A stretch of DNA of 64,000 bases from NCBI GenBank assembly GCA_031402655.1, contig JANNSO010000139.1:3120-67119 (forward strand), in the 5' to 3' direction. Under the pieces are notes generated by a model. It made no database searches. It was given only the letters and a program-made list of their open reading frames with translations, and had not been told where the DNA came from. Below are positions 1-64,000 of this stretch, in pieces (the first letter of the stretch is position 1; each line of letters begins with the position of its first letter). Both the position numbers and the translations under genes were made by a program. Source of the stretch: Spirochaetota bacterium (GTDB lineage Bacteria; Spirochaetota; Spirochaetia; Treponematales; UBA12059).

Positions 1-80
1 AGCGCGGGAGACTGGGCGTTTGCAGGAAAAAATATGAATAAGCCATATAGTATCAGGGGAAAAAGGACTCGTTTCATCAT
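1..80 (-). CDS. 5' end of a secreted protein, runs off the window
   Basis: Manual translation MMKRVLFPLILYGLFIFFPANA-QSPA: basic N-terminus, hydrophobic core and AxA cleavage motif; not in the ORF track. Confidence 0.6.
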   Translation of the reverse strand, partial: MMKRVLFPLILYGLFIFFPANAQSPA

Positions 81-113
81 TCCTACTCTACCCGAGGCAC
101 GCGTATCTTGCAA

Positions 114-173
114 GCATCTTGATGCAGTGCATCTTGATGCAGCGCATCTGAATGCGAGGCGTCTTGACGCCCA
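114..173. repeat. four tandem 15-bp units, each with a GCATC-NN-GATGC palindromic core
   Basis: gcatcttgatgcagt / gcatcttgatgcagc / gcatctgaatgcgag / gcgtcttgacgccca. Confidence 0.8.
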
Positions 174-212
174 AGGCATCCCCATAGTACACATTAACAG
201 TTGACTGGATTT

Positions 213-295
213 GCCGGCATGGCGGAATGGCAGACGCGATGGACTCAAAATCCATTGTTCGCAAGGATGTGTGGGTTCAAGTCCCACTGCCGGCA
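213..295 (+). tRNA. tRNA-Leu (anticodon CAA)
   Basis: Acceptor stem gccggca/tgccggc, D-loop ggaatggcaga, anticodon arm atgga-ctCAAaa-tccat, long variable arm, T-loop ggttcaagtcc; CCA not encoded. Confidence 0.96.
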
Positions 296-305
296 CTGGA
301 TTTAT

Positions 306-353
306 AAAAGCGCGCTCCGTTTGCGGGACACCCCGTCCGGAATGCGCTTTTTT
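306..353 (+). terminator. probable intrinsic terminator after the tRNA
   Basis: aaaagcgc...gcgctttttt stem with U-tract. Confidence 0.55.
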
Positions 354-365
354 ATTGGAGGCAAC

Positions 366-1007
366 ATGAATTCCGTTGAAACCTGGCACGCCGAAACCCT
401 CGGCAATTCAGCCGTCGCGGCTCTGAACCGCAATGGATTTTCCGCCCAGTATTACCCAACCAGGCAGCAAGTTTCCGCCATCATGGAGCAGTGGCTCGTA
501 AAAGGCGCAAGTGTCGGATTCGGCGGATCGATGACGGTACGGGATCTCGGCATCCAGGAGCGGGCCGCCGAGGCCGGATGCGAAATCCTGGACCACAATG
601 CCCCCGGCCTTGAGCCCGACGCGCGCAAGACCATACTCCGCAGGCAGCTTACCTGCGACCTGTTCATCTCGAGCTCCAACGCCATCACGCTGGACGGCGA
701 AATCGTAAACGTCGACGGCACGGGCAACAGGGTTGCCGCTCTTACCTTTGGCCCTAAGAAAACCGTAGTAATCGCAGGCATCAACAAGATAGTAAGAAAC
801 CTGGACGAAGCGTATGCGCGCATAGAAACCTTCGCTTCGCCCATGAACAACAAGCGCCTGGATAGGGCGAATCCCTGCGTAAAAACCGGTATCTGCATGG
901 ACTGCAAACTGGAAACCCGAATATGCCGCATTTACAGCGTGCTCCGCATGCGCCCGTCGATGTCCGACTTCTCTGTTATCATCGTGGGCGAATCATTGGG
1001 TTATTAG
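366..1007 (+). CDS. LUD-domain (lactate utilization) protein
   Basis: GFGGSMT, SSNAITLDGEIVNVDGTGNRVAA, C-terminal PCVKTGICMDC...C; RBS ggagg before ATG 366. Confidence 0.85.
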   Translation: MNSVETWHAETLGNSAVAALNRNGFSAQYYPTRQQVSAIMEQWLVKGASVGFGGSMTVRDLGIQERAAEAGCEILDHNAPGLEPDARKTILRRQLTCDLFISSSNAITLDGEIVNVDGTGNRVAALTFGPKKTVVIAGINKIVRNLDEAYARIETFASPMNNKRLDRANPCVKTGICMDCKLETRICRIYSVLRMRPSMSDFSVIIVGESLGY

Positions 1008-1081
1008 AACTTCCAGTCAGTCCAGCAGGCTTGCGTACCCTTGATCTGATAAGTCCCCTTATATTGGTATGAGAGATTTAT

Positions 1082-1300
1082 ATGCCCATAATTCGTCCCA
1101 GTGCCGATTTAAGGAATAGGGGACCTCTAATAACCTTGTTGGTTATCAGAGGTCCCTCACCAATTCCTTACAGGAATCAGGCTTTTTAATGGTAGACCTC
1201 TCAAAACTGAAGTTTTGAGAGGTCTCCAATAATTACAACGAAATATCGGAATCTTTCAACAAATTTTAGGAACCGGTTTTTATTTCAAAAAACGGGCAAG
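1082..1300 (+). pseudogene. Phd/YefM-family antitoxin pseudogene split by a 109-bp insertion
   Basis: MPIIRPSADLRN [insert 1119-1227] NYNEISESFNKF*EPVFISKNGQ; internal TAG at 1267; truncated where the REP-like repeats begin. Confidence 0.8.
1119..1227. mobile_element. 109-bp MITE-like element made of two hairpins
   Basis: Terminal IR GGGGACCTCT/GGAGACCTCT; AATA duplicated at 1115-1118 and 1228-1231; hairpins 1119-1156 and 1194-1225. Confidence 0.8.
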
Positions 1301-1301
1301 T

Positions 1302-1351
1302 TGCCTGTCACCACCCGAAAATCAGGCGAAGTAGATGCGGTGCCTGTCACC
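1302..1351. repeat. REP-like repeats upstream of the RAYT
   Basis: Two tgcctgtcacc copies with a spacer resembling the downstream 67-bp unit. Confidence 0.7.
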
Positions 1352-1424
1352 TTGCTTTGCATTCCGCATGCAAAGCAGTTTTTCCCAGAGTATATATCTT
1401 GAACCACATGAAAAGGAGGGAACC

Positions 1425-1997
1425 ATGAGACACTCGAGAATTATTATTCCAGGGGCGGCATATCATGTTAGCGCACGTGCCAACCGAAAAGAGTATTTGC
1501 TTGGATCCGCTTTAGCCAAAGATGTTTTTCTGGAAACCCTCGGACAGGCACGAACGAAATATCGATTCATCGTTGATAACTTTGTTATTATGGAAAATCA
1601 TTTCCATTTACTATTACAACCAGCACCAGCAGTAGCCTTGCCCCATATCATGAGGTGGCTGCTGGGCGTCTACACGAAGAAATACAATAAAATCTACAAA
1701 ACCTGCGGCCATGTCTGGGGCGCGCGCTATTTTTCCCGTCCTATTCGCACGTTCCGCGATTACATGGATGTGCAAAATTACATCGACATGAATCCCGTAA
1801 AAGCGCAGCTTGTCCAACGCTCGGCAAACTGGGCATGGAACGGCCTTTCGCACCGCAAGACCGGCTGTTACACCATAGTAGATCCACTGCCGTACTGGTT
1901 ACTGAGGCACCTGCCGGAGCATGCGCCGCTGATGCTGGAGGGACACACCTACTTGAAATCAGGAGGAGTAGAAGCGGTGCCTGTCACCCTAGTTTAA
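1425..1997 (+). mobile_element. REP-associated tyrosine transposase (RAYT, Y1/HUH, IS200/IS605 superfamily)
   Basis: YHVSARAN, HUH motif MENHFHLLL, VWGARYFSRPI, YIDMNPVKAQLV; RBS aaggagg. Confidence 0.88.
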
Positions 1998-2131
1998 TTT
2001 TTTAGGGACAGGCACCCACCGAAAACCAGGCGGATTAGAAGCGGTGCCTGTCACCTTAGTTTAATTTTTTAGGGACAGGCACCCACCGAAAACCAGGCGG
2101 ACTAGAAGCGGTGCCTGTAACCCTAGTTTAA
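1955..2131. repeat. about 2.6 tandem copies of a 67-bp REP/REPIN-like unit
   Basis: gaagcggtgc recurs at 1971, 2038 and 2105; the full units carry the hairpin ggtgcctgtc...gacaggcacc. Confidence 0.9.
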
Positions 2132-4231
2132 GCCGCCTGCAAGCTTGCCGTCGGGGCGAGTCTGCAACACCGGGATATCGTCGTATCGGCCTGAATTATT
2201 CCAGAATGTAAGCCCTTCGTTGCTTGAATCCCGTATTCCGTCCACCTGCAGGCTTACATACTTAGGCGAATAAAATTCCCGGTCGTAGCGCACGTTCAGG
2301 AAAAACGCCTGCAGGTACGGCCTTATGACCACTTTCTTCCGGCCGATATACGAGTTGCGCAGCGTTCCAAGCTGGTAAATCCGATACGGCCGCTGCTCCG
2401 CCGGCGCAAATGCCATAAAGTCCTGCTCAAAATGCGAGGGGTAGAACATAGGACAGATTACATCCACGTACCGCGATAACAGCTCGACATCCTGCCCGGT
2501 GCGCACGCCCGAGCGATACCAGCCGTTGGCCCCGTATATGTCGATGCTGATGGGAGCGGCGATGTTGGCCCGGGCATAATTCAGGAACGACATCAATGCG
2601 CTTTCCTTGTCCATGCCCGCATCCTTCCATCGATATGACGCATCGCCCAGATTTTCGCCGTCTGTCGGAAATCTTATATAATCAAATTGAACCTCGTCGA
2701 ATCCGCGCGCGATTATTTCCCTGGCGATGGCGACATTGTATTCCCATACTTTCTCGCTGTACGGGTCGATCCAATATTCGCCGTAGTATTCACGCTCATA
2801 GACAGGCGCTGCCGTTACCGCCGCGGGTTTACCCGGGGTGCCTGCCGCCGGAGCCGGCGCCGCCGGGACGGCATCCTTCTTTACGGTTCGATACCCGCGC
2901 CACGGGGCTTTGGCACTCGAATCCCAGATGGCATATTTTCCACCGGAATATTCGAACAGTCGCTTGTCCTTAAAAACCACGATACGCGCCACGAGGTATC
3001 GGTTCTTAGCCTTCATCTCGCGTACGAAACCTTCTATATCGAGAGGGCTTACGGTTCTGCCTATCGCCGCGATTGCGGGATCCCTGGGCGTAAAGCGAAG
3101 CTGGCCCACATCATCCTTAAGGTCCACCGTTACCATATCCAGGTTGCGTTCGGTCATCACCTTGTCGAACCTGGCGCGGGAATCCGCATGAACCATAAAT
3201 CCAGTCTGGAGATAAAAGCCGTTCTTGCCGTCTGCGGCCGCGCGATAGGGCTTGCCGCTCTTAAATGAGACGAGCCACAGCTCGGAAAGGTTCAGCGACG
3301 GAAGGTTCGAAGCATCCGACCAGAGGGCGTTCAGTTGCACGGGAAACAAACTGGCCGCCATGTTTACTGCAACGGTTTCCTGGGAGGCCTTGCCTGCCGT
3401 CCCGTCGTCGGCCAGCTTCATCACCGTGCCGTCCGTTACGAAAAGCAGCCCGTCCTTGCGCGGCATAAGCGAGTCGAAGGCGCCAAACGCGGCATCCTGC
3501 CTGTAAGCCAGCTTAAAGACGCGCCCGGCGACATCGTATTTGTATATACGCGGCAAAAAGGAATTCGCCGCCCAGATGACAGGTCCCTCCGGGCGTGCAT
3601 CAACGACTATATCCGAAATCTCGTCGGAGCTGGTTGTGGGGCAGCTCTTGCCTAAATCCCCGCCTATCTCGCGCCAGGCGTTCTTTTCGCCAGCCAATGC
3701 GCGCACAAACGGCCCCTTGATGCTATGCGAGGCGAACACCAGAAGCTCGGGCACGCTGGTAATGGCTACGGCCTTGAGTCCGGGAGCCGGATACGGCGTA
3801 GGATAGGCCTTCCAGCTTTTGCCGCCGTCCCGTGTTACGAATACTTCATCTTTTGTGCAGGTAACCATAGTGGCAGGCGCGTAGGGGTCGAACTCCAGAT
3901 CTTTAAGCTCCTGGATTTCCTTGAGAAATCCTTTTGCGCCGTTTACGTAAGTCTTTATGGTTTTATCCGGCAGGCCGGCATTACGTTCCTCGAACGCTAC
4001 CAGGTCCCGGGAGTAAAGAATCCCGCGGGAACCAAGAAAAAACCAGGCATCGCCTGCTTTAACTATCTTGCGTATCTCAACGTCGCGGAGCAGCGAAACG
4101 GTTTTTCCGACAGCTTCTAGTCGATACAAACCGTCCGCGGTTCCCATCAGCACGGGCTGTGCCGCCAGCATAAAGGCTGAAAAACAAAGCATAAAACCAA
4201 GTGAGAATTTAGGCTGATTCAGTACATACAT
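2123..4231 (-). CDS. secreted putative glycoside hydrolase (DUF4015-like) with N-terminal beta-propeller-like region
   Basis: Signal peptide; TRDGGKSW BNR-like motif; VDLKDDVG, ARIVVFKD, GFDEVQFDYIRFP, PMFYPSHF. Confidence 0.75.
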   Translation of the reverse strand: MYVLNQPKFSLGFMLCFSAFMLAAQPVLMGTADGLYRLEAVGKTVSLLRDVEIRKIVKAGDAWFFLGSRGILYSRDLVAFEERNAGLPDKTIKTYVNGAKGFLKEIQELKDLEFDPYAPATMVTCTKDEVFVTRDGGKSWKAYPTPYPAPGLKAVAITSVPELLVFASHSIKGPFVRALAGEKNAWREIGGDLGKSCPTTSSDEISDIVVDARPEGPVIWAANSFLPRIYKYDVAGRVFKLAYRQDAAFGAFDSLMPRKDGLLFVTDGTVMKLADDGTAGKASQETVAVNMAASLFPVQLNALWSDASNLPSLNLSELWLVSFKSGKPYRAAADGKNGFYLQTGFMVHADSRARFDKVMTERNLDMVTVDLKDDVGQLRFTPRDPAIAAIGRTVSPLDIEGFVREMKAKNRYLVARIVVFKDKRLFEYSGGKYAIWDSSAKAPWRGYRTVKKDAVPAAPAPAAGTPGKPAAVTAAPVYEREYYGEYWIDPYSEKVWEYNVAIAREIIARGFDEVQFDYIRFPTDGENLGDASYRWKDAGMDKESALMSFLNYARANIAAPISIDIYGANGWYRSGVRTGQDVELLSRYVDVICPMFYPSHFEQDFMAFAPAEQRPYRIYQLGTLRNSYIGRKKVVIRPYLQAFFLNVRYDREFYSPKYVSLQVDGIRDSSNEGLTFWNNSGRYDDIPVLQTRPDGKLAGGLN

Positions 4232-4369
4232 GAGAATATCTCCAAGTAGTGTTTTGGGAAATTGCTTGCAGGGAGGCTCATATTATAGTAAAAAGCGGAC
4301 GCCTTACAAGGGCAGGCGAGCCTGCCAAAAGCGGGCGAAAGTTGCATCTCCTTGCAGTTCGGTTATCCC

Positions 4370-4684
4370 TTACAAAATTAGATAGGGTATCCGGCCTATT
4401 GCCAATCCATGCTCAAGAGCGCCGGGATTTTCGGCGTTCCCCGACTTTTCAGGGTAGAGATACACGATTCCATTGCTCGACAAACCTCCGGCATGCCAAG
4501 CCCTGCGCTGCTCCAATACGGGTTCCGAACCAAGAATTATGCAGACTCCCATCTCGGCCAAGGCCAGAGACAGCTCCATGTCGCTCATCAGTCTTCCGGG
4601 CGTGATGGAAACTGTCAGATGCGGAGCACCGAGCATGCTGGACACAAAGCCTCCCATAATTCGAAATATCTTGCTATTAGCCAT
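4370..4684 (-). CDS. small hypothetical protein
   Basis: ORF fills the gap and is divergent from the HTH regulator; no recognisable motif; start uncertain (4684 or 4705). Confidence 0.4.
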   Translation of the reverse strand: MANSKIFRIMGGFVSSMLGAPHLTVSITPGRLMSDMELSLALAEMGVCIILGSEPVLEQRRAWHAGGLSSNGIVYLYPEKSGNAENPGALEHGLAIGRIPYLIL

Positions 4685-4752
4685 GATATCTGTGCCAATA
4701 GACAATTGTCAATCAAAGTTTACGGGGCTACGATCATCTAACATCAAAAGCC

Positions 4753-5094
4753 ATGAACGTACTACACGAGCTTCTCGCGAAAAACATAAAACTCTACCGG
4801 GCTCAAAGCAATATGACCCAAGAAATACTCGCAGAGAAGGTTGCGCTATCCACTCCGTATCTGGGCGAAATAGAAACGGGAAGAAAATATCCTTCATCGG
4901 ACGTCTTTTTAAGACTTGCCATCGCCTTGGGCGTCAAGCCATACCAGCTGCTAATGGAGCACCCCTTTTACGCCAGCGCAGAGGAATTGAATAAAGGAGA
5001 CGACATTCGCGGCATATTGGCCCGCGAGTTCAATGCCATGCTGGATAAGCACTTCCTTCCGTCGGAGCCTCCCGACAGGAAGGACCAGCCCTAA
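4753..5094 (+). CDS. XRE-family HTH transcriptional regulator
   Basis: NIKLYRAQSNMTQEILAEKVALSTPYLGEIETGRKYPS. Confidence 0.9.
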   Translation: MNVLHELLAKNIKLYRAQSNMTQEILAEKVALSTPYLGEIETGRKYPSSDVFLRLAIALGVKPYQLLMEHPFYASAEELNKGDDIRGILAREFNAMLDKHFLPSEPPDRKDQP

Positions 5095-5150
5095 CAGTAT
5101 ACAGGCGCTCTTGTTGACCTCCTGAGTACGTAGATCTATACTTCGCCCTG

Positions 5151-5879
5151 ATGGCACCAAATAGCCCGGACACATGGCAATGCTTTTGCGAACTCCGCGC
5201 ATCGTTCCGCGAAAGAGTAACAGCCTGGTCGCTCTTGCTGCCCGGTTTGCTTGAGGCTCAAAAACTTTTGTCCCGCCAACTCAACACTGGCGATTATCCG
5301 CTGGAAACCGCAATAGTTTATAACCGTGCCCTGGACGAGATAGACGCGAATACGGTGATTCGCTGGATACTGGTGGCCGACAATCCGGGTAAGAAGGAGC
5401 AGCTTTCCCTCCAGAACCGATATCTCATTGGCTCTTCGGGCACGATGGCGGAAAATTTCTTTACCCGCGAGCTGGATACGAACTTCCGAAAGGAAGTTGT
5501 CATCATCAACAAAACTCCCATTCATACGGCAAAAACAATACAGTTGCGAGCACTTTTGCGCATCTGTCCGGAAGCTGGATCAGTGTTTGAGGAAAGCCAG
5601 GTTTTTATGGCTGATTTGGCGATTTCGCTGCACCGGCTATTTAAGGCTCCCCTCTGGATTATGGGGCTTTCCGAGTTGCGCAGCCGAGGGCTGTTTGAAG
5701 TCTGGCATCGGCAGTTTAAGACATCGTTAAACAAAGATGACTCGATTCTGGCATTTAATCATTTTTCCATGGGAAGTTTTGCCGGCGATCTTAAAAAAAG
5801 GCGAAGAGCAGGGGAGAAAACGGTCGATGCCGTGCTTCGAATCGGTCACGAAAACAGAATTCGGGTCTTTGGAACCTGA
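5151..5879 (+). CDS. hypothetical protein, uracil-DNA glycosylase-like fold suspected
   Basis: WILVADNPGKKE...LIGSSG and FNHFS resemble the UDG-superfamily motifs GEAPG..E...FVG.AG and HPS. Confidence 0.55.
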   Translation: MAPNSPDTWQCFCELRASFRERVTAWSLLLPGLLEAQKLLSRQLNTGDYPLETAIVYNRALDEIDANTVIRWILVADNPGKKEQLSLQNRYLIGSSGTMAENFFTRELDTNFRKEVVIINKTPIHTAKTIQLRALLRICPEAGSVFEESQVFMADLAISLHRLFKAPLWIMGLSELRSRGLFEVWHRQFKTSLNKDDSILAFNHFSMGSFAGDLKKRRRAGEKTVDAVLRIGHENRIRVFGT

Positions 5880-6056
5880 ATTTTGAAGCCATGGGCTTGA
5901 GAAAATACCGTTTTTTTGCTTTTATATAGCTGGCCATTCCGTGATACCCGGTTTATATTGTATCGATACAAAAGTCGGCTCGAAACCTCAATGGTTTTTC
6001 GGAGCGCAGACAAGCGGGTCAAAGCCAGGCCCTATCTCATGTTCGAGGAGTCAACA

Positions 6057-6932
6057 GTGCCATCAAAAGACAATCTGCCCACGATACGCCGGGAGGCGTT
6101 GGCAGCTCTTATCGACGAGGCGGTCGCAAACGTAAAGTCCACCATGGATGTTACCCTATTGCACGAGTGCCGCGCCCTGTTCCGTAAAAAAGTCCCGTTT
6201 GCCTTGCGTGCCTATGTGGCGGCCGCATTGCTGCTTCGGGCGACGGAAAAACCGCAACAAGGCGGCAAACAGCGTTTCAGCGAACAGCGTCCCGCAGATG
6301 CGCGTTTTAACGATGCAGGAGACAAAGGCAAACGCCAGAAAATCAAAACCCGTGAAGAACCCCGTCAGCAGGCAAATCACGAAAAACAAGCGCCCAGGCC
6401 CAAGCAGAGCCAGGCGCCCGTACGCCAGAGGCCGGAAGAAACCGATGCCGAGCAAAAAGCCCGCATACGGGAAAACCGTTATCAGGGAGAAGGAATTACC
6501 CTGTTCATCAGCGCAGGCAGAAGACAGCGTTTCTATGCCCGGATCGCCCTTAAAATGATCAGCGATATCGAGGGCATCCCGGAATCCGCCATCGGCGACA
6601 TACGCACCATGGACAATTACAGCTTTATCATCGTGGATCCGGCAATCGAGGAATCGGTTATCGCCGCACTCAACGGAACGAGCTTCAAGGGCAGGGCGCT
6701 TGCCGTCAACCGCGCGCGCAAGCGTGACGAAGCCGATGATGCTCCCATCGAAGGCGAACGGTTTTCCGTCAAATTTTCCGATTCCGACCTGGATAAAGAC
6801 GGATTCCTGGACTCCGATTCCGAGAGCGAATATTCCTTGCATGGAGACTCGAAATTCGAATCCGATTCCGATTTCGATTCTGACTCTGATTCTGACTCTG
6901 ATTCCGATTCCGATTCTGATTCGAAAGCCTGA
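6057..6932 (+). CDS. DbpA-type RNA-binding domain protein with acidic Ser-Asp tail
   Basis: LFISAGRRQRFY...IGDIRTMDNYSFI...LNGTSFKGRALAVNRAR; GTG start after gaggag. Confidence 0.8.
   Translation: MPSKDNLPTIRREALAALIDEAVANVKSTMDVTLLHECRALFRKKVPFALRAYVAAALLLRATEKPQQGGKQRFSEQRPADARFNDAGDKGKRQKIKTREEPRQQANHEKQAPRPKQSQAPVRQRPEETDAEQKARIRENRYQGEGITLFISAGRRQRFYARIALKMISDIEGIPESAIGDIRTMDNYSFIIVDPAIEESVIAALNGTSFKGRALAVNRARKRDEADDAPIEGERFSVKFSDSDLDKDGFLDSDSESEYSLHGDSKFESDSDFDSDSDSDSDSDSDSDSKA
6861..6923 (+). repeat. 6-bp coding microsatellite (TCNGAY)n encoding (SD)n
   Basis: tccgattccgatttcgattctgactctgat... Confidence 0.85.
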
Positions 6933-6942
6933 TAAGAACCCG

Positions 6943-6990
6943 AGCCGGTTTTTTACGCCTTGGCGGGCTTCCGAAAACCGGCTTCATTTT
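6943..6990 (+). terminator. probable terminator hairpin
   Basis: agccggtttt...aaaaccggct followed by tcatttt. Confidence 0.45.
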
Positions 6991-7001
6991 AGAAAAAGCC
7001 T

Positions 7002-7030
7002 AAATTCAATGTGCGATGCACATTGAATTT
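7002..7030. repeat. 29-bp hairpin of the AAATTCAAT family (homologous to 35644-35673)
   Basis: aaattcaatgtgc-gat-gcacattgaattt. Confidence 0.75.
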
Positions 7031-7034
7031 TCCT

Positions 7035-7946
7035 CTAAAGGGTAATCCGCAGCAGCCAGAACACGAGCCAGGCATTCATCGCCAGCGCCAGCAAAAAACT
7101 TCCGGCGCTTATCACGAGGGAAATTGCGGCAAGCCGGCCCCAGCCAGATCCAAAAACACTCCCTTGCAATCGTGAAACATCGCGTTTTGACCTAAAATAA
7201 TACGCACGCCGCCAAAATCGCCGATACAGAAAAAATAGAAAAACGCCGGGTGGCAAAATTGGCAGAACCGGCGAAAAAGCTATGGTCAGGCTGATGGCCA
7301 GAACCAGGGATATGGATGGATTCGTTAATATCGAAGTAATCAGCCCGCTTATCACGAGTATACCCAGGGCCAGGGAAATCTGGGTCAGTGGATTCCAGTA
7401 TTCGTTCTTGTGCCTGCCGGCGGCTATCGCCCGGGGCAGGAGCTCCGCATCGCTTAGATTGTGCAGAAGCACAAGCAGCGGCATTTCGGAATTGCCGGCC
7501 ATAGTGGGCATGCCCTCGCGAATTTCCATCATACCGGCTACGAAAATCCGCGTTCCCTGCACCAATGAAGGAAGCGCCGACCAGCGGATTTTATCCACTG
7601 AATCTTCCTCGTCCTGAGGCAGACCCGTTCCGTCCGCACTGCTGCCTGTAAATACATACACCGGTACATTATGCATGGCTACCATAAACGTCTTGCCGTT
7701 GCCGCGTATCCACAGGCAATCGTGTTCGCCCACCGCATCTATCTCCGCAAACACCCTGTACCGCAACGACGATGCCGGGCTGTGGCCGACAAGGGAAAGA
7801 GGGTCGGGATGCGGAAGTCCTTGGGTTTGGGAAAGGCGAACGCGAAACGAGCGCCAGGCTGTGCGAACGATTATCGCTCCTATCACGGGAATCAGTGCGT
7901 AAAACACGAAGGCCGCGATGCCCACCATCCATGATGTAAAAAACAC
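7035..7946 (-). CDS. membrane protein, hypothetical
   Basis: N-terminal and three C-terminal hydrophobic segments. Confidence 0.7.
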   Translation of the reverse strand: MFFTSWMVGIAAFVFYALIPVIGAIIVRTAWRSFRVRLSQTQGLPHPDPLSLVGHSPASSLRYRVFAEIDAVGEHDCLWIRGNGKTFMVAMHNVPVYVFTGSSADGTGLPQDEEDSVDKIRWSALPSLVQGTRIFVAGMMEIREGMPTMAGNSEMPLLVLLHNLSDAELLPRAIAAGRHKNEYWNPLTQISLALGILVISGLITSILTNPSISLVLAISLTIAFSPVLPILPPGVFLFFLYRRFWRRAYYFRSKRDVSRLQGSVFGSGWGRLAAISLVISAGSFLLALAMNAWLVFWLLRITL

Positions 7947-8008
7947 AAAACCTCCATGGCGGCTTATCCCGCTTGCAAAAAAGCCGCCGCATCGATAGTA
8001 TGGCGCCC

Positions 8009-8278
8009 ATGATACAACAGCTCAGTGTAGGTCCCATCGGCGAAAACGTCTATATAATAGAACAGGAAAATTCCGCCCTGATTATCGTGGACCACTGCGC
8101 AGACGGAAAAAAATCGTCAAAGCCGCCATTCCCCCTGTGGAGCGAACATGCGCAGCCCTGAGAGCACGAGTCCGACAGGGATTACTTCGGACAATGTTTC
8201 CGGGGACACGCTTTTTCTCGATGGCCGAGGTGCGAAGACTCCACAACCATCGGCAATGAGCGATGCCGCTTTGGCTAA
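8009..8278 (+). pseudogene. internally deleted MBL-fold (glyoxalase II/YcbL-like) hydrolase pseudogene
   Basis: MIQQLSVGPIGENVYII...IVD, then VSGDTLF..G.G (from 8196) and TTIGNER (from 8243) after frameshifts; HxHxDH missing. Confidence 0.7.
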
Positions 8279-8281
8279 AGC

Positions 8282-9388
8282 ATGACAATGAAGGAAAACC
8301 AGGCGTTTCTCGAGCAGCAGCTCATCACCTATATCGGAAACAAGCGCTCATTGCTCGGATTCATATCCGAGGGGGTCAGCGCGGTAAAAAGCCGTCTGGG
8401 TAAAGAAAAATTATCATGCCTTGACATGTTTTCCGGCTCTGGCATAGTATCGCGCTTCCTTAAAGGGCACTCGCACAGCCTCGCCAGCAACGACATGGAA
8501 GAATACTCGAAGGTAATCAACACCTGCTATCTTCGCAATCGCGAAGAGCTGGACATGGCGGCGCTTGAAGACTACCACTGGCTGCTCAAGCGGCGGCTGC
8601 AGGAAATTCCCTTACGCCGCGGATTCATCAGCGAATTGTACGCCCCGCAGGAAAATAACGCCATACAAGACGGCGAACGGGTTTTCTATACCAGCAGAAA
8701 CGCGATGTACCTCGATACGGCCAGGCAATACATCCAGGAAATCCCCGAAGAGCTTCGATGCTTTTTCCTTGCGCCTTTGCTTTCCGAGGCTTCGATTCAC
8801 GCTAACACCTCGGGTGTTTTCAAGGGATTCTACAAAGACAAAGTGACGGGACTAGGCTGTTTCGGCGGCACTAACGGCGATGCCCACAGCCGGATACTCG
8901 GCGATATTTCCCTGCCATTTCCGGTATTCAGCGATTTCAGCTGCGACGTGCAGGTGCATTGCGCCGAAGCCAACGCACTCGCTCCCAGCCTGGCGGAAGT
9001 CGATCTCGCCTACCTGGACCCCCCGTACAACCAGCATCCGTACGGCTCAAACTACTTTATGCTCAATCTTCTCGCCGACTACGCCAGGCCTTCGGCAACC
9101 AGCGCGATTTCCGGGATTCCCCATGACTGGAAACGCTCCGATTTCAACAAAAAGCAGAATGCGCTCACCAGCCTCATAAGCCTTTGCACGAGTCTTAAAG
9201 CCGGATTCCTGCTTATTTCGTTTAACTCGGAAGGCTTTATTTCCTTGGAGGAAATGACCAGGGCTCTTGAAAATTTGGGCAAAGTGACTATACTAGAGAA
9301 AAAATATAACACCTTCCGCGGCAGCAGAAACCTGCGCGCGCGCGAAAAACACGTCAAGGAATACCTGTATCTGGTGGAGAAATCATGA
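8282..9388 (+). CDS. D12-class N6-adenine DNA methyltransferase (orphan)
   Basis: YIGNK, DMFSGSG (motif I), YLDPPYN (motif IV), SFNSEG; layout resembles the M.NlaIII/M.HpyI type. Confidence 0.88.
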   Translation: MTMKENQAFLEQQLITYIGNKRSLLGFISEGVSAVKSRLGKEKLSCLDMFSGSGIVSRFLKGHSHSLASNDMEEYSKVINTCYLRNREELDMAALEDYHWLLKRRLQEIPLRRGFISELYAPQENNAIQDGERVFYTSRNAMYLDTARQYIQEIPEELRCFFLAPLLSEASIHANTSGVFKGFYKDKVTGLGCFGGTNGDAHSRILGDISLPFPVFSDFSCDVQVHCAEANALAPSLAEVDLAYLDPPYNQHPYGSNYFMLNLLADYARPSATSAISGIPHDWKRSDFNKKQNALTSLISLCTSLKAGFLLISFNSEGFISLEEMTRALENLGKVTILEKKYNTFRGSRNLRAREKHVKEYLYLVEKS

Positions 9389-10416
9389 GACATAAGCTAA
9401 CCATAACCTGCGCAAGCCTGATGCTGCTTTGCCTTGCAGCATGCACTCGGAACACCGGAAACCGCGAACGCAGCGATTTTGTCCTGGGCACGGTTTGCTC
9501 GGTGCGCCTGCTGGACGGTGGCAGCGAAAAAGCCCTCGATGCCGTGTTTACCCGGCTGCGGGAAATAGAAAACTCCATGAGCGCCAACACCCAAACCAGC
9601 ACCGTGGCCGGGATCAACGCCCAGGCCGGCATAGCCCCGGTAAAGGCCGGCGCGGATCTCATATACGTCGTGGAGAAAGCGCTGCACTACGCTAAAATTT
9701 CGGGTGGAGCCTTCGACCCGACCATAGGAATCGTCGTGAAGCTCTGGAATATCGGCCTCGACGGAGAACGCGTCCCCGAGGCTCGGGAAATCAAGGACGC
9801 TCTCCCCCTTGTAGATTATAAACTAGTCACGGTCGACAAAAACGCGGGCACCGTGTATCTGCAAAAAAAAGGGATGCGCCTGGACCTTGGCGCCATCGCC
9901 AAAGGCTATGCGGCGGACGAGGCTTCCAGGATACTTCAGCAGTTTGGAACAAAAGCGGCCGTAGTAGACCTGGGCGGAAATATAAAGGTGCTGGGCCGGA
10001 AGCCCGACAAGTCTCCCTGGAAAATCGGCGTGCAAAATCCATTTGACATGAGAGGCAACCATATCGGGCTCGTCAAATTCGAAAATCCCTCAACCGTCGT
10101 TACCAGCGGCATTTACGAACGCTATTTTACGGCAGAAGACGGCACGAGCTACCACCACATACTTAACCCGAAAGACGGATACCCCGTAAGCAACGGCCTG
10201 GCATCGGTCAGCATATTTACCGAATCCTCCATTGACGCGGACGGGCTCTCCACGTCGTTGTTTGCCCTTGGCCTCGAAAAAGGCCGAGCACTGGCGGAAA
10301 GCATTCCCGGGGTTTACGCGGTATTCATCGACACAGAAAAAAAGGTTTACGGAAGCGCAGGAAGCGAAGCGCTGTTTACGCTGAGCGACGAAAAATTCAC
10401 CCTGATAAAAAAATAG
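9385..10416 (+). CDS. apbE: FAD:protein FMN transferase lipoprotein
   Basis: Lipobox LAAC; GAFDPTIG, LDLGAIAKGY, TSGIYERY, YHHILNP, ADGLST. Confidence 0.93.
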   Translation: MRHKLTITCASLMLLCLAACTRNTGNRERSDFVLGTVCSVRLLDGGSEKALDAVFTRLREIENSMSANTQTSTVAGINAQAGIAPVKAGADLIYVVEKALHYAKISGGAFDPTIGIVVKLWNIGLDGERVPEAREIKDALPLVDYKLVTVDKNAGTVYLQKKGMRLDLGAIAKGYAADEASRILQQFGTKAAVVDLGGNIKVLGRKPDKSPWKIGVQNPFDMRGNHIGLVKFENPSTVVTSGIYERYFTAEDGTSYHHILNPKDGYPVSNGLASVSIFTESSIDADGLSTSLFALGLEKGRALAESIPGVYAVFIDTEKKVYGSAGSEALFTLSDEKFTLIKK

Positions 10417-10447
10417 CAGGCCAGGAGCCAGGCAGCCTTATCGGCTG

Positions 10448-11344
10448 TCAGAGGCTCGCGGCCGGTTTTTCCGCCAGCTTCAAGCGCAGAAAAAGCCAGG
10501 GAGCCCCCAGGCTAACCCATAGGCCCAGAAGCGCATAACGAACAAAACGTCCCATCGCGTACAAAGCCTCTTCCTGGCCCGGAGCGGCAATTTTGCCCAA
10601 ACCATAAATTATGCCCAGTCCGGCAAGCCCCAAAGCGAGCCTGAGCAATTTCCGTCCCGGGCTTCCGCTGCGCGCGCTGAACCTGACCCTGGTAAACAGT
10701 ATCGCGGCGCCAACGGCCGTTCCAAAAAAAACGCCCGGCATCGACGTGTCATTCATATTCAAGGCATTCATGCTTAAAGCAAGCACTGCGGCAATGATGA
10801 TTTGCCTCCTCATGCCCGCCTTGGAAATAAAGCTTTCCACTCGATGGCCAAAAACCATCCACAGCACAACGATGCCGTATCCCAGGACCCAACCCGCCAT
10901 GACATCCGAAGGATAATGGACTCCAAGATAAACCCTCGTAAAACCGATGAGAATGGGTGCAAAAATCGCAAGTAGTAAACCCCAGGGTTTCTTGATGTAG
11001 GGAGCAAGAAAACCCCACAGCGTGGAGCTTCCCTGGGCGTGACCCGAGGGAAGGCTGTAGCTTGAATCGCTGGACAAGCCGACGGATGGATCGACTTGAT
11101 ACGGCCTCAATTGCTTAAACACATCCTTGAGCCACAAGTTTACGAAACTGGAGAACATGACGATAAGGCCAAGACGCGTCCCGATTTTCTCGTCGATGCA
11201 CCAAAAAACTATCGGCAAGAGCATCAGGTAGAAATACTCGGAGCCGGCAAGCGTAATAAAACGCATGGCTTCGGTAAGCGAGGGACTTCCTGCCGATTGA
11301 ATCGAACGTATTATGTCCATGCCCCAGGATAAAACGGAATCCAT
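10448..11344 (-). CDS. PAP2-family membrane phosphatase
   Basis: K-x6-RP, PSGHA, TRVYLGVHYPSD. Confidence 0.9.
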   Translation of the reverse strand: MDSVLSWGMDIIRSIQSAGSPSLTEAMRFITLAGSEYFYLMLLPIVFWCIDEKIGTRLGLIVMFSSFVNLWLKDVFKQLRPYQVDPSVGLSSDSSYSLPSGHAQGSSTLWGFLAPYIKKPWGLLLAIFAPILIGFTRVYLGVHYPSDVMAGWVLGYGIVVLWMVFGHRVESFISKAGMRRQIIIAAVLALSMNALNMNDTSMPGVFFGTAVGAAILFTRVRFSARSGSPGRKLLRLALGLAGLGIIYGLGKIAAPGQEEALYAMGRFVRYALLGLWVSLGAPWLFLRLKLAEKPAASL

Positions 11345-11370
11345 GCTGCCTCCACGATTTGCAACGTGGT

Positions 11371-13434
11371 TTATTTTACATTCAATGGCCTGGCATTTGC
11401 AAGCATGGCCGCATAGTCCGCCTCGGGTACCGGCTTGGAAAACAGGTAACCCTGGAAGGAGTCGCAGAAAATCGTGTCCAGGAAGCGCAGCTGCTCATGC
11501 TTTTCCACGCCTTCCGCCACGACGGAAAAACTTAAGGTGTGGGCAAGGTCCACAATCGCCGATGCGATGATGCTGGCTCTCCGGTCATTGGGCAGCGGAT
11601 CGACGAAGGTCTTGTCCATCTTAACCGTGTCGATGGGATAATCCTTGAGCTTGGAAAAAGAGCTGTAGCCTGTTCCAAAATCATCGATGGAAACGCTCAC
11701 GCCCAGCTTCCTCAGTTCCAAAAGTTTTTTTATGCCTTCCTTCTCGTTTTCCATGATGCCGCTCTCCGTTATCTCAAGCTCGATAAGCGAAGGATGGATC
11801 CCCGACAGCCGCAAGGCCGTTTCTATGTCGCCAACGAGACAATCCTGGGCAAATTGCCTGGTGGAAAGGTTTACCGAAACAGGCACATTCGTGAGTCCTC
11901 TTTTTTTCCATGACGCTATGGAATCGCAGGTCATGTTCAGCATAAGCGCGCCAATCTTGTCTATGGATCCCGACTTTTCGGCTACATCGATAAAATAGCC
12001 AGGCGGCTTTATTTCGCCGCTCGGCAGGCGCCAGCGCACGAGGGCTTCCGCCCCGACGATATAACCGTCGCGGTTTACCTTGGGCTGGAAAAAAGGCTCG
12101 AACTGGTTCAGCTTTATGGCTATGGCCAAATCCGCCTCGATTTTCTGCCGCTCCAAAATCTGGCCGTTCAGCTTTGAATCGTACAGGCGATATACATCCC
12201 GGCCGGACTCCTTGGCCATGTACAGGGCGGTTTCCGCGTTCCGCACGATCTCCGCCCCTTCCTTGCCGTCGTTCGGATAGATTGACAGGCCAAAGGATGC
12301 CGTAAGCACAATGCTGAGACCCTCCACCGCAAAAGGCAGGGTGAATGCCGAGCGGGCCTTGTCCAGGATGTCGTTGATGTTGTCCGGGGACTTAAGCTCC
12401 GGAAAGAGCACGAAGAATTTATCACCCCGATATCGGGCAAGCACATCGTCCTCGCGGAACGAGAGGCGAAGCCTCTGTGCGATATCAGTTAATATTTTAT
12501 CGCCAATAGCCGTGCCGTGCATATCGTTTACCCGGATAAACCTGTCCACGCCGATGGCCATAACGGCGAATATCCGTCCGCGGTTCTCCGCCACGTTAAT
12601 GGCCCGCTCCACCGCAAGCATGAAACCATCCTTGTTCAGCAGCCTGGTAAGAGTATCGAAGTTGGCATAGAACTCTGCTCGCTCCTCCGCATGCTTTTCC
12701 CTGGAGACATCCTTAAGGTTGACAAGCACCCCCGCGATATCCTCATGGGAAATCTGGTTTGCGATGTGCATTTCCACGTGCAGATTCTTGCCGTCGGCCC
12801 GTTTCAACGAAAAAGCCATGATAAAAGACGGCTCTCCCGCATGCAGCGAACGCAAAAAGGAAGCATGCAGCAAGCCCTCCGCGTCATCGGCGAGCAGCGA
12901 GAAAAACTCCTGCCCTTCCAGTTTTGCCAAAGGAAACCCCGCGAGAGCCAGATCTCCTCCCGCAAAACGGACACTTCCGTCCGGTTCAAGAAGAAGTACC
13001 ATATCCTTGCTATGCGCAAGGATACTCGCCATGAGCGATTCATTTCTGCGCTTGGCTCGCCTGGCGGCTTCGCTCTCTGCTTTTGACGTTTCGGACTCGA
13101 CCAGCGCGGCATCCCGTCGTTCAAGTGCCTTGGCGCACGCGGTACCCGCCCTTTGCAGGATTCCCCTGCTGACCACAATCCAGGAAATCAGCGACCCGGA
13201 AAGTCCGAGTGCGGCTAAACCCTGAAAACTCAGTCTTGATCCGCCGGAATTTGCCGATAAAACGGCTATGCAGGCAAAAGATATAATAGAAGAAACGAAG
13301 CCAAGCAACGAATAAAATGAAAACCAGCTTAAAAACCGGGACGTTCGCCTCTTGGCCACAGCCGGGCTGCTCTGCGAGTTACTGGATTCCAATTTATCCA
13401 AAGATCTAAAAAAATCGTGAGTACTGCTGTTCAT
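11371..13434 (-). CDS. membrane PAS-GGDEF-EAL protein (likely c-di-GMP phosphodiesterase)
   Basis: Two TM helices, PAS, degenerate RYRGDKF, EALVRW, DDFGTGYSS, EGVE, QGYLFSKP. Confidence 0.88.
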   Translation of the reverse strand: MNSSTHDFFRSLDKLESSNSQSSPAVAKRRTSRFLSWFSFYSLLGFVSSIISFACIAVLSANSGGSRLSFQGLAALGLSGSLISWIVVSRGILQRAGTACAKALERRDAALVESETSKAESEAARRAKRRNESLMASILAHSKDMVLLLEPDGSVRFAGGDLALAGFPLAKLEGQEFFSLLADDAEGLLHASFLRSLHAGEPSFIMAFSLKRADGKNLHVEMHIANQISHEDIAGVLVNLKDVSREKHAEERAEFYANFDTLTRLLNKDGFMLAVERAINVAENRGRIFAVMAIGVDRFIRVNDMHGTAIGDKILTDIAQRLRLSFREDDVLARYRGDKFFVLFPELKSPDNINDILDKARSAFTLPFAVEGLSIVLTASFGLSIYPNDGKEGAEIVRNAETALYMAKESGRDVYRLYDSKLNGQILERQKIEADLAIAIKLNQFEPFFQPKVNRDGYIVGAEALVRWRLPSGEIKPPGYFIDVAEKSGSIDKIGALMLNMTCDSIASWKKRGLTNVPVSVNLSTRQFAQDCLVGDIETALRLSGIHPSLIELEITESGIMENEKEGIKKLLELRKLGVSVSIDDFGTGYSSFSKLKDYPIDTVKMDKTFVDPLPNDRRASIIASAIVDLAHTLSFSVVAEGVEKHEQLRFLDTIFCDSFQGYLFSKPVPEADYAAMLANARPLNVK

Positions 13435-13497
13435 AAAACCAAGCTTAAGCAATTTTTTCCCGGAACGCAAGGATAACGGGCGTCTTTTTCCCCCTAA

Positions 13498-13626
13498 CAG
13501 GGTGTTGAAAAACCTCGGATGAGGATTTTCAACACTTCCAAAATGTAACATTACCGTAGCCTTTGCAATCAAATGCGAGGAATGTTGAAGGCTGTTGACA
13601 AAGCAACAAGCTTATTCAACAGCCTG
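13498..13626. mobile_element. 129-bp MITE with 15-bp TIRs and CTAA target duplication
   Basis: CAGGGTGTTGAAAAA / CAGGCTGTTGAATAA (13/15); ctaa at 13494-13497 and 13627-13630. Confidence 0.72.
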
Positions 13627-13695
13627 CTAAGCAGATACCTGGTTTTTCGAGGTCCACTATTGTTAATCGCGACGAAGGAGTATATCCTCGGATGC

Positions 13696-14490
13696 ATGAA
13701 ATCCGTCTTTAATCTGAGCTGCATTTGCATGGTTCTCTCGTGCTTTTCCTGTTCTGCCGACGACGAGGTCAGGTCGCAGGCAGCAATTTCCACCATACAT
13801 CCCCGTTTTAAAAAAGTTACTGCCGCTCTCCTTGCTATTCCGCTGGATGTAGCTGAAAAAGTTGCCGCGAGAGTCCAGTCGGCTCCTGCAGGTTTTTTTT
13901 TATTGCTGGAAGATTCTTCGAAAACCGGCGACTTATTGTGGTTAGTGGATAAAAAACACCCTCTAGCCCGTGATTTCGTCCCGACAGACCTTATTTCCCT
14001 CAACGATTTTAGCCTTTCCCTTACCCGCAACGATCTCCAATTGCGAAAAATTGTAATTCCCGATTTTCTGGCCATGGTTACAGCCGCTAAAACGGACAAG
14101 GTTAGCCTGGTTTTCGCTTCTTCGTATCGATCCTGGAGCTACCAGAAAAAAGTCTTCGAGCGCAACGTAGCCGAGTCGGGCTTGGCGGAGGCAAACCGGG
14201 TTTCCGCCCAGCCCGGCCAATCACAGCACCAGCTGGGTACGGCCTTCGACATGAACCCCATCGAAAATTCGTTTGCGGCAACGCCGGCTGGTGCATGGAT
14301 GCGGATGAATGCCTGGAAATACGGCTTTTCCCTTTCCTATCCGCAGGGTTACGAGAGCGTAACCGGGTATGACTGGGAAAGTTGGCATTTCAGGTACATT
14401 GGGAAAGCGGCGTCAAAACTCCAGATGGAATACTTCGATAACATCCAGCAATATTTCCTGGAATTCTGGAAGGCGTACACTACGCCTTGA
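13696..14490 (+). CDS. M15B D-Ala-D-Ala carboxypeptidase (VanY-like)
   Basis: SSYRSWSYQ, SAQPGQSQHQLGTAFD, WESWHFRYIG. Confidence 0.9.
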   Translation: MKSVFNLSCICMVLSCFSCSADDEVRSQAAISTIHPRFKKVTAALLAIPLDVAEKVAARVQSAPAGFFLLLEDSSKTGDLLWLVDKKHPLARDFVPTDLISLNDFSLSLTRNDLQLRKIVIPDFLAMVTAAKTDKVSLVFASSYRSWSYQKKVFERNVAESGLAEANRVSAQPGQSQHQLGTAFDMNPIENSFAATPAGAWMRMNAWKYGFSLSYPQGYESVTGYDWESWHFRYIGKAASKLQMEYFDNIQQYFLEFWKAYTTP

Positions 14491-14529
14491 GCCCAGAACC
14501 AAATGCCCCGGACAGTTGCCCGGGCAAGC

Positions 14530-16059
14530 TTATCGGGACGATACGCCGATCGGCTCGCGCTGCTTGCTTGCTTCCTGCTTAAAAGCGCTGGAGAATTGCT
14601 CCACCGCTTTTACAAACTGCTTTTCGTTCAGGAAGCCAAAGTCCTGCAGCACCAGCTTATCGATTTGATCCCAGGTTATGGAACCTTTCTCGAAATCGCA
14701 GAACACATTGGCCATATACACGGTAAAGGCGATATCCTTGAAGTCGGTGGTCATAAGGGAAGGCTCGTGGTGGAAGCGTATGGCTGCGATGAGGGAATCG
14801 GGAAAATTCCATTTTTCCGCGACGCGGGCGCCTATCTCAGCATGGTTCATTCCTCCGGATAGATCCTCAAAGGTCCGCTGGTCTATGCCCTTGGATGTGC
14901 AAAACGCCTTTATATGATCCAGAAGTTCGGGATGCACGGCCGAAAAGACGATTTTACCCATATCGTGAAGCATGCCGCCAACATAGGCATCATCATGCAG
15001 CAGGCGATTGTTCGGCTTGAAGTTCTTAGCCAGGTTGTAGGCAAAATAGGCGCATCGATAACTGTGATCCCAGAGGGCTTTTTGGTCGATACCCTTCTCA
15101 TGTGCCAGAATTTTCTGCGAACCATAGGAAAAAAGCAGATTCTTGATTCCGCGCAAGCCTACCAGCTTTACGGCATCCACGATATTGTCTACTTTGCGAG
15201 GCAGCATGAATTGTGCGGAATTGACCAGCTTGAGCAAATCCGCAGTCATGGCGGGATCGGTTGAAATATGCCGCGCAATGGTTATCATCTCGGACTTCGG
15301 GTCCCCGATAAGGCGTTGTATCGTCAAAATATTCTCGGGGAAATGCGGCAGGCTGGAAATACGGCTTACAATCTCGTCGGTAAGCAGGGAAAGGCTCTCG
15401 ATCTTGGTGGAGTTTACCGGTACCGTGATGCGGGAAACCGTTTCGCCGTTATCTACGCGTATATCGAAGCACTCTTCTTCAAGCCCCATTTTTTTTAGCA
15501 TCAAAACAAGTATTACCAGGCCGAGGCCGGCGCCTTCTGAGGCATCCAATACCTGGGACATGGCTTCTTCAAGGGTTGTATATTTGCGGGAACGCGCAAG
15601 TTTATCTTGGATTCGTATGAATTCCGTCTTGGTTATCTCGGCGTTGTTCCGGACTTCCAGAACGACATTCGAACCGCGAGCCTGAAAAATAATCTTTATG
15701 TAATACTGCTTTTCTTTCTGTTTCTGCAGATACCAGGCGATATTGTCCATGGTGTCCGTCTTAAAACTGCGCATTCCTTCTTCATATTCCGAGGGATCGG
15801 TTAAATTAAGCCCGCGTGACTCGAAATACACGCGCTTCGTGTTGGCTTTTTTGGCATTTACCGCCAACTCGCGAAGACAATAGACCAAATAATCCTTGAT
15901 CTTGGACTGCCCCAGCTCATTGAGAAAAACATCAAGCACTTCCTCCATGTAAACTTCAATCTCATGGGGAAGTGTATAGGTGGTAATAGTCAAAGGGACG
16001 GCACTGTGCGCCGCCTTTTTTATTCGTGCTACATCAACAACAAGCTCTGAACCTGCCAT
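14530..16059 (-). CDS. HDOD-domain protein with N-terminal GHKL-like ATPase domain
   Basis: DPAMTADLLKLVNSA, LWDHS, GMLHDMGK, HAEIGA...W; N-terminal ELAVNA and GAGLGL boxes. Confidence 0.85.
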   Translation of the reverse strand: MAGSELVVDVARIKKAAHSAVPLTITTYTLPHEIEVYMEEVLDVFLNELGQSKIKDYLVYCLRELAVNAKKANTKRVYFESRGLNLTDPSEYEEGMRSFKTDTMDNIAWYLQKQKEKQYYIKIIFQARGSNVVLEVRNNAEITKTEFIRIQDKLARSRKYTTLEEAMSQVLDASEGAGLGLVILVLMLKKMGLEEECFDIRVDNGETVSRITVPVNSTKIESLSLLTDEIVSRISSLPHFPENILTIQRLIGDPKSEMITIARHISTDPAMTADLLKLVNSAQFMLPRKVDNIVDAVKLVGLRGIKNLLFSYGSQKILAHEKGIDQKALWDHSYRCAYFAYNLAKNFKPNNRLLHDDAYVGGMLHDMGKIVFSAVHPELLDHIKAFCTSKGIDQRTFEDLSGGMNHAEIGARVAEKWNFPDSLIAAIRFHHEPSLMTTDFKDIAFTVYMANVFCDFEKGSITWDQIDKLVLQDFGFLNEKQFVKAVEQFSSAFKQEASKQREPIGVSSR

Positions 16060-16276
16060 ACTGAAACACCTTTCTAGTTCACTTAAAGAAAACTTGTAAA
16101 AATTTAGAATATTGAACATAAAATATGTAAGCGTACCTATTGAAAGATACTCGAAACTGAACTTATGCGCAACTCAAAACCACAAATTTTTTCTACACTA
16201 AGCCAGGAACCGTTTTCTTTGCTTCTATTTGCAGAATTAACTTGTGGATTCAGTTAACCTACTATAGAATTCGAGC

Positions 16277-17449
16277 ATGAAAAAACTTTTAATCATCGAC
16301 GATAACGACACAGACCTTCAAAGCATGGCTGCGCTACTTGCCGAAACCTATGCAATTAGTACCTGCACTTCCAATATCGAAGCAGCCAGGCTCCTGGATA
16401 TAGAGAAATTTGACTTCATCATCCTGGATCTATCAAAAAAGCCTGAAAGCTCCATCGTTTCCATCATTAGCTCTATTCACGGCTTAAGCTCCAGCACGCC
16501 TTTGCTGTGCATAGGGGCCGCCATTCAAGCTTCCATAATCGTGCTGGCCATAAAAGCCGGCGCGCATGACTTTATGGAAAAGCCTTTTACCGCAAATAAT
16601 CTCAAGGCAAAACTTTTATTGGCCGCATATCCCACAGATCTGAGGGAAAAAGCCACCGATTATAATTATAATGCACACAAAATACCGGCAATTATCGGCA
16701 GCAGCACGATAATCTCCACGATTTGCGAAACAATCAGGTTGTTCGCGAAGCATGATGCATCGGTCCTGATACTCGGCGAAAGCGGAACGGGAAAAGAGCT
16801 TGCGGCATCGGAAATCCATCGGCATTCCAAAAGAAGCGATAAGTCGTTCGTCCCAGTGGATTGCGCCTCGATTCCTGAACACCTCGCTGAAAGCTATCTG
16901 TTTGGAACAGAATTCGGAGCCTATACGGGATCTACCCGACGAAAGGGATTCTTCGAGGCTGCGGAAAGTGGCTCCCTATTTCTGGACGAGCTTGGCGTAC
17001 TGGCATTGCCTATTCAGGCAAAGCTGCTCCGTGTCCTGGAAACAAGGACGGGCAGCCGCATGGGGTCCCTTCACCTGCATAATTATGATGTGCGCCTCAT
17101 TTCTGCGACAAACGCGGCGAACCTCAACGACAGCGGGCAATTTCGCCGGGATTTGCTCCAACGCATCAATACGCTCGTGCTGGAAATGCCGCCTCTGAGG
17201 GCGCATCTGGAGGATATACCCGAAATAGCTATTTTTTTTCTGGCCAAATTCGACAGCAGGAAAGTTATCTCCGGACCGGCCATGCAAAAACTCCATGAAT
17301 GGCACTGGCCGGGAAATGTACGCGAGCTTAAAAACGTCATCGAAAAAGCGGTAGTATTCTCCGACGCCCGCGACACCATTTTGGACAGCGACATCCACAC
17401 CGACACCACCCCTCGGTGGGGAGTTATGCAGCAAAGCCTGCATTTATGA
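16277..17449 (+). CDS. sigma54-dependent response regulator (REC-AAA+), no C-terminal HTH
   Basis: IIDD, ILD, GESGTGKE, GAYTGS, LFLDE, WPGNVRELKN. Confidence 0.88.
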   Translation: MKKLLIIDDNDTDLQSMAALLAETYAISTCTSNIEAARLLDIEKFDFIILDLSKKPESSIVSIISSIHGLSSSTPLLCIGAAIQASIIVLAIKAGAHDFMEKPFTANNLKAKLLLAAYPTDLREKATDYNYNAHKIPAIIGSSTIISTICETIRLFAKHDASVLILGESGTGKELAASEIHRHSKRSDKSFVPVDCASIPEHLAESYLFGTEFGAYTGSTRRKGFFEAAESGSLFLDELGVLALPIQAKLLRVLETRTGSRMGSLHLHNYDVRLISATNAANLNDSGQFRRDLLQRINTLVLEMPPLRAHLEDIPEIAIFFLAKFDSRKVISGPAMQKLHEWHWPGNVRELKNVIEKAVVFSDARDTILDSDIHTDTTPRWGVMQQSLHL

Positions 17450-17464
17450 AGCGAAAGCTGTTCT

Positions 17465-17929
17465 TCAGTTCAGGCGAATTACGGCAAGGGCTTGCAAAAG
17501 GATAATGGGACTTCCATCCTGGAACCGGCTTAATTCGGGTTTTGAAACGACTACCATAATTCGCTTGCCTTCCGGTTTTGTAAGCAGCTCGGTAAAAACA
17601 GTATCTGAAAAACGCAAATAGACACGGTTCAGCACCAGTTTCGAGCTGCCTTCCCAGGCTCCGAAAAGCAGTTCCACGGTAATGCCGAAAGGCGCCTCGG
17701 ATTTTGCCGCCACGGTACCCAATGTTCCTGTCAGCAGCATATAGCTGCCCTGTTTTGCCGACAGGAGGACCGCTGCATTCTTATCGTTCGCGATGGCGGC
17801 TAAATCGGCAACGCTGGTTGCCATATCCAAGGTACCTGTTATGGTAGCCATCCCGATAATCGGACTCTGGGCAAGCGCCATGCATGAGACACAGCCCAGC
17901 ATTAAAAAAATAGCGATACAACGTTTCAT
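17465..17929 (-). CDS. secreted hypothetical protein
   Basis: Signal peptide MKRCIAIFLMLGCVSCMALA. Confidence 0.7.
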   Translation of the reverse strand: MKRCIAIFLMLGCVSCMALAQSPIIGMATITGTLDMATSVADLAAIANDKNAAVLLSAKQGSYMLLTGTLGTVAAKSEAPFGITVELLFGAWEGSSKLVLNRVYLRFSDTVFTELLTKPEGKRIMVVVSKPELSRFQDGSPIILLQALAVIRLN

Positions 17930-17974
17930 CCAATCCTCCGCTTCATGCCAGCGTACTCCCGCTACTCCATGGGG

Positions 17975-18742
17975 TCAAGGGGAGCGCCTTGAATGCGCAT
18001 CGGGGCCGTCCATTGCGGCAAGCTTCATGAACAACTTGCCGAAACGCTCAAGCTCGGTAGACGACAAGCCTGCGCGCGAGCATACTTCGCGCAGAAAATT
18101 CTCATTTTCGACTTTACCGCTCAGCTTAAAAAAGCCTGCCTTAAGGAGGCGCTCGTTTACTGTATGCGCCGTTGCCAGATACTGCTCGCGGGTGGCCGGA
18201 AGCTTGCCATTGGACAGCTCCTGCCCCGCAGGCACGGCAGATCCGGCGGACAAAAAGGCGCGCCGAATCTCCCAAAGCGCCAACTGTACCGCATGCGAAA
18301 GGTTCAGGGATGGAAACCCCGATGCGGAAGGGATATGGATGGCCTCATCGCAGCAGCCAAGCTCTATATCGTTGAGCCCATCGCGTTCGTTGCCGAACAC
18401 AATGCCTATGGGGCAGTCGAGTCTTGCTGCAGTTACGGGAGCCCATGCGCGAACATCCATGGACTCCTTGCGCCAGCGGCCAACGCGCCTGGTAAACGCG
18501 GCTGCATAGGAAATCGCAGACAAGGCTTCCTGCAGCGTGGGACAGCGGCGCGCATTCTGATATAAAGGATAAGCTGCCAGGGAATACATGCGCACCTGTA
18601 CTTCGTCGAGCTCAGCGCAATCGGCCAGTATCAGGGACGAAGCTCCCATCGATGCCATTGCACGGCATACCGCCCCGACGTTGCCGCCGGATTCGGCGCG
18701 GCAGAGTACCACATGCAGATTTTCCATTGAATTCTCAGTCAT
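17975..18742 (-). CDS. SPOUT RNA methyltransferase, TrmJ/LasT family
   Basis: GNVGAVCRAM, IVFGNERDGL, SLNLSHAV. Confidence 0.88.
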   Translation of the reverse strand: MTENSMENLHVVLCRAESGGNVGAVCRAMASMGASSLILADCAELDEVQVRMYSLAAYPLYQNARRCPTLQEALSAISYAAAFTRRVGRWRKESMDVRAWAPVTAARLDCPIGIVFGNERDGLNDIELGCCDEAIHIPSASGFPSLNLSHAVQLALWEIRRAFLSAGSAVPAGQELSNGKLPATREQYLATAHTVNERLLKAGFFKLSGKVENENFLREVCSRAGLSSTELERFGKLFMKLAAMDGPDAHSRRSP

Positions 18743-18784
18743 AGATCATAACCCTGCCCCTCGCCCGTGCTATAATAGAGTATC

Positions 18785-19534
18785 ATGATACGCAACTTTG
18801 ATCCGGATAAAAAACCAGCGCTGCGCGCCTTGATCGTCGGCGCATCTGGGGGAATCGGGCTGGCCATCGCCCGGGCACTCATTGCAAAAGGCATACAATG
18901 CATCCTTCATGGCCGAAATAAAACGAAACTGGACGACCTGCAATCGAATTTACGCCGAGACGGATTTGCAGTCGAAACGCTGTGCCTCGAGATTTCCTCC
19001 ACCTGCGATCACTCGGAGCTTGCAGCAGTTGCCTGCCGCGTGGACATGCTCGTATTTGCCTATGGATCCTTCCTTTACAAAACGCTCGCCCAAACTGACG
19101 ACAGCGACTGGAACGAAACCGTATACGCAAATCTTACCCTCCCCGGGTTTATCGCATCGCAGGCGGCGGTCGCCATGGCCGGCCGGGGTTTTGGGCGCAT
19201 ACTCCTTTTTGGAGGTACCCGCACCGACGCAATTCGCGGTTTTAAGCATAACGCCGCGTATGCAGCAGCCAAAACGGGCCTGGGAGTGCTGAACAAATCC
19301 ATTGCGGCCGAATTTGCGCCGCAGGGAGTTTCGTGCGCCTTGCTATGCCCCGGTTTTGTGGAAACCGAATACCTTTCGGCCGCTTTTAAGCAGGAACTAC
19401 TGCAGAAATCCCCTTCAAAGCAACTTATACAAGAGGCGGAAATAGCCTTGTTGGCCGTCCAACTGCTTACCGGCGGCATGGATTTGTGCAATGGCGCAAT
19501 AATAAACGCCGACGGAGGCCTCTATTCATTATGA
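18785..19534 (+). CDS. SDR-family oxidoreductase
   Basis: GASGGIG, YAAAK, PGFVET, GAIINADGG. Confidence 0.88.
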   Translation: MIRNFDPDKKPALRALIVGASGGIGLAIARALIAKGIQCILHGRNKTKLDDLQSNLRRDGFAVETLCLEISSTCDHSELAAVACRVDMLVFAYGSFLYKTLAQTDDSDWNETVYANLTLPGFIASQAAVAMAGRGFGRILLFGGTRTDAIRGFKHNAAYAAAKTGLGVLNKSIAAEFAPQGVSCALLCPGFVETEYLSAAFKQELLQKSPSKQLIQEAEIALLAVQLLTGGMDLCNGAIINADGGLYSL

Positions 19535-19655
19535 TAAAATATAGTTTAAAAGGACTGGATTTTTCCGTTAGTTTTGTCGAAACTATAAAGCGAGGCAAAA
19601 AAATGAGTATTGAAGCAAAAAATGAATAAAAAAAAAGAATATTTCAAGGTATTGT

Positions 19656-19695
19656 TTGACAAACCATTGACGATTGCCTATGATGCATTTAGACT
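19656..19695 (+). promoter_or_regulatory. two overlapping sigma70-type promoters
   Basis: TTGACA-17-TATGAT (19656-19684) and TTGACG-17-TAGACT (19667-19695). Confidence 0.6.
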
Positions 19696-19741
19696 TATTA
19701 GATGTATATAAATTGTATGTGTACGATGGAAGAGGAGCACT

Positions 19742-20293
19742 ATGACTAACAATGATATCGTTCCTGGCTTCGACGACGAAAAGGACGATAGCCTAAAAAT
19801 CCGACTCCAAAAAATTGACCATGTAGAGAACTGCCTGGCTCTCTTCCTAACTGGTTATATTGACACGTATAATTCCAACTTCTTCCAGAAGCGTGTCGGG
19901 AAGGCTATTGACGCAAGTTTTTCGCGCCTCATTTTCAACTGCGGCGGGTTAAATTACGTATCGTCAACCGGTATCGGCTCGTTTACCGCTTTTCTCAAAG
20001 CCGTAAAACCTCGCAGCGGCGATATAGTGCTGCTAGAAATACAGCCAAAAGTATACGAAGTATTTCAACTTCTGGGTTTTTCTCAATTTTTTAACATCAA
20101 GGATAACCTTGAGGACGCCATGACCTTCTTTCAGCAAGGATCAACGGTAAGCACCCATACGGTATTCCCCAAAATTTTTTCCTGCCCTATTTGCAACAAG
20201 AAACTAAAAGCAGCAAAGCCAGGCAGGTTCAGATGCTCGGAATGCAAGACTATTCTTGCCATTGACAATGCCGGCCAGGTTTTCTTAGGGTAA
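19742..20293 (+). CDS. anti-sigma factor antagonist (STAS) with C-terminal Zn ribbon
   Basis: LTGYIDTYNS, LNYVSSTGIG, CPIC...CSEC. Confidence 0.9.
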   Translation: MTNNDIVPGFDDEKDDSLKIRLQKIDHVENCLALFLTGYIDTYNSNFFQKRVGKAIDASFSRLIFNCGGLNYVSSTGIGSFTAFLKAVKPRSGDIVLLEIQPKVYEVFQLLGFSQFFNIKDNLEDAMTFFQQGSTVSTHTVFPKIFSCPICNKKLKAAKPGRFRCSECKTILAIDNAGQVFLG

Positions 20294-20339
20294 TTTCGGC
20301 CATTACTTAATGTCGATTAATACAAACAAGGGGGAGCAA

Positions 20340-20729
20340 ATGGCAGGACTATCCAAGGTTGAGTCATACCTTATTGATATGGGTGTCTCTTATCAGGAAA
20401 CAGGCGAAAACACTTTTTTTCTTGATGATCCTTCCAAAGGAATACCGGGGATTATCGTTACGATCGACGAACCTATTGTTGTAATGCGCACCAAAGTCAT
20501 GGAACTTCCGGAAAAACTAAACCCCGAATTGCTTGAAAACCTACTCCGCCTAAATACGAGCGATATTACTCACGGAGCTTACGGAATCGATAAAAAAGAC
20601 ATCGTTCTTATGGATACTCTTGAGTATTCCACAATGGATAAAGGGGAATTCGAGGCAGCCCTGGACTCGATTGGCCTGGCTCTTTCCCGCCACTACGGTA
20701 TTTTGGGCAAGTTCCGCGTTAAAGCATAA
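20340..20729 (+). CDS. YbjN/CesT-like chaperone-fold protein
   Basis: LLENLLRLN...HGAYGID; small acidic protein upstream of pspA. Confidence 0.7.
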   Translation: MAGLSKVESYLIDMGVSYQETGENTFFLDDPSKGIPGIIVTIDEPIVVMRTKVMELPEKLNPELLENLLRLNTSDITHGAYGIDKKDIVLMDTLEYSTMDKGEFEAALDSIGLALSRHYGILGKFRVKA

Positions 20730-20774
20730 GTTTTTAGATATTTTAACTTGTAGTAGACTGACAGGAGGCCTTCC

Positions 20775-21494
20775 ATGGGAATTTTCGATCGCTTAAAGAC
20801 CGTTGTTAATTCAAATATCAATGATCTCATTTCCAAGTCCGAGAATCCGGAAAAAATGCTCAACCAATTGGTCATAGATATGAACCAACAAATGATCGAG
20901 TCGAAAAAATCGGTAGCCATGGCCATTGCCGACGAAAAAAAGCTCGAACGCGAACTTATTGAGCAGAAACGCCAGTCAGACGACTGGGAACGCAAAGCGG
21001 TTGTAGCCGTTAAGGCTGCCCGGGACGACTTGGCCAAAGAAGCATTATTGCGCAAACAGGAAGCCGAGAATTATTACTTGCAGCTTAAACCTCAATGGGA
21101 GTCGCAAAAAGCTGCAGTAGAGAAACTCAAGGATACCTTGCGCATGCTTCAGAATAAAATCGATGAAGCGTCACGAAAGAAAAATATCCTTATCGCGCGG
21201 TCAAAACGAGCTGAAGCCCAGGAAAAAATCCAGAAAACCCTTACCAGCATGTCCGGAAGCACCAGTGCTTTCGACACCTTTGACCGCATGGCCAAAAAAG
21301 TCGACGATATGGAAGCCAGGGCAGAAGCCCATGCCGAGCTTGCCGACCTTTCGCAGTCCACCAGCCTCGAGAAGGAGTTCGCAAAACTGGAATCCTCGGG
21401 AGCAGGCGCAGATCTTATGCTGGAAGAGCTTAAGCAAAAGATGATTACGACTAAAGCGGAAGCAAATACTTCAACGCCTGCGGGTCAAACCTAG
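20775..21494 (+). CDS. pspA: PspA/IM30 family protein
   Basis: MGIFDRLKTVVNSNINDLISKSENPEKML, coiled coil, DDLAKEAL, FDRMAKKV. Confidence 0.93.
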   Translation: MGIFDRLKTVVNSNINDLISKSENPEKMLNQLVIDMNQQMIESKKSVAMAIADEKKLERELIEQKRQSDDWERKAVVAVKAARDDLAKEALLRKQEAENYYLQLKPQWESQKAAVEKLKDTLRMLQNKIDEASRKKNILIARSKRAEAQEKIQKTLTSMSGSTSAFDTFDRMAKKVDDMEARAEAHAELADLSQSTSLEKEFAKLESSGAGADLMLEELKQKMITTKAEANTSTPAGQT

Positions 21495-21498
21495 CTGG

Positions 21499-22113
21499 AT
21501 GAAGCTCCTCTTCATCGGTAGAGAAGAGGATTATGTTCTTGCAACAAACGGGAGCGCCAGTCTTGCTGGACGCTCCGTTTTTTTTGCATCTTCAGTGCAT
21601 AATTTCGCGCCGCAAGACTTAATAAGCGAGTTTTCCGCCGCGATAATTCCGGTACATGCGGTTCCCAAGCAGAAATTGTTTTTATTGGACTCGCTGTGGT
21701 ATATTCCCGCCCTTGCCAGTGGACCTGACTCATGCATGGATGAAGCCTTTTCGTTTGACTGCTGCGACTATCTTTGCGAACCATGGTCGGAAACTGAATT
21801 AGAAGCCCGTGCCAGAAAGTGTGCGCGAATTTCTTTTGCCGCTGGCAGTCTATATATAGAAGATTTCAATTTAAAAGGTCCTTTAGGACTGCATCCATTG
21901 AGCCCTGAAGACTTGCTGATATTAAAGTTATTCCATGCCAACCGAAGAAAAGCCATTCCCAAACAGGCACTGGGTACATTACTCGGGCTAGATAACGATT
22001 CAAGGGCTTTAGATATGCGTATTTCACGTTTACGCACTTTATTCAAAAAGCTTGGCTGCAGCGAGCTTGCCCAGATCCAAAGAGGCGTAAATGGTAATTA
22101 CTCGATACGCTAA
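21499..22113 (+). CDS. OmpR-type winged-helix regulator with degenerate receiver
   Basis: DYLCEPWSETELEAR; SRALDMRISRLR; no acidic DD pocket. Confidence 0.72.
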   Translation: MKLLFIGREEDYVLATNGSASLAGRSVFFASSVHNFAPQDLISEFSAAIIPVHAVPKQKLFLLDSLWYIPALASGPDSCMDEAFSFDCCDYLCEPWSETELEARARKCARISFAAGSLYIEDFNLKGPLGLHPLSPEDLLILKLFHANRRKAIPKQALGTLLGLDNDSRALDMRISRLRTLFKKLGCSELAQIQRGVNGNYSIR

Positions 22114-22141
22114 AGTAAAAAACACTTCAGTCTTCGAAGCT

Positions 22142-22394
22142 TGTGCATAATCTGTTGATAATATTTTATTAAATCTGTATAAAAAAAGAGACGCCCGCAA
22201 AAGCCGACTCCCTCTTGATAAAAAAAACTTCCAATATATCCAAACGGGCTTAATTTAATATATTATAAACACATATACATTCTAAATTAAATAATTAGCA
22301 TACTTTGCAAAGAAATTAATTTGTTTAGCAGACAAAATCATTTAATATCCAGTTAATTCTGTTTGTGGATAAGTTGTTAATACATTGGGTATAT
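22142..22394. promoter_or_regulatory. AT-rich region with clustered DnaA boxes
   Basis: TGTGCATAA 22142, TGTTGATAA 22153, TCTGTATAA 22174, TTATAAACA 22263, TGTGGATAA 22364, weak boxes at 22375 and 22386. Confidence 0.65.
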
Positions 22395-22446
22395 TTAAAA
22401 AATTCCACGCTTGTCAAGTGTTCAAGCTCATGGTACAGTTTTGCTA

Positions 22447-23160
22447 ATGAAAAAGTTATTCCATATAGTACTTGAGTTTTTTGTCTCATTTCTAGGCAGC
22501 GAAATTATTTTGACAGCCTTAGTGCTGCTCAAAAGCGTTTTAAACAACGCTATTAATCCTCATTTTCTGCTGCTTGGAGCGATTTCGTCGATTCCTCTGT
22601 CAATAGCCATTGCCTGTTTTATTTCTTTCTTTCCATTAAGCCGCCTCTACCGGTCTCGTTTCCTTGGGTATCTGACGATAACCACGCTTTGCTGGCTATT
22701 CTTTGCGCTTCTTTCCCTGGCCGTCAAGAATTTTCTTCCGGGTATTTCCTTGATAGAAACCATTGAAGCAAGCACAGCATTTGCAACGGGGTTCCCTTGG
22801 TACGCAAGCAGCATAAGCTGGTTACTCGAAACAGGCTCAGGGCCCTTGATTGAAACCCTGCTTCATACTTTGGCGGCTTCCATGATGCTGGGCGCTTGCT
22901 GGGGAATAACTCGCATTACCAAACACAGACCGATTTTCGGTGCGTTTATAACTCCGCTCTGCTGCCTGTTTTTTTTCTTTCTGCTATCGGTCTTCAGATC
23001 CATCCCGGCAAACGCAATTTTTCAATATTTTGGTTTTGCAATGCCCAGAATGATGAGCGCCACCATACTTATGGGATTATGCGTTCCAGCACTGTATCTT
23101 TTCGACCTGCTTTTTTCGGCCGCCCCGTATGGGCTTTCCGCGAGGCCAAACAATGCCTGA
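22447..23160 (+). CDS. multi-pass membrane protein
   Basis: About six hydrophobic segments. Confidence 0.7.
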   Translation: MKKLFHIVLEFFVSFLGSEIILTALVLLKSVLNNAINPHFLLLGAISSIPLSIAIACFISFFPLSRLYRSRFLGYLTITTLCWLFFALLSLAVKNFLPGISLIETIEASTAFATGFPWYASSISWLLETGSGPLIETLLHTLAASMMLGACWGITRITKHRPIFGAFITPLCCLFFFFLLSVFRSIPANAIFQYFGFAMPRMMSATILMGLCVPALYLFDLLFSAAPYGLSARPNNA

Positions 23161-24838
23161 GCGAAAAGAAAGACTCCTGGCAATTAGCCTCAGCCTGTTT
23201 TTTCTGGCTTTTATTGCAGGATTAGCGTTGGCCCTGCTCTCGAAAGATGCAGCTCTTGTACTGGAAAATTTTTCGCTGCCCTGGTTACTGCTTTCTGCAG
23301 GTCTTATGCTGGGAACATGGGCTCCAGCCATTCTATTGGCATCAGCCGCCATCAATACCGAGGGTTCTGCGAGTTCTTCAGGATTTTCCACGGCCGCAAT
23401 GAAATCGCTGGCTCCCGCCCTCATACTGGCCGGAGTCATTTCCCTGTATTATCTCCTTGCGGTGCCACTGATACAGGAAAAGAAAAACTGGTACGAGCAA
23501 TCAAGCGCGCTTTATGCAAGTTCGCTCAAAAAAGCCGAAAAAGCCGTAGCCGCCAAACAATTCGATGAAGCGGAAACTCAGCTGCACATCGCCGGATCCA
23601 TAGATAATAAAAACAAAACGTATATCGATCTGGCCGAAAAAACGCAAAGCGGTTTGGCACAAAACGCCATAACCAAAATTGAAGCGTCGCCTGCAAAAAC
23701 TGATATTCCCCAGCAAAAAGACCAGCTTTGGAAAGAAGGTAACCGATTTTATCTTGAAGCTCTCCAGGCACGCAAGGAAAAGCGCGTTTTTGACGCGCAC
23801 TACCTTGCCAAACGTTCCGCCGCAGTTTTTCCGGACAGGATCGAAGTGCAGCGTCTCATAAGCGAAACCTGGGAGGAATTGCAGAAATCGGGACCTTCCC
23901 AGTCTGAAATGGATGAGGCCATCCTGTACCGCAGCAAAGTGGAAGGCTACGGCTATTTCGAAGCAGGCGATTTTGTCCATGCATACCAAATATTCAACGA
24001 CCTTTTCGCAGCCAATCCGGGCGACCAGGACATAATCAACTATAAGTCGCGCAGTGAGGAGGCACTTAAAAACGTCGCCTTCTTCATAGAAGAGGACATA
24101 CGGGCCTTTTCGGGCTCCAATCCGCCGCCCTTCAACCTTAGAACCGTGATAGACGGAAAAACGCTCGCCATGAAGGCCAGCCAGGCAGCTATCTCTCGCG
24201 ACGGCGTTTTTTTCAGGAACCTCGAAATTGAATGGGGGGGATCAAACCCGCAGCTGATTTCCGCTCCTTTTGCGCGCTTGCATAATACAACGCTCAGCCT
24301 TCGCGCGGTAGACCGCAAAGACCCGAAAAAAGTATGGTCGCCCACATGGAGTAACAAAGACGGCAAAACGCCAGACGGCCTCATTTTAAACTTTCCCTAC
24401 AGCGCGGACGACGCATCTTTGCTTTTATCCATTTCGCAAAAGCCCCACGATGTACCGCTTATGCTGCTGGCTACATCCACCGAAAAAGCCGTAGCCCTGG
24501 GAATAGATCCCATACCGCTCCGCGTTGAATTCGCCTCGCGGATAGCCTATCCATTCATAACGATTATGGTGGTGCTTTTTGGCGCCGCGTTGGGCATGCG
24601 CTTCCGTGCGCGGGAGAGCCCCGGAGTAATAAGCCGCATTCTAGGCGGGCCGGTTTTAGCCGCTCTGGCACTTATACCGCTTGCAATTCTATCGCGCGTG
24701 GGCTTCATGCTGGCTACCTTGCTGGCCATGAACACAAGCGGTATAACCTTTATAGCGGGCTGGGTGGGAATACTCGCTGGCGGTGTAACCATGACGCTCT
24801 TATTTTCCGCGCGCGCGTCTTTGCATGCGCCGCGATAA
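23153..24838 (+). CDS. membrane protein with TPR-like periplasmic region (LptF/G-like topology)
   Basis: 3 TM + helical repeats and beta region + 3 TM; EFASRIAYPF...GAALG. Confidence 0.65.
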   Translation: MPERKERLLAISLSLFFLAFIAGLALALLSKDAALVLENFSLPWLLLSAGLMLGTWAPAILLASAAINTEGSASSSGFSTAAMKSLAPALILAGVISLYYLLAVPLIQEKKNWYEQSSALYASSLKKAEKAVAAKQFDEAETQLHIAGSIDNKNKTYIDLAEKTQSGLAQNAITKIEASPAKTDIPQQKDQLWKEGNRFYLEALQARKEKRVFDAHYLAKRSAAVFPDRIEVQRLISETWEELQKSGPSQSEMDEAILYRSKVEGYGYFEAGDFVHAYQIFNDLFAANPGDQDIINYKSRSEEALKNVAFFIEEDIRAFSGSNPPPFNLRTVIDGKTLAMKASQAAISRDGVFFRNLEIEWGGSNPQLISAPFARLHNTTLSLRAVDRKDPKKVWSPTWSNKDGKTPDGLILNFPYSADDASLLLSISQKPHDVPLMLLATSTEKAVALGIDPIPLRVEFASRIAYPFITIMVVLFGAALGMRFRARESPGVISRILGGPVLAALALIPLAILSRVGFMLATLLAMNTSGITFIAGWVGILAGGVTMTLLFSARASLHAPR

Positions 24839-24926
24839 CTGTTAAAACTGCCTGGACTGCGCTAGAATTAGAAGCTGGAGATTGCCTTTCTTAACCAGTA
24901 AGGCTTAGAATATTTTACAAGGAGCA

Positions 24927-25496
24927 ATGCAAATGAAAAAGTCCCTCGTTGTTTTAATCGCATTCACCCTGACGGCGATTATGTCCACCTCGTGCGTTTC
25001 CGTCAAAGATGTGCTGACCAGCGCGATCTCCGGTGCTGCCTCCGGAGCCGTAACTTCCTCCGCATCAGGCGCTACGTCTACCGCCGGCACAGGCAGTTCG
25101 GCCGTAGACTTTCAGCCCAGCGACATACTGGCAAGCTACAATAATGCTACAAAAATGGATAGCTCCTATGCAGTGGCCCGCATCCTGACGGCAGCGACAT
25201 CCGCAACCAAAAATCAAGCCGAAGCGCTTTTTGTATACGATGGCCAGAAGGCCTGGGTAAACTATACGATCAATTCCCGGAAAGCCACAAAGGCCGATAT
25301 GCAAGTCGGTTCCATGATGTTCTATAACAATAATCTCGCCAATAATACCGAAACATCCGTCGATAACTACCGCAAGGCCACATGGTATTTGGGCTACATT
25401 ACCAGCACAGAAGAGCTTTTCAAGGGTTTTGTTGAAATCTCCGGCAGCAACTTCTACGTAGATTACCTTCGCGTACCCACCGACCCGGTAAAATAA
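24927..25496 (+). CDS. lipoprotein, hypothetical
   Basis: MKKSLVVLIAFTLTAIMSTS-C lipobox; Ser/Ala/Thr linker. Confidence 0.8.
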   Translation: MQMKKSLVVLIAFTLTAIMSTSCVSVKDVLTSAISGAASGAVTSSASGATSTAGTGSSAVDFQPSDILASYNNATKMDSSYAVARILTAATSATKNQAEALFVYDGQKAWVNYTINSRKATKADMQVGSMMFYNNNLANNTETSVDNYRKATWYLGYITSTEELFKGFVEISGSNFYVDYLRVPTDPVK

Positions 25497-25525
25497 AATC
25501 TAAGAAAGACCTATATAAAGCTTAA

Positions 25526-25565
25526 TGGCTGACCTCTGATAACCAACAGATTATCAGAGGGTAAC
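25526..25565. repeat. hairpin mini-element (reverse copy of 1119-1156)
   Basis: gacctctgataaccaacagattatcagagg, flanked by cttaa on both sides. Confidence 0.7.
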
Positions 25566-25566
25566 C

Positions 25567-26847
25567 TTAATCCTCGATACGGTCAATCTTGCAACCCAAG
25601 ATTCGCAAGCGCTCGGAAATTCTCTCGTAGCCGCGCTCTATCTGATACACGTTCTTGATGCAGCTCGTGCCTTCCGCGCAAAGCGCGGCAATGACCATGG
25701 CCATGCCCGCGCGCACGTCGGGCGACACGAGCTCGGAACCGGACAAACGCGCGGGTCCCGAAACTACGGCGCGGTGCGGGTCGCACAAAACAATTCGTGC
25801 GCCCATGCCGATGAGCTTGTCTACGAAAAACATGCGCGATTCGAACATCTTCTCGTGGATCAGCACGGTACCTTCCACCTGGGTTGCAACTACCGTCATG
25901 ATGGACGTAAGGTCTGGCGGGAAGCCCGGCCAGGGGGCATCGTCTATCTTGGGGATTTGCCCGCCGAGATCCGCCTGCACCCGCATGGCTTGGCCGGGCG
26001 TAACGTGGATGGCGGAGCCCTCCGCAACCCAGCTGATGCCCAGGCGAGCAAACGCTATCTTCATCATCCGCAGGTCTTCGTGCACCACGCCTTCGATTAC
26101 GAGGTCGCCCCGAGTTACGGCTGCCAGGCCTATAAAGGAGCCTATCTCCATGAAATCCGGCCCGATGGAATATTCCGCGCCATGCAGGGCGGAAACGCCT
26201 TCGATTGTTACTATATTTGAACCGATGCCGCCTATCTTCGCGCCCATCGCGTTAAGGAGCCTGCACAGATCCTGAACATGGGGCTCGCTTGCCGCGTTTC
26301 GGATTATCGTAGTGCCTTCGGCGAGCGAGGCGGCCATGAGCGCGTTCTCGGTGGCGGTTACAGACGCCTCATCGAGAAAAATGTCGGTTCCCTTGAGCTT
26401 ATTGGCGGTAAATAGAAAGGCGGCATTTATTTCGATGCGCGCACCAAGCTCCTCGAGCGCCAGCAAGTGGGTGTCCAGCCTGCGCCTGCCTATCACATCG
26501 CCGCCAGGAGGCGGAAGCGTAACCTTGCCGAACCTGGCGAGCAAAGGACCCGCGAACAATATGGAAGCCCGGACTTTTCCCGACAGAGGCGCGGGAATAT
26601 CCGCGGCGCAAACGTTTTTGGCATTGATGCACCAGCTGTTGCGGCCCAGCCGCTCCACGGTCGCGCCTAAAGCTTTGCAGATATCGAGCATGACCAGCAC
26701 GTCCTCGATCTCCGGGATATTGTGGAGCGTTACCGGTTCTTCGGCCATAAGAGCCGCCGCAATGCAGGGCAATGCGGCATTCTTGTTGCCGCTTGCGCGA
26801 ACCGAACCCTTGACCGGGTGGCCGCCTTCGATTTGGTACTTGTACAT
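25567..26847 (-). CDS. murA: UDP-N-acetylglucosamine 1-carboxyvinyltransferase
   Basis: [52 protein letters not shown]. Confidence 0.96.
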
Positions 26848-26918
26848 GGCCACATCGTATATGGGCGCGTGCTTCTTGGTCAAGTTGGCACACGCGGATT
26901 TTCGCGGCGCGTATCACT

Positions 26919-27563
26919 TCAAGGCCGGGATTCCTGATTCGCAGTTGATGCATCTTGTTCCACTGCTTGGCTAAAGTTATGAGCCTCGTCTCGCAGCGCC
27001 AGTGCCTCCGCACTATGCCTGGCCCGTTCGAGCGCACGTATCGATACGGGGATAGCCAGCGCGTACAGATGTGCAACGGGATGCCGCTTCGGATTTGAAC
27101 CGCGAAGCAGGGCGGCTTCGTTGGCCTTGCGCAAGTCTTCTCGTGCCCAGGGCATGAAGGCCAGCATCAGTGAGCCGGCTCGGGAAACGGTGGCCGAAAA
27201 CTTCTTGCCGAAGGGGCGCAAAAGAATCCGGAGGAGATCGGCGAGATCCATCGGCCTCATGCCGTGCGAAAGCCAGGCCGCGCTGATAAAAACCAGCAAA
27301 AACTGAAGACTCCTGCGCAAGTATGGTAGCCAGGAGGAAAGTGAACCATCAGGGTGAAAAAACGGAAAACCAAAAAATGCCGGCAGAACAGCCATGATTA
27401 TCACGAACCAGGATCCGCGCAGCCAGGGCAGCCAGGAAAATCGCTCCAAACCAGCGATAAGAACTACAAAAATTATTAACAGCATTACTCCGGATACGGG
27501 AAGGCAAAACATCCCTGCCTGAATAGCGCAGTAAGCTGCAAAGCGGAAAGTGGTTTTGGACAT
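26919..27563 (-). CDS. ECF transporter transmembrane (T) component, BioN-like
   Basis: CbiQ-like; ALLRG and ALALR motifs; in the bioY operon. Confidence 0.8.
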   Translation of the reverse strand: MSKTTFRFAAYCAIQAGMFCLPVSGVMLLIIFVVLIAGLERFSWLPWLRGSWFVIIMAVLPAFFGFPFFHPDGSLSSWLPYLRRSLQFLLVFISAAWLSHGMRPMDLADLLRILLRPFGKKFSATVSRAGSLMLAFMPWAREDLRKANEAALLRGSNPKRHPVAHLYALAIPVSIRALERARHSAEALALRDEAHNFSQAVEQDASTANQESRP

Positions 27564-28318
27564 TAGGGTTTAGCCTTTAGCCAGGTCATTTCGGGCAGAC
27601 GCTCAAGGCCGCCGGCGAGCCGCCTAAGGCCGAGCGCCGGTAATTCGTCCCACAGCTGAGCGGGCGTGCCATCGCGAATAATTACGCCTTTGTCCATCAC
27701 GATGAGCCTGCCTGCGTGCGCCAGGCATTTTTCGAGATCGTGACTTACGATGAGTATGCCGATGCCGCGCTCGACCAGGCCCAAAAGAATGCCAAGAAGG
27801 CTGGATGCCCCATCCCAATCCAGGTCGTTGAACGGTTCGTCGAGTATTACGAGCGACGGATTCCCCGCCATGGCCGAGGCTACTGCCAGCCGCCGCTTTT
27901 CACCGCCGGACAGGCTGGCCGTAAGTTTGTTATCAAAACCTTGCAGCCCCGCGCGCTCGAGGGAATCAGCGACAAGTTTGCCCCGCTCCGCCGGCTTCAT
28001 ACCCGCGGAGCGGGGACCGAAGGCTACGTCTTCCGCTACGGTTATACCGAGAATCTGATGCTCCGGCTCCTGAAAAACAAGGGCTATTTTTTTTCTCGCC
28101 GAGGCAAGCCCGCCGAACAGCGGCACGCCGTCTAGCAGCACTTCCCCGGACTGCGCCTGCTCCAGGCCAAGAAAATGCCGGGCCAACAATGATTTGCCGC
28201 TGCCATTACGGCCGCTCAAAATCGCGAAGCACGGTGTCTCGAGCGCAAGGCTGGCTCCATTCAAGCCAAAAGTGCCGTCGGGGAATCTCCTTACGAGAGA
28301 GCGTGCCTCGAGTGTCAA
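27563..28318 (-). CDS. ECF transporter ATPase, BioM-like
   Basis: GRNGSGKS, VFQEPEHQ, LSGGEKRR, ILDEP. Confidence 0.88.
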   Translation of the reverse strand: MTLEARSLVRRFPDGTFGLNGASLALETPCFAILSGRNGSGKSLLARHFLGLEQAQSGEVLLDGVPLFGGLASARKKIALVFQEPEHQILGITVAEDVAFGPRSAGMKPAERGKLVADSLERAGLQGFDNKLTASLSGGEKRRLAVASAMAGNPSLVILDEPFNDLDWDGASSLLGILLGLVERGIGILIVSHDLEKCLAHAGRLIVMDKGVIIRDGTPAQLWDELPALGLRRLAGGLERLPEMTWLKAKP

Positions 28319-28917
28319 TTTCGCAGGCCGGAATCGCTCCTCGGCTTTGCCGGAGCGGCGGTGTTCAAGGGAGCATAGTTAACGAGCAAAGGCTTAAGGC
28401 CGCGTATCAGCGCAGCCGCGATGATTGCCTTTAGAAAGTCGCCCACCAGATAGGGAACCATTATCAGGAAAGCCTGCAAGATCGTAATATCCACGCCTTT
28501 CCTGATGCTGATTCCCGAGCGGAACCAGGGCAGCCCCATAAGGTATAAAACTATAACACCACTGATGGAGGCAAGCAAAGCGCGATGGAACGACCACTTC
28601 TTGCGGTCGGAAATTAAGCCGGCGCACACTGCAGCTCCAAGGTAGCCCAGAAGAAATCCGCCGGTAGGCGTCTTAAAATGGCCAAAGCCGCCGGCAGCAT
28701 TGGCGAATACCGGCAATCCAAGCGAACCCATGAGCAAGTATAGGCAGATGGCGGCTCCGCCCCAAAGCGGACCAAGCAGCAAGCCGGACAGCAAGGCAAA
28801 GAAAACAGCCAGCGTTACCGGAGGCAGCAGCGGCACTGGAATGGAAAAAATCGAGCCCACCGCGACCAGCGCCGCCATGAGCGAAACAAACACCAGATAA
28901 AAACTTCTGTTCTTCAT
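28315..28917 (-). CDS. bioY: biotin transporter S component
   Basis: YLLMGSLGLPVFA, PTGGFLLGY, PYLVGDFLK. Confidence 0.93.
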   Translation of the reverse strand: MKNRSFYLVFVSLMAALVAVGSIFSIPVPLLPPVTLAVFFALLSGLLLGPLWGGAAICLYLLMGSLGLPVFANAAGGFGHFKTPTGGFLLGYLGAAVCAGLISDRKKWSFHRALLASISGVIVLYLMGLPWFRSGISIRKGVDITILQAFLIMVPYLVGDFLKAIIAAALIRGLKPLLVNYAPLNTAAPAKPRSDSGLRN

Positions 28918-29858
28918 AAAATCTCCCCGTCATATACTATCTTTGCGCACTCACTGAAATTAATCAAAAACGGATCGCCACCAAGATCCAAGTCACCTTT
29001 GCGGCTGTATGACTCGGGAAAGGCGGAAATCATGCGGCCATCCCACAGGTAGACGGAGATTCTAATTCTGCGGTCGGGCAGCAGAGCCTTCCACCTTCCA
29101 ACTTCAAGCATAGGCTTAGCCGCCCAGGCCTGCATCTGGCGGGTTGTTTCGGCGGCAAGCTGCGCACGGCGGGGCGGATCAAGCGAGAGCTTATCAAAAC
29201 TTGCCGTGCCGCGCCCTTCCACCTGAATAGATTTGAAATTCAATCCGACTCCAATCAGGTAAAAATCGGGCTTGTCATGGGCACCAAAGGATTCAAGCAG
29301 GATTCCGCCAAGCTTGTCGTTTCCATTCATGATATCGTTGGGCCAGCGGAAGCGCAATTTTATGCCGTAATTCCCGGACAAACAGCGGAGCAATATTCCG
29401 GCGGTTTCCAAAATCAGCGAGCCCGCGTAAGAAACCGGCAATGCCGGCCTAAGAATCAGGGTAAAATACAATCCGCCTTGCGGACTCGTCCAGGTCCTGC
29501 CCGACCTGCCCCGCCCCGCGCTCTGGCTGCTCGCTAAAACGATGGAACCGGATGGGGCTCCCCGCAAGGCTTGCATCCTGGCTTCATCCATGGTGGAAGG
29601 AATTGCATCATGAAGAAAAATATCACCGGGTACGCTCATGTCCCAGGCTGCCAATCCGTCGTCATGCTCCATCATATAGCCGCGCCTGGAGGAAGCGACG
29701 ATATAGCCCCATGCCTTTAGAATTTCTATGCGCTTCCAGAGCGCTACGCGAGAAAGACCGAGTTCGCCTGCCATCAACTCTCCGGAAACCGGAGCATCCG
29801 ATGCGCGAAGCCGCTCAATGATATATTTGTCGCGGTTCTGAGACTCTAGCTTTTCCAT
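28914..29858 (-). CDS. birA: bifunctional biotin ligase/repressor
   Basis: N-terminal HTH SGELMAGELGLSRVALWKRI; QSAGRGR, RWPND, KLGGIL. Confidence 0.92.
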   Translation of the reverse strand: MEKLESQNRDKYIIERLRASDAPVSGELMAGELGLSRVALWKRIEILKAWGYIVASSRRGYMMEHDDGLAAWDMSVPGDIFLHDAIPSTMDEARMQALRGAPSGSIVLASSQSAGRGRSGRTWTSPQGGLYFTLILRPALPVSYAGSLILETAGILLRCLSGNYGIKLRFRWPNDIMNGNDKLGGILLESFGAHDKPDFYLIGVGLNFKSIQVEGRGTASFDKLSLDPPRRAQLAAETTRQMQAWAAKPMLEVGRWKALLPDRRIRISVYLWDGRMISAFPESYSRKGDLDLGGDPFLINFSECAKIVYDGEIL

Positions 29859-29876
29859 GACCGGCTTTCAAAAATA

Positions 29877-29913
29877 ATGCGTTAACCCATATATCTAATA
29901 CAGGTTAACGCAT
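29877..29913. promoter_or_regulatory. BirA operator
   Basis: atgcGTTAACC-N15-GGTTAACgcat directly upstream of birA; matches the BirA box pattern GTnAACC-N14/16-GGTTnAC. Confidence 0.8.
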
Positions 29914-29938
29914 AGAAATATGGCATGAGTCTCGATGC

Positions 29939-31423
29939 TTAGTCAAGCGAATCGTGTTTCTTCCCTATTGCCATGTCTACGATTCGGTAACAGCCGTCGA
30001 ACAGGCCCGCTTTTGCGTTCTTAAGGATGGCGTCGTTATACATGCGCAGGATGTCGTCCTCGGTCATCATGAGGCGCAGCACCTGCGAGGCGGACTCTAC
30101 GGTTTCCAGTTCGTAGGTAGCGTCTCCCAGCTCGGCTGCCCGGATCGCACCCCATTTCTCGTGTCCGCCGACCCGCTTTATCATCAACTTGGGAACGGGA
30201 TAATATGCCAGCTCGCTGGGCTTGGTAATGAGCAGGTCCGCGCTGCGCATAAGCAGATTCGTACTGTATACGGCGGCGAATTTGTTTATATTCAGGAAAG
30301 CGTGGATTCCCGATACATCCCCCTCGAGAGCGCCTTCGGCGAAACGCTCGGTATCATGCCAGTTATTAAAATGTTTCTTCAGGAATTTCTCGAAGTCAGG
30401 ATCGGTTTTTTTCATTACCGCCTCGATACCGTTCCAGACTGCTTCATGATCGCCGAAATTCAGGTAGAGGGCAGCCTTGCCTTCCCGAATAAGGGGCATC
30501 ATGTCCCGAACCAGCCTTGCTATAATCTCCAACTGGGCTCCGGCGCCGCCGACGGATACGAGGACGCGCTTGGCCTTTTTTTCGTCGATGCGCGCTATCC
30601 TGGCAGCTGTATCTTTTTCAAGATTGGCCACCAGCTCGTGATCGATAAAATGGCCAACCATGTGGAGGTCGGAGGCGGGCATGGGGTTGGACAATCCGGT
30701 TTTGGACGTCATCCCGCGCAGCACCCGGTACCCCAGGTAGGCAGAAGGGCTCTGAACGGCATGTACCGCGCCTTCCGCCAGATGCAGCGCCATGGGCCAG
30801 TTATCCGGTATCATGTTTATGACATTTGTCATCCCTGCATGCACGGCACCCTGCGCCGGCCAGGCGTGAGTGCAGATAAACGGCATGTCCCTGGGAAAAC
30901 CGGCGCAAAGGGGCGCGAAAATCTCCGCCACCTTCTGGTCAACGGCATTGAAAGACAATTTTTTAAAACCTTCGTAATTTAAAGGCTCCCAGAAATACCT
31001 GTTGAACAGATAATTTTTTTGCGACAAACGGGAACCAAAGGAATAGAGCTCGTTGAGTCTCTCCACGACTTTTCCCGCTGCAGTCTCGTCAAAAGCGTTC
31101 ATATCGAACCAATAGGGAATATAGCCCCGGTGCTTTACCACCGACGCCACTGCCATGGCGATCCTATAGTGGCCAAAACCCATTCGGATATTGCCTACCA
31201 GAATTCCCTTGTCCGGATCGACGGGCACGCCCTTTCCACCGATGGAAAGATCGCGAACCCCAAAATAAGGGCCAAGTATTTCATTTGGCGAAGCGGTCAT
31301 ATCATAGACCCTGGATACATTGTTGCCATACTTGCCCAAATATGCCATTTTTTTTCTTTCGCCTTCCGCGCATACCTTGCGGCTCATGGTATTCCCAAAA
31401 ATACTGCTCGTACGATCGTTCAT
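29939..31423 (-). CDS. GT-B fold glycosyltransferase-like protein (MGDG synthase/GT28-like)
   Basis: RMGFGHYRIA, CTHAWP, VSVGGAG, LLITKPSE. Confidence 0.6.
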   Translation of the reverse strand: MNDRTSSIFGNTMSRKVCAEGERKKMAYLGKYGNNVSRVYDMTASPNEILGPYFGVRDLSIGGKGVPVDPDKGILVGNIRMGFGHYRIAMAVASVVKHRGYIPYWFDMNAFDETAAGKVVERLNELYSFGSRLSQKNYLFNRYFWEPLNYEGFKKLSFNAVDQKVAEIFAPLCAGFPRDMPFICTHAWPAQGAVHAGMTNVINMIPDNWPMALHLAEGAVHAVQSPSAYLGYRVLRGMTSKTGLSNPMPASDLHMVGHFIDHELVANLEKDTAARIARIDEKKAKRVLVSVGGAGAQLEIIARLVRDMMPLIREGKAALYLNFGDHEAVWNGIEAVMKKTDPDFEKFLKKHFNNWHDTERFAEGALEGDVSGIHAFLNINKFAAVYSTNLLMRSADLLITKPSELAYYPVPKLMIKRVGGHEKWGAIRAAELGDATYELETVESASQVLRLMMTEDDILRMYNDAILKNAKAGLFDGCYRIVDMAIGKKHDSLD

Positions 31424-33240
31424 TATTTACGCTCTCCCTGAAGCCCGGATGCGGCACTTCCCGAAACAAGCATGCACAGGCTTTCATGCGCAGGCAGCAC
31501 GATTTTACTTTTTGAAATAAAGCCTGCCTCCCCGGCCATGAAGCGGCGGGTCTTATAGCTGAGGTTTACGTACAGCGCATACTCCAGCTTCCCGATGGCG
31601 TATCGCACCCGGTACAAGCCCCTGTCACAAACCACGGTATGGATTATTTTACCGACATGGGGAAAAATCGAAAGCAGCCTCGCCATTTCCGCTTCGCCGT
31701 ACAGCTTTATATTATCCGATGTAAATAATAAATTACCGAACAGGGCATTGATTCCCAGGAGCGTTTCCTGCTCGGCCGGCTTTAGCTTTATGTTGTCCCG
31801 CCTAAGGAGGAACACATCGGGATCGTTGACGAAAGCCCTTCCGTCCAGATGCCTGCGCCCGATCGCGTTTTCCAGGGAGTTCAAGGTCGACGGCCTCTCG
31901 CGGTGAAGCAGGTTTTTGTAAAGCCCGTTGTCCCACTGAAGGTCTATATCCGCGCCTATGCGGCAGTATTCCACTTTGCCGAAAGCCGGCCACAGGGGTA
32001 CGCCGCAGCCGAGTATCTTTTTGGAGCCCACGACTTCACGCAGAAAATCCATGGCCTCGCACATCAGCTGGCCCCGGCTCTTTCCATTCCGTGGAACGAT
32101 GCACGCGGCATACAGAAAATCCAGCTTGACGATTTCGAAGCCCCAGTCATCGAGCACGGTCCTGAACACTTTACGCAGGTAATCGCGCACCGCCTGCAAT
32201 TCCAGGTCTATCGGATAAAAGCCCGACCAGTTGCCCCCGGCGCTTATGGGTTTTCCCGCGCCGTCCCGGACTATCCAGTCGGGATGCTCGGCAAACAGCC
32301 GGGATTTAGTCTCGCAGACAAACGGCGCGAGCCACAGTCCCGGAGCATAGCCGGCTGCGCGAATTGAATCGGCGATGTGCTTCATGCCCTTGGGAAATGT
32401 ATCCTGAACGCAGAGCCAGTCTCCTACTGCGCATTGGTATCCGTCGTCGACCTGGAAAATATCGAAGGGAATTTTTTGGGCCGAAAGCGCTTCGAGGTTT
32501 TCAAGGATAATTCCTTCGCTTATGTTCTGGTAGTAATTGTACCAGCTTGTCCATCCGGTCGCGGGCTTGGCCCTTGGCGGCTGGATCTTGAGCTCGGCGA
32601 AATAAGCATCAAAAACGGAATCGTAGCCGCCAGTGGTCAAGAGGACGGACATCATTTCATGGGACCCAGAATATTCCACCCCTTCGCAGTCTTTCTCCAG
32701 GCTTAGCTTTCCTTCGCGCAGATCCGCGCGAATTATGGTGTAGCCGCTGCGCTCGTTCAGGGAGCCCAGGAGCAGAAACGATTCATCGGGGCCGCAAAGA
32801 TATGCGTACGAGTAGCCATGGAGCTTTCCCGGCTTTTCCGGGTACCGCAGCATCGTATAGTCGCCATACTGCGTCAAGTTATGTTTTTTTAACAATGGCT
32901 TGAACAGCCTGGACGGCGCGCGCATGACGTCCTTGCGCGTAAACTCCTTCGAGTCGGTCCACGACTGGTAGCCATTGAGGAAGGCTGTGTCGTCTTTATC
33001 GAAGCCATAAGGGATTTCGAGCCTAAGAGACTCGATTCGTAAAGGTTTTTTAGCCTCCAGGGACACCGTCCAGCGCTCGCCGGCAGCGAAAGGCCGCCGC
33101 TCGAAATTCAGGGAAAGCGCCTCATTTTGGACACCCTGCCGCTCTCCGAAATTTTCGCTGTACGCAATGCCCCCGCAGGAATACTCGAGAAGTCCGGTTA
33201 ATTTCAAAGCGGCGATGCTGCCTGAATCAAGATATTTCAT
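31423..33240 (-). CDS. alpha-galactosidase, GH36
   Basis: GWTSWYNY, FQVDDGYQ, GLWLAPF, VKLDFL, RIGAD, NDPDV. Confidence 0.9.
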   Translation of the reverse strand: MKYLDSGSIAALKLTGLLEYSCGGIAYSENFGERQGVQNEALSLNFERRPFAAGERWTVSLEAKKPLRIESLRLEIPYGFDKDDTAFLNGYQSWTDSKEFTRKDVMRAPSRLFKPLLKKHNLTQYGDYTMLRYPEKPGKLHGYSYAYLCGPDESFLLLGSLNERSGYTIIRADLREGKLSLEKDCEGVEYSGSHEMMSVLLTTGGYDSVFDAYFAELKIQPPRAKPATGWTSWYNYYQNISEGIILENLEALSAQKIPFDIFQVDDGYQCAVGDWLCVQDTFPKGMKHIADSIRAAGYAPGLWLAPFVCETKSRLFAEHPDWIVRDGAGKPISAGGNWSGFYPIDLELQAVRDYLRKVFRTVLDDWGFEIVKLDFLYAACIVPRNGKSRGQLMCEAMDFLREVVGSKKILGCGVPLWPAFGKVEYCRIGADIDLQWDNGLYKNLLHRERPSTLNSLENAIGRRHLDGRAFVNDPDVFLLRRDNIKLKPAEQETLLGINALFGNLLFTSDNIKLYGEAEMARLLSIFPHVGKIIHTVVCDRGLYRVRYAIGKLEYALYVNLSYKTRRFMAGEAGFISKSKIVLPAHESLCMLVSGSAASGLQGERK

Positions 33241-34444
33241 GTGCGCCCTCTCCGGTTCCCGCGATGTAAAACCGCGCTTCGATACTTGTTTTCGCCATAT
33301 ATCCCAAAGCTACTTCCCTTATGAAAGCGTCTACGCGATCCTTATGGACAAGAGCAATGGCGCAGCCGCCGAACCCGGCGCCGGTCATGCGGGCTCCAAG
33401 ACAACCCTCCTGCAGCATAGCCTCGTCATATAGCGCGTCGAGAGCCGACCCGCTTACCTCGTAATCGTCCCGCAGGGAACAATGCGACTCGCACATCAGC
33501 TTTCCGAAGCTGCGCAAGTCGCCTGCCTTGAGGGCATCCACCGACTGGAGCACGCGCACGTTCTCGCTGACGCAGTGGCGAACGCGCCGCCGTACGGTTT
33601 CATCGCCTATCGATGCGGAATATTCCTCGAACTGCCTGTTTGACAATTCGCACAGGTTCTTTATGGATACAATGTTCTGAAGCTCCGCCAAGCCGCGCCT
33701 GCACTCTGCAAGCCGCTCGTTGTACTTGGAATCCGCAAGAGCCCGCGGTTTATTGCTGTTCATCAGCACGATGCGGTAATCGCCCAGAAGCAGCGGAACA
33801 AGCTCATATTCGAGGCTGGCGGTATCCAGCAGGATAGCGTTATCCTTTTTACCGAACGCAACGGCGAACTGATCCATGATGCCGCACTGGACGCCGGCAA
33901 AATCGTGTTCCGCCTTTTGCGAAATCTTGACAAGGTCGAGCCTGTCTATTCCCAGCCCGTACAGCTCCGACAGCGCGTAGGAAAAACAAAGCTCCAGCGC
34001 GGCTGAGGAGGAAACTCCGGCACCCATAGGCACGGTGCTGAAGAGCAGCATTTCGAATCCGCTGCCCAGGACTCCTTTAGCTTTCTGAACACCGAATAGA
34101 ATTCCGTTGAGATACTTCACATAGTCGCCGTTCGCGTTGGCGACGAAGGGGCTGCCCAGAGTGGTCCGGAACTCGCCGGGCAGATCCATGTTGCGCACGA
34201 TAATCGAATCATCGTTCCGTTTCCTAATGGCGGCATACAGGTAGCGATCCAGCGCCACCGGAAAAACCTTGCCGCCGTTATAGTCGATATGCTCGCCTAT
34301 CAGGTTGATGCGGGCGGGAGCCGCGAATACCCGAACCGTATCGCTACTGCCGCCAAAGCGCTTTGCAAATTCCCCGGGAAGGTCATTTGCAAAGGCGCCA
34401 GACAGCGAGCCGTTAGGCGAAGAGTCATCTTTAAAATTAGACAT
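33227..34444 (-). CDS. galK: galactokinase
   Basis: APARINLIGEHIDYNGG, PMGAGVSSSAA, CGIMDQ, GARMTGAGFGGC. Confidence 0.95.
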   Translation of the reverse strand: MSNFKDDSSPNGSLSGAFANDLPGEFAKRFGGSSDTVRVFAAPARINLIGEHIDYNGGKVFPVALDRYLYAAIRKRNDDSIIVRNMDLPGEFRTTLGSPFVANANGDYVKYLNGILFGVQKAKGVLGSGFEMLLFSTVPMGAGVSSSAALELCFSYALSELYGLGIDRLDLVKISQKAEHDFAGVQCGIMDQFAVAFGKKDNAILLDTASLEYELVPLLLGDYRIVLMNSNKPRALADSKYNERLAECRRGLAELQNIVSIKNLCELSNRQFEEYSASIGDETVRRRVRHCVSENVRVLQSVDALKAGDLRSFGKLMCESHCSLRDDYEVSGSALDALYDEAMLQEGCLGARMTGAGFGGCAIALVHKDRVDAFIREVALGYMAKTSIEARFYIAGTGEGAHEIS

Positions 34445-34535
34445 TAAACCCCCATCGAAAACAAAAACAGCATTAAAAACCATTATATTTTTTTTTTGGC
34501 TTGTGCGCAATAAAGAGAACGGGTATTCTTGCGGA

Positions 34536-35639
34536 ATGGCAAGCAGAAACAGAACGCCGAATCGAAAACCCATAGAACCGCTCTTTCGCAACGTAAGCGA
34601 GGCGGGCGTGGGAGCACCACCGGGATCCCCGATTTACATCGGCGACAGGATTCCGACCGAAGCAGTATATTCGCTTTTCCAGTACAATAAGGAAGAGATG
34701 TCGGTAATCACTCCCGAAAACGTGGAAGAAATCATGGCCATGACGGAAGACGGCATGATCAACTGGATCAACGTAAACGGCCTTGCGGATCAGGATGCGG
34801 TCAAGCGGCTTTGCGGATTCTTCAAGCTGGACCCTCTTACCATAGAAGATATCCTCAACACCGAACACCGCCCAAAAGTGGAAGATTTCCGTCATTACCT
34901 TACGCTTATAACCAAGATGCTTACGCGCCACGACGATGGAACCATCGAATACGAACAGGTAAGCATCATCCTGACACGCAACACGGTTATGACCTTTCAG
35001 GAAACTCCGGGCGACTGTTTCGGGCCCGTGCGCGACCGCCTGCAAAATGGAACCGGGCGCCTCCGGAAACTGGGCAGCGATTACCTGATGTACGCGCTGC
35101 TCGACGTAATCGTGGATAATTATTTCATGATACTGGAAAACCTGGGAACGCGACTGGAAAACTGCGAAGAAGCAAGCATGTCCGCACGCGAGGCTAAAAC
35201 GTTCATGACCGGGCTTCAAAGCCTCAAGGCCGACCTCAACCGGATGCGCCGCGTACTTTGGCCCGTTCGCGAAACCGTCGGGGTACTCCTGCATTCGGAA
35301 TCCGACCTGATAGACAAGGAGCTGGATCCGTTTCTGCGGGATCTTTACGAAAACACCGTGCAGGTGCTGGAAGCGCTGGAAAGTTACCGCGAAACCGCAT
35401 CGGGCATCCAGGAAATATTTTTTTCCTCGGTATCCAACCGCATGAACGAAGTGATGAAAGTGCTTACGATCATATCGACCATTTTTATTCCATTGACGTT
35501 TATCGCAGGCGTTTACGGCATGAATTTCGAGTTTATGCCCGAACTGGGCCAGCGCTGGGGATACCCCGGCGTACTGGGCTTGATGGCAGCGGTGGCGGTA
35601 GGCATGCTTATCTACTTCAAGAAAAAAAAATGGCTTTGA
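34536..35639 (+). CDS. corA: magnesium/cobalt transporter
   Basis: GAPPG, EDILNTEHRPKVE, MNEVMKVLT, YGMNF. Confidence 0.95.
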   Translation: MASRNRTPNRKPIEPLFRNVSEAGVGAPPGSPIYIGDRIPTEAVYSLFQYNKEEMSVITPENVEEIMAMTEDGMINWINVNGLADQDAVKRLCGFFKLDPLTIEDILNTEHRPKVEDFRHYLTLITKMLTRHDDGTIEYEQVSIILTRNTVMTFQETPGDCFGPVRDRLQNGTGRLRKLGSDYLMYALLDVIVDNYFMILENLGTRLENCEEASMSAREAKTFMTGLQSLKADLNRMRRVLWPVRETVGVLLHSESDLIDKELDPFLRDLYENTVQVLEALESYRETASGIQEIFFSSVSNRMNEVMKVLTIISTIFIPLTFIAGVYGMNFEFMPELGQRWGYPGVLGLMAAVAVGMLIYFKKKKWL

Positions 35640-35643
35640 AGAG

Positions 35644-35743
35644 AAAATTCAATTCGCTGTGCGAATTGAATTTAGGAGGCTGTGCGAATTGAATTTTGAG
35701 AGGCTGGGCGAATTGAATTTAGTGAATGGGGTGAATTGAATTT
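35644..35743. repeat. hairpin plus tandem array of GCGAATTGAATTT (4 direct copies, period 23-24 bp)
   Basis: Inverted copy 35644-35657; direct copies at 35661, 35684, 35708 and 35731. Confidence 0.85.
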
Positions 35744-35827
35744 CGAGGGGCTGAATATTGGTCGGAACGTATTGCCCATGGATAACAGAAGCGTTAAGAT
35801 GACGCAACATTCTCATTTGGAGCCATT

Positions 35828-37177
35828 ATGCCCATAACAACTATCCCAAAAGTCCGGCCGATTCCCGCCTTGTTCATCGCGGGAGTATTTCTGTTTTTCG
35901 CGGCTGCTCCGCTTTTCGCATCCACATCGTCCTCCGTGGTCGATGCGGTCCTTAAAAACTTTCAAGGAATCGCGACTCTTTTCGCTCAGACGCCCAGCCT
36001 TGCCTGGTCGCGCATCGGGCTGATATTACTGGGTTTTCTACTGGTTTTCCTGGGTAAAAAAGGAGTTCTCGAGCCGCTCCTGATGATACCCATGGGTCTG
36101 GGCATGGCCACCGTCAACGCGGGAGTCATGTTTTTCGACCCCCTCATGCTGCACGGCGGCATGGGCACCCTGTTCGTGGAACCCCAGGCGGGCGCCTCGC
36201 TGGACATGGTCAAGAACGCCGCCGACCTGATGTACGTGCTGCAGTTGGACTTTTTGCAGCCCATCTACACCTTCATGTTCTCCAACGGCCTTATCGCCTG
36301 TCTCGTGTTTATGGGAATCGGCAGCCTCCTGGACGTGGGATTCGTGATGCTGCACCCCTTTATAAGCATGTTCCTCGCGCTGGCTGCGGAGCTCGGCACC
36401 ATCCTGACCGTGCCCATCGCGCACGCTTTCGGCTTTACCCTGCAGCAATCGGCGGCCATCGCCATGGTGGGCGGCGCGGACGGCCCCATGGTTCTGTTTA
36501 CGGCCCTCAAGCTGGCGCCCGAGTTGTTCGTACCCATTACCGTGGTAGCCTATCTCTACCTCGGGCTTACCTACGGCGGCTACCCTTACCTCATAAAACT
36601 GCTGATTCCCAAGCGCATACGCGGTATCGCCATGGCCGAGCCGCTCCAGACCAAGGTGATAAGCGGGGGGCAGAAACTGGCCTTCGCCGTTTTTATCTGC
36701 GCTTTCCTGTCGCTCCTGTTTCCCGTAGCTGCCCCGCTGTTCTTCTCTCTGTTCCTAGGAATCGCCATCCGGGAATCCGGTCTCAAGTCGTTCCAGACTT
36801 TGGTTAGCGAGACGATACTCTACGGAGCTACGCTGTTCCTCGGCCTGCTCCTGGGCATACTCTGCGAGGCGTCCACCATACTGAGCCCCGAGGTGCTCCC
36901 CTTGCTGCTCCTGGGAATGCTGGCTCTGCTGCTTTCCGGCATCGGGGGCATCATGGGCGGCTACGTAATGTACCTCATTACGCGAGGAAAATATAACCCC
37001 ACTATAGGCATCGCCGGCGTATCCTGCGTGCCCAGCACCGCCAAAGTGGCGCAAAAATGCGTCGCGGCGGTAAACCCGCAGGCCATGATCATGCAATACG
37101 CCCTGGGAGCCAATATCTCCGGCGTCATAACCACGGCGATAATCGCGGCCGTCTATGTTACCGCGTTCGCCAAATAG
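35828..37177 (+). CDS. oadB: Na+-translocating decarboxylase beta subunit
   Basis: EPLLMIPMG, AELG, GGADGP, AYLY, NPTIGIAGVS, GANISGVI. Confidence 0.92.
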   Translation: MPITTIPKVRPIPALFIAGVFLFFAAAPLFASTSSSVVDAVLKNFQGIATLFAQTPSLAWSRIGLILLGFLLVFLGKKGVLEPLLMIPMGLGMATVNAGVMFFDPLMLHGGMGTLFVEPQAGASLDMVKNAADLMYVLQLDFLQPIYTFMFSNGLIACLVFMGIGSLLDVGFVMLHPFISMFLALAAELGTILTVPIAHAFGFTLQQSAAIAMVGGADGPMVLFTALKLAPELFVPITVVAYLYLGLTYGGYPYLIKLLIPKRIRGIAMAEPLQTKVISGGQKLAFAVFICAFLSLLFPVAAPLFFSLFLGIAIRESGLKSFQTLVSETILYGATLFLGLLLGILCEASTILSPEVLPLLLLGMLALLLSGIGGIMGGYVMYLITRGKYNPTIGIAGVSCVPSTAKVAQKCVAAVNPQAMIMQYALGANISGVITTAIIAAVYVTAFAK

Positions 37178-37186
37178 GAGGCCGCA

Positions 37187-37555
37187 ATGCTTATACCCAT
37201 AATTACCGCCGCGCTGCTTGCGGGGCTTCTAATCGTGCTCCTGCGCGTGGACGTGGGCATACACCGTTCGGAAGCGCAGCTTGAACGGATCGCTTCCGCA
37301 CTGGAAAACCCGGCGATAAAAATCGGCGGCGACAAGGTGGAGCAAAGCAGGCCAAGTACCGACTACGAAGAAATCGCGGCCGCGATCGCCGCCGCCAGGA
37401 TAGCCCTCAACGAGAAGAAGCGTTCCGGCCGTCCGCCGCAGGCAGGCTTTTACGTATCGCCCTTGAAACCGCAGCTCGCGTATGACGGCAGGAACAACGG
37501 GCTCGTAGACGTGTTCAACGAAGAAATCGCTACGGACAAGGGGAACGCGCCATGA
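37187..37555 (+). CDS. OadG/delta-like decarboxylase accessory subunit
   Basis: N-terminal TM helix, EEIAAAIAAA motif, located between beta and alpha. Confidence 0.7.
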   Translation: MLIPIITAALLAGLLIVLLRVDVGIHRSEAQLERIASALENPAIKIGGDKVEQSRPSTDYEEIAAAIAAARIALNEKKRSGRPPQAGFYVSPLKPQLAYDGRNNGLVDVFNEEIATDKGNAP

Positions 37556-39717
37556 AAAAAATAGACGTGCTCATGACGGCGTTCCGGGACGGCATACAGT
37601 CCGCTTACGGCGCCCGCGTCCTGTCCAGGGACTATATGCCCGTGGTCGAGGCTGCGGCAAAGGCGGGCGTCCGGCGCTTCGAGGCGGGCGGCGGGGCGCT
37701 GTTCCAGGCATCCGTCCTGTACTGCGGCGAAAACCCCTTCGATAGGCTCGATGCCTTCCGCCGCGCTGCCGGTCCGGAAGCCGAACTCCAGACGCTGTCC
37801 CGGGGCGCCAGCATGGTGGGCATCGAGCCGCAGAGCAGGGAAGTAATCAAGCTTTACACGAACCTGCTCAAGCGCCACGGCATCAACACTGTGCGCAATT
37901 TCGACGCGCTTAACGACAACTACAACCTCGCCGAGACAGGCAAGATAATCGTAGCGGCGTCCCTTAAGCACGAGCCGGCCATCTGCGTTACCGACCCGCC
38001 CCCCGGCTCGGCGCTCGAGGGCGTAGACACCCCCGAATATTACCAGAGCCTGCTCGTCAAGTTCCTGGAAAGCGACCTGCCCTTCAACTCGGTATGCTTC
38101 AAGGATTCCGTGGGAACCGTGCGCCCGTCCAAGGTGCGCGAAACAGTGCGACTCGCGCGCAAGCTGCTGGGCAAGGACATCTCCATAAGCTGGCACACGC
38201 ACGACACGCTTGGACTGGGCATCGCCTCCTATCTGGCCGCCATCGAGGCAGGAGCGGACCGCGTTGACCTGTCGCTCTCACCGCTATCAGGGGGCGCATG
38301 CCAGCCCGACATCATCTCGTTCTGGCACGCTTTGCGCGGCAGCGGCTTCGAGCTGGACATCGACATTAAAAAAATCCTCCAGACCGAGGAAATGCTCAAG
38401 GAAGCGCTCCGCTCCTACACCATGGTTCCCGAGGCGGAGCGTACCGACCCGCTGTCGCTCTTTTACCCGATGCCCGGCGGAGCCGTAGCTGCAAATGCAA
38501 ACCTCCTCCGCGACCAAGGCCTGTCCGCACGCTACGACGAGATTATCCACGCCCTGGGCGAGGTGTATTCCAAAGGCGGAGGCGGGGCGCCTGTAACGCC
38601 TGTAAGCCAGTATTATGTGCAGCAGGCATACGAAAACGTGCTGTATGGCGCCTGGAAACGCATCGCTCCCGGTTATGGGCGCATGGTATTAGGCTACCTG
38701 GGCACCACGCCTACGTCGCCCGACCCTGAAGTGCGCGAAATCGCTTCCAGGAGCCTGTCGCTACCGCCGGCAAGCACCGATCCCCTCTCGGCCGCAGATG
38801 CGGATCCAGCGAAAAACCTGTCGGCATTCAGGGAAAAGCTTACCAACGCGGGGATTCCCGTATATGACGAGGCCCTGGCGCTTGTTGCGCTCTGCGGCGA
38901 AAAAGGAATTAACCTGCTGAACGGCCGCGCGGTCGTTAGCCTGGCCAAGGCGGAACCTGGAATCTCCCCGGCAAGCATCGCGGCACTTCAGGCACAAACG
39001 CCTGGAACCGGGGAAAATGCCTCCGACCAGGGAGACTTTACCGTAATCCTCAACGAAAAAGTATTTGGCGTGCGATTCTCCGGCGACAACGTGAGCGTCA
39101 ATGGCGTATCGTATTCATACGCGGTGGCCGATGGCCTGGACGAGGAACTGTTGGCTAAAGGGGCACCCGGCCCGGTGGACGAAAACGATGAGGCTCTGGT
39201 GGAAACGCACGACATACGCGCATTCGCACCGGGCATGATTATCAGGCTCAACAAGCAGCTGGGCGACAAAATAGCCATCGGGGAAACCATACTTGTGCTC
39301 GAGTCCATGAGTTCCGAAATCCATGTAAACGCCAAGATTTCCGGCGTTGTGACAGAACTGCCCATTGCCTGGGGCGACCGCGTGGAAGCAGGCCAAATAT
39401 TGATGCGCGTCAACGTATTGTCGCACGGCAAGTTTGCGATGGTTTCGCGAGCAGCCGAAGGCCTTGCGCAGAAGACGCAAAACGGCCGCGTAACGGCAAT
39501 CGAGTCGCCGCTCAACGGCATCGTCCTGAAAATATACAAAAAAGCCGGCGAGCGGATTCACGCGGGCGAATCGATACTGGTTACCGAGGCCATGAAAATG
39601 GAGCAGCCCGTCAACTCGCCGATAGAAGGCGTAATCGAATCGATACTGGTTAAACAAGGCGATCAGGTAAAGCGCGGACAGATACTGGTCCAAATCGCGC
39701 CGGAAGGAGCACTATAA
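37552..39717 (+). CDS. oadA: carboxyltransferase alpha subunit (OadA/PycB-like) with two biotinyl-type domains
   Basis: FRDGIQS, RNFDALND, FKDSVG, HTHD, PMPGGA, VTPVSQ; domains LESMSSE and EAMKME. Confidence 0.85.
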   Translation: MKKIDVLMTAFRDGIQSAYGARVLSRDYMPVVEAAAKAGVRRFEAGGGALFQASVLYCGENPFDRLDAFRRAAGPEAELQTLSRGASMVGIEPQSREVIKLYTNLLKRHGINTVRNFDALNDNYNLAETGKIIVAASLKHEPAICVTDPPPGSALEGVDTPEYYQSLLVKFLESDLPFNSVCFKDSVGTVRPSKVRETVRLARKLLGKDISISWHTHDTLGLGIASYLAAIEAGADRVDLSLSPLSGGACQPDIISFWHALRGSGFELDIDIKKILQTEEMLKEALRSYTMVPEAERTDPLSLFYPMPGGAVAANANLLRDQGLSARYDEIIHALGEVYSKGGGGAPVTPVSQYYVQQAYENVLYGAWKRIAPGYGRMVLGYLGTTPTSPDPEVREIASRSLSLPPASTDPLSAADADPAKNLSAFREKLTNAGIPVYDEALALVALCGEKGINLLNGRAVVSLAKAEPGISPASIAALQAQTPGTGENASDQGDFTVILNEKVFGVRFSGDNVSVNGVSYSYAVADGLDEELLAKGAPGPVDENDEALVETHDIRAFAPGMIIRLNKQLGDKIAIGETILVLESMSSEIHVNAKISGVVTELPIAWGDRVEAGQILMRVNVLSHGKFAMVSRAAEGLAQKTQNGRVTAIESPLNGIVLKIYKKAGERIHAGESILVTEAMKMEQPVNSPIEGVIESILVKQGDQVKRGQILVQIAPEGAL

Positions 39718-39839
39718 TGGAAGGACTCGTAAAAGCCCTGGAATCCTATGGAATCGCGGCGATAATTTCCTTTGTGGTCGCCGGCCTAATCGTCCTGATA
39801 CGCAACGGGATTCAATTTATCGGCAGGAAAAAACCGTAG
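39717..39839 (+). CDS. 40-aa single-TM small protein
   Basis: MEGLVKALESYGIAAIISFVVAGLIVLIRNGIQFIGRKKP; TAATG overlap with oadA; RBS aaggag. Confidence 0.75.
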   Translation: MEGLVKALESYGIAAIISFVVAGLIVLIRNGIQFIGRKKP

Positions 39840-40002
39840 CGCCGCGTTCAATAAATGAAACGCGAATCTTCAAACTCGTAATTGACGATTTGACATAATC
39901 GGGGTAACATGTCAGCCGTCTAAAGTTACGACCATGTTTTATTAAAGACGGCAATTGGAACTTCCCAATACAGCATCAAGAGAAAAGGAGAGACCTCACC
40001 AT

Positions 40003-41346
40003 ATGTCAATGAAAACATTCCACGGCGGAGCTCATCCGCCCGAACACAAAGAGCGCAGCGCGGATTCCAGGATAGAAACGCTTACCAAAGTGTTTCAGGT
40101 CGTCATTCCGGTAAACCAGCACTTCGGCGCGCCCATCACGCCCCTCGTCGCACCAGGGGACTTCGTAAAGCGCGGCCAGAAAATCGCCGACGGCGACGGC
40201 AGGATGACCGTGCCACTGCACAGCTCGATTAGCGGCACGGTTAAAAAAATCGAGCCGCGCATGCAGGCCAACAACCTTGAGGGCCTGGCCATAATCATCG
40301 AGCAGGCGGAAAAAGACGAAACCGATTTTATGCCGATCATGGATCCGTTTGCATGCAGCATCAAGGACGCGCTCGGCCGCATACGCGAGGCGGGCATCAT
40401 CGGCAAGGGCGGCGCGGGATTCCCCACGCACATAAAGCTGGCTCCGCCGGCCGACAAGCCCATCGAGTTCGTCATCGCCAATGCGGCAGAATGCGAACCC
40501 TACCTCACCATAGACGAGCGCGTCATGGAAGAGGCTGCCAACGACTTTATCGACGGCCTGGCCATCGTTATGCGCGTCGTCGGCGCAAAAAAAGGCATCA
40601 TCGGCCTTGAAGCGAATAAAAAACACCTGGTTGCAGGACTGAACGCCGCGATCAAGGCAAAAGGCAACGATGGCATCAGGCTGCAACTGCTGGCCACCAA
40701 GTATCCCCAGGGTGGCGAAAAAATGCTGATTACGGCGCTGACCCGCCGCGAAGTTCCGTCGGGCGGTCTGCCCATGGACGTAGGCTGCGTCGTGAGCAAC
40801 GTAGGCACCTTGCGCGCCGTTTCGGAAGCCTTCCGCCTGGGCAAGCCGGTTATCGATACGGGTATTACCATCTCAGGCGGAGCCTGCGAGACCCCGAGGA
40901 ACCTTATCGTGCCCGTAGGCATGCTGGTTCAGGATCTTGTGCCGAATCACGTCAATATAATAGAAGATAAAGTGCGGCGAATCGTGATGGGCGGGCCGAT
41001 GATGGGACCAGCCGTTCCGAACATGAATATTCCGCTGCAGAAAAATACTTCCGGCGTCCTGTTCCTGGATGCGCACGAAGCCAAGACATTTGCCGAGAAT
41101 CCCTGCATTCGCTGTGGCGCATGCATGCGAGCCTGTTCGTGCCGACTGTCGCCGGCCCTGCTCAACAAGGCGCTGAATTGCGGCGACCTGGGCGAGGCTG
41201 ATGCCATTGGCATGCTGGACTGCATCGAGTGCGGCACCTGCAGCTTTGTCTGCCCGGCGCACATCCAGCTCGTCCAGCGCTTCCGCGTGGGCAAGCAGCT
41301 TGTGCGAGCCAAGAAACAGAAGGAGGCGCAGAATGCCGCTAAATAA
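40003..41346 (+). CDS. rnfC: Rnf complex subunit C
   Basis: TFHGGAHP, GKGGAGFPT, NAAECEPY, YPQGGE, two 4Fe-4S motifs. Confidence 0.95.
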   Translation: MSMKTFHGGAHPPEHKERSADSRIETLTKVFQVVIPVNQHFGAPITPLVAPGDFVKRGQKIADGDGRMTVPLHSSISGTVKKIEPRMQANNLEGLAIIIEQAEKDETDFMPIMDPFACSIKDALGRIREAGIIGKGGAGFPTHIKLAPPADKPIEFVIANAAECEPYLTIDERVMEEAANDFIDGLAIVMRVVGAKKGIIGLEANKKHLVAGLNAAIKAKGNDGIRLQLLATKYPQGGEKMLITALTRREVPSGGLPMDVGCVVSNVGTLRAVSEAFRLGKPVIDTGITISGGACETPRNLIVPVGMLVQDLVPNHVNIIEDKVRRIVMGGPMMGPAVPNMNIPLQKNTSGVLFLDAHEAKTFAENPCIRCGACMRACSCRLSPALLNKALNCGDLGEADAIGMLDCIECGTCSFVCPAHIQLVQRFRVGKQLVRAKKQKEAQNAAK

Positions 41347-42349
41347 GCTCCTGTTATCGTCCAGCCCACACGTATTTACGCCGGTAACGACACGCAAGAT
41401 AATGGCGGCGGTGATAATCGCCCTGCTGCCTTCCACCGTGTACGGCATCGTGCTGTTCGGCCTGCCCGCCCTGGGGCTCGTGCTTGTTTCCGTACTTTCG
41501 GCCGTAATCTGCGAATGGGTGTTCCGTGTCGTTACAAAGCAGGAATCCCATGTGGGAGACCTTTCCGCCATCGTAACCGGACTGCTCCTTGCCCTTATCG
41601 TGCCTCCTTCCCTCCCGCTGTGGATGGTGGGAATGGGCTCGGTGGCCGCCATACTGTTCGCCAAGGAATTCTTCGGCGGCATCGGCGCCAATCCCTTTAA
41701 CCCCGCTCTTATCGGCCGCGCCATCCTGCTTATGAGCTTTCCCGCCGCCATGACCACCTGGCATACGCCGGGAGTCGCCATAACGGTGGACGCGCTCAGT
41801 ACCACTACGCCTCTCAATGTCGTAAAACAGGGCGGCGCTGTCCTCGACGTAGCCAAAGGATTCCTGGATAACGGCCTGGCCCAAACCGGCGCTTACAACG
41901 ACATGTTGTGGACCCTGTTCATCGGCAACCGCGCAGGAAGCCTGGGCGAAAGCTCAATCCTTCTTATTCTGGTGGGCTTCGCATTTCTTCTGCTTCTCCG
42001 CGTAATCGACTTTGTCGTGCCGCTGGCCATGGTGGGAACCGCGTTCCTGCTTTCATGGGTACTGGGCATGGATCCCGTGTTCGGCGTGCTGTCCGGGGGC
42101 ATCGTGTTCGGCGCCGTGTTCATGGCAACCGATTATTCGTCCAGCCCGCTTACTCCGCTGGGCAAGGCGATCTTCGGCGCAGGAGCCGGCGCGCTTACCG
42201 TTCTGATACGCAAATTCGGCGGTTTTCCCGAGGGCGTCACCTACGGCATCCTCATCATGAATGCGGTAGCCCCATTCCTGGACAAGCTGCGCGTAAAAAA
42301 ATACGGATTCGTAAAGCCGTTAAAAGCAGCCAAGGAGGCAGGCAAATGA
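41333..42349 (+). CDS. rnfD: Rnf complex subunit D
   Basis: SSSPH, FGGIGANPFNPA, GSLGE, FMATDY. Confidence 0.95.
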   Translation: MPLNKLLLSSSPHVFTPVTTRKIMAAVIIALLPSTVYGIVLFGLPALGLVLVSVLSAVICEWVFRVVTKQESHVGDLSAIVTGLLLALIVPPSLPLWMVGMGSVAAILFAKEFFGGIGANPFNPALIGRAILLMSFPAAMTTWHTPGVAITVDALSTTTPLNVVKQGGAVLDVAKGFLDNGLAQTGAYNDMLWTLFIGNRAGSLGESSILLILVGFAFLLLLRVIDFVVPLAMVGTAFLLSWVLGMDPVFGVLSGGIVFGAVFMATDYSSSPLTPLGKAIFGAGAGALTVLIRKFGGFPEGVTYGILIMNAVAPFLDKLRVKKYGFVKPLKAAKEAGK

Positions 42350-42948
42350 AGAAAGACATCCTGCGCCTGGGTTTTTCCCTGGCTATCTTCGCCGTATTTT
42401 CCTGCGTCGCGCTCGCCGTGGTTTATACCATAACCGACCCGACCATCAGGGGACTCGAGGCAAAAAACCTCGTTGAGTCCCAGAAGAACCTGTTTCCCGA
42501 TGCCGATACCTTCACCGATATTTCTGGCGGCCTGAAATCGTCGGACGCCGGCGTCAGCTTCGACGGCGCCTGGAAGGCCTCCCGCGGCGACACTGTAATG
42601 GGCGTAATAATCAAGGCCAAAGGCAAAAGCTATGGCGGCGACGCCGTCGTCCTCGCAGGAGTCGGAACCGACAGGCGAATCATCGGGGTAAGAATTCTTA
42701 ACCTGATAGACACGCCCGGCCTCGGAGCCAACGCGCTCAGCCCCACGTACTTCGTGGACAAAAGCTCCAAGACAACATTCCCCGGCCAGTTCGCAGGCAA
42801 GCCGGTATCGGATCCCTTTACGGTAAAGGATGACGTCATCGCGATAAGCGCAAGCACGATCACCAGCAAGGCCATTACCGTGATCATCAAGGCTGCGAGC
42901 GGCGCCGGCACACTCTGGCTTGAAGCCAACGCCGCGGGAGGCAAGTAA
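42346..42948 (+). CDS. rnfG: Rnf complex subunit G (FMN-binding)
   Basis: N-terminal TM, SYGG, DTPGLG, ISASTITS; ATG after aaggagg. Confidence 0.9.
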   Translation: MKKDILRLGFSLAIFAVFSCVALAVVYTITDPTIRGLEAKNLVESQKNLFPDADTFTDISGGLKSSDAGVSFDGAWKASRGDTVMGVIIKAKGKSYGGDAVVLAGVGTDRRIIGVRILNLIDTPGLGANALSPTYFVDKSSKTTFPGQFAGKPVSDPFTVKDDVIAISASTITSKAITVIIKAASGAGTLWLEANAAGGK

Positions 42949-43601
42949 TGTCGAAGTTCACCAAAGAAATATCACGACTTGGAACCTTGTTCGGCAAAGG
43001 GCTCATAACCGAGAATCCGCTCCTGATGCTCATGATAGGCCTGTGCTCAGCCCTCGCCGTAACCACCAGCGTGGCCAACGGAATAGGCATGGGCATCGCC
43101 ATGACATTCGTCAACGTATTCGCCGAACTGGTTATATCCCTCTTCCGCAAGGTAATCCCCAACGACGCGCGCATACCGATATTCATCATCGTAATCGCCG
43201 CGTTTACCACCATCGTGGACCTGGTCATGAAGGCCTACTTCCCCGACCTATCCAAGGCCATGGGCGTGTTCATCCCGCTTATCGTGGTAAACTGCATCAT
43301 CATGGGACGCGTGGAAGCCTTCGCGTACAAGGAAAAACCGATAGACGCCATCGTGGACGGAATAGGCATGGGCCTGGGATACACCTGGGTGCTCGTGGGC
43401 ATCGCGGCCCTTCGCGAAATCCTCGGCAATGGAACTTTTCTTAACATCCAGATCATGCCGCAGTCGTTCCAGCCCATACTGTTCTTTACCCTCCCGCCCG
43501 GAGGATTCATCGTGTTCGCGCTGTTCATCTCGCTGAACATCTGGCTGAACAAGCTCAAGATCAAGGCCGAAAGCGCCAAGCTCGCAAAGGAGGCCGCATG
43601 A
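42948..43601 (+). CDS. rnfE: Rnf complex subunit E
   Basis: ENP...GLCSALAV, IPLIVVNCII, REILGNG, LPPGGF. Confidence 0.95.
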   Translation: MSKFTKEISRLGTLFGKGLITENPLLMLMIGLCSALAVTTSVANGIGMGIAMTFVNVFAELVISLFRKVIPNDARIPIFIIVIAAFTTIVDLVMKAYFPDLSKAMGVFIPLIVVNCIIMGRVEAFAYKEKPIDAIVDGIGMGLGYTWVLVGIAALREILGNGTFLNIQIMPQSFQPILFFTLPPGGFIVFALFISLNIWLNKLKIKAESAKLAKEAA

Positions 43602-44176
43602 ACAGCCTTGCAACGATTTTTCTCGCGTCGATACTCGTAGAGAACGTGGTGCTGATGCGCTTCCTGGCGCTGTGCTCATACGTAGGCATGACGAGCGACG
43701 TAAACCAGTCGGTGGGCATGGGTTTCGCCGTTACCTTCGTGACGGTGCTCGCAACCGCCGTTACCTGGCCGCTGTTCCATTTCGTGCTCGTGCCGCTGCA
43801 CATCGAGTTCCTGCAGATACTCGTGTTCATACTCGTAATAGCGGCGCTGGTGCAGCTGGTGGAATTCTACCTGAAGAAGAACGTGCCCGGGCTGTACGCG
43901 GCAATGGGCATCTACCTCCCGCTGATAACGACGAACTGCGCCATCCTGGCGGTAACTTTCGATAACATCACGCGCAAGTACAACATGGCGCAGTCCATCG
44001 TATACGCTGTGGGGGTATCGCTTGGCTACATGCTGGCGATGGTGCTCCTGGCCGGAATCCGCGACCGCATCAAGGCCAGCCCCGTGCCCAAATTCCTGCA
44101 GGGCACGCCGATACTGTTCGTGGCGACGGCTCTTATTACGGTTGCCTTCATGGGCTTTGCCGGAATGATAAAGTGA
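43598..44176 (+). CDS. rnfA: Rnf complex subunit A
   Basis: FLALC, LVQLVE, YLPLITTNCAIL. Confidence 0.95.
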   Translation: MNSLATIFLASILVENVVLMRFLALCSYVGMTSDVNQSVGMGFAVTFVTVLATAVTWPLFHFVLVPLHIEFLQILVFILVIAALVQLVEFYLKKNVPGLYAAMGIYLPLITTNCAILAVTFDNITRKYNMAQSIVYAVGVSLGYMLAMVLLAGIRDRIKASPVPKFLQGTPILFVATALITVAFMGFAGMIK

Positions 44177-44186
44177 GGGTAGGCGC

Positions 44187-45011
44187 ATGAGCATAATATT
44201 GATTACACTTGTTTTTTCCGTTCTGCTGGCATTTGGGCTCGGCGCGGCTCTCGGCTTTTTTAAAGCCAAATTCGCCGTAGCCCGCGACCCCAAGATAGAC
44301 GAGGTTCGCAGCGCATTGCCCGGCGTAAACTGCGGCGGCTGCGGATATCCGGGCTGCGACAGCTACGCCGAAGCGGTGGCTACGGGCAGAGCGCCCGTAA
44401 CAAAATGCGCCCCGGGGGGCAAGCACGCCGCCGAAAAACTCGCTGCGATGATGGGCGTCAGCGCCACCGCCGAGGACATCGTCGCCGTGTTGGCTTGCCA
44501 GGGACACAAGGAAGCTGCCGGAGTCAAAGGCGAATACACGGGCGTGGAAACCTGCCGCGCAGCCAAGCTCTCCACCGGTGGAACCAAGCTTTGCCCCTGG
44601 GGATGCCTTGGTTTCGGCGACTGCGTCAAAGTCTGCATGTTCGACGCCTTGGCTATGGGCGACGATGGCTTACCCCACGTGGACTATAACCAATGCACAG
44701 GCTGCGGCATGTGCTGCCAGGAGTGCCCACAGCAGATACTGCTTACCGTGCCGCGCGCCCGCAAGGGTTCGGTCGTTGTATGCAGCAACCATGCGGTAGT
44801 CAAGTCGACGGTGATAAAAAGCTGCAAGGTCGGCTGCATCAAATGCGAGCTTTGCGTAAAATCATGCCCGGAAAACTGCATAAGCATGGTAAACGGCATA
44901 CCCATAACAGATTATGCGAAATGCACCTCCTGTGGTGTCTGTGTGCAAAAATGCCCAACGAAATGCTATAAATTGATCGAAACGGATTTGGTGGCAGGAG
45001 CTACGGCCTAA
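44187..45011 (+). CDS. rnfB: Rnf complex subunit B
   Basis: LPGVNCGGCGYPGC plus polyferredoxin motifs. Confidence 0.95.
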   Translation: MSIILITLVFSVLLAFGLGAALGFFKAKFAVARDPKIDEVRSALPGVNCGGCGYPGCDSYAEAVATGRAPVTKCAPGGKHAAEKLAAMMGVSATAEDIVAVLACQGHKEAAGVKGEYTGVETCRAAKLSTGGTKLCPWGCLGFGDCVKVCMFDALAMGDDGLPHVDYNQCTGCGMCCQECPQQILLTVPRARKGSVVVCSNHAVVKSTVIKSCKVGCIKCELCVKSCPENCISMVNGIPITDYAKCTSCGVCVQKCPTKCYKLIETDLVAGATA

Positions 45012-45015
45012 CGAG

Positions 45016-45051
45016 AAAAAATCCTTCCGGCTTACCGGAAGGATTTTTTTT
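45016..45051. terminator. bidirectional intrinsic terminator
   Basis: aaaaaatccttccgg-ctta-ccggaaggattttttt between convergent genes. Confidence 0.88.
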
Positions 45052-45064
45052 GGCCTGAAGCGGC

Positions 45065-45697
45065 TCAGCGCTCCCGACGATTGTTCTCGACGACGAATTG
45101 TTCCCCAAGGACTACGTGCTCATGAGTTTTGGCGCTGGTTGCGGCATAGCGTATCGTTTCGTTTTTCAGATAGCGCGCGATATTTGCGTCAAAATCATCC
45201 AGTGAAATTCCCAAATGCGAATTTACCCAGGCTCGCATGTCTTCGATGCTCACCTTGTAGCCGCCATCGAATATTTTTTCTCCCCCGCGCAGCGCGAAGT
45301 CCACCATGCCGTGCGCTACCCGCTCCCGAGGTATAGTCTCTATCAAATCGGAAATTTGGGTATTGGAAGACCGGATGCGCGCGGAAAGTGTCTTGATTAT
45401 GGTAAGGGCGAATTTCGGATTAGTAAGAACCATGTTGTCGAATACCGCTTCGTCCACGGCGATAAGCCTGCTTTTTTGCGATGTGATCGCCGTAGCCGAC
45501 CTTGGCCTCTCGTCGATGATGGCCATTTCCCCGAAAAACTCGTTGGGTGTCTTAACGACCTTGAGAACTGTTTCTCCGCCTTCAACTTTTTTCCGTAGCT
45601 CCACGCATCCTTCGACAAGAATGTACATGATCTGACCTTTGTCGCCTTCCTTGAAAATAACTTCACCGGCCTCGAAATATTTACTGTTTGCATCCAT
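45065..45697 (-). CDS. Crp/Fnr-family cyclic-nucleotide-binding regulator
   Basis: IFKEGD, FFGEMAIIDERPRSATA. Confidence 0.85.
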   Translation of the reverse strand: MDANSKYFEAGEVIFKEGDKGQIMYILVEGCVELRKKVEGGETVLKVVKTPNEFFGEMAIIDERPRSATAITSQKSRLIAVDEAVFDNMVLTNPKFALTIIKTLSARIRSSNTQISDLIETIPRERVAHGMVDFALRGGEKIFDGGYKVSIEDMRAWVNSHLGISLDDFDANIARYLKNETIRYAATSAKTHEHVVLGEQFVVENNRRER

Positions 45698-45823
45698 AAG
45701 TCGAATGGTAAACTATACGAGGCGGAAATGCAAATTACGATAACGATTTTCTAGCCGCGGCACTTTGAATTTGACATAATGCATATTGAGTTCTACTCTT
45801 GTGTTGACAACGGTATATCATAT

Positions 45824-45861
45824 GGGGACCTTTGTTAACCTTGTTGGTTTTTGAGGTACCC
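45824..45861. repeat. 38-bp hairpin mini-element (copy of 1119-1156) with ATAT duplication
   Basis: atat-ggggacctttgttaaccttgttggtttttgaggtaccc-atat. Confidence 0.72.
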
Positions 45862-45922
45862 ATATGCAATTATCAATGGCCAACAGCTCCAGGCTCAGAT
45901 TTCAAACCAAAAGGATGAACCA

Positions 45923-47353
45923 ATGAAAAGAAGTAAAATCACCGTAACGATGACCCTGGCCTTTTTCGTGCTTGCCGCTTCAAATTTGCCTGCCCAGCCG
46001 GAAGTCTCCAGCGTCGTTACACTGGCGGCATTTGAGGGAACCATCCAAATATTCGCCAACAATGAGCCGCTAAAAATTAAAATCGGCATGAACCTGGCCA
46101 AAACCGCCATAATTCGTGCCGTTGGCGGAACAGCCTTGCTTTATTTTCCCGAAGAATCGCTGTACGGTGTCATAAAGGACGGCGCTGGCAGGCCTGAAAA
46201 TTGCCTTAAGCGCGCGATAAGCGACTCCGACCTTGTACGCATCACGAACAAAACCGCGAACATTCTGGACGTTTTTTTGGCATCGTCGCATCCAGAGGAA
46301 GCGACGCTACCGAAGGAAGCGACGCTTCCAGCAGCCGGTAATTCCTCGGCGCTTACCGCAGCTGCAAATATCAACCTCGTCCTGATATTGGATGCTTCTA
46401 CATCCATGAGAAATGTATTCCCCGAGATGCAGGACTATGTTTTCTCGCTGGTTATGGAACAGCATCTCAAGACCGGCGATTTTCTGTCGCTGTTCGTCTT
46501 TGGCGCTGAAACCGCCAAGGTGTACGCCGCTACGCTCGACCTGCCAAAAGACCGGGAGACCTTGAGACAGGCGATTTTCGGCATCAAACCCTCGCAACTC
46601 GCCACCGACATCGGCGCGATGCTCGCAGAGCTGCAAGTTTTTATAACCAGCGAAAAGCTGCCCAACAAAAAAACGGTAATTATCTGGGCAACGGACGGCA
46701 AGAACAACCCCTTCCCCAACTCTCCCTGGGCAGGCAAGGATATCTACCAGCCTACGGCCTTTGCGGCATATAGAATAGTCAAAAGCGCGGAATATAAAGT
46801 CCTGCTCCTTTCCATAGGCACCGACGCTACGGCAGCCCAGTCGCTGGGCGGCCCGTTGGGCGGCGAAGTCGTAAAGTTAAGCGCCGACGCAAAGGCAGGC
46901 GCGCTGGGATCGCTGCTGGCTGGTTTTGCGGAGTCCATAGAGCTCGTCGTGCCGCAATCCATAAGCAGGATCGCCAAACTGGACACCCGGATTTCGCTGG
47001 GATTTCTTTCCACCTATAAAGAAGCAAAAACCATCAACATCGAGAGAATCCTTGTTTCGGTGGACGGATCCGCAAAAACATCCATAGTACCGGAAAATCG
47101 TTTGGTTAAAATAAACGCCATGGACCAGGAAATCGCCGGCTACAAACTAGCCTTGCCAGGCAAGCTCACAAAAGGAGAACACGTCCTGGAAATCGAATTG
47201 GTTACCGAAGGCAACAAAGTGATGAAATCATTACAGCATGTTAAATTCACCTATGCGCCTTTCGATTACGCGCTGGCTATCTCGGCATCCGCGGGCGCCG
47301 CCCTTATCCTCATTCTGCTAATCGCGCTCAAGCGGCGGAAACACAAGGCCTAG
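45923..47353 (+). CDS. membrane-anchored vWA domain protein
   Basis: Signal peptide; MIDAS DASTS, TDIG, ATDG; C-terminal TM plus basic tail. Confidence 0.85.
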   Translation: MKRSKITVTMTLAFFVLAASNLPAQPEVSSVVTLAAFEGTIQIFANNEPLKIKIGMNLAKTAIIRAVGGTALLYFPEESLYGVIKDGAGRPENCLKRAISDSDLVRITNKTANILDVFLASSHPEEATLPKEATLPAAGNSSALTAAANINLVLILDASTSMRNVFPEMQDYVFSLVMEQHLKTGDFLSLFVFGAETAKVYAATLDLPKDRETLRQAIFGIKPSQLATDIGAMLAELQVFITSEKLPNKKTVIIWATDGKNNPFPNSPWAGKDIYQPTAFAAYRIVKSAEYKVLLLSIGTDATAAQSLGGPLGGEVVKLSADAKAGALGSLLAGFAESIELVVPQSISRIAKLDTRISLGFLSTYKEAKTINIERILVSVDGSAKTSIVPENRLVKINAMDQEIAGYKLALPGKLTKGEHVLEIELVTEGNKVMKSLQHVKFTYAPFDYALAISASAGAALILILLIALKRRKHKA

Positions 47354-47369
47354 GGCAAGGTTCAGGCCT

Positions 47370-48776
47370 TTAGTTCCCTCGCCTGAGCTCGGCCAGGCGC
47401 CGGGACAGGTTATTGGGAAGCAGGTTCAATTTTTCCGCCGCGCGGGCAAGAGACCCGCCAGCCATCTGTATCTGTCGTTCCAAATACAGGAGTTCGAAGC
47501 GGCGCTTCGCCTCGCGCAGAGGCATCGCATCGTAGCAGGGATCAGCCCGGGCGGGAATTCCTGAAGACGCGTCTCCTCTTGGAGACGCGTCTCCAAGAGG
47601 AGACGAAGATTCCTGAGCCGACCAGCCTGCGTTTTCCATGCCGGAAAGAAAGCTCGCGCTGATCGATGCCTCGCCCGAAAGGGCCGCTGCGCGCTCCACC
47701 AGGTTTTTCAGCTCGCGTATATTGCCCGGATAGTTCCGCTTGGCCAGATATTCCCCGGCTCCGGCATCGAAGGCCGTTTCCCGGTCTGCGCCATTCCTTT
47801 TTGCCCGCTCCAGGAAATACTGCACCAACCCGGGGATATCCTCTTTGCGTTCGGAAAGCGGAGGTACCGACAGAGGCACCTGCGCAAGCCTGTATAAAAG
47901 ATCCTCCCGAAACGTCCCCTTCGCCGCCTCCGCGCGCAAATCGCGATTGGTAGCGCAAATAAGCCGCACATTAACCGCTACGGCCGCATCGGAGCCTACC
48001 GGTCGAACCTCGCTTGTTTCAAGGACGCGCAAGAGCTTTGCCTGCAATGCTAAGGAAAGTTCACCTATTTCGTCCAGAAACAGGGTTCCGCCGCCTGCTT
48101 CCCTGAAGCAACCCAATCGTTCCCTGTCGGCACCGGTAAAAGAGCCCTTTCGGTGGCCGAAGAATTCGCTTTCCGCCAATTCCGCCGATATGGCCGCGCA
48201 ATTTATAGCCACGAACGGCTTTTCGCAGCGGGGAGAGCGAAAGTGTATCCAGCGGGCCAATGGTTCCTTCCCGCAGCCGCTGGGGCCGTGCACAAGGACG
48301 GAAAGAGCGCTTGAGGCTATCCGTTCCGCCGACGCTACAAGAACCTTCATGAGCGATCCATCGCCTACGAAAAAATTGTCGTGAAGCCAGGAATTCCTGG
48401 CTGCCCTTTGCGTGCGTTCGGCCTTGAGCCTGTTTTGCGCCATGGCAATCACCAGTTCGAGCCTATCCGCATCCAGCGGCTTTTCCAGCACGTCCAGGGC
48501 TCCTGCCCGTATGGCGCGCACGGCGGCCTGCACGTCCAAAACACCGGACACCATGACAACGGGAATTCCCTCCGCCGTATATTCGTCAAGAGTATCGAAA
48601 CCGTCCAGGGCGCCCAGCATAATGTCCAGCAGTACCAGGTCGTATTGCCCGCTAATGGTTACGGCTGGCGGTGGAGTTACAAGGGTTTCAATGGAATGGC
48701 CTTTTAGTTTCAGGTATCCCGAAAGCGAGGCCAGATAGGATTCGTCATCGTCGATCGCAAGAAGAAGCGCCATCAA
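47370..48776 (-). CDS. sigma54-dependent Fis-family response regulator (NtrC/NtrX-like)
   Basis: IDDD, LLDI, GPSGCGKE, GSFTGA, LFLDE, PGNIREL, C-terminal HTH. Confidence 0.92.
   Translation of the reverse strand: MMALLLAIDDDESYLASLSGYLKLKGHSIETLVTPPPAVTISGQYDLVLLDIMLGALDGFDTLDEYTAEGIPVVMVSGVLDVQAAVRAIRAGALDVLEKPLDADRLELVIAMAQNRLKAERTQRAARNSWLHDNFFVGDGSLMKVLVASAERIASSALSVLVHGPSGCGKEPLARWIHFRSPRCEKPFVAINCAAISAELAESEFFGHRKGSFTGADRERLGCFREAGGGTLFLDEIGELSLALQAKLLRVLETSEVRPVGSDAAVAVNVRLICATNRDLRAEAAKGTFREDLLYRLAQVPLSVPPLSERKEDIPGLVQYFLERAKRNGADRETAFDAGAGEYLAKRNYPGNIRELKNLVERAAALSGEASISASFLSGMENAGWSAQESSSPLGDASPRGDASSGIPARADPCYDAMPLREAKRRFELLYLERQIQMAGGSLARAAEKLNLLPNNLSRRLAELRRGN
47570..47605. repeat. 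perfect 36-bp palindrome inside the coding sequence
   Basis: cgtctcctcttggagacgcgtctccaagaggagacg equals its own reverse complement. Confidence 0.9.
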
Positions 48777-49981
48777 TCATGCTCCTGTTCCGTAAAACTC
48801 AGGATAAAAACGAGGCCGCCGACCCCGGAAAGCTCCATTCGAAGGCTGGCGCCGTGAAGCGCCATTATCCTGCCGACCAGCCAGACTCCGAGACCGCTGC
48901 CTTCTCGCTTCGTCGTAAACCGGTTTGTTCCGATTTTGTCCAGTATGCGCGGATCCAGACCGCTTATGCCATCGGAGTAAACGAATTCGCGGCTGCCTGG
49001 ACGCAGCTCTTCCGCAAGCCTCGCCGAAAACATCTGGCCTCGCTCGGCTGAAGCTTCCGCGCTGTTGTTAATGAGATTGATGAAAATTTCGCGCAGGTAC
49101 GATTCGTCGAAAGGCGGAAAACGGCAGTTAGCGACAAAATTAGTTTCGATGCAGTTTATTGCAATGGCAGGATTCGTAACGGCGACAATGGCCGCCGCTT
49201 CGCGAAAAATTTTTCCGTAATCCACCTGTGCCATACGCGGTTCAGAAAATCCCGAAAGCGATCGCATCCGCTTGAACAGGGCGGAAAGCCTCTGAGCCTC
49301 GCTTTCCGTCTTGTCCACGGCGTCCCGCAACGCGACGTTGCCGCTGCCTGCAGCCACTTCCGCAAGCAATTCGCGGGCCGTCCTTGCGGACATTGTAATG
49401 GACGCCAGGGGCGTTCGTGCCTGATGCGCCATAAAGGCGGCAGCTTCGCCCCAGCCCTGCAAAGCCTTGAGCTCGCTCTTCATCCGCTCCCGCCCGGAAA
49501 GGGAATCGAGCAACTCGTCCAGCTGTTTTTCCACGAGGCCGAACTCGTCGGTCTGCCCGCTGGAAAACCTCCAGGACTTGTCGGCGAAACGCAAAGCCGA
49601 TAAGCCCATCCCCAGCCTGGTCCAGCGCTTCGTAAGGACCATGGCTAGCGTGGCGGATACTATCAGCGCAACTATCGCCTCGATAAAAAGAAACCCCATG
49701 CTAAGTGCCAGAGAGCTTATTTTCCTGTCTTCCGAAAGAACCGTCCTTTTAGCTATGTCGCGACGGATGGGAATTACCGATTTGCGCAGCGCATTGGCAT
49801 CCGCCTCCCTGATATTCGAGGAGACCAGCACGGCATCGAGATCGGCTATCGCTTTTTCCGCCGCGGCCGTGGATTCATTGTCCGATCGGGAGCTGAAGGC
49901 ATATACGAAAAAACCTGCCGAGCCGAGCACGGCTACCGAAAGGAGAAAAGTGGTAATAAATATTCGCGTCCTGAATTTCAT
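48773..49981 (-). CDS. sensor histidine kinase
   Basis: 2 TM + HAMP-like region, MAHQARTPL H-box, NLINNSAEA, FTTKREGSGLG. Confidence 0.9.
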   Translation of the reverse strand: MKFRTRIFITTFLLSVAVLGSAGFFVYAFSSRSDNESTAAAEKAIADLDAVLVSSNIREADANALRKSVIPIRRDIAKRTVLSEDRKISSLALSMGFLFIEAIVALIVSATLAMVLTKRWTRLGMGLSALRFADKSWRFSSGQTDEFGLVEKQLDELLDSLSGRERMKSELKALQGWGEAAAFMAHQARTPLASITMSARTARELLAEVAAGSGNVALRDAVDKTESEAQRLSALFKRMRSLSGFSEPRMAQVDYGKIFREAAAIVAVTNPAIAINCIETNFVANCRFPPFDESYLREIFINLINNSAEASAERGQMFSARLAEELRPGSREFVYSDGISGLDPRILDKIGTNRFTTKREGSGLGVWLVGRIMALHGASLRMELSGVGGLVFILSFTEQEHD

Positions 49982-49984
49982 GCC

Positions 49985-50500
49985 TCACCTGTAGGGCAGG
50001 GAACCAGGCCCCTCGATAGCCTGGCTTGCCGTCGCCCGATGATATGCCCATAAAACCATGGGATCATAGCCTTTATCTTCCGGGAGGCTCAGCACCAGCT
50101 GAGCATCGCAGGTGCCGGGGAAAGCCAAAGCGTCCAATGCCCCCAGCCGCTGGCCGTTGAAGCGCGTAAAAAGATTCCAGGCGGCGCCGACATCGGCCGT
50201 GCGGTGGATTCCGCCTGTTTCCGATATTCGAATTTCATAGTCCATACCGGTGTAGCGGATCTCCCGCCATGTTTCCAGACGCAATGAACCCGCAAGCGCT
50301 TTTAAAGTCAGGCGCACGGTAAAAAACGAATCCACTACTTTTAATAAATCCTTGCCCGGCGAACCTTCCAGTTCCAGGGAAAGATATATTGAGGATGAAT
50401 CCCTATGCAGCCGCATCCCGACAACAGGAGCCTCCCTGGGCTGCGCTACGCCCAGAAAGACCCCTATGGCCAGCATCGCGCCCTTAAGCCAGGCGTCCAC
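49985..50500 (-). CDS. secreted hypothetical protein in the two-component operon
   Basis: Signal-like N-terminus; tightly coupled to both neighbours. Confidence 0.6.
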   Translation of the reverse strand: MDAWLKGAMLAIGVFLGVAQPREAPVVGMRLHRDSSSIYLSLELEGSPGKDLLKVVDSFFTVRLTLKALAGSLRLETWREIRYTGMDYEIRISETGGIHRTADVGAAWNLFTRFNGQRLGALDALAFPGTCDAQLVLSLPEDKGYDPMVLWAYHRATASQAIEGPGSLPYR

Positions 50501-50502
50501 GA

Positions 50503-51270
50503 TTATTTATTTTTAACGGCATATGCGCTGCTGGTAACAAGGTAGGTCTCAAGCATGCGTTCCCCCTTGGAGCTTCCGCCCAGCAGCATTACGAGACCCG
50601 ATACCATATTGGGCAAAGTCCATTGCATCGTGGAAAGAGAGTTGTTCTTGAACCCTTCCCAATCGTTGCTTACGCCGGCCAGTATCGCCTGCCCGCCAAG
50701 CACCGCGAGCGGAGTCACGACTCCGATGATGCCGCCCGTAATCCGGCTTCTTTTGGCCTCGCCTGCTATGTCCTTCATGATTCCGTAGGCAAGCGCTTCC
50801 TGGACCACAGGATCGTTTTCGGAATACAGATAGGCGTAGCGGGTAAGGTATTTATCCTTGGGCTGCCCCAGCGTAACCAGCCCTATCCCGCCCACCAGGA
50901 TGCCGAGACCCGCGGTACCAGCCGTAAACCCGCGGGCCATCATCTGCTCATTGGAATCGGTGAAACTGGAACTGGGAGCAAGAAAGGCATAGCCAGCCGC
51001 GGCGCCGCCCAAAAGCAGAATTCCACTGCCCACGGAGGTAAGTATAACGCCTGATTTTATGCGGCTTACTTCATTGCCCTTAAAATATTCATCGAGCAGG
51101 GATAGGGCAAACTGAGGATCCGCATCGGGAACGGACGCCGAACCCGCAAGAGGATTGGGTAACGGGGTTCCCGCCAAAGTAGAATCTTGCGCAAAAATAC
51201 TGCTGCCAGCATTGTTCGCGCACAAAAGCAGAATCGTCATTGCTAAACCAAAAAATCGTTTCATAGCCAT
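50503..51270 (-). CDS. membrane/secreted hypothetical protein
   Basis: Signal peptide plus Gly-rich hydrophobic hairpins. Confidence 0.7.
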   Translation of the reverse strand: MAMKRFFGLAMTILLLCANNAGSSIFAQDSTLAGTPLPNPLAGSASVPDADPQFALSLLDEYFKGNEVSRIKSGVILTSVGSGILLLGGAAAGYAFLAPSSSFTDSNEQMMARGFTAGTAGLGILVGGIGLVTLGQPKDKYLTRYAYLYSENDPVVQEALAYGIMKDIAGEAKRSRITGGIIGVVTPLAVLGGQAILAGVSNDWEGFKNNSLSTMQWTLPNMVSGLVMLLGGSSKGERMLETYLVTSSAYAVKNK

Positions 51271-51315
51271 CTCCTGTTATTTTTGCTTGCCTCAATTTTA
51301 GGGGCATCTATAACA

Positions 51316-51332
51316 TTGCAGGAACCGTGCCA
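51316..51332 (-). promoter_or_regulatory. sigma54 -24/-12 promoter
   Basis: Minus strand TGGCACGGTTCCTGCAA, one mismatch to TGGCAC-N5-TTGC. Confidence 0.75.
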
Positions 51333-51415
51333 ATCTAAAATTTCTAAATTCCTATGGAAATTCGGGTAAATCCTGGGAAATTTACGCAAAATGACGGCAA
51401 AACGCTACGATATAC

Positions 51416-51452
51416 TATCAATTATGATACCTTGATGATATCACTTTTGATA
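51416..51452. promoter_or_regulatory. tandem palindromes, candidate enhancer (UAS)
   Basis: TATCA-atta-TGATA (51416-51429) and TATCA-cttt-TGATA (51439-51452). Confidence 0.6.
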
Positions 51453-51608
51453 GCCCCAGCTGGCTTGCAAAAACCAGGCACACATTCTATGGGGAGAGCG
51501 ATATGACACGAAAACCTTTTGGACGACCCCCTCACCGACCGCTTGGAGGCATACTGCAAGGAGTGCTTTCCTACGATCTGTTCCGCGCGAGGGGGATAAT
51601 CCGTCGCT

Positions 51609-52838
51609 TCAATTCGCGGGTTTTGCCGGAGGCTCTTCCGCTGGATGGCTTTCCTTGAAATCGTAAATCTCCCGGAAAATATCCAGGGCGGCAAAAAACA
51701 GCACGAGAATCAAGGGGCCGATTATCAAGCCGTTGATGCCGAAACTGGCCACTCCTCCGATGATGGCGAAAAAAATCGGCAGGGGATGCATTTTGATCGG
51801 CCCGCCCACAAGAATCGGCCGATAGAAATTATCCAGGAGGGATATACCCGCCCCGGACAGCGCAAGCAGCAAAATACCGGCCGGCACGCTGTTCATGAAT
51901 ACGTACGAGATGCCAACGGGCATCCAGATCGCGCTGGCTCCGACTATGGGAATAAACGAGCATATCGATACGAGCACTCCCAGCAGCAAGGCGCCGTTTA
52001 CCCCAAAAATCAAAAACAGCGTAAAGGCGATGCAACCTTGAATCAGTGCCACGAGCATGTTTCCGCGGATAAGCTGGCGGGTGGTTTCCTTGAAGTGCCT
52101 GATGAATTTATCCATGTATTCGCTTCTGATGGGCACGGCCTTGATGAATATCTCCAGCAGGTAATGCCCGTCCATAAAGAAAAAATACAGGGTAAAAGTC
52201 ATGAAGGCCAGGGCCAGGACGAAGCCTCCCAGATTCTGAACGACCTTCGTGGAAATGTTGACGATCGCCGCCTGGTTAAGTTTTAAAAACTCCATGACAA
52301 CCTTCTGCAAATCCAGGCTTCCAAGATCTATGGCGCCTCCGCTCAATGAATACAGGAAGTCTCCCAAACGCGCAAGCGGAGCCAAATTGGCAACCGCCGC
52401 GATGGGTCCTTGAGGCTCCTGGGCAGCGGAGGCCAATCCAGTCTCAACCAGCACATGGGACAGCCGACCTTTAAATACATAGGGGTTGGATTTCAAGAAT
52501 TCCAGGATATCCCCGATTGCATCGCTGGATTGTTTTATCAATAGAAAAACCAGCATGGATAGGGGGACGACGATTATGAAGACGGCCGAAATGGACACCA
52601 GCCCGGCGGAAAGAGCCCGGCGCAGCGAAGCAAAGCGCTTTTTGCCGATACCGGCATTTTTTATTCCCGCAAGCCGTACGTAGACGGGATCGAGAAACCC
52701 GAACAGTATCGCCGCCCAGAGCAGCACGGTCAAGAACGGCATGAAAAGCCGCATTACAAGAACGAACAGCACAATGAAGACCGCGAAAAAAATAAGCCTC
52801 TGAATCGTGTTTTTTTCGAGAATGTCGCTGGCTTTCAT
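51609..52838 (-). CDS. AI-2E (PerM/UPF0118) family transporter
   Basis: YFFFMDG, FIPIVGA, DNFYRPIL, HPL..F..IIGG, GLIIGP. Confidence 0.9.
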   Translation of the reverse strand: MKASDILEKNTIQRLIFFAVFIVLFVLVMRLFMPFLTVLLWAAILFGFLDPVYVRLAGIKNAGIGKKRFASLRRALSAGLVSISAVFIIVVPLSMLVFLLIKQSSDAIGDILEFLKSNPYVFKGRLSHVLVETGLASAAQEPQGPIAAVANLAPLARLGDFLYSLSGGAIDLGSLDLQKVVMEFLKLNQAAIVNISTKVVQNLGGFVLALAFMTFTLYFFFMDGHYLLEIFIKAVPIRSEYMDKFIRHFKETTRQLIRGNMLVALIQGCIAFTLFLIFGVNGALLLGVLVSICSFIPIVGASAIWMPVGISYVFMNSVPAGILLLALSGAGISLLDNFYRPILVGGPIKMHPLPIFFAIIGGVASFGINGLIIGPLILVLFFAALDIFREIYDFKESHPAEEPPAKPAN

Positions 52839-52855
52839 GTCCATCTCCTGTGTTT

Positions 52856-52890
52856 GGGAGCTCTTCAAACCTGAAGTTTTTAGAGTTCCT
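52856..52890. repeat. degenerate copy of hairpin 1194-1225
   Basis: ggagctcttcaaacctgaagtttttagagttcc versus agacctctcaaaactgaagttttgagaggtct. Confidence 0.6.
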
Positions 52891-53871
52891 CTATGCGTTT
52901 TTCTTTCCCAGTGCAAGGCGACGTTTACGGAATTCCATGATAGGTTTGTCTCCGGGGAACAAATTCTCCCCGGTTCCGGTTCCGTCACCGCGAGGGATTT
53001 GAGTGTTGACGATGCGCCTGTCCTGGCGCGCGATTATCCGGCTCATGAGTAGCCCCAGCCCGTCCACGAGCCACGAGAACGGTGGCAGGAGCATAAACGA
53101 CTGATACCAGCGTAAATATAAAATAGTGTGCTCCGCATCCACCGGCACGAATGCCGCGGAGATGCGGACTTTGTCGCCGATGCGGTTTTCCCATAGATTG
53201 GGCAGGATAAACTCCAGCTTATAGTCTCTCGTAGGGTCGGGAACGGGAACCTGTTCCGGCGTCCTGGGTTTCTGGCCTTCGTCTTTCACGTTGTATACGT
53301 AGGCGAAGAACAGGTTGTCAGCCTTCCACTCCAATCCCGGGCCTTCCACAAGCGTGCGATTACCCCTTCCTATCGTAGTGCGATGAACAAACGGCAAATG
53401 GGCGACATCGAGCTGATTTTCGGCGGCGCGGGTATAATGATTATTCCAGGGATCCTGCAGGCTTGCATAATGCCTGAAATTCTTAAGGTCCTCGAAAAAC
53501 GGAGGCTCGGCAGGTTCCGGCTTGGCCTCGCCCCACCAGATAAATACCCAGCCCCAGTTTTCGTGGACCGGATAGGAAAGCATTTGAAACTCTTTTGGCA
53601 CGGGCGCATCGCGGCCATTAGCCGGTATCTTTACGCAGCGGCCGGTGGAATCATACTCAAGGCCGTGAAAGGGGCAGCGCGCGTGGCCGTCTACAATGTC
53701 GCCCAGAGCCAGGGAAGCGCCGCGATGCGCGCATTTGTCGAGAAAACAGCGGGCGGCGCCTGTTTCGTCCCGCCAGAAAATAAGGCGTTCCCCGAGGCGC
53801 ATGAAACCCACGGGCTTCCCCCTGGGAATCTCCCCGGATTCGAGGACGGCATACCATAAATTTTTTATCAC
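52891..53871 (-). CDS. Rieske non-heme iron oxygenase alpha subunit (VanA-like)
   Basis: CAHRG...CPFHG Rieske motif; ENQLDVAHLPFVH and QD iron ligands. Confidence 0.9.
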   Translation of the reverse strand: MIKNLWYAVLESGEIPRGKPVGFMRLGERLIFWRDETGAARCFLDKCAHRGASLALGDIVDGHARCPFHGLEYDSTGRCVKIPANGRDAPVPKEFQMLSYPVHENWGWVFIWWGEAKPEPAEPPFFEDLKNFRHYASLQDPWNNHYTRAAENQLDVAHLPFVHRTTIGRGNRTLVEGPGLEWKADNLFFAYVYNVKDEGQKPRTPEQVPVPDPTRDYKLEFILPNLWENRIGDKVRISAAFVPVDAEHTILYLRWYQSFMLLPPFSWLVDGLGLLMSRIIARQDRRIVNTQIPRGDGTGTGENLFPGDKPIMEFRKRRLALGKKNA

Positions 53872-54887
53872 CGCTTTCTCCTGAGCTTTTTCCTGCTCTG
53901 GTTGAGCCGCGACCGCTCAAGCTCGGCCGCCGCCAGCAGCGACGCCTTGCTTTTCTCGGAGCGGGATAAAAAAGCTATCAAGAGCGCGCCGGCCGCGATC
54001 ATGAGGAAGCAGAGCAGCTGGCCCATGGAGAAATTGAGCGGCGTGCTGAAAAGATGGATGGACGCGTCGGGATTCCCGAATTTAATTATATATCCGAGCG
54101 CCTCGTCCGGCTCCCTGAAATATTCCAGGATAAATCTTATAAACCCGTAACCGGCCAGAAAGGAGCCTGTCGCGAATCCATGGAACGGCGATTTTTTTCG
54201 AACCGTGAACCACAGCAGCAGTCCAAGCACGATGCCTTCGAACAGGGCTTCGTACAGCTGGGAAGGATGCCTTGGCAGATTGACGTTGCCGCCTATCGCA
54301 AGCACGCCAGTCTTGGCCATAATCTCCTGTACCCAGGGAAATTCAACCGGAAACATCTTGGCATTCGGAAATACCATGCCCCAGCGGGCTGTGGTCACCT
54401 TGCCCCAAAGTTCGCCGTTGATAAAATTGCCCAGCCGCCCGAATGTGTAACCGAAGGGTATCGAAACGGCCATCAAGTCAGTCCACTCGAGCAAATTTCG
54501 CTTGTGCCTGATGCAATACGCCATCATACCCAGGAATCCGCCTACGACGCCTCCATGGAACGACATTCCCGCAAAGCCCGAAAAACGACCGCTCGAGTCG
54601 AAGGGCCAGAAAATCAACCAGGGCTTCTGCAAATAGAAGCTGTCGTAGATCAGGGTACCGAACAGCCTTGCGCCGATGATGAGCCCCACGATCCCGAACA
54701 TAAAGAAGCTGCCGACATCGTCATCGGAAAAGCCCAGCTTTTTCCGGCGAACCTGATATCGAAACAGCAGATAGGCGATTCCAAAAGCGACAAGATACAT
54801 CAATCCGTACCAGCGCACCGGAAAATTAGGCCAGAACGGAAAAATCTGGGGTTTGAGCCAGGAAGGAAACTGGATGGCGGCTAGCAT
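53868..54887 (-). CDS. lgt: prolipoprotein diacylglyceryl transferase
   Basis: RWYGLMY, GMSFHGG, GRLGNFINGELWG, RHPSQLYE, RFILEYFREPD. Confidence 0.96.
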   Translation of the reverse strand: MLAAIQFPSWLKPQIFPFWPNFPVRWYGLMYLVAFGIAYLLFRYQVRRKKLGFSDDDVGSFFMFGIVGLIIGARLFGTLIYDSFYLQKPWLIFWPFDSSGRFSGFAGMSFHGGVVGGFLGMMAYCIRHKRNLLEWTDLMAVSIPFGYTFGRLGNFINGELWGKVTTARWGMVFPNAKMFPVEFPWVQEIMAKTGVLAIGGNVNLPRHPSQLYEALFEGIVLGLLLWFTVRKKSPFHGFATGSFLAGYGFIRFILEYFREPDEALGYIIKFGNPDASIHLFSTPLNFSMGQLLCFLMIAAGALLIAFLSRSEKSKASLLAAAELERSRLNQSRKKLRRKR

Positions 54888-54996
54888 GCCCGTCCTCCGA
54901 ACCGATTGGATTTCGCTATACAGGAGCGCTGCGTCAACTATATACGTTGAGCGAGCAAGGAGCAAGCTGGACAAGACGGCCACTTTGAAGTTTTGC

Positions 54997-55025
54997 TTGA
55001 CAGCTCCAAAGCCTGCCACTAAACT
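54997..55025 (+). promoter_or_regulatory. sigma70-type promoter of the lipid operon
   Basis: TTGACA-17 bp-TAAACT. Confidence 0.6.
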
Positions 55026-55049
55026 TTCAGCCAGCCAGAGGAGCAATGG

Positions 55050-56486
55050 ATGGGAAACCGGCCGCTTGATTTTAATCCCATCACCAAAGCCCGGTTACGC
55101 CCCATGCTTATAAAATCCAGGCCAATTCTATGTGCTATTTTTTTCTTCAGGCTGCTCTCGGGCTTTTACCTTCGACTGACGCTACATTGCACTGCCATCC
55201 GGATTTCTAACCCGCACAAAATGCTGGCCGCGTGGCGGGATTTCCAGGAAGGGCGTACGCGCCTGATCCTGGCGTTTCGGCATCCTTACAGCGCCGAGCC
55301 GCAAATTTTATTCCATGCCTTTAGCAAAACGCTTACCTGCGAAGCCCGAAAGGCGGGAAAGAAATTGCCCAGGGTACCGCATGCGCGCTTCGTCCACGGC
55401 TATGAAGTTGCCCTCTGGGGAGACGCAATCATCCGCTGGGTCCTGCCGCGAATCGGGGCGGTTCCCGTTTATCACACAAAACTGGATTCCAAAGGCCTAA
55501 AAGCGATACGATCCATAATCAGCGAAGGCCTTTACCCGCTGGCCATCGCGCCAGAAGGCCAGGTTTCCTACCGCAGCGAAACCGTACCCCGCCTGGAACA
55601 AGGCACGCTGCAAATGGGATTCTGGGGCGTCCAGGATATCGAAAACGCCGGGAGGACGGAGAAAGTTATTATTCTTCCGCTTTCCATCCATTATAAATAT
55701 GACCCGCGCGACCATAAAAAACTGTTGCCGCTGCTCGGCAGCCTGGAGCTCCGTTGCGGCATTGACCCGGTCGCAGCCCGCAAACTCGAGCTGCGCGAAC
55801 GTCTGGCTGCTATTGAAAACCGCGCGTTCGAGCTGGCCGAAGGCCATTATGCGGCAGCCTATGCCTATAAGCGTCCAGACTTCGCGGATCAATACGCCGA
55901 TGAAAAAACAATTACCGCGTTCCGGCGGGACTCCTTGCTTAATGCCGCCCTGGAAATCGCGGAACGAGCCCTTGGTTTCCCGGCCGGGCAATCCTCCGCC
56001 GCTGAAGCCCATGCGCCCCGCAGCGACTTGATAAGCCGCGTCTACAAAATTAGGGCGGAATGCTGGGACCGCATCTATCCGGAAAAGGCCCAAAAAGGAT
56101 TAAGCAAACTGGAAACGGCGCTGTCCGATCGGCGCGCAGGCGAAGCATGGTACGCGATGCGGCACATGGAATTCGCGGACATTGCGTTCTATCTTGATCC
56201 GGAATACCTCGACGGTCCGGACCGCACAGGGCCTTCCCTGAACAGGATCGCGGAATGCGCCAACAATCTCGCGGACCTGATGAACCGGCTTGCGGGAGGG
56301 ACGATAGCCGACCGCAGGGACTCCCTGCGAAAAATAGCCATAATCGTTCCCGGAGTGCCCCTGGATATGAGCTCGCGATGGGGTGACTACAGGGAAAACC
56401 GGAAAAAAGCGGTGCTTACCGCCACGGCTGACCTTAAAACCAGCTTTGAAAACTGCATCAAGGAGTATCTCGATGAAATCAGCTAA
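55050..56486 (+). CDS. PlsC-superfamily (lyso)phospholipid acyltransferase-like protein
   Basis: FRHPYSAEP (HX4E variant), LAIAPEG, ILPLSIHY. Confidence 0.78.
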   Translation: MGNRPLDFNPITKARLRPMLIKSRPILCAIFFFRLLSGFYLRLTLHCTAIRISNPHKMLAAWRDFQEGRTRLILAFRHPYSAEPQILFHAFSKTLTCEARKAGKKLPRVPHARFVHGYEVALWGDAIIRWVLPRIGAVPVYHTKLDSKGLKAIRSIISEGLYPLAIAPEGQVSYRSETVPRLEQGTLQMGFWGVQDIENAGRTEKVIILPLSIHYKYDPRDHKKLLPLLGSLELRCGIDPVAARKLELRERLAAIENRAFELAEGHYAAAYAYKRPDFADQYADEKTITAFRRDSLLNAALEIAERALGFPAGQSSAAEAHAPRSDLISRVYKIRAECWDRIYPEKAQKGLSKLETALSDRRAGEAWYAMRHMEFADIAFYLDPEYLDGPDRTGPSLNRIAECANNLADLMNRLAGGTIADRRDSLRKIAIIVPGVPLDMSSRWGDYRENRKKAVLTATADLKTSFENCIKEYLDEIS

Positions 56487-57846
56487 GATAAGCCCAGCCG
56501 CCGCGCCGGGCGAGAAACTCTCCCTGGGTACCAAGCTGGGATTCGGGGTCGGAGACCTCGGTGGTAATCTTTTCTTTACCGCGATGGGTTTTTGGAGCCT
56601 CAATTACCTTACCGATACCGTAGGCATCTCGGCGGCGGCCGCAGGCTTGGCCATCATGATAGCAAAGATATGGGATGCCCTGATCGACCCGGTAATCGGC
56701 TTTGCCTCGGACCGTACGCAGACCCGCTGGGGCCGCAGGCGACCATACCTCTTGTTCGGAGCAATACCGCTGGTCCTGTCGATGTGGTACTTCTTCTCCA
56801 CGCCTGCCTTCTCCACCGATATCGGCGGCGCGATATGGGCGGTTCTGGCGCTCTGCCTGCTTAATACGGCTTACAGCCTGGTAAATATTCCTTACGGCTC
56901 CCTTACTCCCGAACTGACGAAAGACTACAAGGAACGAACCTCGCTCAACGGTTTCCGGTTCAGCTTCGCGGTCATAGGGACGATTCTAGGCGCGGCCATC
57001 GTGCTGCCGATAGTAGGCCTGGCAGGTGGAGACAAGTCTCTGGGATTTTCCATTGTCGGATTGACTTTCGGCCTGGTCATGGCAATTACCATATTGATAA
57101 CGTTTTTCTCGGTGCGCGAGCCCGATCGTTCGCGCACCCCTGTTCCGACCGAAGGATTTTTCGCCACTTTCCTGGCGGTTTTCAAGGATAAGACCTACGT
57201 GCGGCTCATCCTTATCTATGGATGCAACCTTACCGGCATTACCTTCGTTCAGACAATTCTCGTGTACTACTTCAAGTATCTATACCGTAACGAGGGCATG
57301 ACCACCATGGCCATGATAGCGCTTCTCGTTACCGCCATGGTTTTCGTTCCTATCTCCGTTGCCATCGCAAAGAAAATCGGAAAAAAGCGCACGTACCAGC
57401 TGGCTCTCGGAATCCTGTCGCTGAGCTGCATGACCATTTTTGCGCTTGGCCATATCCTGGGCATGTACTTTACCGTCGGAGTCATGGTATTTGCCGGTAT
57501 CGGCGTTGGACTTGGCTACGTTCCGCCTTTTGCCATGCTTCCGGACATCGTGGAAGTAGACGCGATTTCGACAGGCAAACGAAAGGAAGGCGCATACTAC
57601 GGCATGTGGACTTTTATCTCCACCCTCGGCGTCTCCCTTGCCCCTGCCCTTACCGGATTATTCCTGGGCATTTCCGGTTTTATGGCCGACAAAGAACAGA
57701 CACAGAGTACGCTCAACGCGATACGCCTGATAATAGGCCCCATCCCGGCGGTCATCTTTGTTATGGGAATCATACTTTTAAACCGTTATCGCCTGGACGA
57801 AAAGACATATAACGGCATACTTGCCCAAAGACAGATCCATGAGTGA
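56473..57846 (+). CDS. MFS transporter, GPH/MelB family
   Basis: GFGVGDLG, WDALIDP...SDRT.TRWGRRRPY, PYGSL.PELT..Y.ER. Confidence 0.9.
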   Translation: MKSAKISPAAAPGEKLSLGTKLGFGVGDLGGNLFFTAMGFWSLNYLTDTVGISAAAAGLAIMIAKIWDALIDPVIGFASDRTQTRWGRRRPYLLFGAIPLVLSMWYFFSTPAFSTDIGGAIWAVLALCLLNTAYSLVNIPYGSLTPELTKDYKERTSLNGFRFSFAVIGTILGAAIVLPIVGLAGGDKSLGFSIVGLTFGLVMAITILITFFSVREPDRSRTPVPTEGFFATFLAVFKDKTYVRLILIYGCNLTGITFVQTILVYYFKYLYRNEGMTTMAMIALLVTAMVFVPISVAIAKKIGKKRTYQLALGILSLSCMTIFALGHILGMYFTVGVMVFAGIGVGLGYVPPFAMLPDIVEVDAISTGKRKEGAYYGMWTFISTLGVSLAPALTGLFLGISGFMADKEQTQSTLNAIRLIIGPIPAVIFVMGIILLNRYRLDEKTYNGILAQRQIHE

Positions 57847-60800
57847 ACGAGACCTGCACGTCGGCTATGACCTGGGATCGGAAACCGTCTATGCGGTTGT
57901 CCTGGACGGGGAAGGGCGCATCGAACTGGCCATGCCACCGTATATGCATTTCGGCAATCCATTCGATGCGCTCGCCGAGGCTCACGGGGAAATAATCCGC
58001 CTAGTAGGCAAGGACCGCATCAAGGGTTTCGGTTTTACCGGCTTCTCCGGCAGGCTCGTCGCGGAGAAAACGGGTAATCCGTTTTGGTACGATACCATCA
58101 CGATATCCAAAGGAGCCAAAATACTCTCCCCCGACGCGCGCTATGTCGTGCACCTTGGTTCCAAAGACCCTTATTTTTTCGAGATAGAAGCAGGATCTGA
58201 TGACGATCCGGGCTGTGTGTCGGACCACGCCACCGGCACCAAATGCGGAGGCGGATCGGGAATATTAATTAACAAACAGGCTCGCCGATTTTTCGCGGAA
58301 GCAGTGCCGGCGCATATCGACATCGAGCAAGGCAGCGAGACGGAACGCATCGCCACCCGCTGGAAAAACCGAAAAGCGCTACAGGACCAGATGGAAGGCA
58401 TCCACATCCTGGCCGAGGCCTCCATGACCAGCTCGGACAAATGCCTTGAAGTGGGCGGTCGATGCGGCGTTATCATCCAGTCGGACATGATCCACATGCA
58501 GAATTCAGGCGAGCAGATAAAAAACATCCTCAAGGGAATGTATGCCCGGATCGCCGGAAATTTCCGCTGCGACGTTCTTGGCACGCGCAGCATCGACGCC
58601 TCGCTCAAGGCCATAGCCACCGGAGGAGCTTTTCTTAACAGAAGCCTTGCGGGCGTGTTTTCGGGGGAACTTGGGCTTGAACTCGGGCTTCCCCCGCATT
58701 TCGACAAAGTCGGAGCATTCGGCGCGGCACTCAAGTCGCTCGAAGAAGGAAACGAATCCTCCTTCGACGCCGGCAGGCTTAAGGACGTCGTCGCGGCGCA
58801 CAAAGCCAACATAGCATTTGCCCCGCCGCTCGCCTCGGCACTGAACCGCGTCATAAACCACAAAAACGAGGCTGCCATCAGGAAAACCTCCGGCGGTCTG
58901 ACCGTATTCCGCGAACCCCAGGGGAAGGCTCGCGTCGTCCTTGGCATGGACGGGGGCTCAACGACCACCAAAGCCATCGTAGCCGATGCCGAAGACCTGT
59001 CCATAATCGCCGAAATTTGCCTGGATACGGACGGCAAGCCCCTGGAAACCGCCCAGAAGGTATTCGCCGAAATACGGGACGCCCTTAACGACTCGATAGA
59101 AGTCGAAGGAATCGCGTACACCGGATCATCCGGCGCTTTTTATTATAAATTATTCACTAACCACGGCATCGAGGCCGGCGGCAGCGGCACGGATATCGTA
59201 AAGGACGAGATAACCTGCCACGCCGCGGGAGTCAAGCTCTTCGACGAAAAAGTGGACACGATTTTCGAGTGCGGCGGCCAGGACGCGAAATTTACCGTAT
59301 TCGGCCCCGACGGAAACGTTCGAAAAGCCAAGATGAATCTGTCATGCATGGCCGGAACCGGTCAGTCCATGAAGAACATGCTGGACATGCTCGGCTTCGA
59401 CTTCGAGTCGTTCGACGATCTTGCCCTCTCAGCGACGCGTACGCCGGTATGCGATGAAATGTGCGCAATTTTTACGGAGGCCGGCGTTCTCAAGCTTGTC
59501 GCCCTTGGCTTTCCCAAAGAAGAAATCGCCGCGGCCATCGCCTATGGCTTCATGGGCGGTTACGCCAATAAGTTCGTTGGCAGCGAAACCTTCGGCACCT
59601 ATGCCTCGGCGCAAGGCGGGCCATTCAAGGGGCTTGCATGCCTCGCTGCGCTCGCCCTGCATACCGGCGCGGTGATAAACGCATTCCCCCACCGCCAGCT
59701 TTTCGGGGCATTGGGTGCCGCCGCCATCGCCCGCAATAGACTGCGAGAGGTTCAAGGACGAGGGGCAAAAGCCGTTCTTCGCTGGAAGGGTTTCTCGCTT
59801 GCGGACGCGGTTTTCGACAAGAGCGTGGATCAATGCAGCAAGGTCGTGGAGAATAGTTGCGGCGTGCGCGACTGCAGGCTCCAAATATACGGCCATGGCA
59901 GGGACCTTATCTTCTCCGGCGGGCTCTGTCCCAAAGGCAACACTGAGGCTGCAGGAAAACGCACACCCGACTATGTCGGCCTCTATAAGACCATGCTGGA
60001 GAGGGAAATCCGCAAGTACTCCTTCAAGCCCGAAGAAACCGATCCTTCCGACGGCCCCCGCATTCTCATTCCCCGCAGCCTGCATTTTCTTAACGAACGG
60101 TCGATCCTCCTGTGCGCATTCTACAAAAATCTCGGTTTCAAGGTCGTCGTCTCACCGGAATCCAATGATCATATAGCCAAGCTCGGCATCGCCCGGTCGC
60201 ACTCGGAAGCCTGCTACCCGTCCAAGCTGCACAATGGCCACGCAGCCTATCTCAAAAAGTGGCTGCGGCCGGGTAAGGACAAGCTTTGCCTCATTAATTT
60301 CCTGGGGAAGGGCGACAAGGGTGCCGCACAGAACCAGGCCAAGACCTGCCCCTACGTCTCCGGCGCGGGTTTCGCCGCCAAAGAAGCCATCAAGCTGGCG
60401 ACCGAGGACGCCCTGCTTCCACTGATCATATTCAACGACCCGATATACCCGGCGGAGGTCGATTTCGCCGATGACCTTTCGCGCGCCTTCGCGAATGCTC
60501 CACAGACGGGAAAATTTACCGTCCGGCGGGTAAGGCAAGCCCTTAGGGATGCGGAAAAAGCACAAGCCGAATTCCTCGTCCAGGTCTACGCCACGGGCGA
60601 ATCCATAGTGGAGAGGCTCAAGGCCAAGAAAGAAACCGTTTACATCGGCATAGGACGAGGTTATACTTTATTCGACGACAAAGCCAGCTCAAAAATCCAC
60701 GAACTGTTCATCGCCAACGGCCTGCACTTCATGCCGGCATTCTTCCTCAACAGACCCGAAAACGATTTCTCCGAAATCGTGCACCACATGTACTGGTACC

Positions 60801-62383
60801 AGGGTCGCGAGATGGTCCGCTATTCGCTCCGCACTGCCCTGGATCCGGACTTCTACGGCGTGCGCGAGACCAACTTCAATTGCGGCCCCGACGCGATGCT
60901 CTCGTATCACGAGACCAGGCTTTTCGACAACGCCAAGAAACCGTATTTAACCCTGCAGACCGACGGCCATAACTCCAATGCGCAGTTCGGCACGCGCACC
61001 ATGGCATTCAATGAGGTCGTCAAGAATCACACTTCCGGCCCGGTTGCCATAGAACAGCTTAGAACTCCCGCTTCGCATGCAAGGGGCTTCGACAAGCGGC
61101 TCCTGGGAATACCCAACATGGGAACCGAGAGTTCGGACGCTCTGGCCGCCGTGTTCAGGTCGGTAGGATGCGCATCCGAGCTGATGCCCACGATGACCAG
61201 GGAATCGAACTACTGGGCGCGTAAATATCTTATAACAAACAATTGCCTGCCCATGCACATACTCTTCGGCGACAGCTTCGCCTGGCTCAAGCAGAAGGAA
61301 GCGGAAGGCTTGAACCCCAACGAAGATCTCGCTCTTTTTATACCCATGGCGGGCGGTCCCTGCCGACTCGGCCAATACCATATCATTACGCGTTATTTCC
61401 TGGACATGGCCGGCTACGACAGGGTACCCATCGTCAATCCGGCCGCATACCTCGACTGGGAGAACATTCCTCTTTCGCCCAAGCGCCTGGGAAAGCTCCG
61501 CCAGGGAATTGCCAAATCCGTTATCGCATCGGACATAATCTACGATGCCCGCCTCAGGACCAGGCCTTACGAAATAAACCCCGGCGAGACCGACCGCGTC
61601 TTTGCGGCTATCCATAAAGAGTTTATAGGTATTGTCGAACGCGGAAGCGACTTGAAGGAACTCGAGGCGCTGATGGCCAAAGCCCATGGATCCTGCGCCG
61701 GGATTCCCGTTATAAAAGATAAATTCCCCCTGGTAGGACTGTTCGGCGAGATTTTCGTCAGAAGCCATACCGGGTCCAACGAGGAATCGATACGGCTTCT
61801 GGAACGCCACGGGCTCGAGGTCGCGCCGCGCCTGATAGCGGACATGCTGGAGTACAACAACCGGATGCAGAAGGATGCCTTCCTCAAGGAACGGCGCTAC
61901 AAAGCCTGGTTCATCGCCATCATCAAGGGCATCTATATGCGCACGGTGGAGAAACGCCTGTCCGCCGCCTTTGAGGACTATCTGGGAGGCAGATTCCGTC
62001 TGCGCCCGCTGGAAGTGTATGGAATCCTGCGCAAGCATAATATCTTCGATATACGCATCAAGGGTGAAGCCGGCATATCGATAGGCACAACCTTCAACAT
62101 GATGAACGGCAACCCGGAAAACCTGCACGGCGTCTATCATCTTGAACCGTTCGGCTGCATGCAGGAATGCGTCGCCGTATCCAAGATACGCTCGCTCATC
62201 GATCTGAAGCGCCAAAACTCCCCGGAAATGGCGGACCGCATCATTCCCTACCTCGTTGGCGTGTTCGGCGATTCCGAACTGCCCAACATGGAAGCCGAGA
62301 TAGCGATGTTCGCCGAGAAATGCTATGCGCGGCGCGATGCGGAAGAAAGCAGGAAAAACAGGGATTCCATTACCATTGCCTGA
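57839..62383 (+). CDS. fused CoA-activase (2x BadF/BadG/BcrA/BcrD ATPase) + reductase/dehydratase domains, PlsA/PlsR- or Ger-like
   Basis: YDLGSET, KCGGGSG, MDGGSTTTK, ECGGQDAK, SCMAGTG; CYPSKL.NGH, FNCGPD, GGPCRLGQY, GEIFVR, PFGCMQ. Confidence 0.85.
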   Translation: MSERDLHVGYDLGSETVYAVVLDGEGRIELAMPPYMHFGNPFDALAEAHGEIIRLVGKDRIKGFGFTGFSGRLVAEKTGNPFWYDTITISKGAKILSPDARYVVHLGSKDPYFFEIEAGSDDDPGCVSDHATGTKCGGGSGILINKQARRFFAEAVPAHIDIEQGSETERIATRWKNRKALQDQMEGIHILAEASMTSSDKCLEVGGRCGVIIQSDMIHMQNSGEQIKNILKGMYARIAGNFRCDVLGTRSIDASLKAIATGGAFLNRSLAGVFSGELGLELGLPPHFDKVGAFGAALKSLEEGNESSFDAGRLKDVVAAHKANIAFAPPLASALNRVINHKNEAAIRKTSGGLTVFREPQGKARVVLGMDGGSTTTKAIVADAEDLSIIAEICLDTDGKPLETAQKVFAEIRDALNDSIEVEGIAYTGSSGAFYYKLFTNHGIEAGGSGTDIVKDEITCHAAGVKLFDEKVDTIFECGGQDAKFTVFGPDGNVRKAKMNLSCMAGTGQSMKNMLDMLGFDFESFDDLALSATRTPVCDEMCAIFTEAGVLKLVALGFPKEEIAAAIAYGFMGGYANKFVGSETFGTYASAQGGPFKGLACLAALALHTGAVINAFPHRQLFGALGAAAIARNRLREVQGRGAKAVLRWKGFSLADAVFDKSVDQCSKVVENSCGVRDCRLQIYGHGRDLIFSGGLCPKGNTEAAGKRTPDYVGLYKTMLEREIRKYSFKPEETDPSDGPRILIPRSLHFLNERSILLCAFYKNLGFKVVVSPESNDHIAKLGIARSHSEACYPSKLHNGHAAYLKKWLRPGKDKLCLINFLGKGDKGAAQNQAKTCPYVSGAGFAAKEAIKLATEDALLPLIIFNDPIYPAEVDFADDLSRAFANAPQTGKFTVRRVRQALRDAEKAQAEFLVQVYATGESIVERLKAKKETVYIGIGRGYTLFDDKASSKIHELFIANGLHFMPAFFLNRPENDFSEIVHHMYWYQGREMVRYSLRTALDPDFYGVRETNFNCGPDAMLSYHETRLFDNAKKPYLTLQTDGHNSNAQFGTRTMAFNEVVKNHTSGPVAIEQLRTPASHARGFDKRLLGIPNMGTESSDALAAVFRSVGCASELMPTMTRESNYWARKYLITNNCLPMHILFGDSFAWLKQKEAEGLNPNEDLALFIPMAGGPCRLGQYHIITRYFLDMAGYDRVPIVNPAAYLDWENIPLSPKRLGKLRQGIAKSVIASDIIYDARLRTRPYEINPGETDRVFAAIHKEFIGIVERGSDLKELEALMAKAHGSCAGIPVIKDKFPLVGLFGEIFVRSHTGSNEESIRLLERHGLEVAPRLIADMLEYNNRMQKDAFLKERRYKAWFIAIIKGIYMRTVEKRLSAAFEDYLGGRFRLRPLEVYGILRKHNIFDIRIKGEAGISIGTTFNMMNGNPENLHGVYHLEPFGCMQECVAVSKIRSLIDLKRQNSPEMADRIIPYLVGVFGDSELPNMEAEIAMFAEKCYARRDAEESRKNRDSITIA

Positions 62384-63998
62384 TTATCTTTCCTTCCCGG
62401 TTGATGTATGCCGAAGGGCCTTCGTCCTTAAACCGCACGGACGCCCTGCCCGGCCAGGTTTCCAGTACTTCATCGAACATCGGGGGAATTACCCAGGCGC
62501 CGAAAAAGTCCGCCAATCCCCAGCGCGGCGGAAAATCCCCGTTGCCCTCGGCCAGCCAGACAAAGCCCGCAAAGGCCTCGCGCCCATCGCGAAACAGGAA
62601 TGGTATGATTGTCTTTCCGGTTTTATCGATATAGCCATAATTGCCGTCTTTCTTAACGCGCGCAAGACCTCCGGAAAAGGGCCAGGCTTCCTGAAACTGC
62701 GCGGATAGAGCTATGCGTCCTTGCGGGTCTGCATAGCCCCATTTCCCGTCGGCCATGACCGCCGACAAGCCTTCGGTAAAATTGCGCGCCGCATCGAAAG
62801 TCGGCTTTATTACCCAGCTCCCCGAATCATTCATGAACCCGGCTTTTCCGCCTTCCCGCACGACGAACCAGCCCGCCTCCGCCGCTTTACCGCCGCGTAT
62901 CGATACGGAGTGGGAACCCAGGGGAATTATTTCTTTGCCGTTCCGGTCGATTACTCCCATAAGCCCGTTTGTTCGAACCACGGCGCGGGAGTTTAAGAAA
63001 GGCGAAGCAAAATCGTAGCGCGCTTCGATAGCCATGCGTCCCGTTTTATCTACATAGCCCCAGAGCTTGCCTAATTTAACCGGAGCCAGGCCATCGCCAA
63101 ACTTTTCAGCCTCGTCAAAGCGCGGAACAATTACTACGCTTCCTTTGGCATCGATGTAACCCCAGCGCGACTTGTCGTCCCTTATCGGCGCAAGCCCTTC
63201 GGAAAAAGCCTTAAGCGCATAAGGAACCTTTTCCATGACCGCATTGCCGTCCAGGTTGATGAAACCGGATTGACCCGCGTTGCCGTTGTAGGCCAGCATG
63301 CCTTGGCCCAAGGAATTAAAGGACAGGGAATTGATGCCTCCATGCCAGAGAACCCGCCCATCCGTGCTTATTACCTGATCCATTCTCTTAAGAAAAACAA
63401 GTGCCAGCGGACCTTCATAGTTTTCTATATAGGACCATGATGGATTTTCTATAATCCATCGACCGTCGAGACCGATAAAACCAGCATGTTTAGTATCCGC
63501 CACTGCCGCGCGTCCCTCGGAAAAAGGCTGGGCATGCAAAAACCATCCGGAGATCAGTTTGCCGTCGGCGTCAATGTAGCCTTGCATCAGCTTGCTGTTT
63601 TCTACCAGTGCCCGACCCTCGCTCATGACTCCTATGCTCCTGTACGCCGGCTCAAGGATCAATCGCCCAGTTAAATCGCTCAGGCCCTGCAAGCCGCCTT
63701 TGCCTACGACGACGCGCCCGCCGCTCGGCGGAAAAACCGCGTCCCATTCCGGTTTGATGGCGATTTTACCGGCCTCGTCGACAAGCCCCCAGAAGGCACC
63801 AACACGCACGGGTGCGAAACCTTCGGAAAATGGCCAGGCCTGGTCAAACGCCGGACTTATAATAAATTTACCTTTTTTGTTTATGTATCCCCAGCGCCCG
63901 TTTAGCTCTACGGCCGCCTTGCCTTCGGAAAACGAACCGGCCTGCGTATAGGCGAGGGGTATAACTTCCTTTCCGGCCGCGTCGAGGAAGCCCCAGAG
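62370..63998 (-). CDS. WG (KWG Leptospira)-repeat protein, 5' end beyond the window
   Basis: More than 10 repeats of FSEGLA.V....WGYID..G..VI; frame stays open to the window end. Confidence 0.9.
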   Translation of the reverse strand, partial: LWGFLDAAGKEVIPLAYTQAGSFSEGKAAVELNGRWGYINKKGKFIISPAFDQAWPFSEGFAPVRVGAFWGLVDEAGKIAIKPEWDAVFPPSGGRVVVGKGGLQGLSDLTGRLILEPAYRSIGVMSEGRALVENSKLMQGYIDADGKLISGWFLHAQPFSEGRAAVADTKHAGFIGLDGRWIIENPSWSYIENYEGPLALVFLKRMDQVISTDGRVLWHGGINSLSFNSLGQGMLAYNGNAGQSGFINLDGNAVMEKVPYALKAFSEGLAPIRDDKSRWGYIDAKGSVVIVPRFDEAEKFGDGLAPVKLGKLWGYVDKTGRMAIEARYDFASPFLNSRAVVRTNGLMGVIDRNGKEIIPLGSHSVSIRGGKAAEAGWFVVREGGKAGFMNDSGSWVIKPTFDAARNFTEGLSAVMADGKWGYADPQGRIALSAQFQEAWPFSGGLARVKKDGNYGYIDKTGKTIIPFLFRDGREAFAGFVWLAEGNGDFPPRWGLADFFGAWVIPPMFDEVLETWPGRASVRFKDEGPSAYINREGKIIRQW

Positions 63999-64000
63999 TT

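Follow-up and report, generated by a model that had tools for sequence, protein, structure and literature searches.

Three overlapping genes in a Spirochaetota genome raise the question of whether they form one pathway for making ether lipids. They lie in a window of 64,000 nucleotides (the whole stretch of DNA that was analyzed), and the original prediction read them as a module that imports or flips a lysolipid, re-acylates it and reduces its sn-1 ester to a vinyl or alkyl ether. The three co-directional open reading frames (ORFs) are on the forward strand at 55050-56486 (gene 1, 478 aa), 56473-57846 (gene 2, 457 aa) and 57839-62383 (gene 3, 1514 aa). We indeed found the overlaps that had been described, of 14 nt between genes 1 and 2 (ATG at 56473, stop at 56486) and of 8 nt between genes 2 and 3 (ATGAGTGA). 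A GGAG is located 6 nt 5' of the gene 1 ATG. Gene 2 sits in a longer ORF (56383-57846) and likely starts at ATG 56473, with AAGGAG 7 nt upstream, and the long ORF of gene 3 (57821-62383) yields the 1514-aa product when read from ATG 57839.

The divergent neighbor is lgt, encoding prolipoprotein diacylglyceryl transferase (53868-54887, reverse strand; PF01790, 3.4e-64; TIGR00544, 235 bits, cut-off 118.9). Its longest ORF extends to 55046, and its start is likely near 54887 because Met54 of this ORF is where the matches to the family models begin. The sigma-70-like promoter match TTGACA-17-TAAACT is present at 54997-55025 on the forward strand with 10 of 12 positions matched; the scan gave 7 promoter-like sites compared with 4.4 +/- 2.2 in shuffles, and this match alone is not above chance. 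It is a plausible candidate because it lies ~25 nt before the gene 1 start codon, inside the divergent lgt/gene 1 intergenic region. No terminator-like site stood out between genes 1, 2 and 3 in the site scan, and genes 1-2 and gene 3 probably make up one transcription unit in this genus only.

Gene 1 gave no match in Pfam and NCBIfam searches. The best Foldseek and VIA matches of its AF2 model (pLDDT 88.8, pTM 0.88) were all GPAT/LPLAT enzymes, with VIA Z scores of 17.6 for squash GPAT (1iuq), 17.5 for human GPAT1 (8e4y), 17.4 for 8ia1 and 15.9 for PlsC (5kym). On this predicted structure, we confidently assign gene 1 as an acyltransferase of the GPAT/PlsC fold, in a family outside the Pfam and NCBIfam models. 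The HX4E motif that had been noted in place of HX4D (H78-x4-E83) is invariant in all 46 aligned family members, as are E169, G170 and Q171, which belong to a PEGQ(V/I)SY motif at residues 168-174. In a 30%-identical relative from another genus (genome G099), the residue aligned with E83 is the Asp of a canonical HX4D. This relative passes PF01553 with 24.6 bits (cut-off 23), and the nearest ESM clusters to gene 1 also carry PF01553. PatA and LpxM rank lower among the structural matches; E127 is named as the catalytic residue of LpxM in a PDB entry title. A helical, Arg-rich insertion of ~200 aa occupies approximately residues 217-417 of gene 1.

From its sequence, gene 2 is a cation symporter-type transporter of the GPH/MFS_2 family (PF13347, 2.7e-94; TIGR00792, a GPH subfamily model, 299.9 bits, above the cut-off of 231). 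MelB is the melibiose permease and MFSD2A the eukaryotic Na+-dependent lysophosphatidylcholine symporter; both share the PF13347 family with gene 2, as proposed, and gene 2 is equally distant from the two (130 and 127 bits, respectively). Equivalents of the conserved cation-site residues Asp55 and Asp59 are kept. At the positions of the galactoside ligands of MelB, gene 2 has other residues (K18>G, D19>N, D124>N and W128>G), the first three of these changes, at positions 31, 32 and 138, being invariant in 20/20 transporters of the pair. Following the residue roles given in PMC8329300, which describes the sugar ligands as conserved among MelB orthologs only, their absence from gene 2 is uninformative.

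We then surveyed 78 genome loci with a gene 1 homolog, 74 of which had enough downstream sequence for testing. In 66 of the 74, across Spirochaetota and Clostridia, the gene directly downstream is an MFS_2 homolog in the same orientation, mostly with overlapping frames (median offset -20 nt); these transporters are 35-84% identical, with a median of 64%. Among the rest, three are adjacent but convergent and five are without an MFS_2 homolog. The 30%-identical relative also adjoins an MFS_2 gene, in reversed order. No recurrent third partner was found among 113 flanking ORFs in 28 loci, and no fused acyltransferase-MFS protein was found, which is weak evidence. Genes 1-2 are thus a widely conserved two-gene cassette by themselves. 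The original prediction had missed this strong conservation.

Gene 3 does not share this conserved linkage. It adjoins the pair in one of the 78 genome loci, and that one belongs to a genome of the same genus, which keeps the whole arrangement including lgt (protein identity 67%, 84% and 90%). Of 80 metagenome loci with gene 3 relatives, none holds the pair, although ten of the relatives are 45% or more identical and have 2.3 kb or more of sequence upstream. A gene 3 ortholog in G099 (62% identity) is preceded by amylase, arginine deiminase, DAHP synthase and TPR genes; that of a further genus (G171, 80% identity) lies on a different contig from the G171 pair, which is followed by 1.3 kb without a gene 3 ortholog. 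In 24 of 50 pair-bearing genomes there is no DUF2229 protein at all. Four of these 24 are records titled as chromosomes, and one of the four has the acyltransferase without an adjacent transporter. Taken together, these results reveal that a three-gene ether-lipid module is not conserved, and by the original prediction's own yardstick of conserved linkage the proposed sequence of import, re-acylation and reduction fails; the relatives of gene 3 are stand-alone genes in variable contexts.

The predicted single-chain architecture of gene 3 holds in most of its parts. The first ASKHA/BcrAD ATPase domain has approximate bounds of 57857-58840 (forward strand, as for all domains of gene 3; PF01869 in two stretches) and contains Cys136 and Cys209, between which lies an insertion of ~30 aa. 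The second, at 58940-59731 (best PF01869 stretch at 374-637 of the long ORF; TIGR00241, 135.8 bits), contains Cys503 and Cys542 at a spacing of 39. A Cys-rich segment at 59834-59929 (Cys666, Cys674, Cys679 and Cys697, invariant within the clade) precedes the DUF2229 core of the first reductase domain at 60062-60733 (PF09989, about 102-103 bits), whose model has a Had/DCCP/Bzd-like fold (residues 79-425; Z of 14.2 for HadB/C, 13.5 for DCCP and 13.2 for BzdO). These features place gene 3 in the PlsA/Ger superfamily. A second reductase-type domain, also claimed originally, is weakly supported. This putative, more divergent C-terminal region of ~425 aa (61094-62365; Cys1136, Cys1175 and Cys1440) falls within the last ~514 aa, which gave no Pfam match even at E<=10. 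Its structural matches are generic Rossmann-like ones (Z<=8.4), and hhalign aligned it to the first reductase domain, with matching Cys-x-Pro motifs, at E 0.0077 and a probability of 5%.

Although the chance is somewhat less than even, the reading we favor, by analogy with known systems, is an autonomous LplT/Aas-like salvage cassette (genes 1-2), to which a stand-alone reductase of the ether-lipid type was joined by chance or recently. The cation-coupled transporter would carry an acyl acceptor to the cytoplasmic face, either a lysolipid or a glycerophosphodiester (for example, the backbone left when a lipid is deacylated), and the ~470-aa GPAT/PlsC-fold enzyme would then acylate it from acyl-ACP or acyl-CoA for membrane lipid salvage or repair, in analogy to E. 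coli LplT-Aas, eukaryotic MFSD2A and yeast Git1/Gpc1. In gene 3, acting by itself, the two fused HgdC-type ATPase domains would have a [4Fe-4S] cluster in common and feed low-potential electrons to the Had/DCCP-like Fe-S reductase module, most likely converting the sn-1 acyl ester of a membrane lipid to a vinyl or alkyl ether in the manner of PlsA and Ger. The gene structure, folds, motifs and conservation pattern are observed here; which substrates are used, which way transport runs and whether the two units are linked in metabolism is inferred. The organism has its own fatty-acid synthesis (four strong ketoacyl-synthase matches) and seven PF01553 matches over the cut-off, so salvage is not obviously needed.

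The closest parallel to the pair is LplT-Aas of Gram-negative bacteria, in which an MFS transporter is encoded beside a PlsC-superfamily acyltransferase and the two are described as a complex that flips and then acylates via the Aas transferase domain (PMC11416262). Unlike Aas, gene 1 is without an acyl-ACP synthetase domain and a PF01553 match, and it has HX4E and the helical insertion. Gene 2 is of the GPH/MFS_2 family, whereas LplT presumably belongs to a family of its own type. The yeast GPC pathway (the MFS transporter Git1, the GPC acyltransferase Gpc1, and Ale1) resembles the pair in its salvage logic of a transporter plus an acyltransferase; gene 1 finds its best structural matches among glycerol-phosphate acyltransferases. 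Bacterial scavenging of GPC and lysoPC was shown in streptococci and xanthomonads, whereas the carriers of the pair are environmental anaerobes; PMC6805115 describes the bacterial GPC/lysoPC transporters and GPC acyltransferases as unidentified.

For gene 3, the single-chain form of the enzyme is already in print (PMC12838417; PMC13159169). Single-gene plsA is known in E. faecalis, L. cremoris and B. longum, and its order of Act1, Act2, Red1 and Red2 (PMC12838417) on one Had-family polypeptide of ~1400-1640 aa matches that of gene 3, the part order being common also to PlsA-PlsR, the anaerobic plasmalogen synthase of Clostridium perfringens. The BBD core (2x PF01869 plus PF09989), described as the part common to all alkyl-ether producers (PMC13159169), is shared with Ger of Thermotoga maritima (Tmari_0479) and D. 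alkenivorans, homologs of which are reported in Spirochaetes, Woesearchaeota and Pacearchaeota (PMC13159169), the same taxa as the gene 3 clade. The likeness to PlsA is one of architecture, and gene 3 falls in a separate clade.

It is possible, if unlikely, that this rare and divergent clade is instead an ATP-driven radical reductase or dehydratase for another substrate, with the PlsA/Ger architecture alone in common. The identity gap is sharp: 38-82% within the clade, at most 29-31% to all else, no more than 31% to any other homolog from the order of the organism and 24-29% to canonical relatives. Two more canonical BBD paralogs, 24-27% identical to gene 3, are already present in the genome, and of the three it is gene 3 that has the lowest DUF2229 score (102 versus 198 and 182 bits). 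The clade includes Ca. Woesearchaeota and Pacearchaeota. To our knowledge, an acyl ester is not to be expected in the lipids of these DPANN archaea, which suggests that the substrate may be other than a glycerolipid ester. In addition, no PF06050 (HGD-D) signal was detected in the Pfam search of gene 3, unlike the small stretches described for T. maritima Ger (PMC13159169), and Ger and PlsA are reported not to be assignable or separable from sequence (PMC13274423). However, all cysteines invariant across the paralogs (C136/C209, C503/C542, C674, C679, C697, C792, C837 and C1015) are kept in gene 3, and the four-domain order is unchanged. The characterized BBD members described reduce glycerolipid esters (PMC13159169; PMC12838417), and the authors of PMC13159169 had themselves included the homologs from these DPANN groups among the Ger-like proteins. 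The likeness to HadBC/HadI, DCCP/DCCP-R and class I benzoyl-CoA reductases (Z 13-14, BzdNO included), with the acyl-CoA dehydratase activase model TIGR00241 matching the ATPase domains, must be set against the fusion in one chain, the DUF2229 signature and the finding that no CoA-transferase, acyl-CoA or CoA-ester metabolism genes recur beside clade members.

For the pair, it is improbable that the cassette works outward, with gene 1 building an acylated amphiphile (a glycolipid, acyl-sugar or aminolipid) that the transporter flips or exports, like a flippase beside its synthase. LPLAT-fold enzymes do acylate non-phospholipid acceptors, as with PatA and LpxM among the matches and GlcB of Rouxiella, whose acceptor is a glucose monolipid (PMC12299268); glycosides gave the GPH family its name, and LtaA is an example of a lipid flippase of the MFS type (PMC8866510). 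But no glycosyltransferase or other lipid-building gene recurs among the 113 flanking ORFs of the pair, the top matches of gene 1 are glycerol-3-phosphate acyltransferases (Z 17.4-17.6, versus 9-11 for sugar-lipid acyltransferases), and the kept cation-site aspartates fit a symporter, weakly favoring import.

Confined to this genus, the original scheme, in which scavenged lysolipid is re-acylated by the HX4E enzyme and becomes ether lipid through gene 3, is quite improbable. It fits the overlaps behind one promoter-like site, the lack of an outstanding terminator-like site between the genes, the retention of the arrangement in the same-genus genome and the plausible action of all three proteins on membrane lipids. 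Against it stand the near absence of adjacency in genome and metagenome loci, the detached orthologs of the two other genera and the many pair-bearing genomes without DUF2229. Furthermore, ordinary diacyl lipids serve as substrates when PlsA or Ger is produced by itself in E. coli, so that no dedicated feeder pathway is needed (PMC13159169; PMC12838417). Most improbable is that the pair is uncoupled, with an ordinary sugar or glycoside symporter beside a housekeeping glycerolipid acyltransferase in a merely common operon: operons can mix functions and, within NCBIfam, gene 2 scores best with the models for glucuronide, YagG and melibiose carriers, but these scores lie far below the equivalog cut-offs, the same-strand adjacency spans two phyla and is kept even with reversed order while surroundings change, no glycoside hydrolase or sugar kinase recurs among the flanking ORFs surveyed, and the three MelB ligand positions are invariantly replaced.

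In this genus, the 8-nt overlap of gene 3 with gene 2 argues for selected co-expression, and a purely fortuitous juxtaposition does not explain it.

The three genes lie co-directionally on the forward strand and overlap one another, an arrangement foreseen in the original prediction and borne out by the ORF table and the translations. Gene 1, encoding the acyltransferase (55050-56486, 478 aa), carries a GGAG 6 nt ahead of its ATG. Gene 2, encoding the MFS_2 transporter, occupies an ORF that is open from 56383 and ends at 57846; the ATG at 56473, with a perfect AAGGAG 7 nt ahead of it, is the likely start and gives a 14-nt overlap with the end of gene 1. Gene 3, the PlsA/Ger-like gene, runs from the ATG at 57839 to 62383 and encodes 1514 aa, exactly the predicted length, and its first 8 nt are shared with the end of gene 2 (ATGAGTGA). 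Upstream of gene 1, lgt is indeed divergent. A promoter scan found the predicted TTGACA-17-TAAACT match at 54997-55025 (+); the region contains 7 promoter-like sites versus 4.4 ± 2.2 in shuffles, a count that gives no statistical backing, and the match is plausible because of its position. A search for sequencing runs that contain this DNA listed four DNA runs, all from one study of freshwater sediment and two of them possibly its source, and no RNA run. Downstream lies a convergent gene (62370-63809, -) whose 479-aa product contains five WG-containing beta repeats (PF14903); it shares 14 nt with the end of gene 3, leaving no space for a terminator. Just past lgt are genes for a Rieske [2Fe-2S]/VanA_C oxygenase-type protein (52891-53871, -) and an AI-2E family transporter (51609-52988, -). 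The AI-2E transporter gene and lgt also adjoin in the corresponding locus of the same genus (L002), where the Rieske gene was not detected.

Gene 1 has no Pfam or NCBIfam match at E≤0.01, PF01553 included. A word-indexed search returned 374 relatives, and among the 120 listed every source name is 'hypothetical protein' and none carries a Pfam domain. A profile run exhaustively against 1.84 billion representatives gave 729 clusters (defined at 50% identity) at E≤0.001, 198 of them at E≤1e-30; among the matches listed, family clusters are mostly 400-500 aa long and align over nearly their full length. In a 46-member alignment, R77, H78, Y80, E83, Q85, E169, G170, Q171 and Y174 are invariant, as are numerous Arg, Glu and Trp residues between positions 330 and 422. 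Because a search of the PDB with the gene 1 sequence profile gave only a spurious coiled-coil match (E 0.26), the fold was found through structure. The AlphaFold model built from the 46-member alignment (pLDDT 88.8, pTM 0.88) matched acyltransferases exclusively at a Foldseek probability of 1.00. Structural comparison gave the highest Z scores for squash GPAT (1iuq; Z 17.6, rmsd 5.4, 249 aligned), human GPAT1 (8e4y; 17.5), algal GPAT (8ia1; 17.4) and Thermotoga maritima PlsC (5kym; 15.9), followed by PatA (about 11) and LpxM (9), and the next unrelated structures reached at most 5.2. These matches span the protein from its N-terminus to residue 478, implying that the core is broken by a helical insertion at roughly residues 217-417. 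As judged from the predicted model, gene 1 is an acyltransferase of the GPAT/PlsC alpha/beta fold that goes unrecognised by Pfam and NCBIfam.

The original prediction had read the catalytic motif of gene 1 as HX4E rather than HX4D, and this reading was correct. In the dyad H78-x4-E83, Glu replaces the Asp of the His-x4-Asp motif I in all 46 aligned members. The sequence PEGQ(V/I)SY, with E169, G170 and Q171 invariant, is a candidate for motif III (xPEGxx); PF01553 is silent at E≤0.01. A relative from another genus (genome G099), 30% identical to gene 1, is the only family member seen to pass PF01553, with 24.6 bits against a cut-off of 23. Its canonical H-P-S-R-K-D aligns with H-P-Y-S-A-E of gene 1, which places E83 in the position of the catalytic acid. 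A precedent for E83 is found in the LpxM entry 5knk, whose title names a catalytic Glu. In a language-model atlas, gene 1 lies beside clusters of 446-488 aa in which 20-71% of the members carry PF01553.

Gene 2 encodes, on sequence grounds, a transporter of the GPH/MFS_2 cation symporter family, with 316.6 bits to PF13347 (2.7e-94; cut-off 27) and 299.9 bits to TIGR00792 (cut-off 231.35). It falls far under the equivalog cut-offs for the glucuronide, YagG and melibiose carriers (MelB equivalog, 197.9 versus 456). Hydrophilic solutes are the usual cargo of GPH carriers, and lysolipids can be carried by the family too, as MFSD2A illustrates. Against solved structures, gene 2 is about equally distant from MelB and mouse MFSD2A (130 and 127 bits), within the predicted MelB-type, MFSD2A-related family. 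In the HMMER alignment, D68 and D72 correspond to the MelB cation-site residues Asp55 and Asp59. Nearly all GPH members, MFSD2A among them, retain this site (PMC8329300), and gene 2 is probably cation-coupled. The galactoside ligands Lys18, Asp19, Asp124 and Trp128 of MelB are replaced by Gly31, Asn32, Asn138 and Gly142, and G31, N32 and N138 are invariant in 20/20 transporters of the pair formed by genes 1 and 2. By these residues gene 2 is evidently no MelB ortholog. We considered them as a clue to the substrate as well; since they are conserved only in MelB orthologs (PMC8329300), they are uninformative on sugar versus lipid.

In gene 3, both predicted ASKHA/BcrAD ATPase domains were found at the N-terminus, as two stretches of PF01869 (BcrAD_BadFG, 5e-32), and the acyl-CoA dehydratase activase model TIGR00241 of NCBIfam scored 135.8 bits against a cut-off of 125.4. 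DUF2229 (PF09989) follows the ATPases with about 103 bits (cut-off 29.4). The same core of two BcrAD_BadFG domains and DUF2229 occurs in two more proteins of the genome, one of 1491 aa on contig C85 (51041-55516, -; locus L083:6042-10517; DUF2229 198 bits), followed by an overlapping GT4 glycosyltransferase gene, and one on contig C114 (3-2855; L084; 182 bits) that is cut by the contig end. The window copy has the weakest DUF2229 score of the three (102 bits) and is just 24-27% identical to these paralogs. Cysteine pairs are found in ATPase 1 (C136/C209, with an insertion of ~30 aa between them) and ATPase 2 (C503/C542, spacing 39), and C674, C679, C697, C792, C837 and C1015 lie on the reductase side. 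All of these are invariant in 4 paralog or ortholog sequences and 27 clade members, and by analogy with HgdC and Had enzymes they are putative [4Fe-4S] ligands, the two pairs for the inter-domain cluster of the activase.

Two Cys-containing reductase-type domains had also been predicted, of which only the first (Red1) is supported by fold. Within a model of gene 3 residues 640-1514 (pLDDT 69.9), model residues 79-425 match (R)-2-hydroxyisocaproyl-CoA dehydratase, the double-cubane cluster protein and Bzd/Mbd benzoyl-CoA reductase subunits with Z from 14.2 to 11.4, the best being HadC (3o3m_D; Z 14.2, rmsd 4.2, 278 aligned). The last ~425 aa (Red2) gave generic alpha/beta matches alone (Z≤8.4), and Pfam detected nothing in the last 514 aa at E≤10. 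Compared as profiles, Red1 and Red2 are weakly similar, with their Cys-x-Pro motifs aligned (E 0.0077, probability 5%); this is suggestive only, and a second reductase-type domain is plausible. PF06050 (HGD-D) gave no match in the whole protein at E≤0.01 or in the last 514 aa at E≤10.

This architecture is already known, single-chain PlsA/Ger enzymes having been described before. A single-gene plsA with the parts Act1-Act2-Red1-Red2 is reported for E. faecalis, L. cremoris and B. longum (PMC12838417). Ger of T. maritima combines the BcrAD_BadFG-BcrAD_BadFG-DUF2229 core with small D and H stretches (BBDHDDH) and gives 1-O-alkyl glycerol in anaerobic E. coli (PMC13159169). The small PF06050 stretches that follow DUF2229 in this enzyme were not detected in gene 3; the authors of the Ger study state that this portion varies, and they report Ger homologs from Spirochaetes, Woesearchaeota and Pacearchaeota (PMC13159169). 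Ger and PlsA are described as unassignable at present by primary structure, with several homologs per genome being frequent (PMC13274423). A specific name of PlsA or Ger for gene 3 was dropped on the ground, given in that source, that sequence cannot decide.

Homologs of gene 3 at E≤1e-20 occur in 125 of 151 genomes sampled in the same order, and those with at least 60% identity in only four: the window's genome, the same-genus genome G179 (90%), G171 (80%) and G099 (62-63%, where the ortholog is split over two contigs). The remaining homologs in these 151 genomes are at most 31% identical. In a collection of 5.8 billion proteins, the reductase part has about 60 clusters at 38-82% identity, comprising Spirochaete MAGs, three full-length Ca. 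Woesearchaeota proteins (45-49%) and reductase-only forms of ~850 aa. Below this clade, identity falls to at most 29%, in 'CoA protein activase' proteins, some with PF06050. The archaea-labelled members P0147, P0150, P0155 and P0172 are from Ca. Woesearchaeota and Ca. Pacearchaeota, and the Pacearchaeota form (~41%, ~850 aa, reductase-only) implies that the enzyme is split there, its activase being a chain of its own. Gene 3 on its own thus adds only a divergent clade common to Spirochaetes and DPANN archaea. As a separate question, we regard it as possible, if somewhat unlikely, that the clade acts on something besides a glycerolipid ester.

To establish which genes travel together, we scanned one genome per species and obtained 78 loci with a gene 1 homolog, from Treponemataceae, Rectinemataceae, Breznakiellaceae, Christensenellales, Oscillospiraceae and other Clostridia; these loci were then searched with the three proteins by tblastn. 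MFS_2 lies directly downstream on the same strand in 66 of them, at an offset of -97 to +1016 nt (median -20), and is adjacent and convergent in three; five have no MFS_2 within 9 kb, and in four the downstream sequence is too short to judge. A gene 3 homolog (E≤1e-5) is near gene 1 in exactly one of the 78, locus L002 of the same-genus genome G179, where a second look bore out the arrangement. The reverse view agreed, since no gene 1 or gene 2 homolog was found beside gene 3 relatives (27-81% identity) at any of 80 metagenome loci; at the 13 loci annotated, the neighbours are unrelated housekeeping genes. In only two of these 13 (L119:11573-12052 and L151:11602-12066), the next gene after the gene 3 relative encodes a class III (multihaem) cytochrome c. 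Pfam annotation of 113 flanking ORFs at 28 loci, picked by length and with ORFs beyond about 2-3 kb from the pair dropped, revealed no recurrent third partner. An AMP-binding gene of the acyl-activating type precedes the pair in only one of these 28 loci (L076). At two Treponemataceae/Rectinemataceae loci, a convergent gene for a 472-aa PF01553 acyltransferase comes right after the gene 1 homolog or the pair (L078:10456-11874, -; L079:11861-13279, -), and its product has zero significant sequence similarity to gene 1.

The two more distant genomes with close gene 3 orthologs were consistent with this pattern. In G099, the 6.7 kb upstream of the gene 3 ortholog encode amylase, arginine deiminase, DAHP synthase and TPR proteins. 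Its acyltransferase-like gene is elsewhere in the genome, straight after an MFS_2 gene, in a divergent cassette of reversed order, MFS_2 and then the canonical-HX4D acyltransferase (contig C94; L105:2151-3491 and 3584-4828). Contig C96 of G171 carries the pair and 1.3 kb beyond it that lack the reductase; on contig C126, the reductase starts 130 nt from the contig end. An inverted stretch of ~25 nt is common to the last ~110 nt of C96 (L104) and the first ~70 nt of C126 (L098); it may be a repeat at which the assembly broke between the cassette and the gene 3 ortholog, and the contigs thus set no distance between the two.

We also asked how often pair-bearing genomes contain DUF2229. Among the 50 longer loci of the 78, the genome has it in 26 cases and lacks it in 24, a co-occurrence that gives no support for the pair depending on DUF2229. 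Individual absences are weak, as MAG completeness is not given, except in the four of the 24 records that are titled chromosomes (L040, L045, L046 and L048), of which L046 has the acyltransferase without an adjacent transporter. Taken together, the parts named in the original prediction were largely identified correctly, and the three-gene ether-lipid module as a system is unsupported, its linkage not being conserved. The case teaches that overlap of genes within one genus is no evidence of a conserved pathway.

Genes 1 and 2, by comparison, behave as a self-contained cassette. Their adjacency holds across two phyla, in reversed order and through full turnover of the surroundings, which argues for functional coupling of transporter and acyltransferase. 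We tentatively favour a reading in which the transporter would import or flip an acyl acceptor and gene 1 would acylate it, with gene 3 acting as an independent ether-lipid-type reductase. A glycerophosphodiester, as in the yeast Git1/Gpc1 route, is by analogy as reasonable a guess for the acceptor as a lysolipid, because the best structural matches of gene 1 are GPATs and GPH cargo is usually hydrophilic. The bacterial genes of that GPC route are described as still unidentified (PMC6805115). The closest worked-out logic for the cassette is LplT-Aas. In that system, lysophospholipid is flipped inward by the MFS protein LplT and re-acylated by Aas, whose PlsC-type domain associates physically with LplT (PMC11416262); unlike Aas, gene 1 has no fused acyl-ACP synthetase (AMP-binding) domain. 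Four strong ketoacyl-synthase matches, pointing to its own fatty-acid synthesis, and seven PF01553 matches over the cut-off in the window's genome suggest that salvage would be a supplement or repair, not a necessity.

The cassette could also work outward, as a lipid synthase and flippase pair, which we consider quite unlikely. The integrated pathway of import, re-acylation and reduction first proposed for the three genes, if confined to this genus, has the overlapping genes in its favour and the single linked locus among 78 against it, and appears improbable. That genes 1 and 2 lack any coupling is very improbable in view of the 66 co-directional loci.

Of more use than gene 3 is the cassette of two genes, in which an unannotated GPAT-fold family of about 730 clusters almost always adjoins a MelB/MFSD2A-family transporter. 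Together with the HX4E family, this conserved cassette would be a new variation on the transporter-plus-acyltransferase salvage theme. At the level of titles and abstract openings, none of the papers listed by literature searches reports the pairing of a GPH-family transporter of bacteria with an acyltransferase. The cassette is a concrete candidate for lysolipid uptake and acylation outside LplT-Aas, a process that is genetically unresolved, like the bacterial glycerophosphocholine pathway as portrayed in PMC6805115. A bolder proposal, unlikely as a whole, is that genes 1 and 2 would salvage lysolipids or glycerophosphodiesters by way of a GPH-family (MFSD2A-like) carrier, as the first such system in bacteria, with a new His-x4-Glu GPAT-fold family, and that in one Treponemataceae genus the cassette would have captured a PlsA/Ger-like reductase of the divergent Spirochaete/DPANN clade, forming an operon that turns the scavenged lipid into ether lipid. 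If true, the cassette would provide both the transporter and the type of acyltransferase so far missing from bacterial GPC/lysolipid scavenging in anaerobes.

Among the longer proteins searched, no acyltransferase-MFS fusion was found, which is weak evidence. A different kind of transporter-acyltransferase juxtaposition is present on contig C63 of the window's genome, where a 773-aa protein with an N-terminal part of ~350 aa without assignment fused to an MFS domain (L186:235-2556) is overlapped by a hexapeptide/serine-acetyltransferase-like gene (L186:2553-3473). At the junction of the cassette itself (56383-56486 in the window), the acyltransferase gene still has 70-97 nt to run where the transporter tblastn alignments begin, as seen in about 30 of the 66 loci. 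Both frames may be used in this stretch, or some genomes may have a transporter start that lies farther upstream. The AAGGAG-ATG at 56473 favours the short 14-nt overlap in the window.
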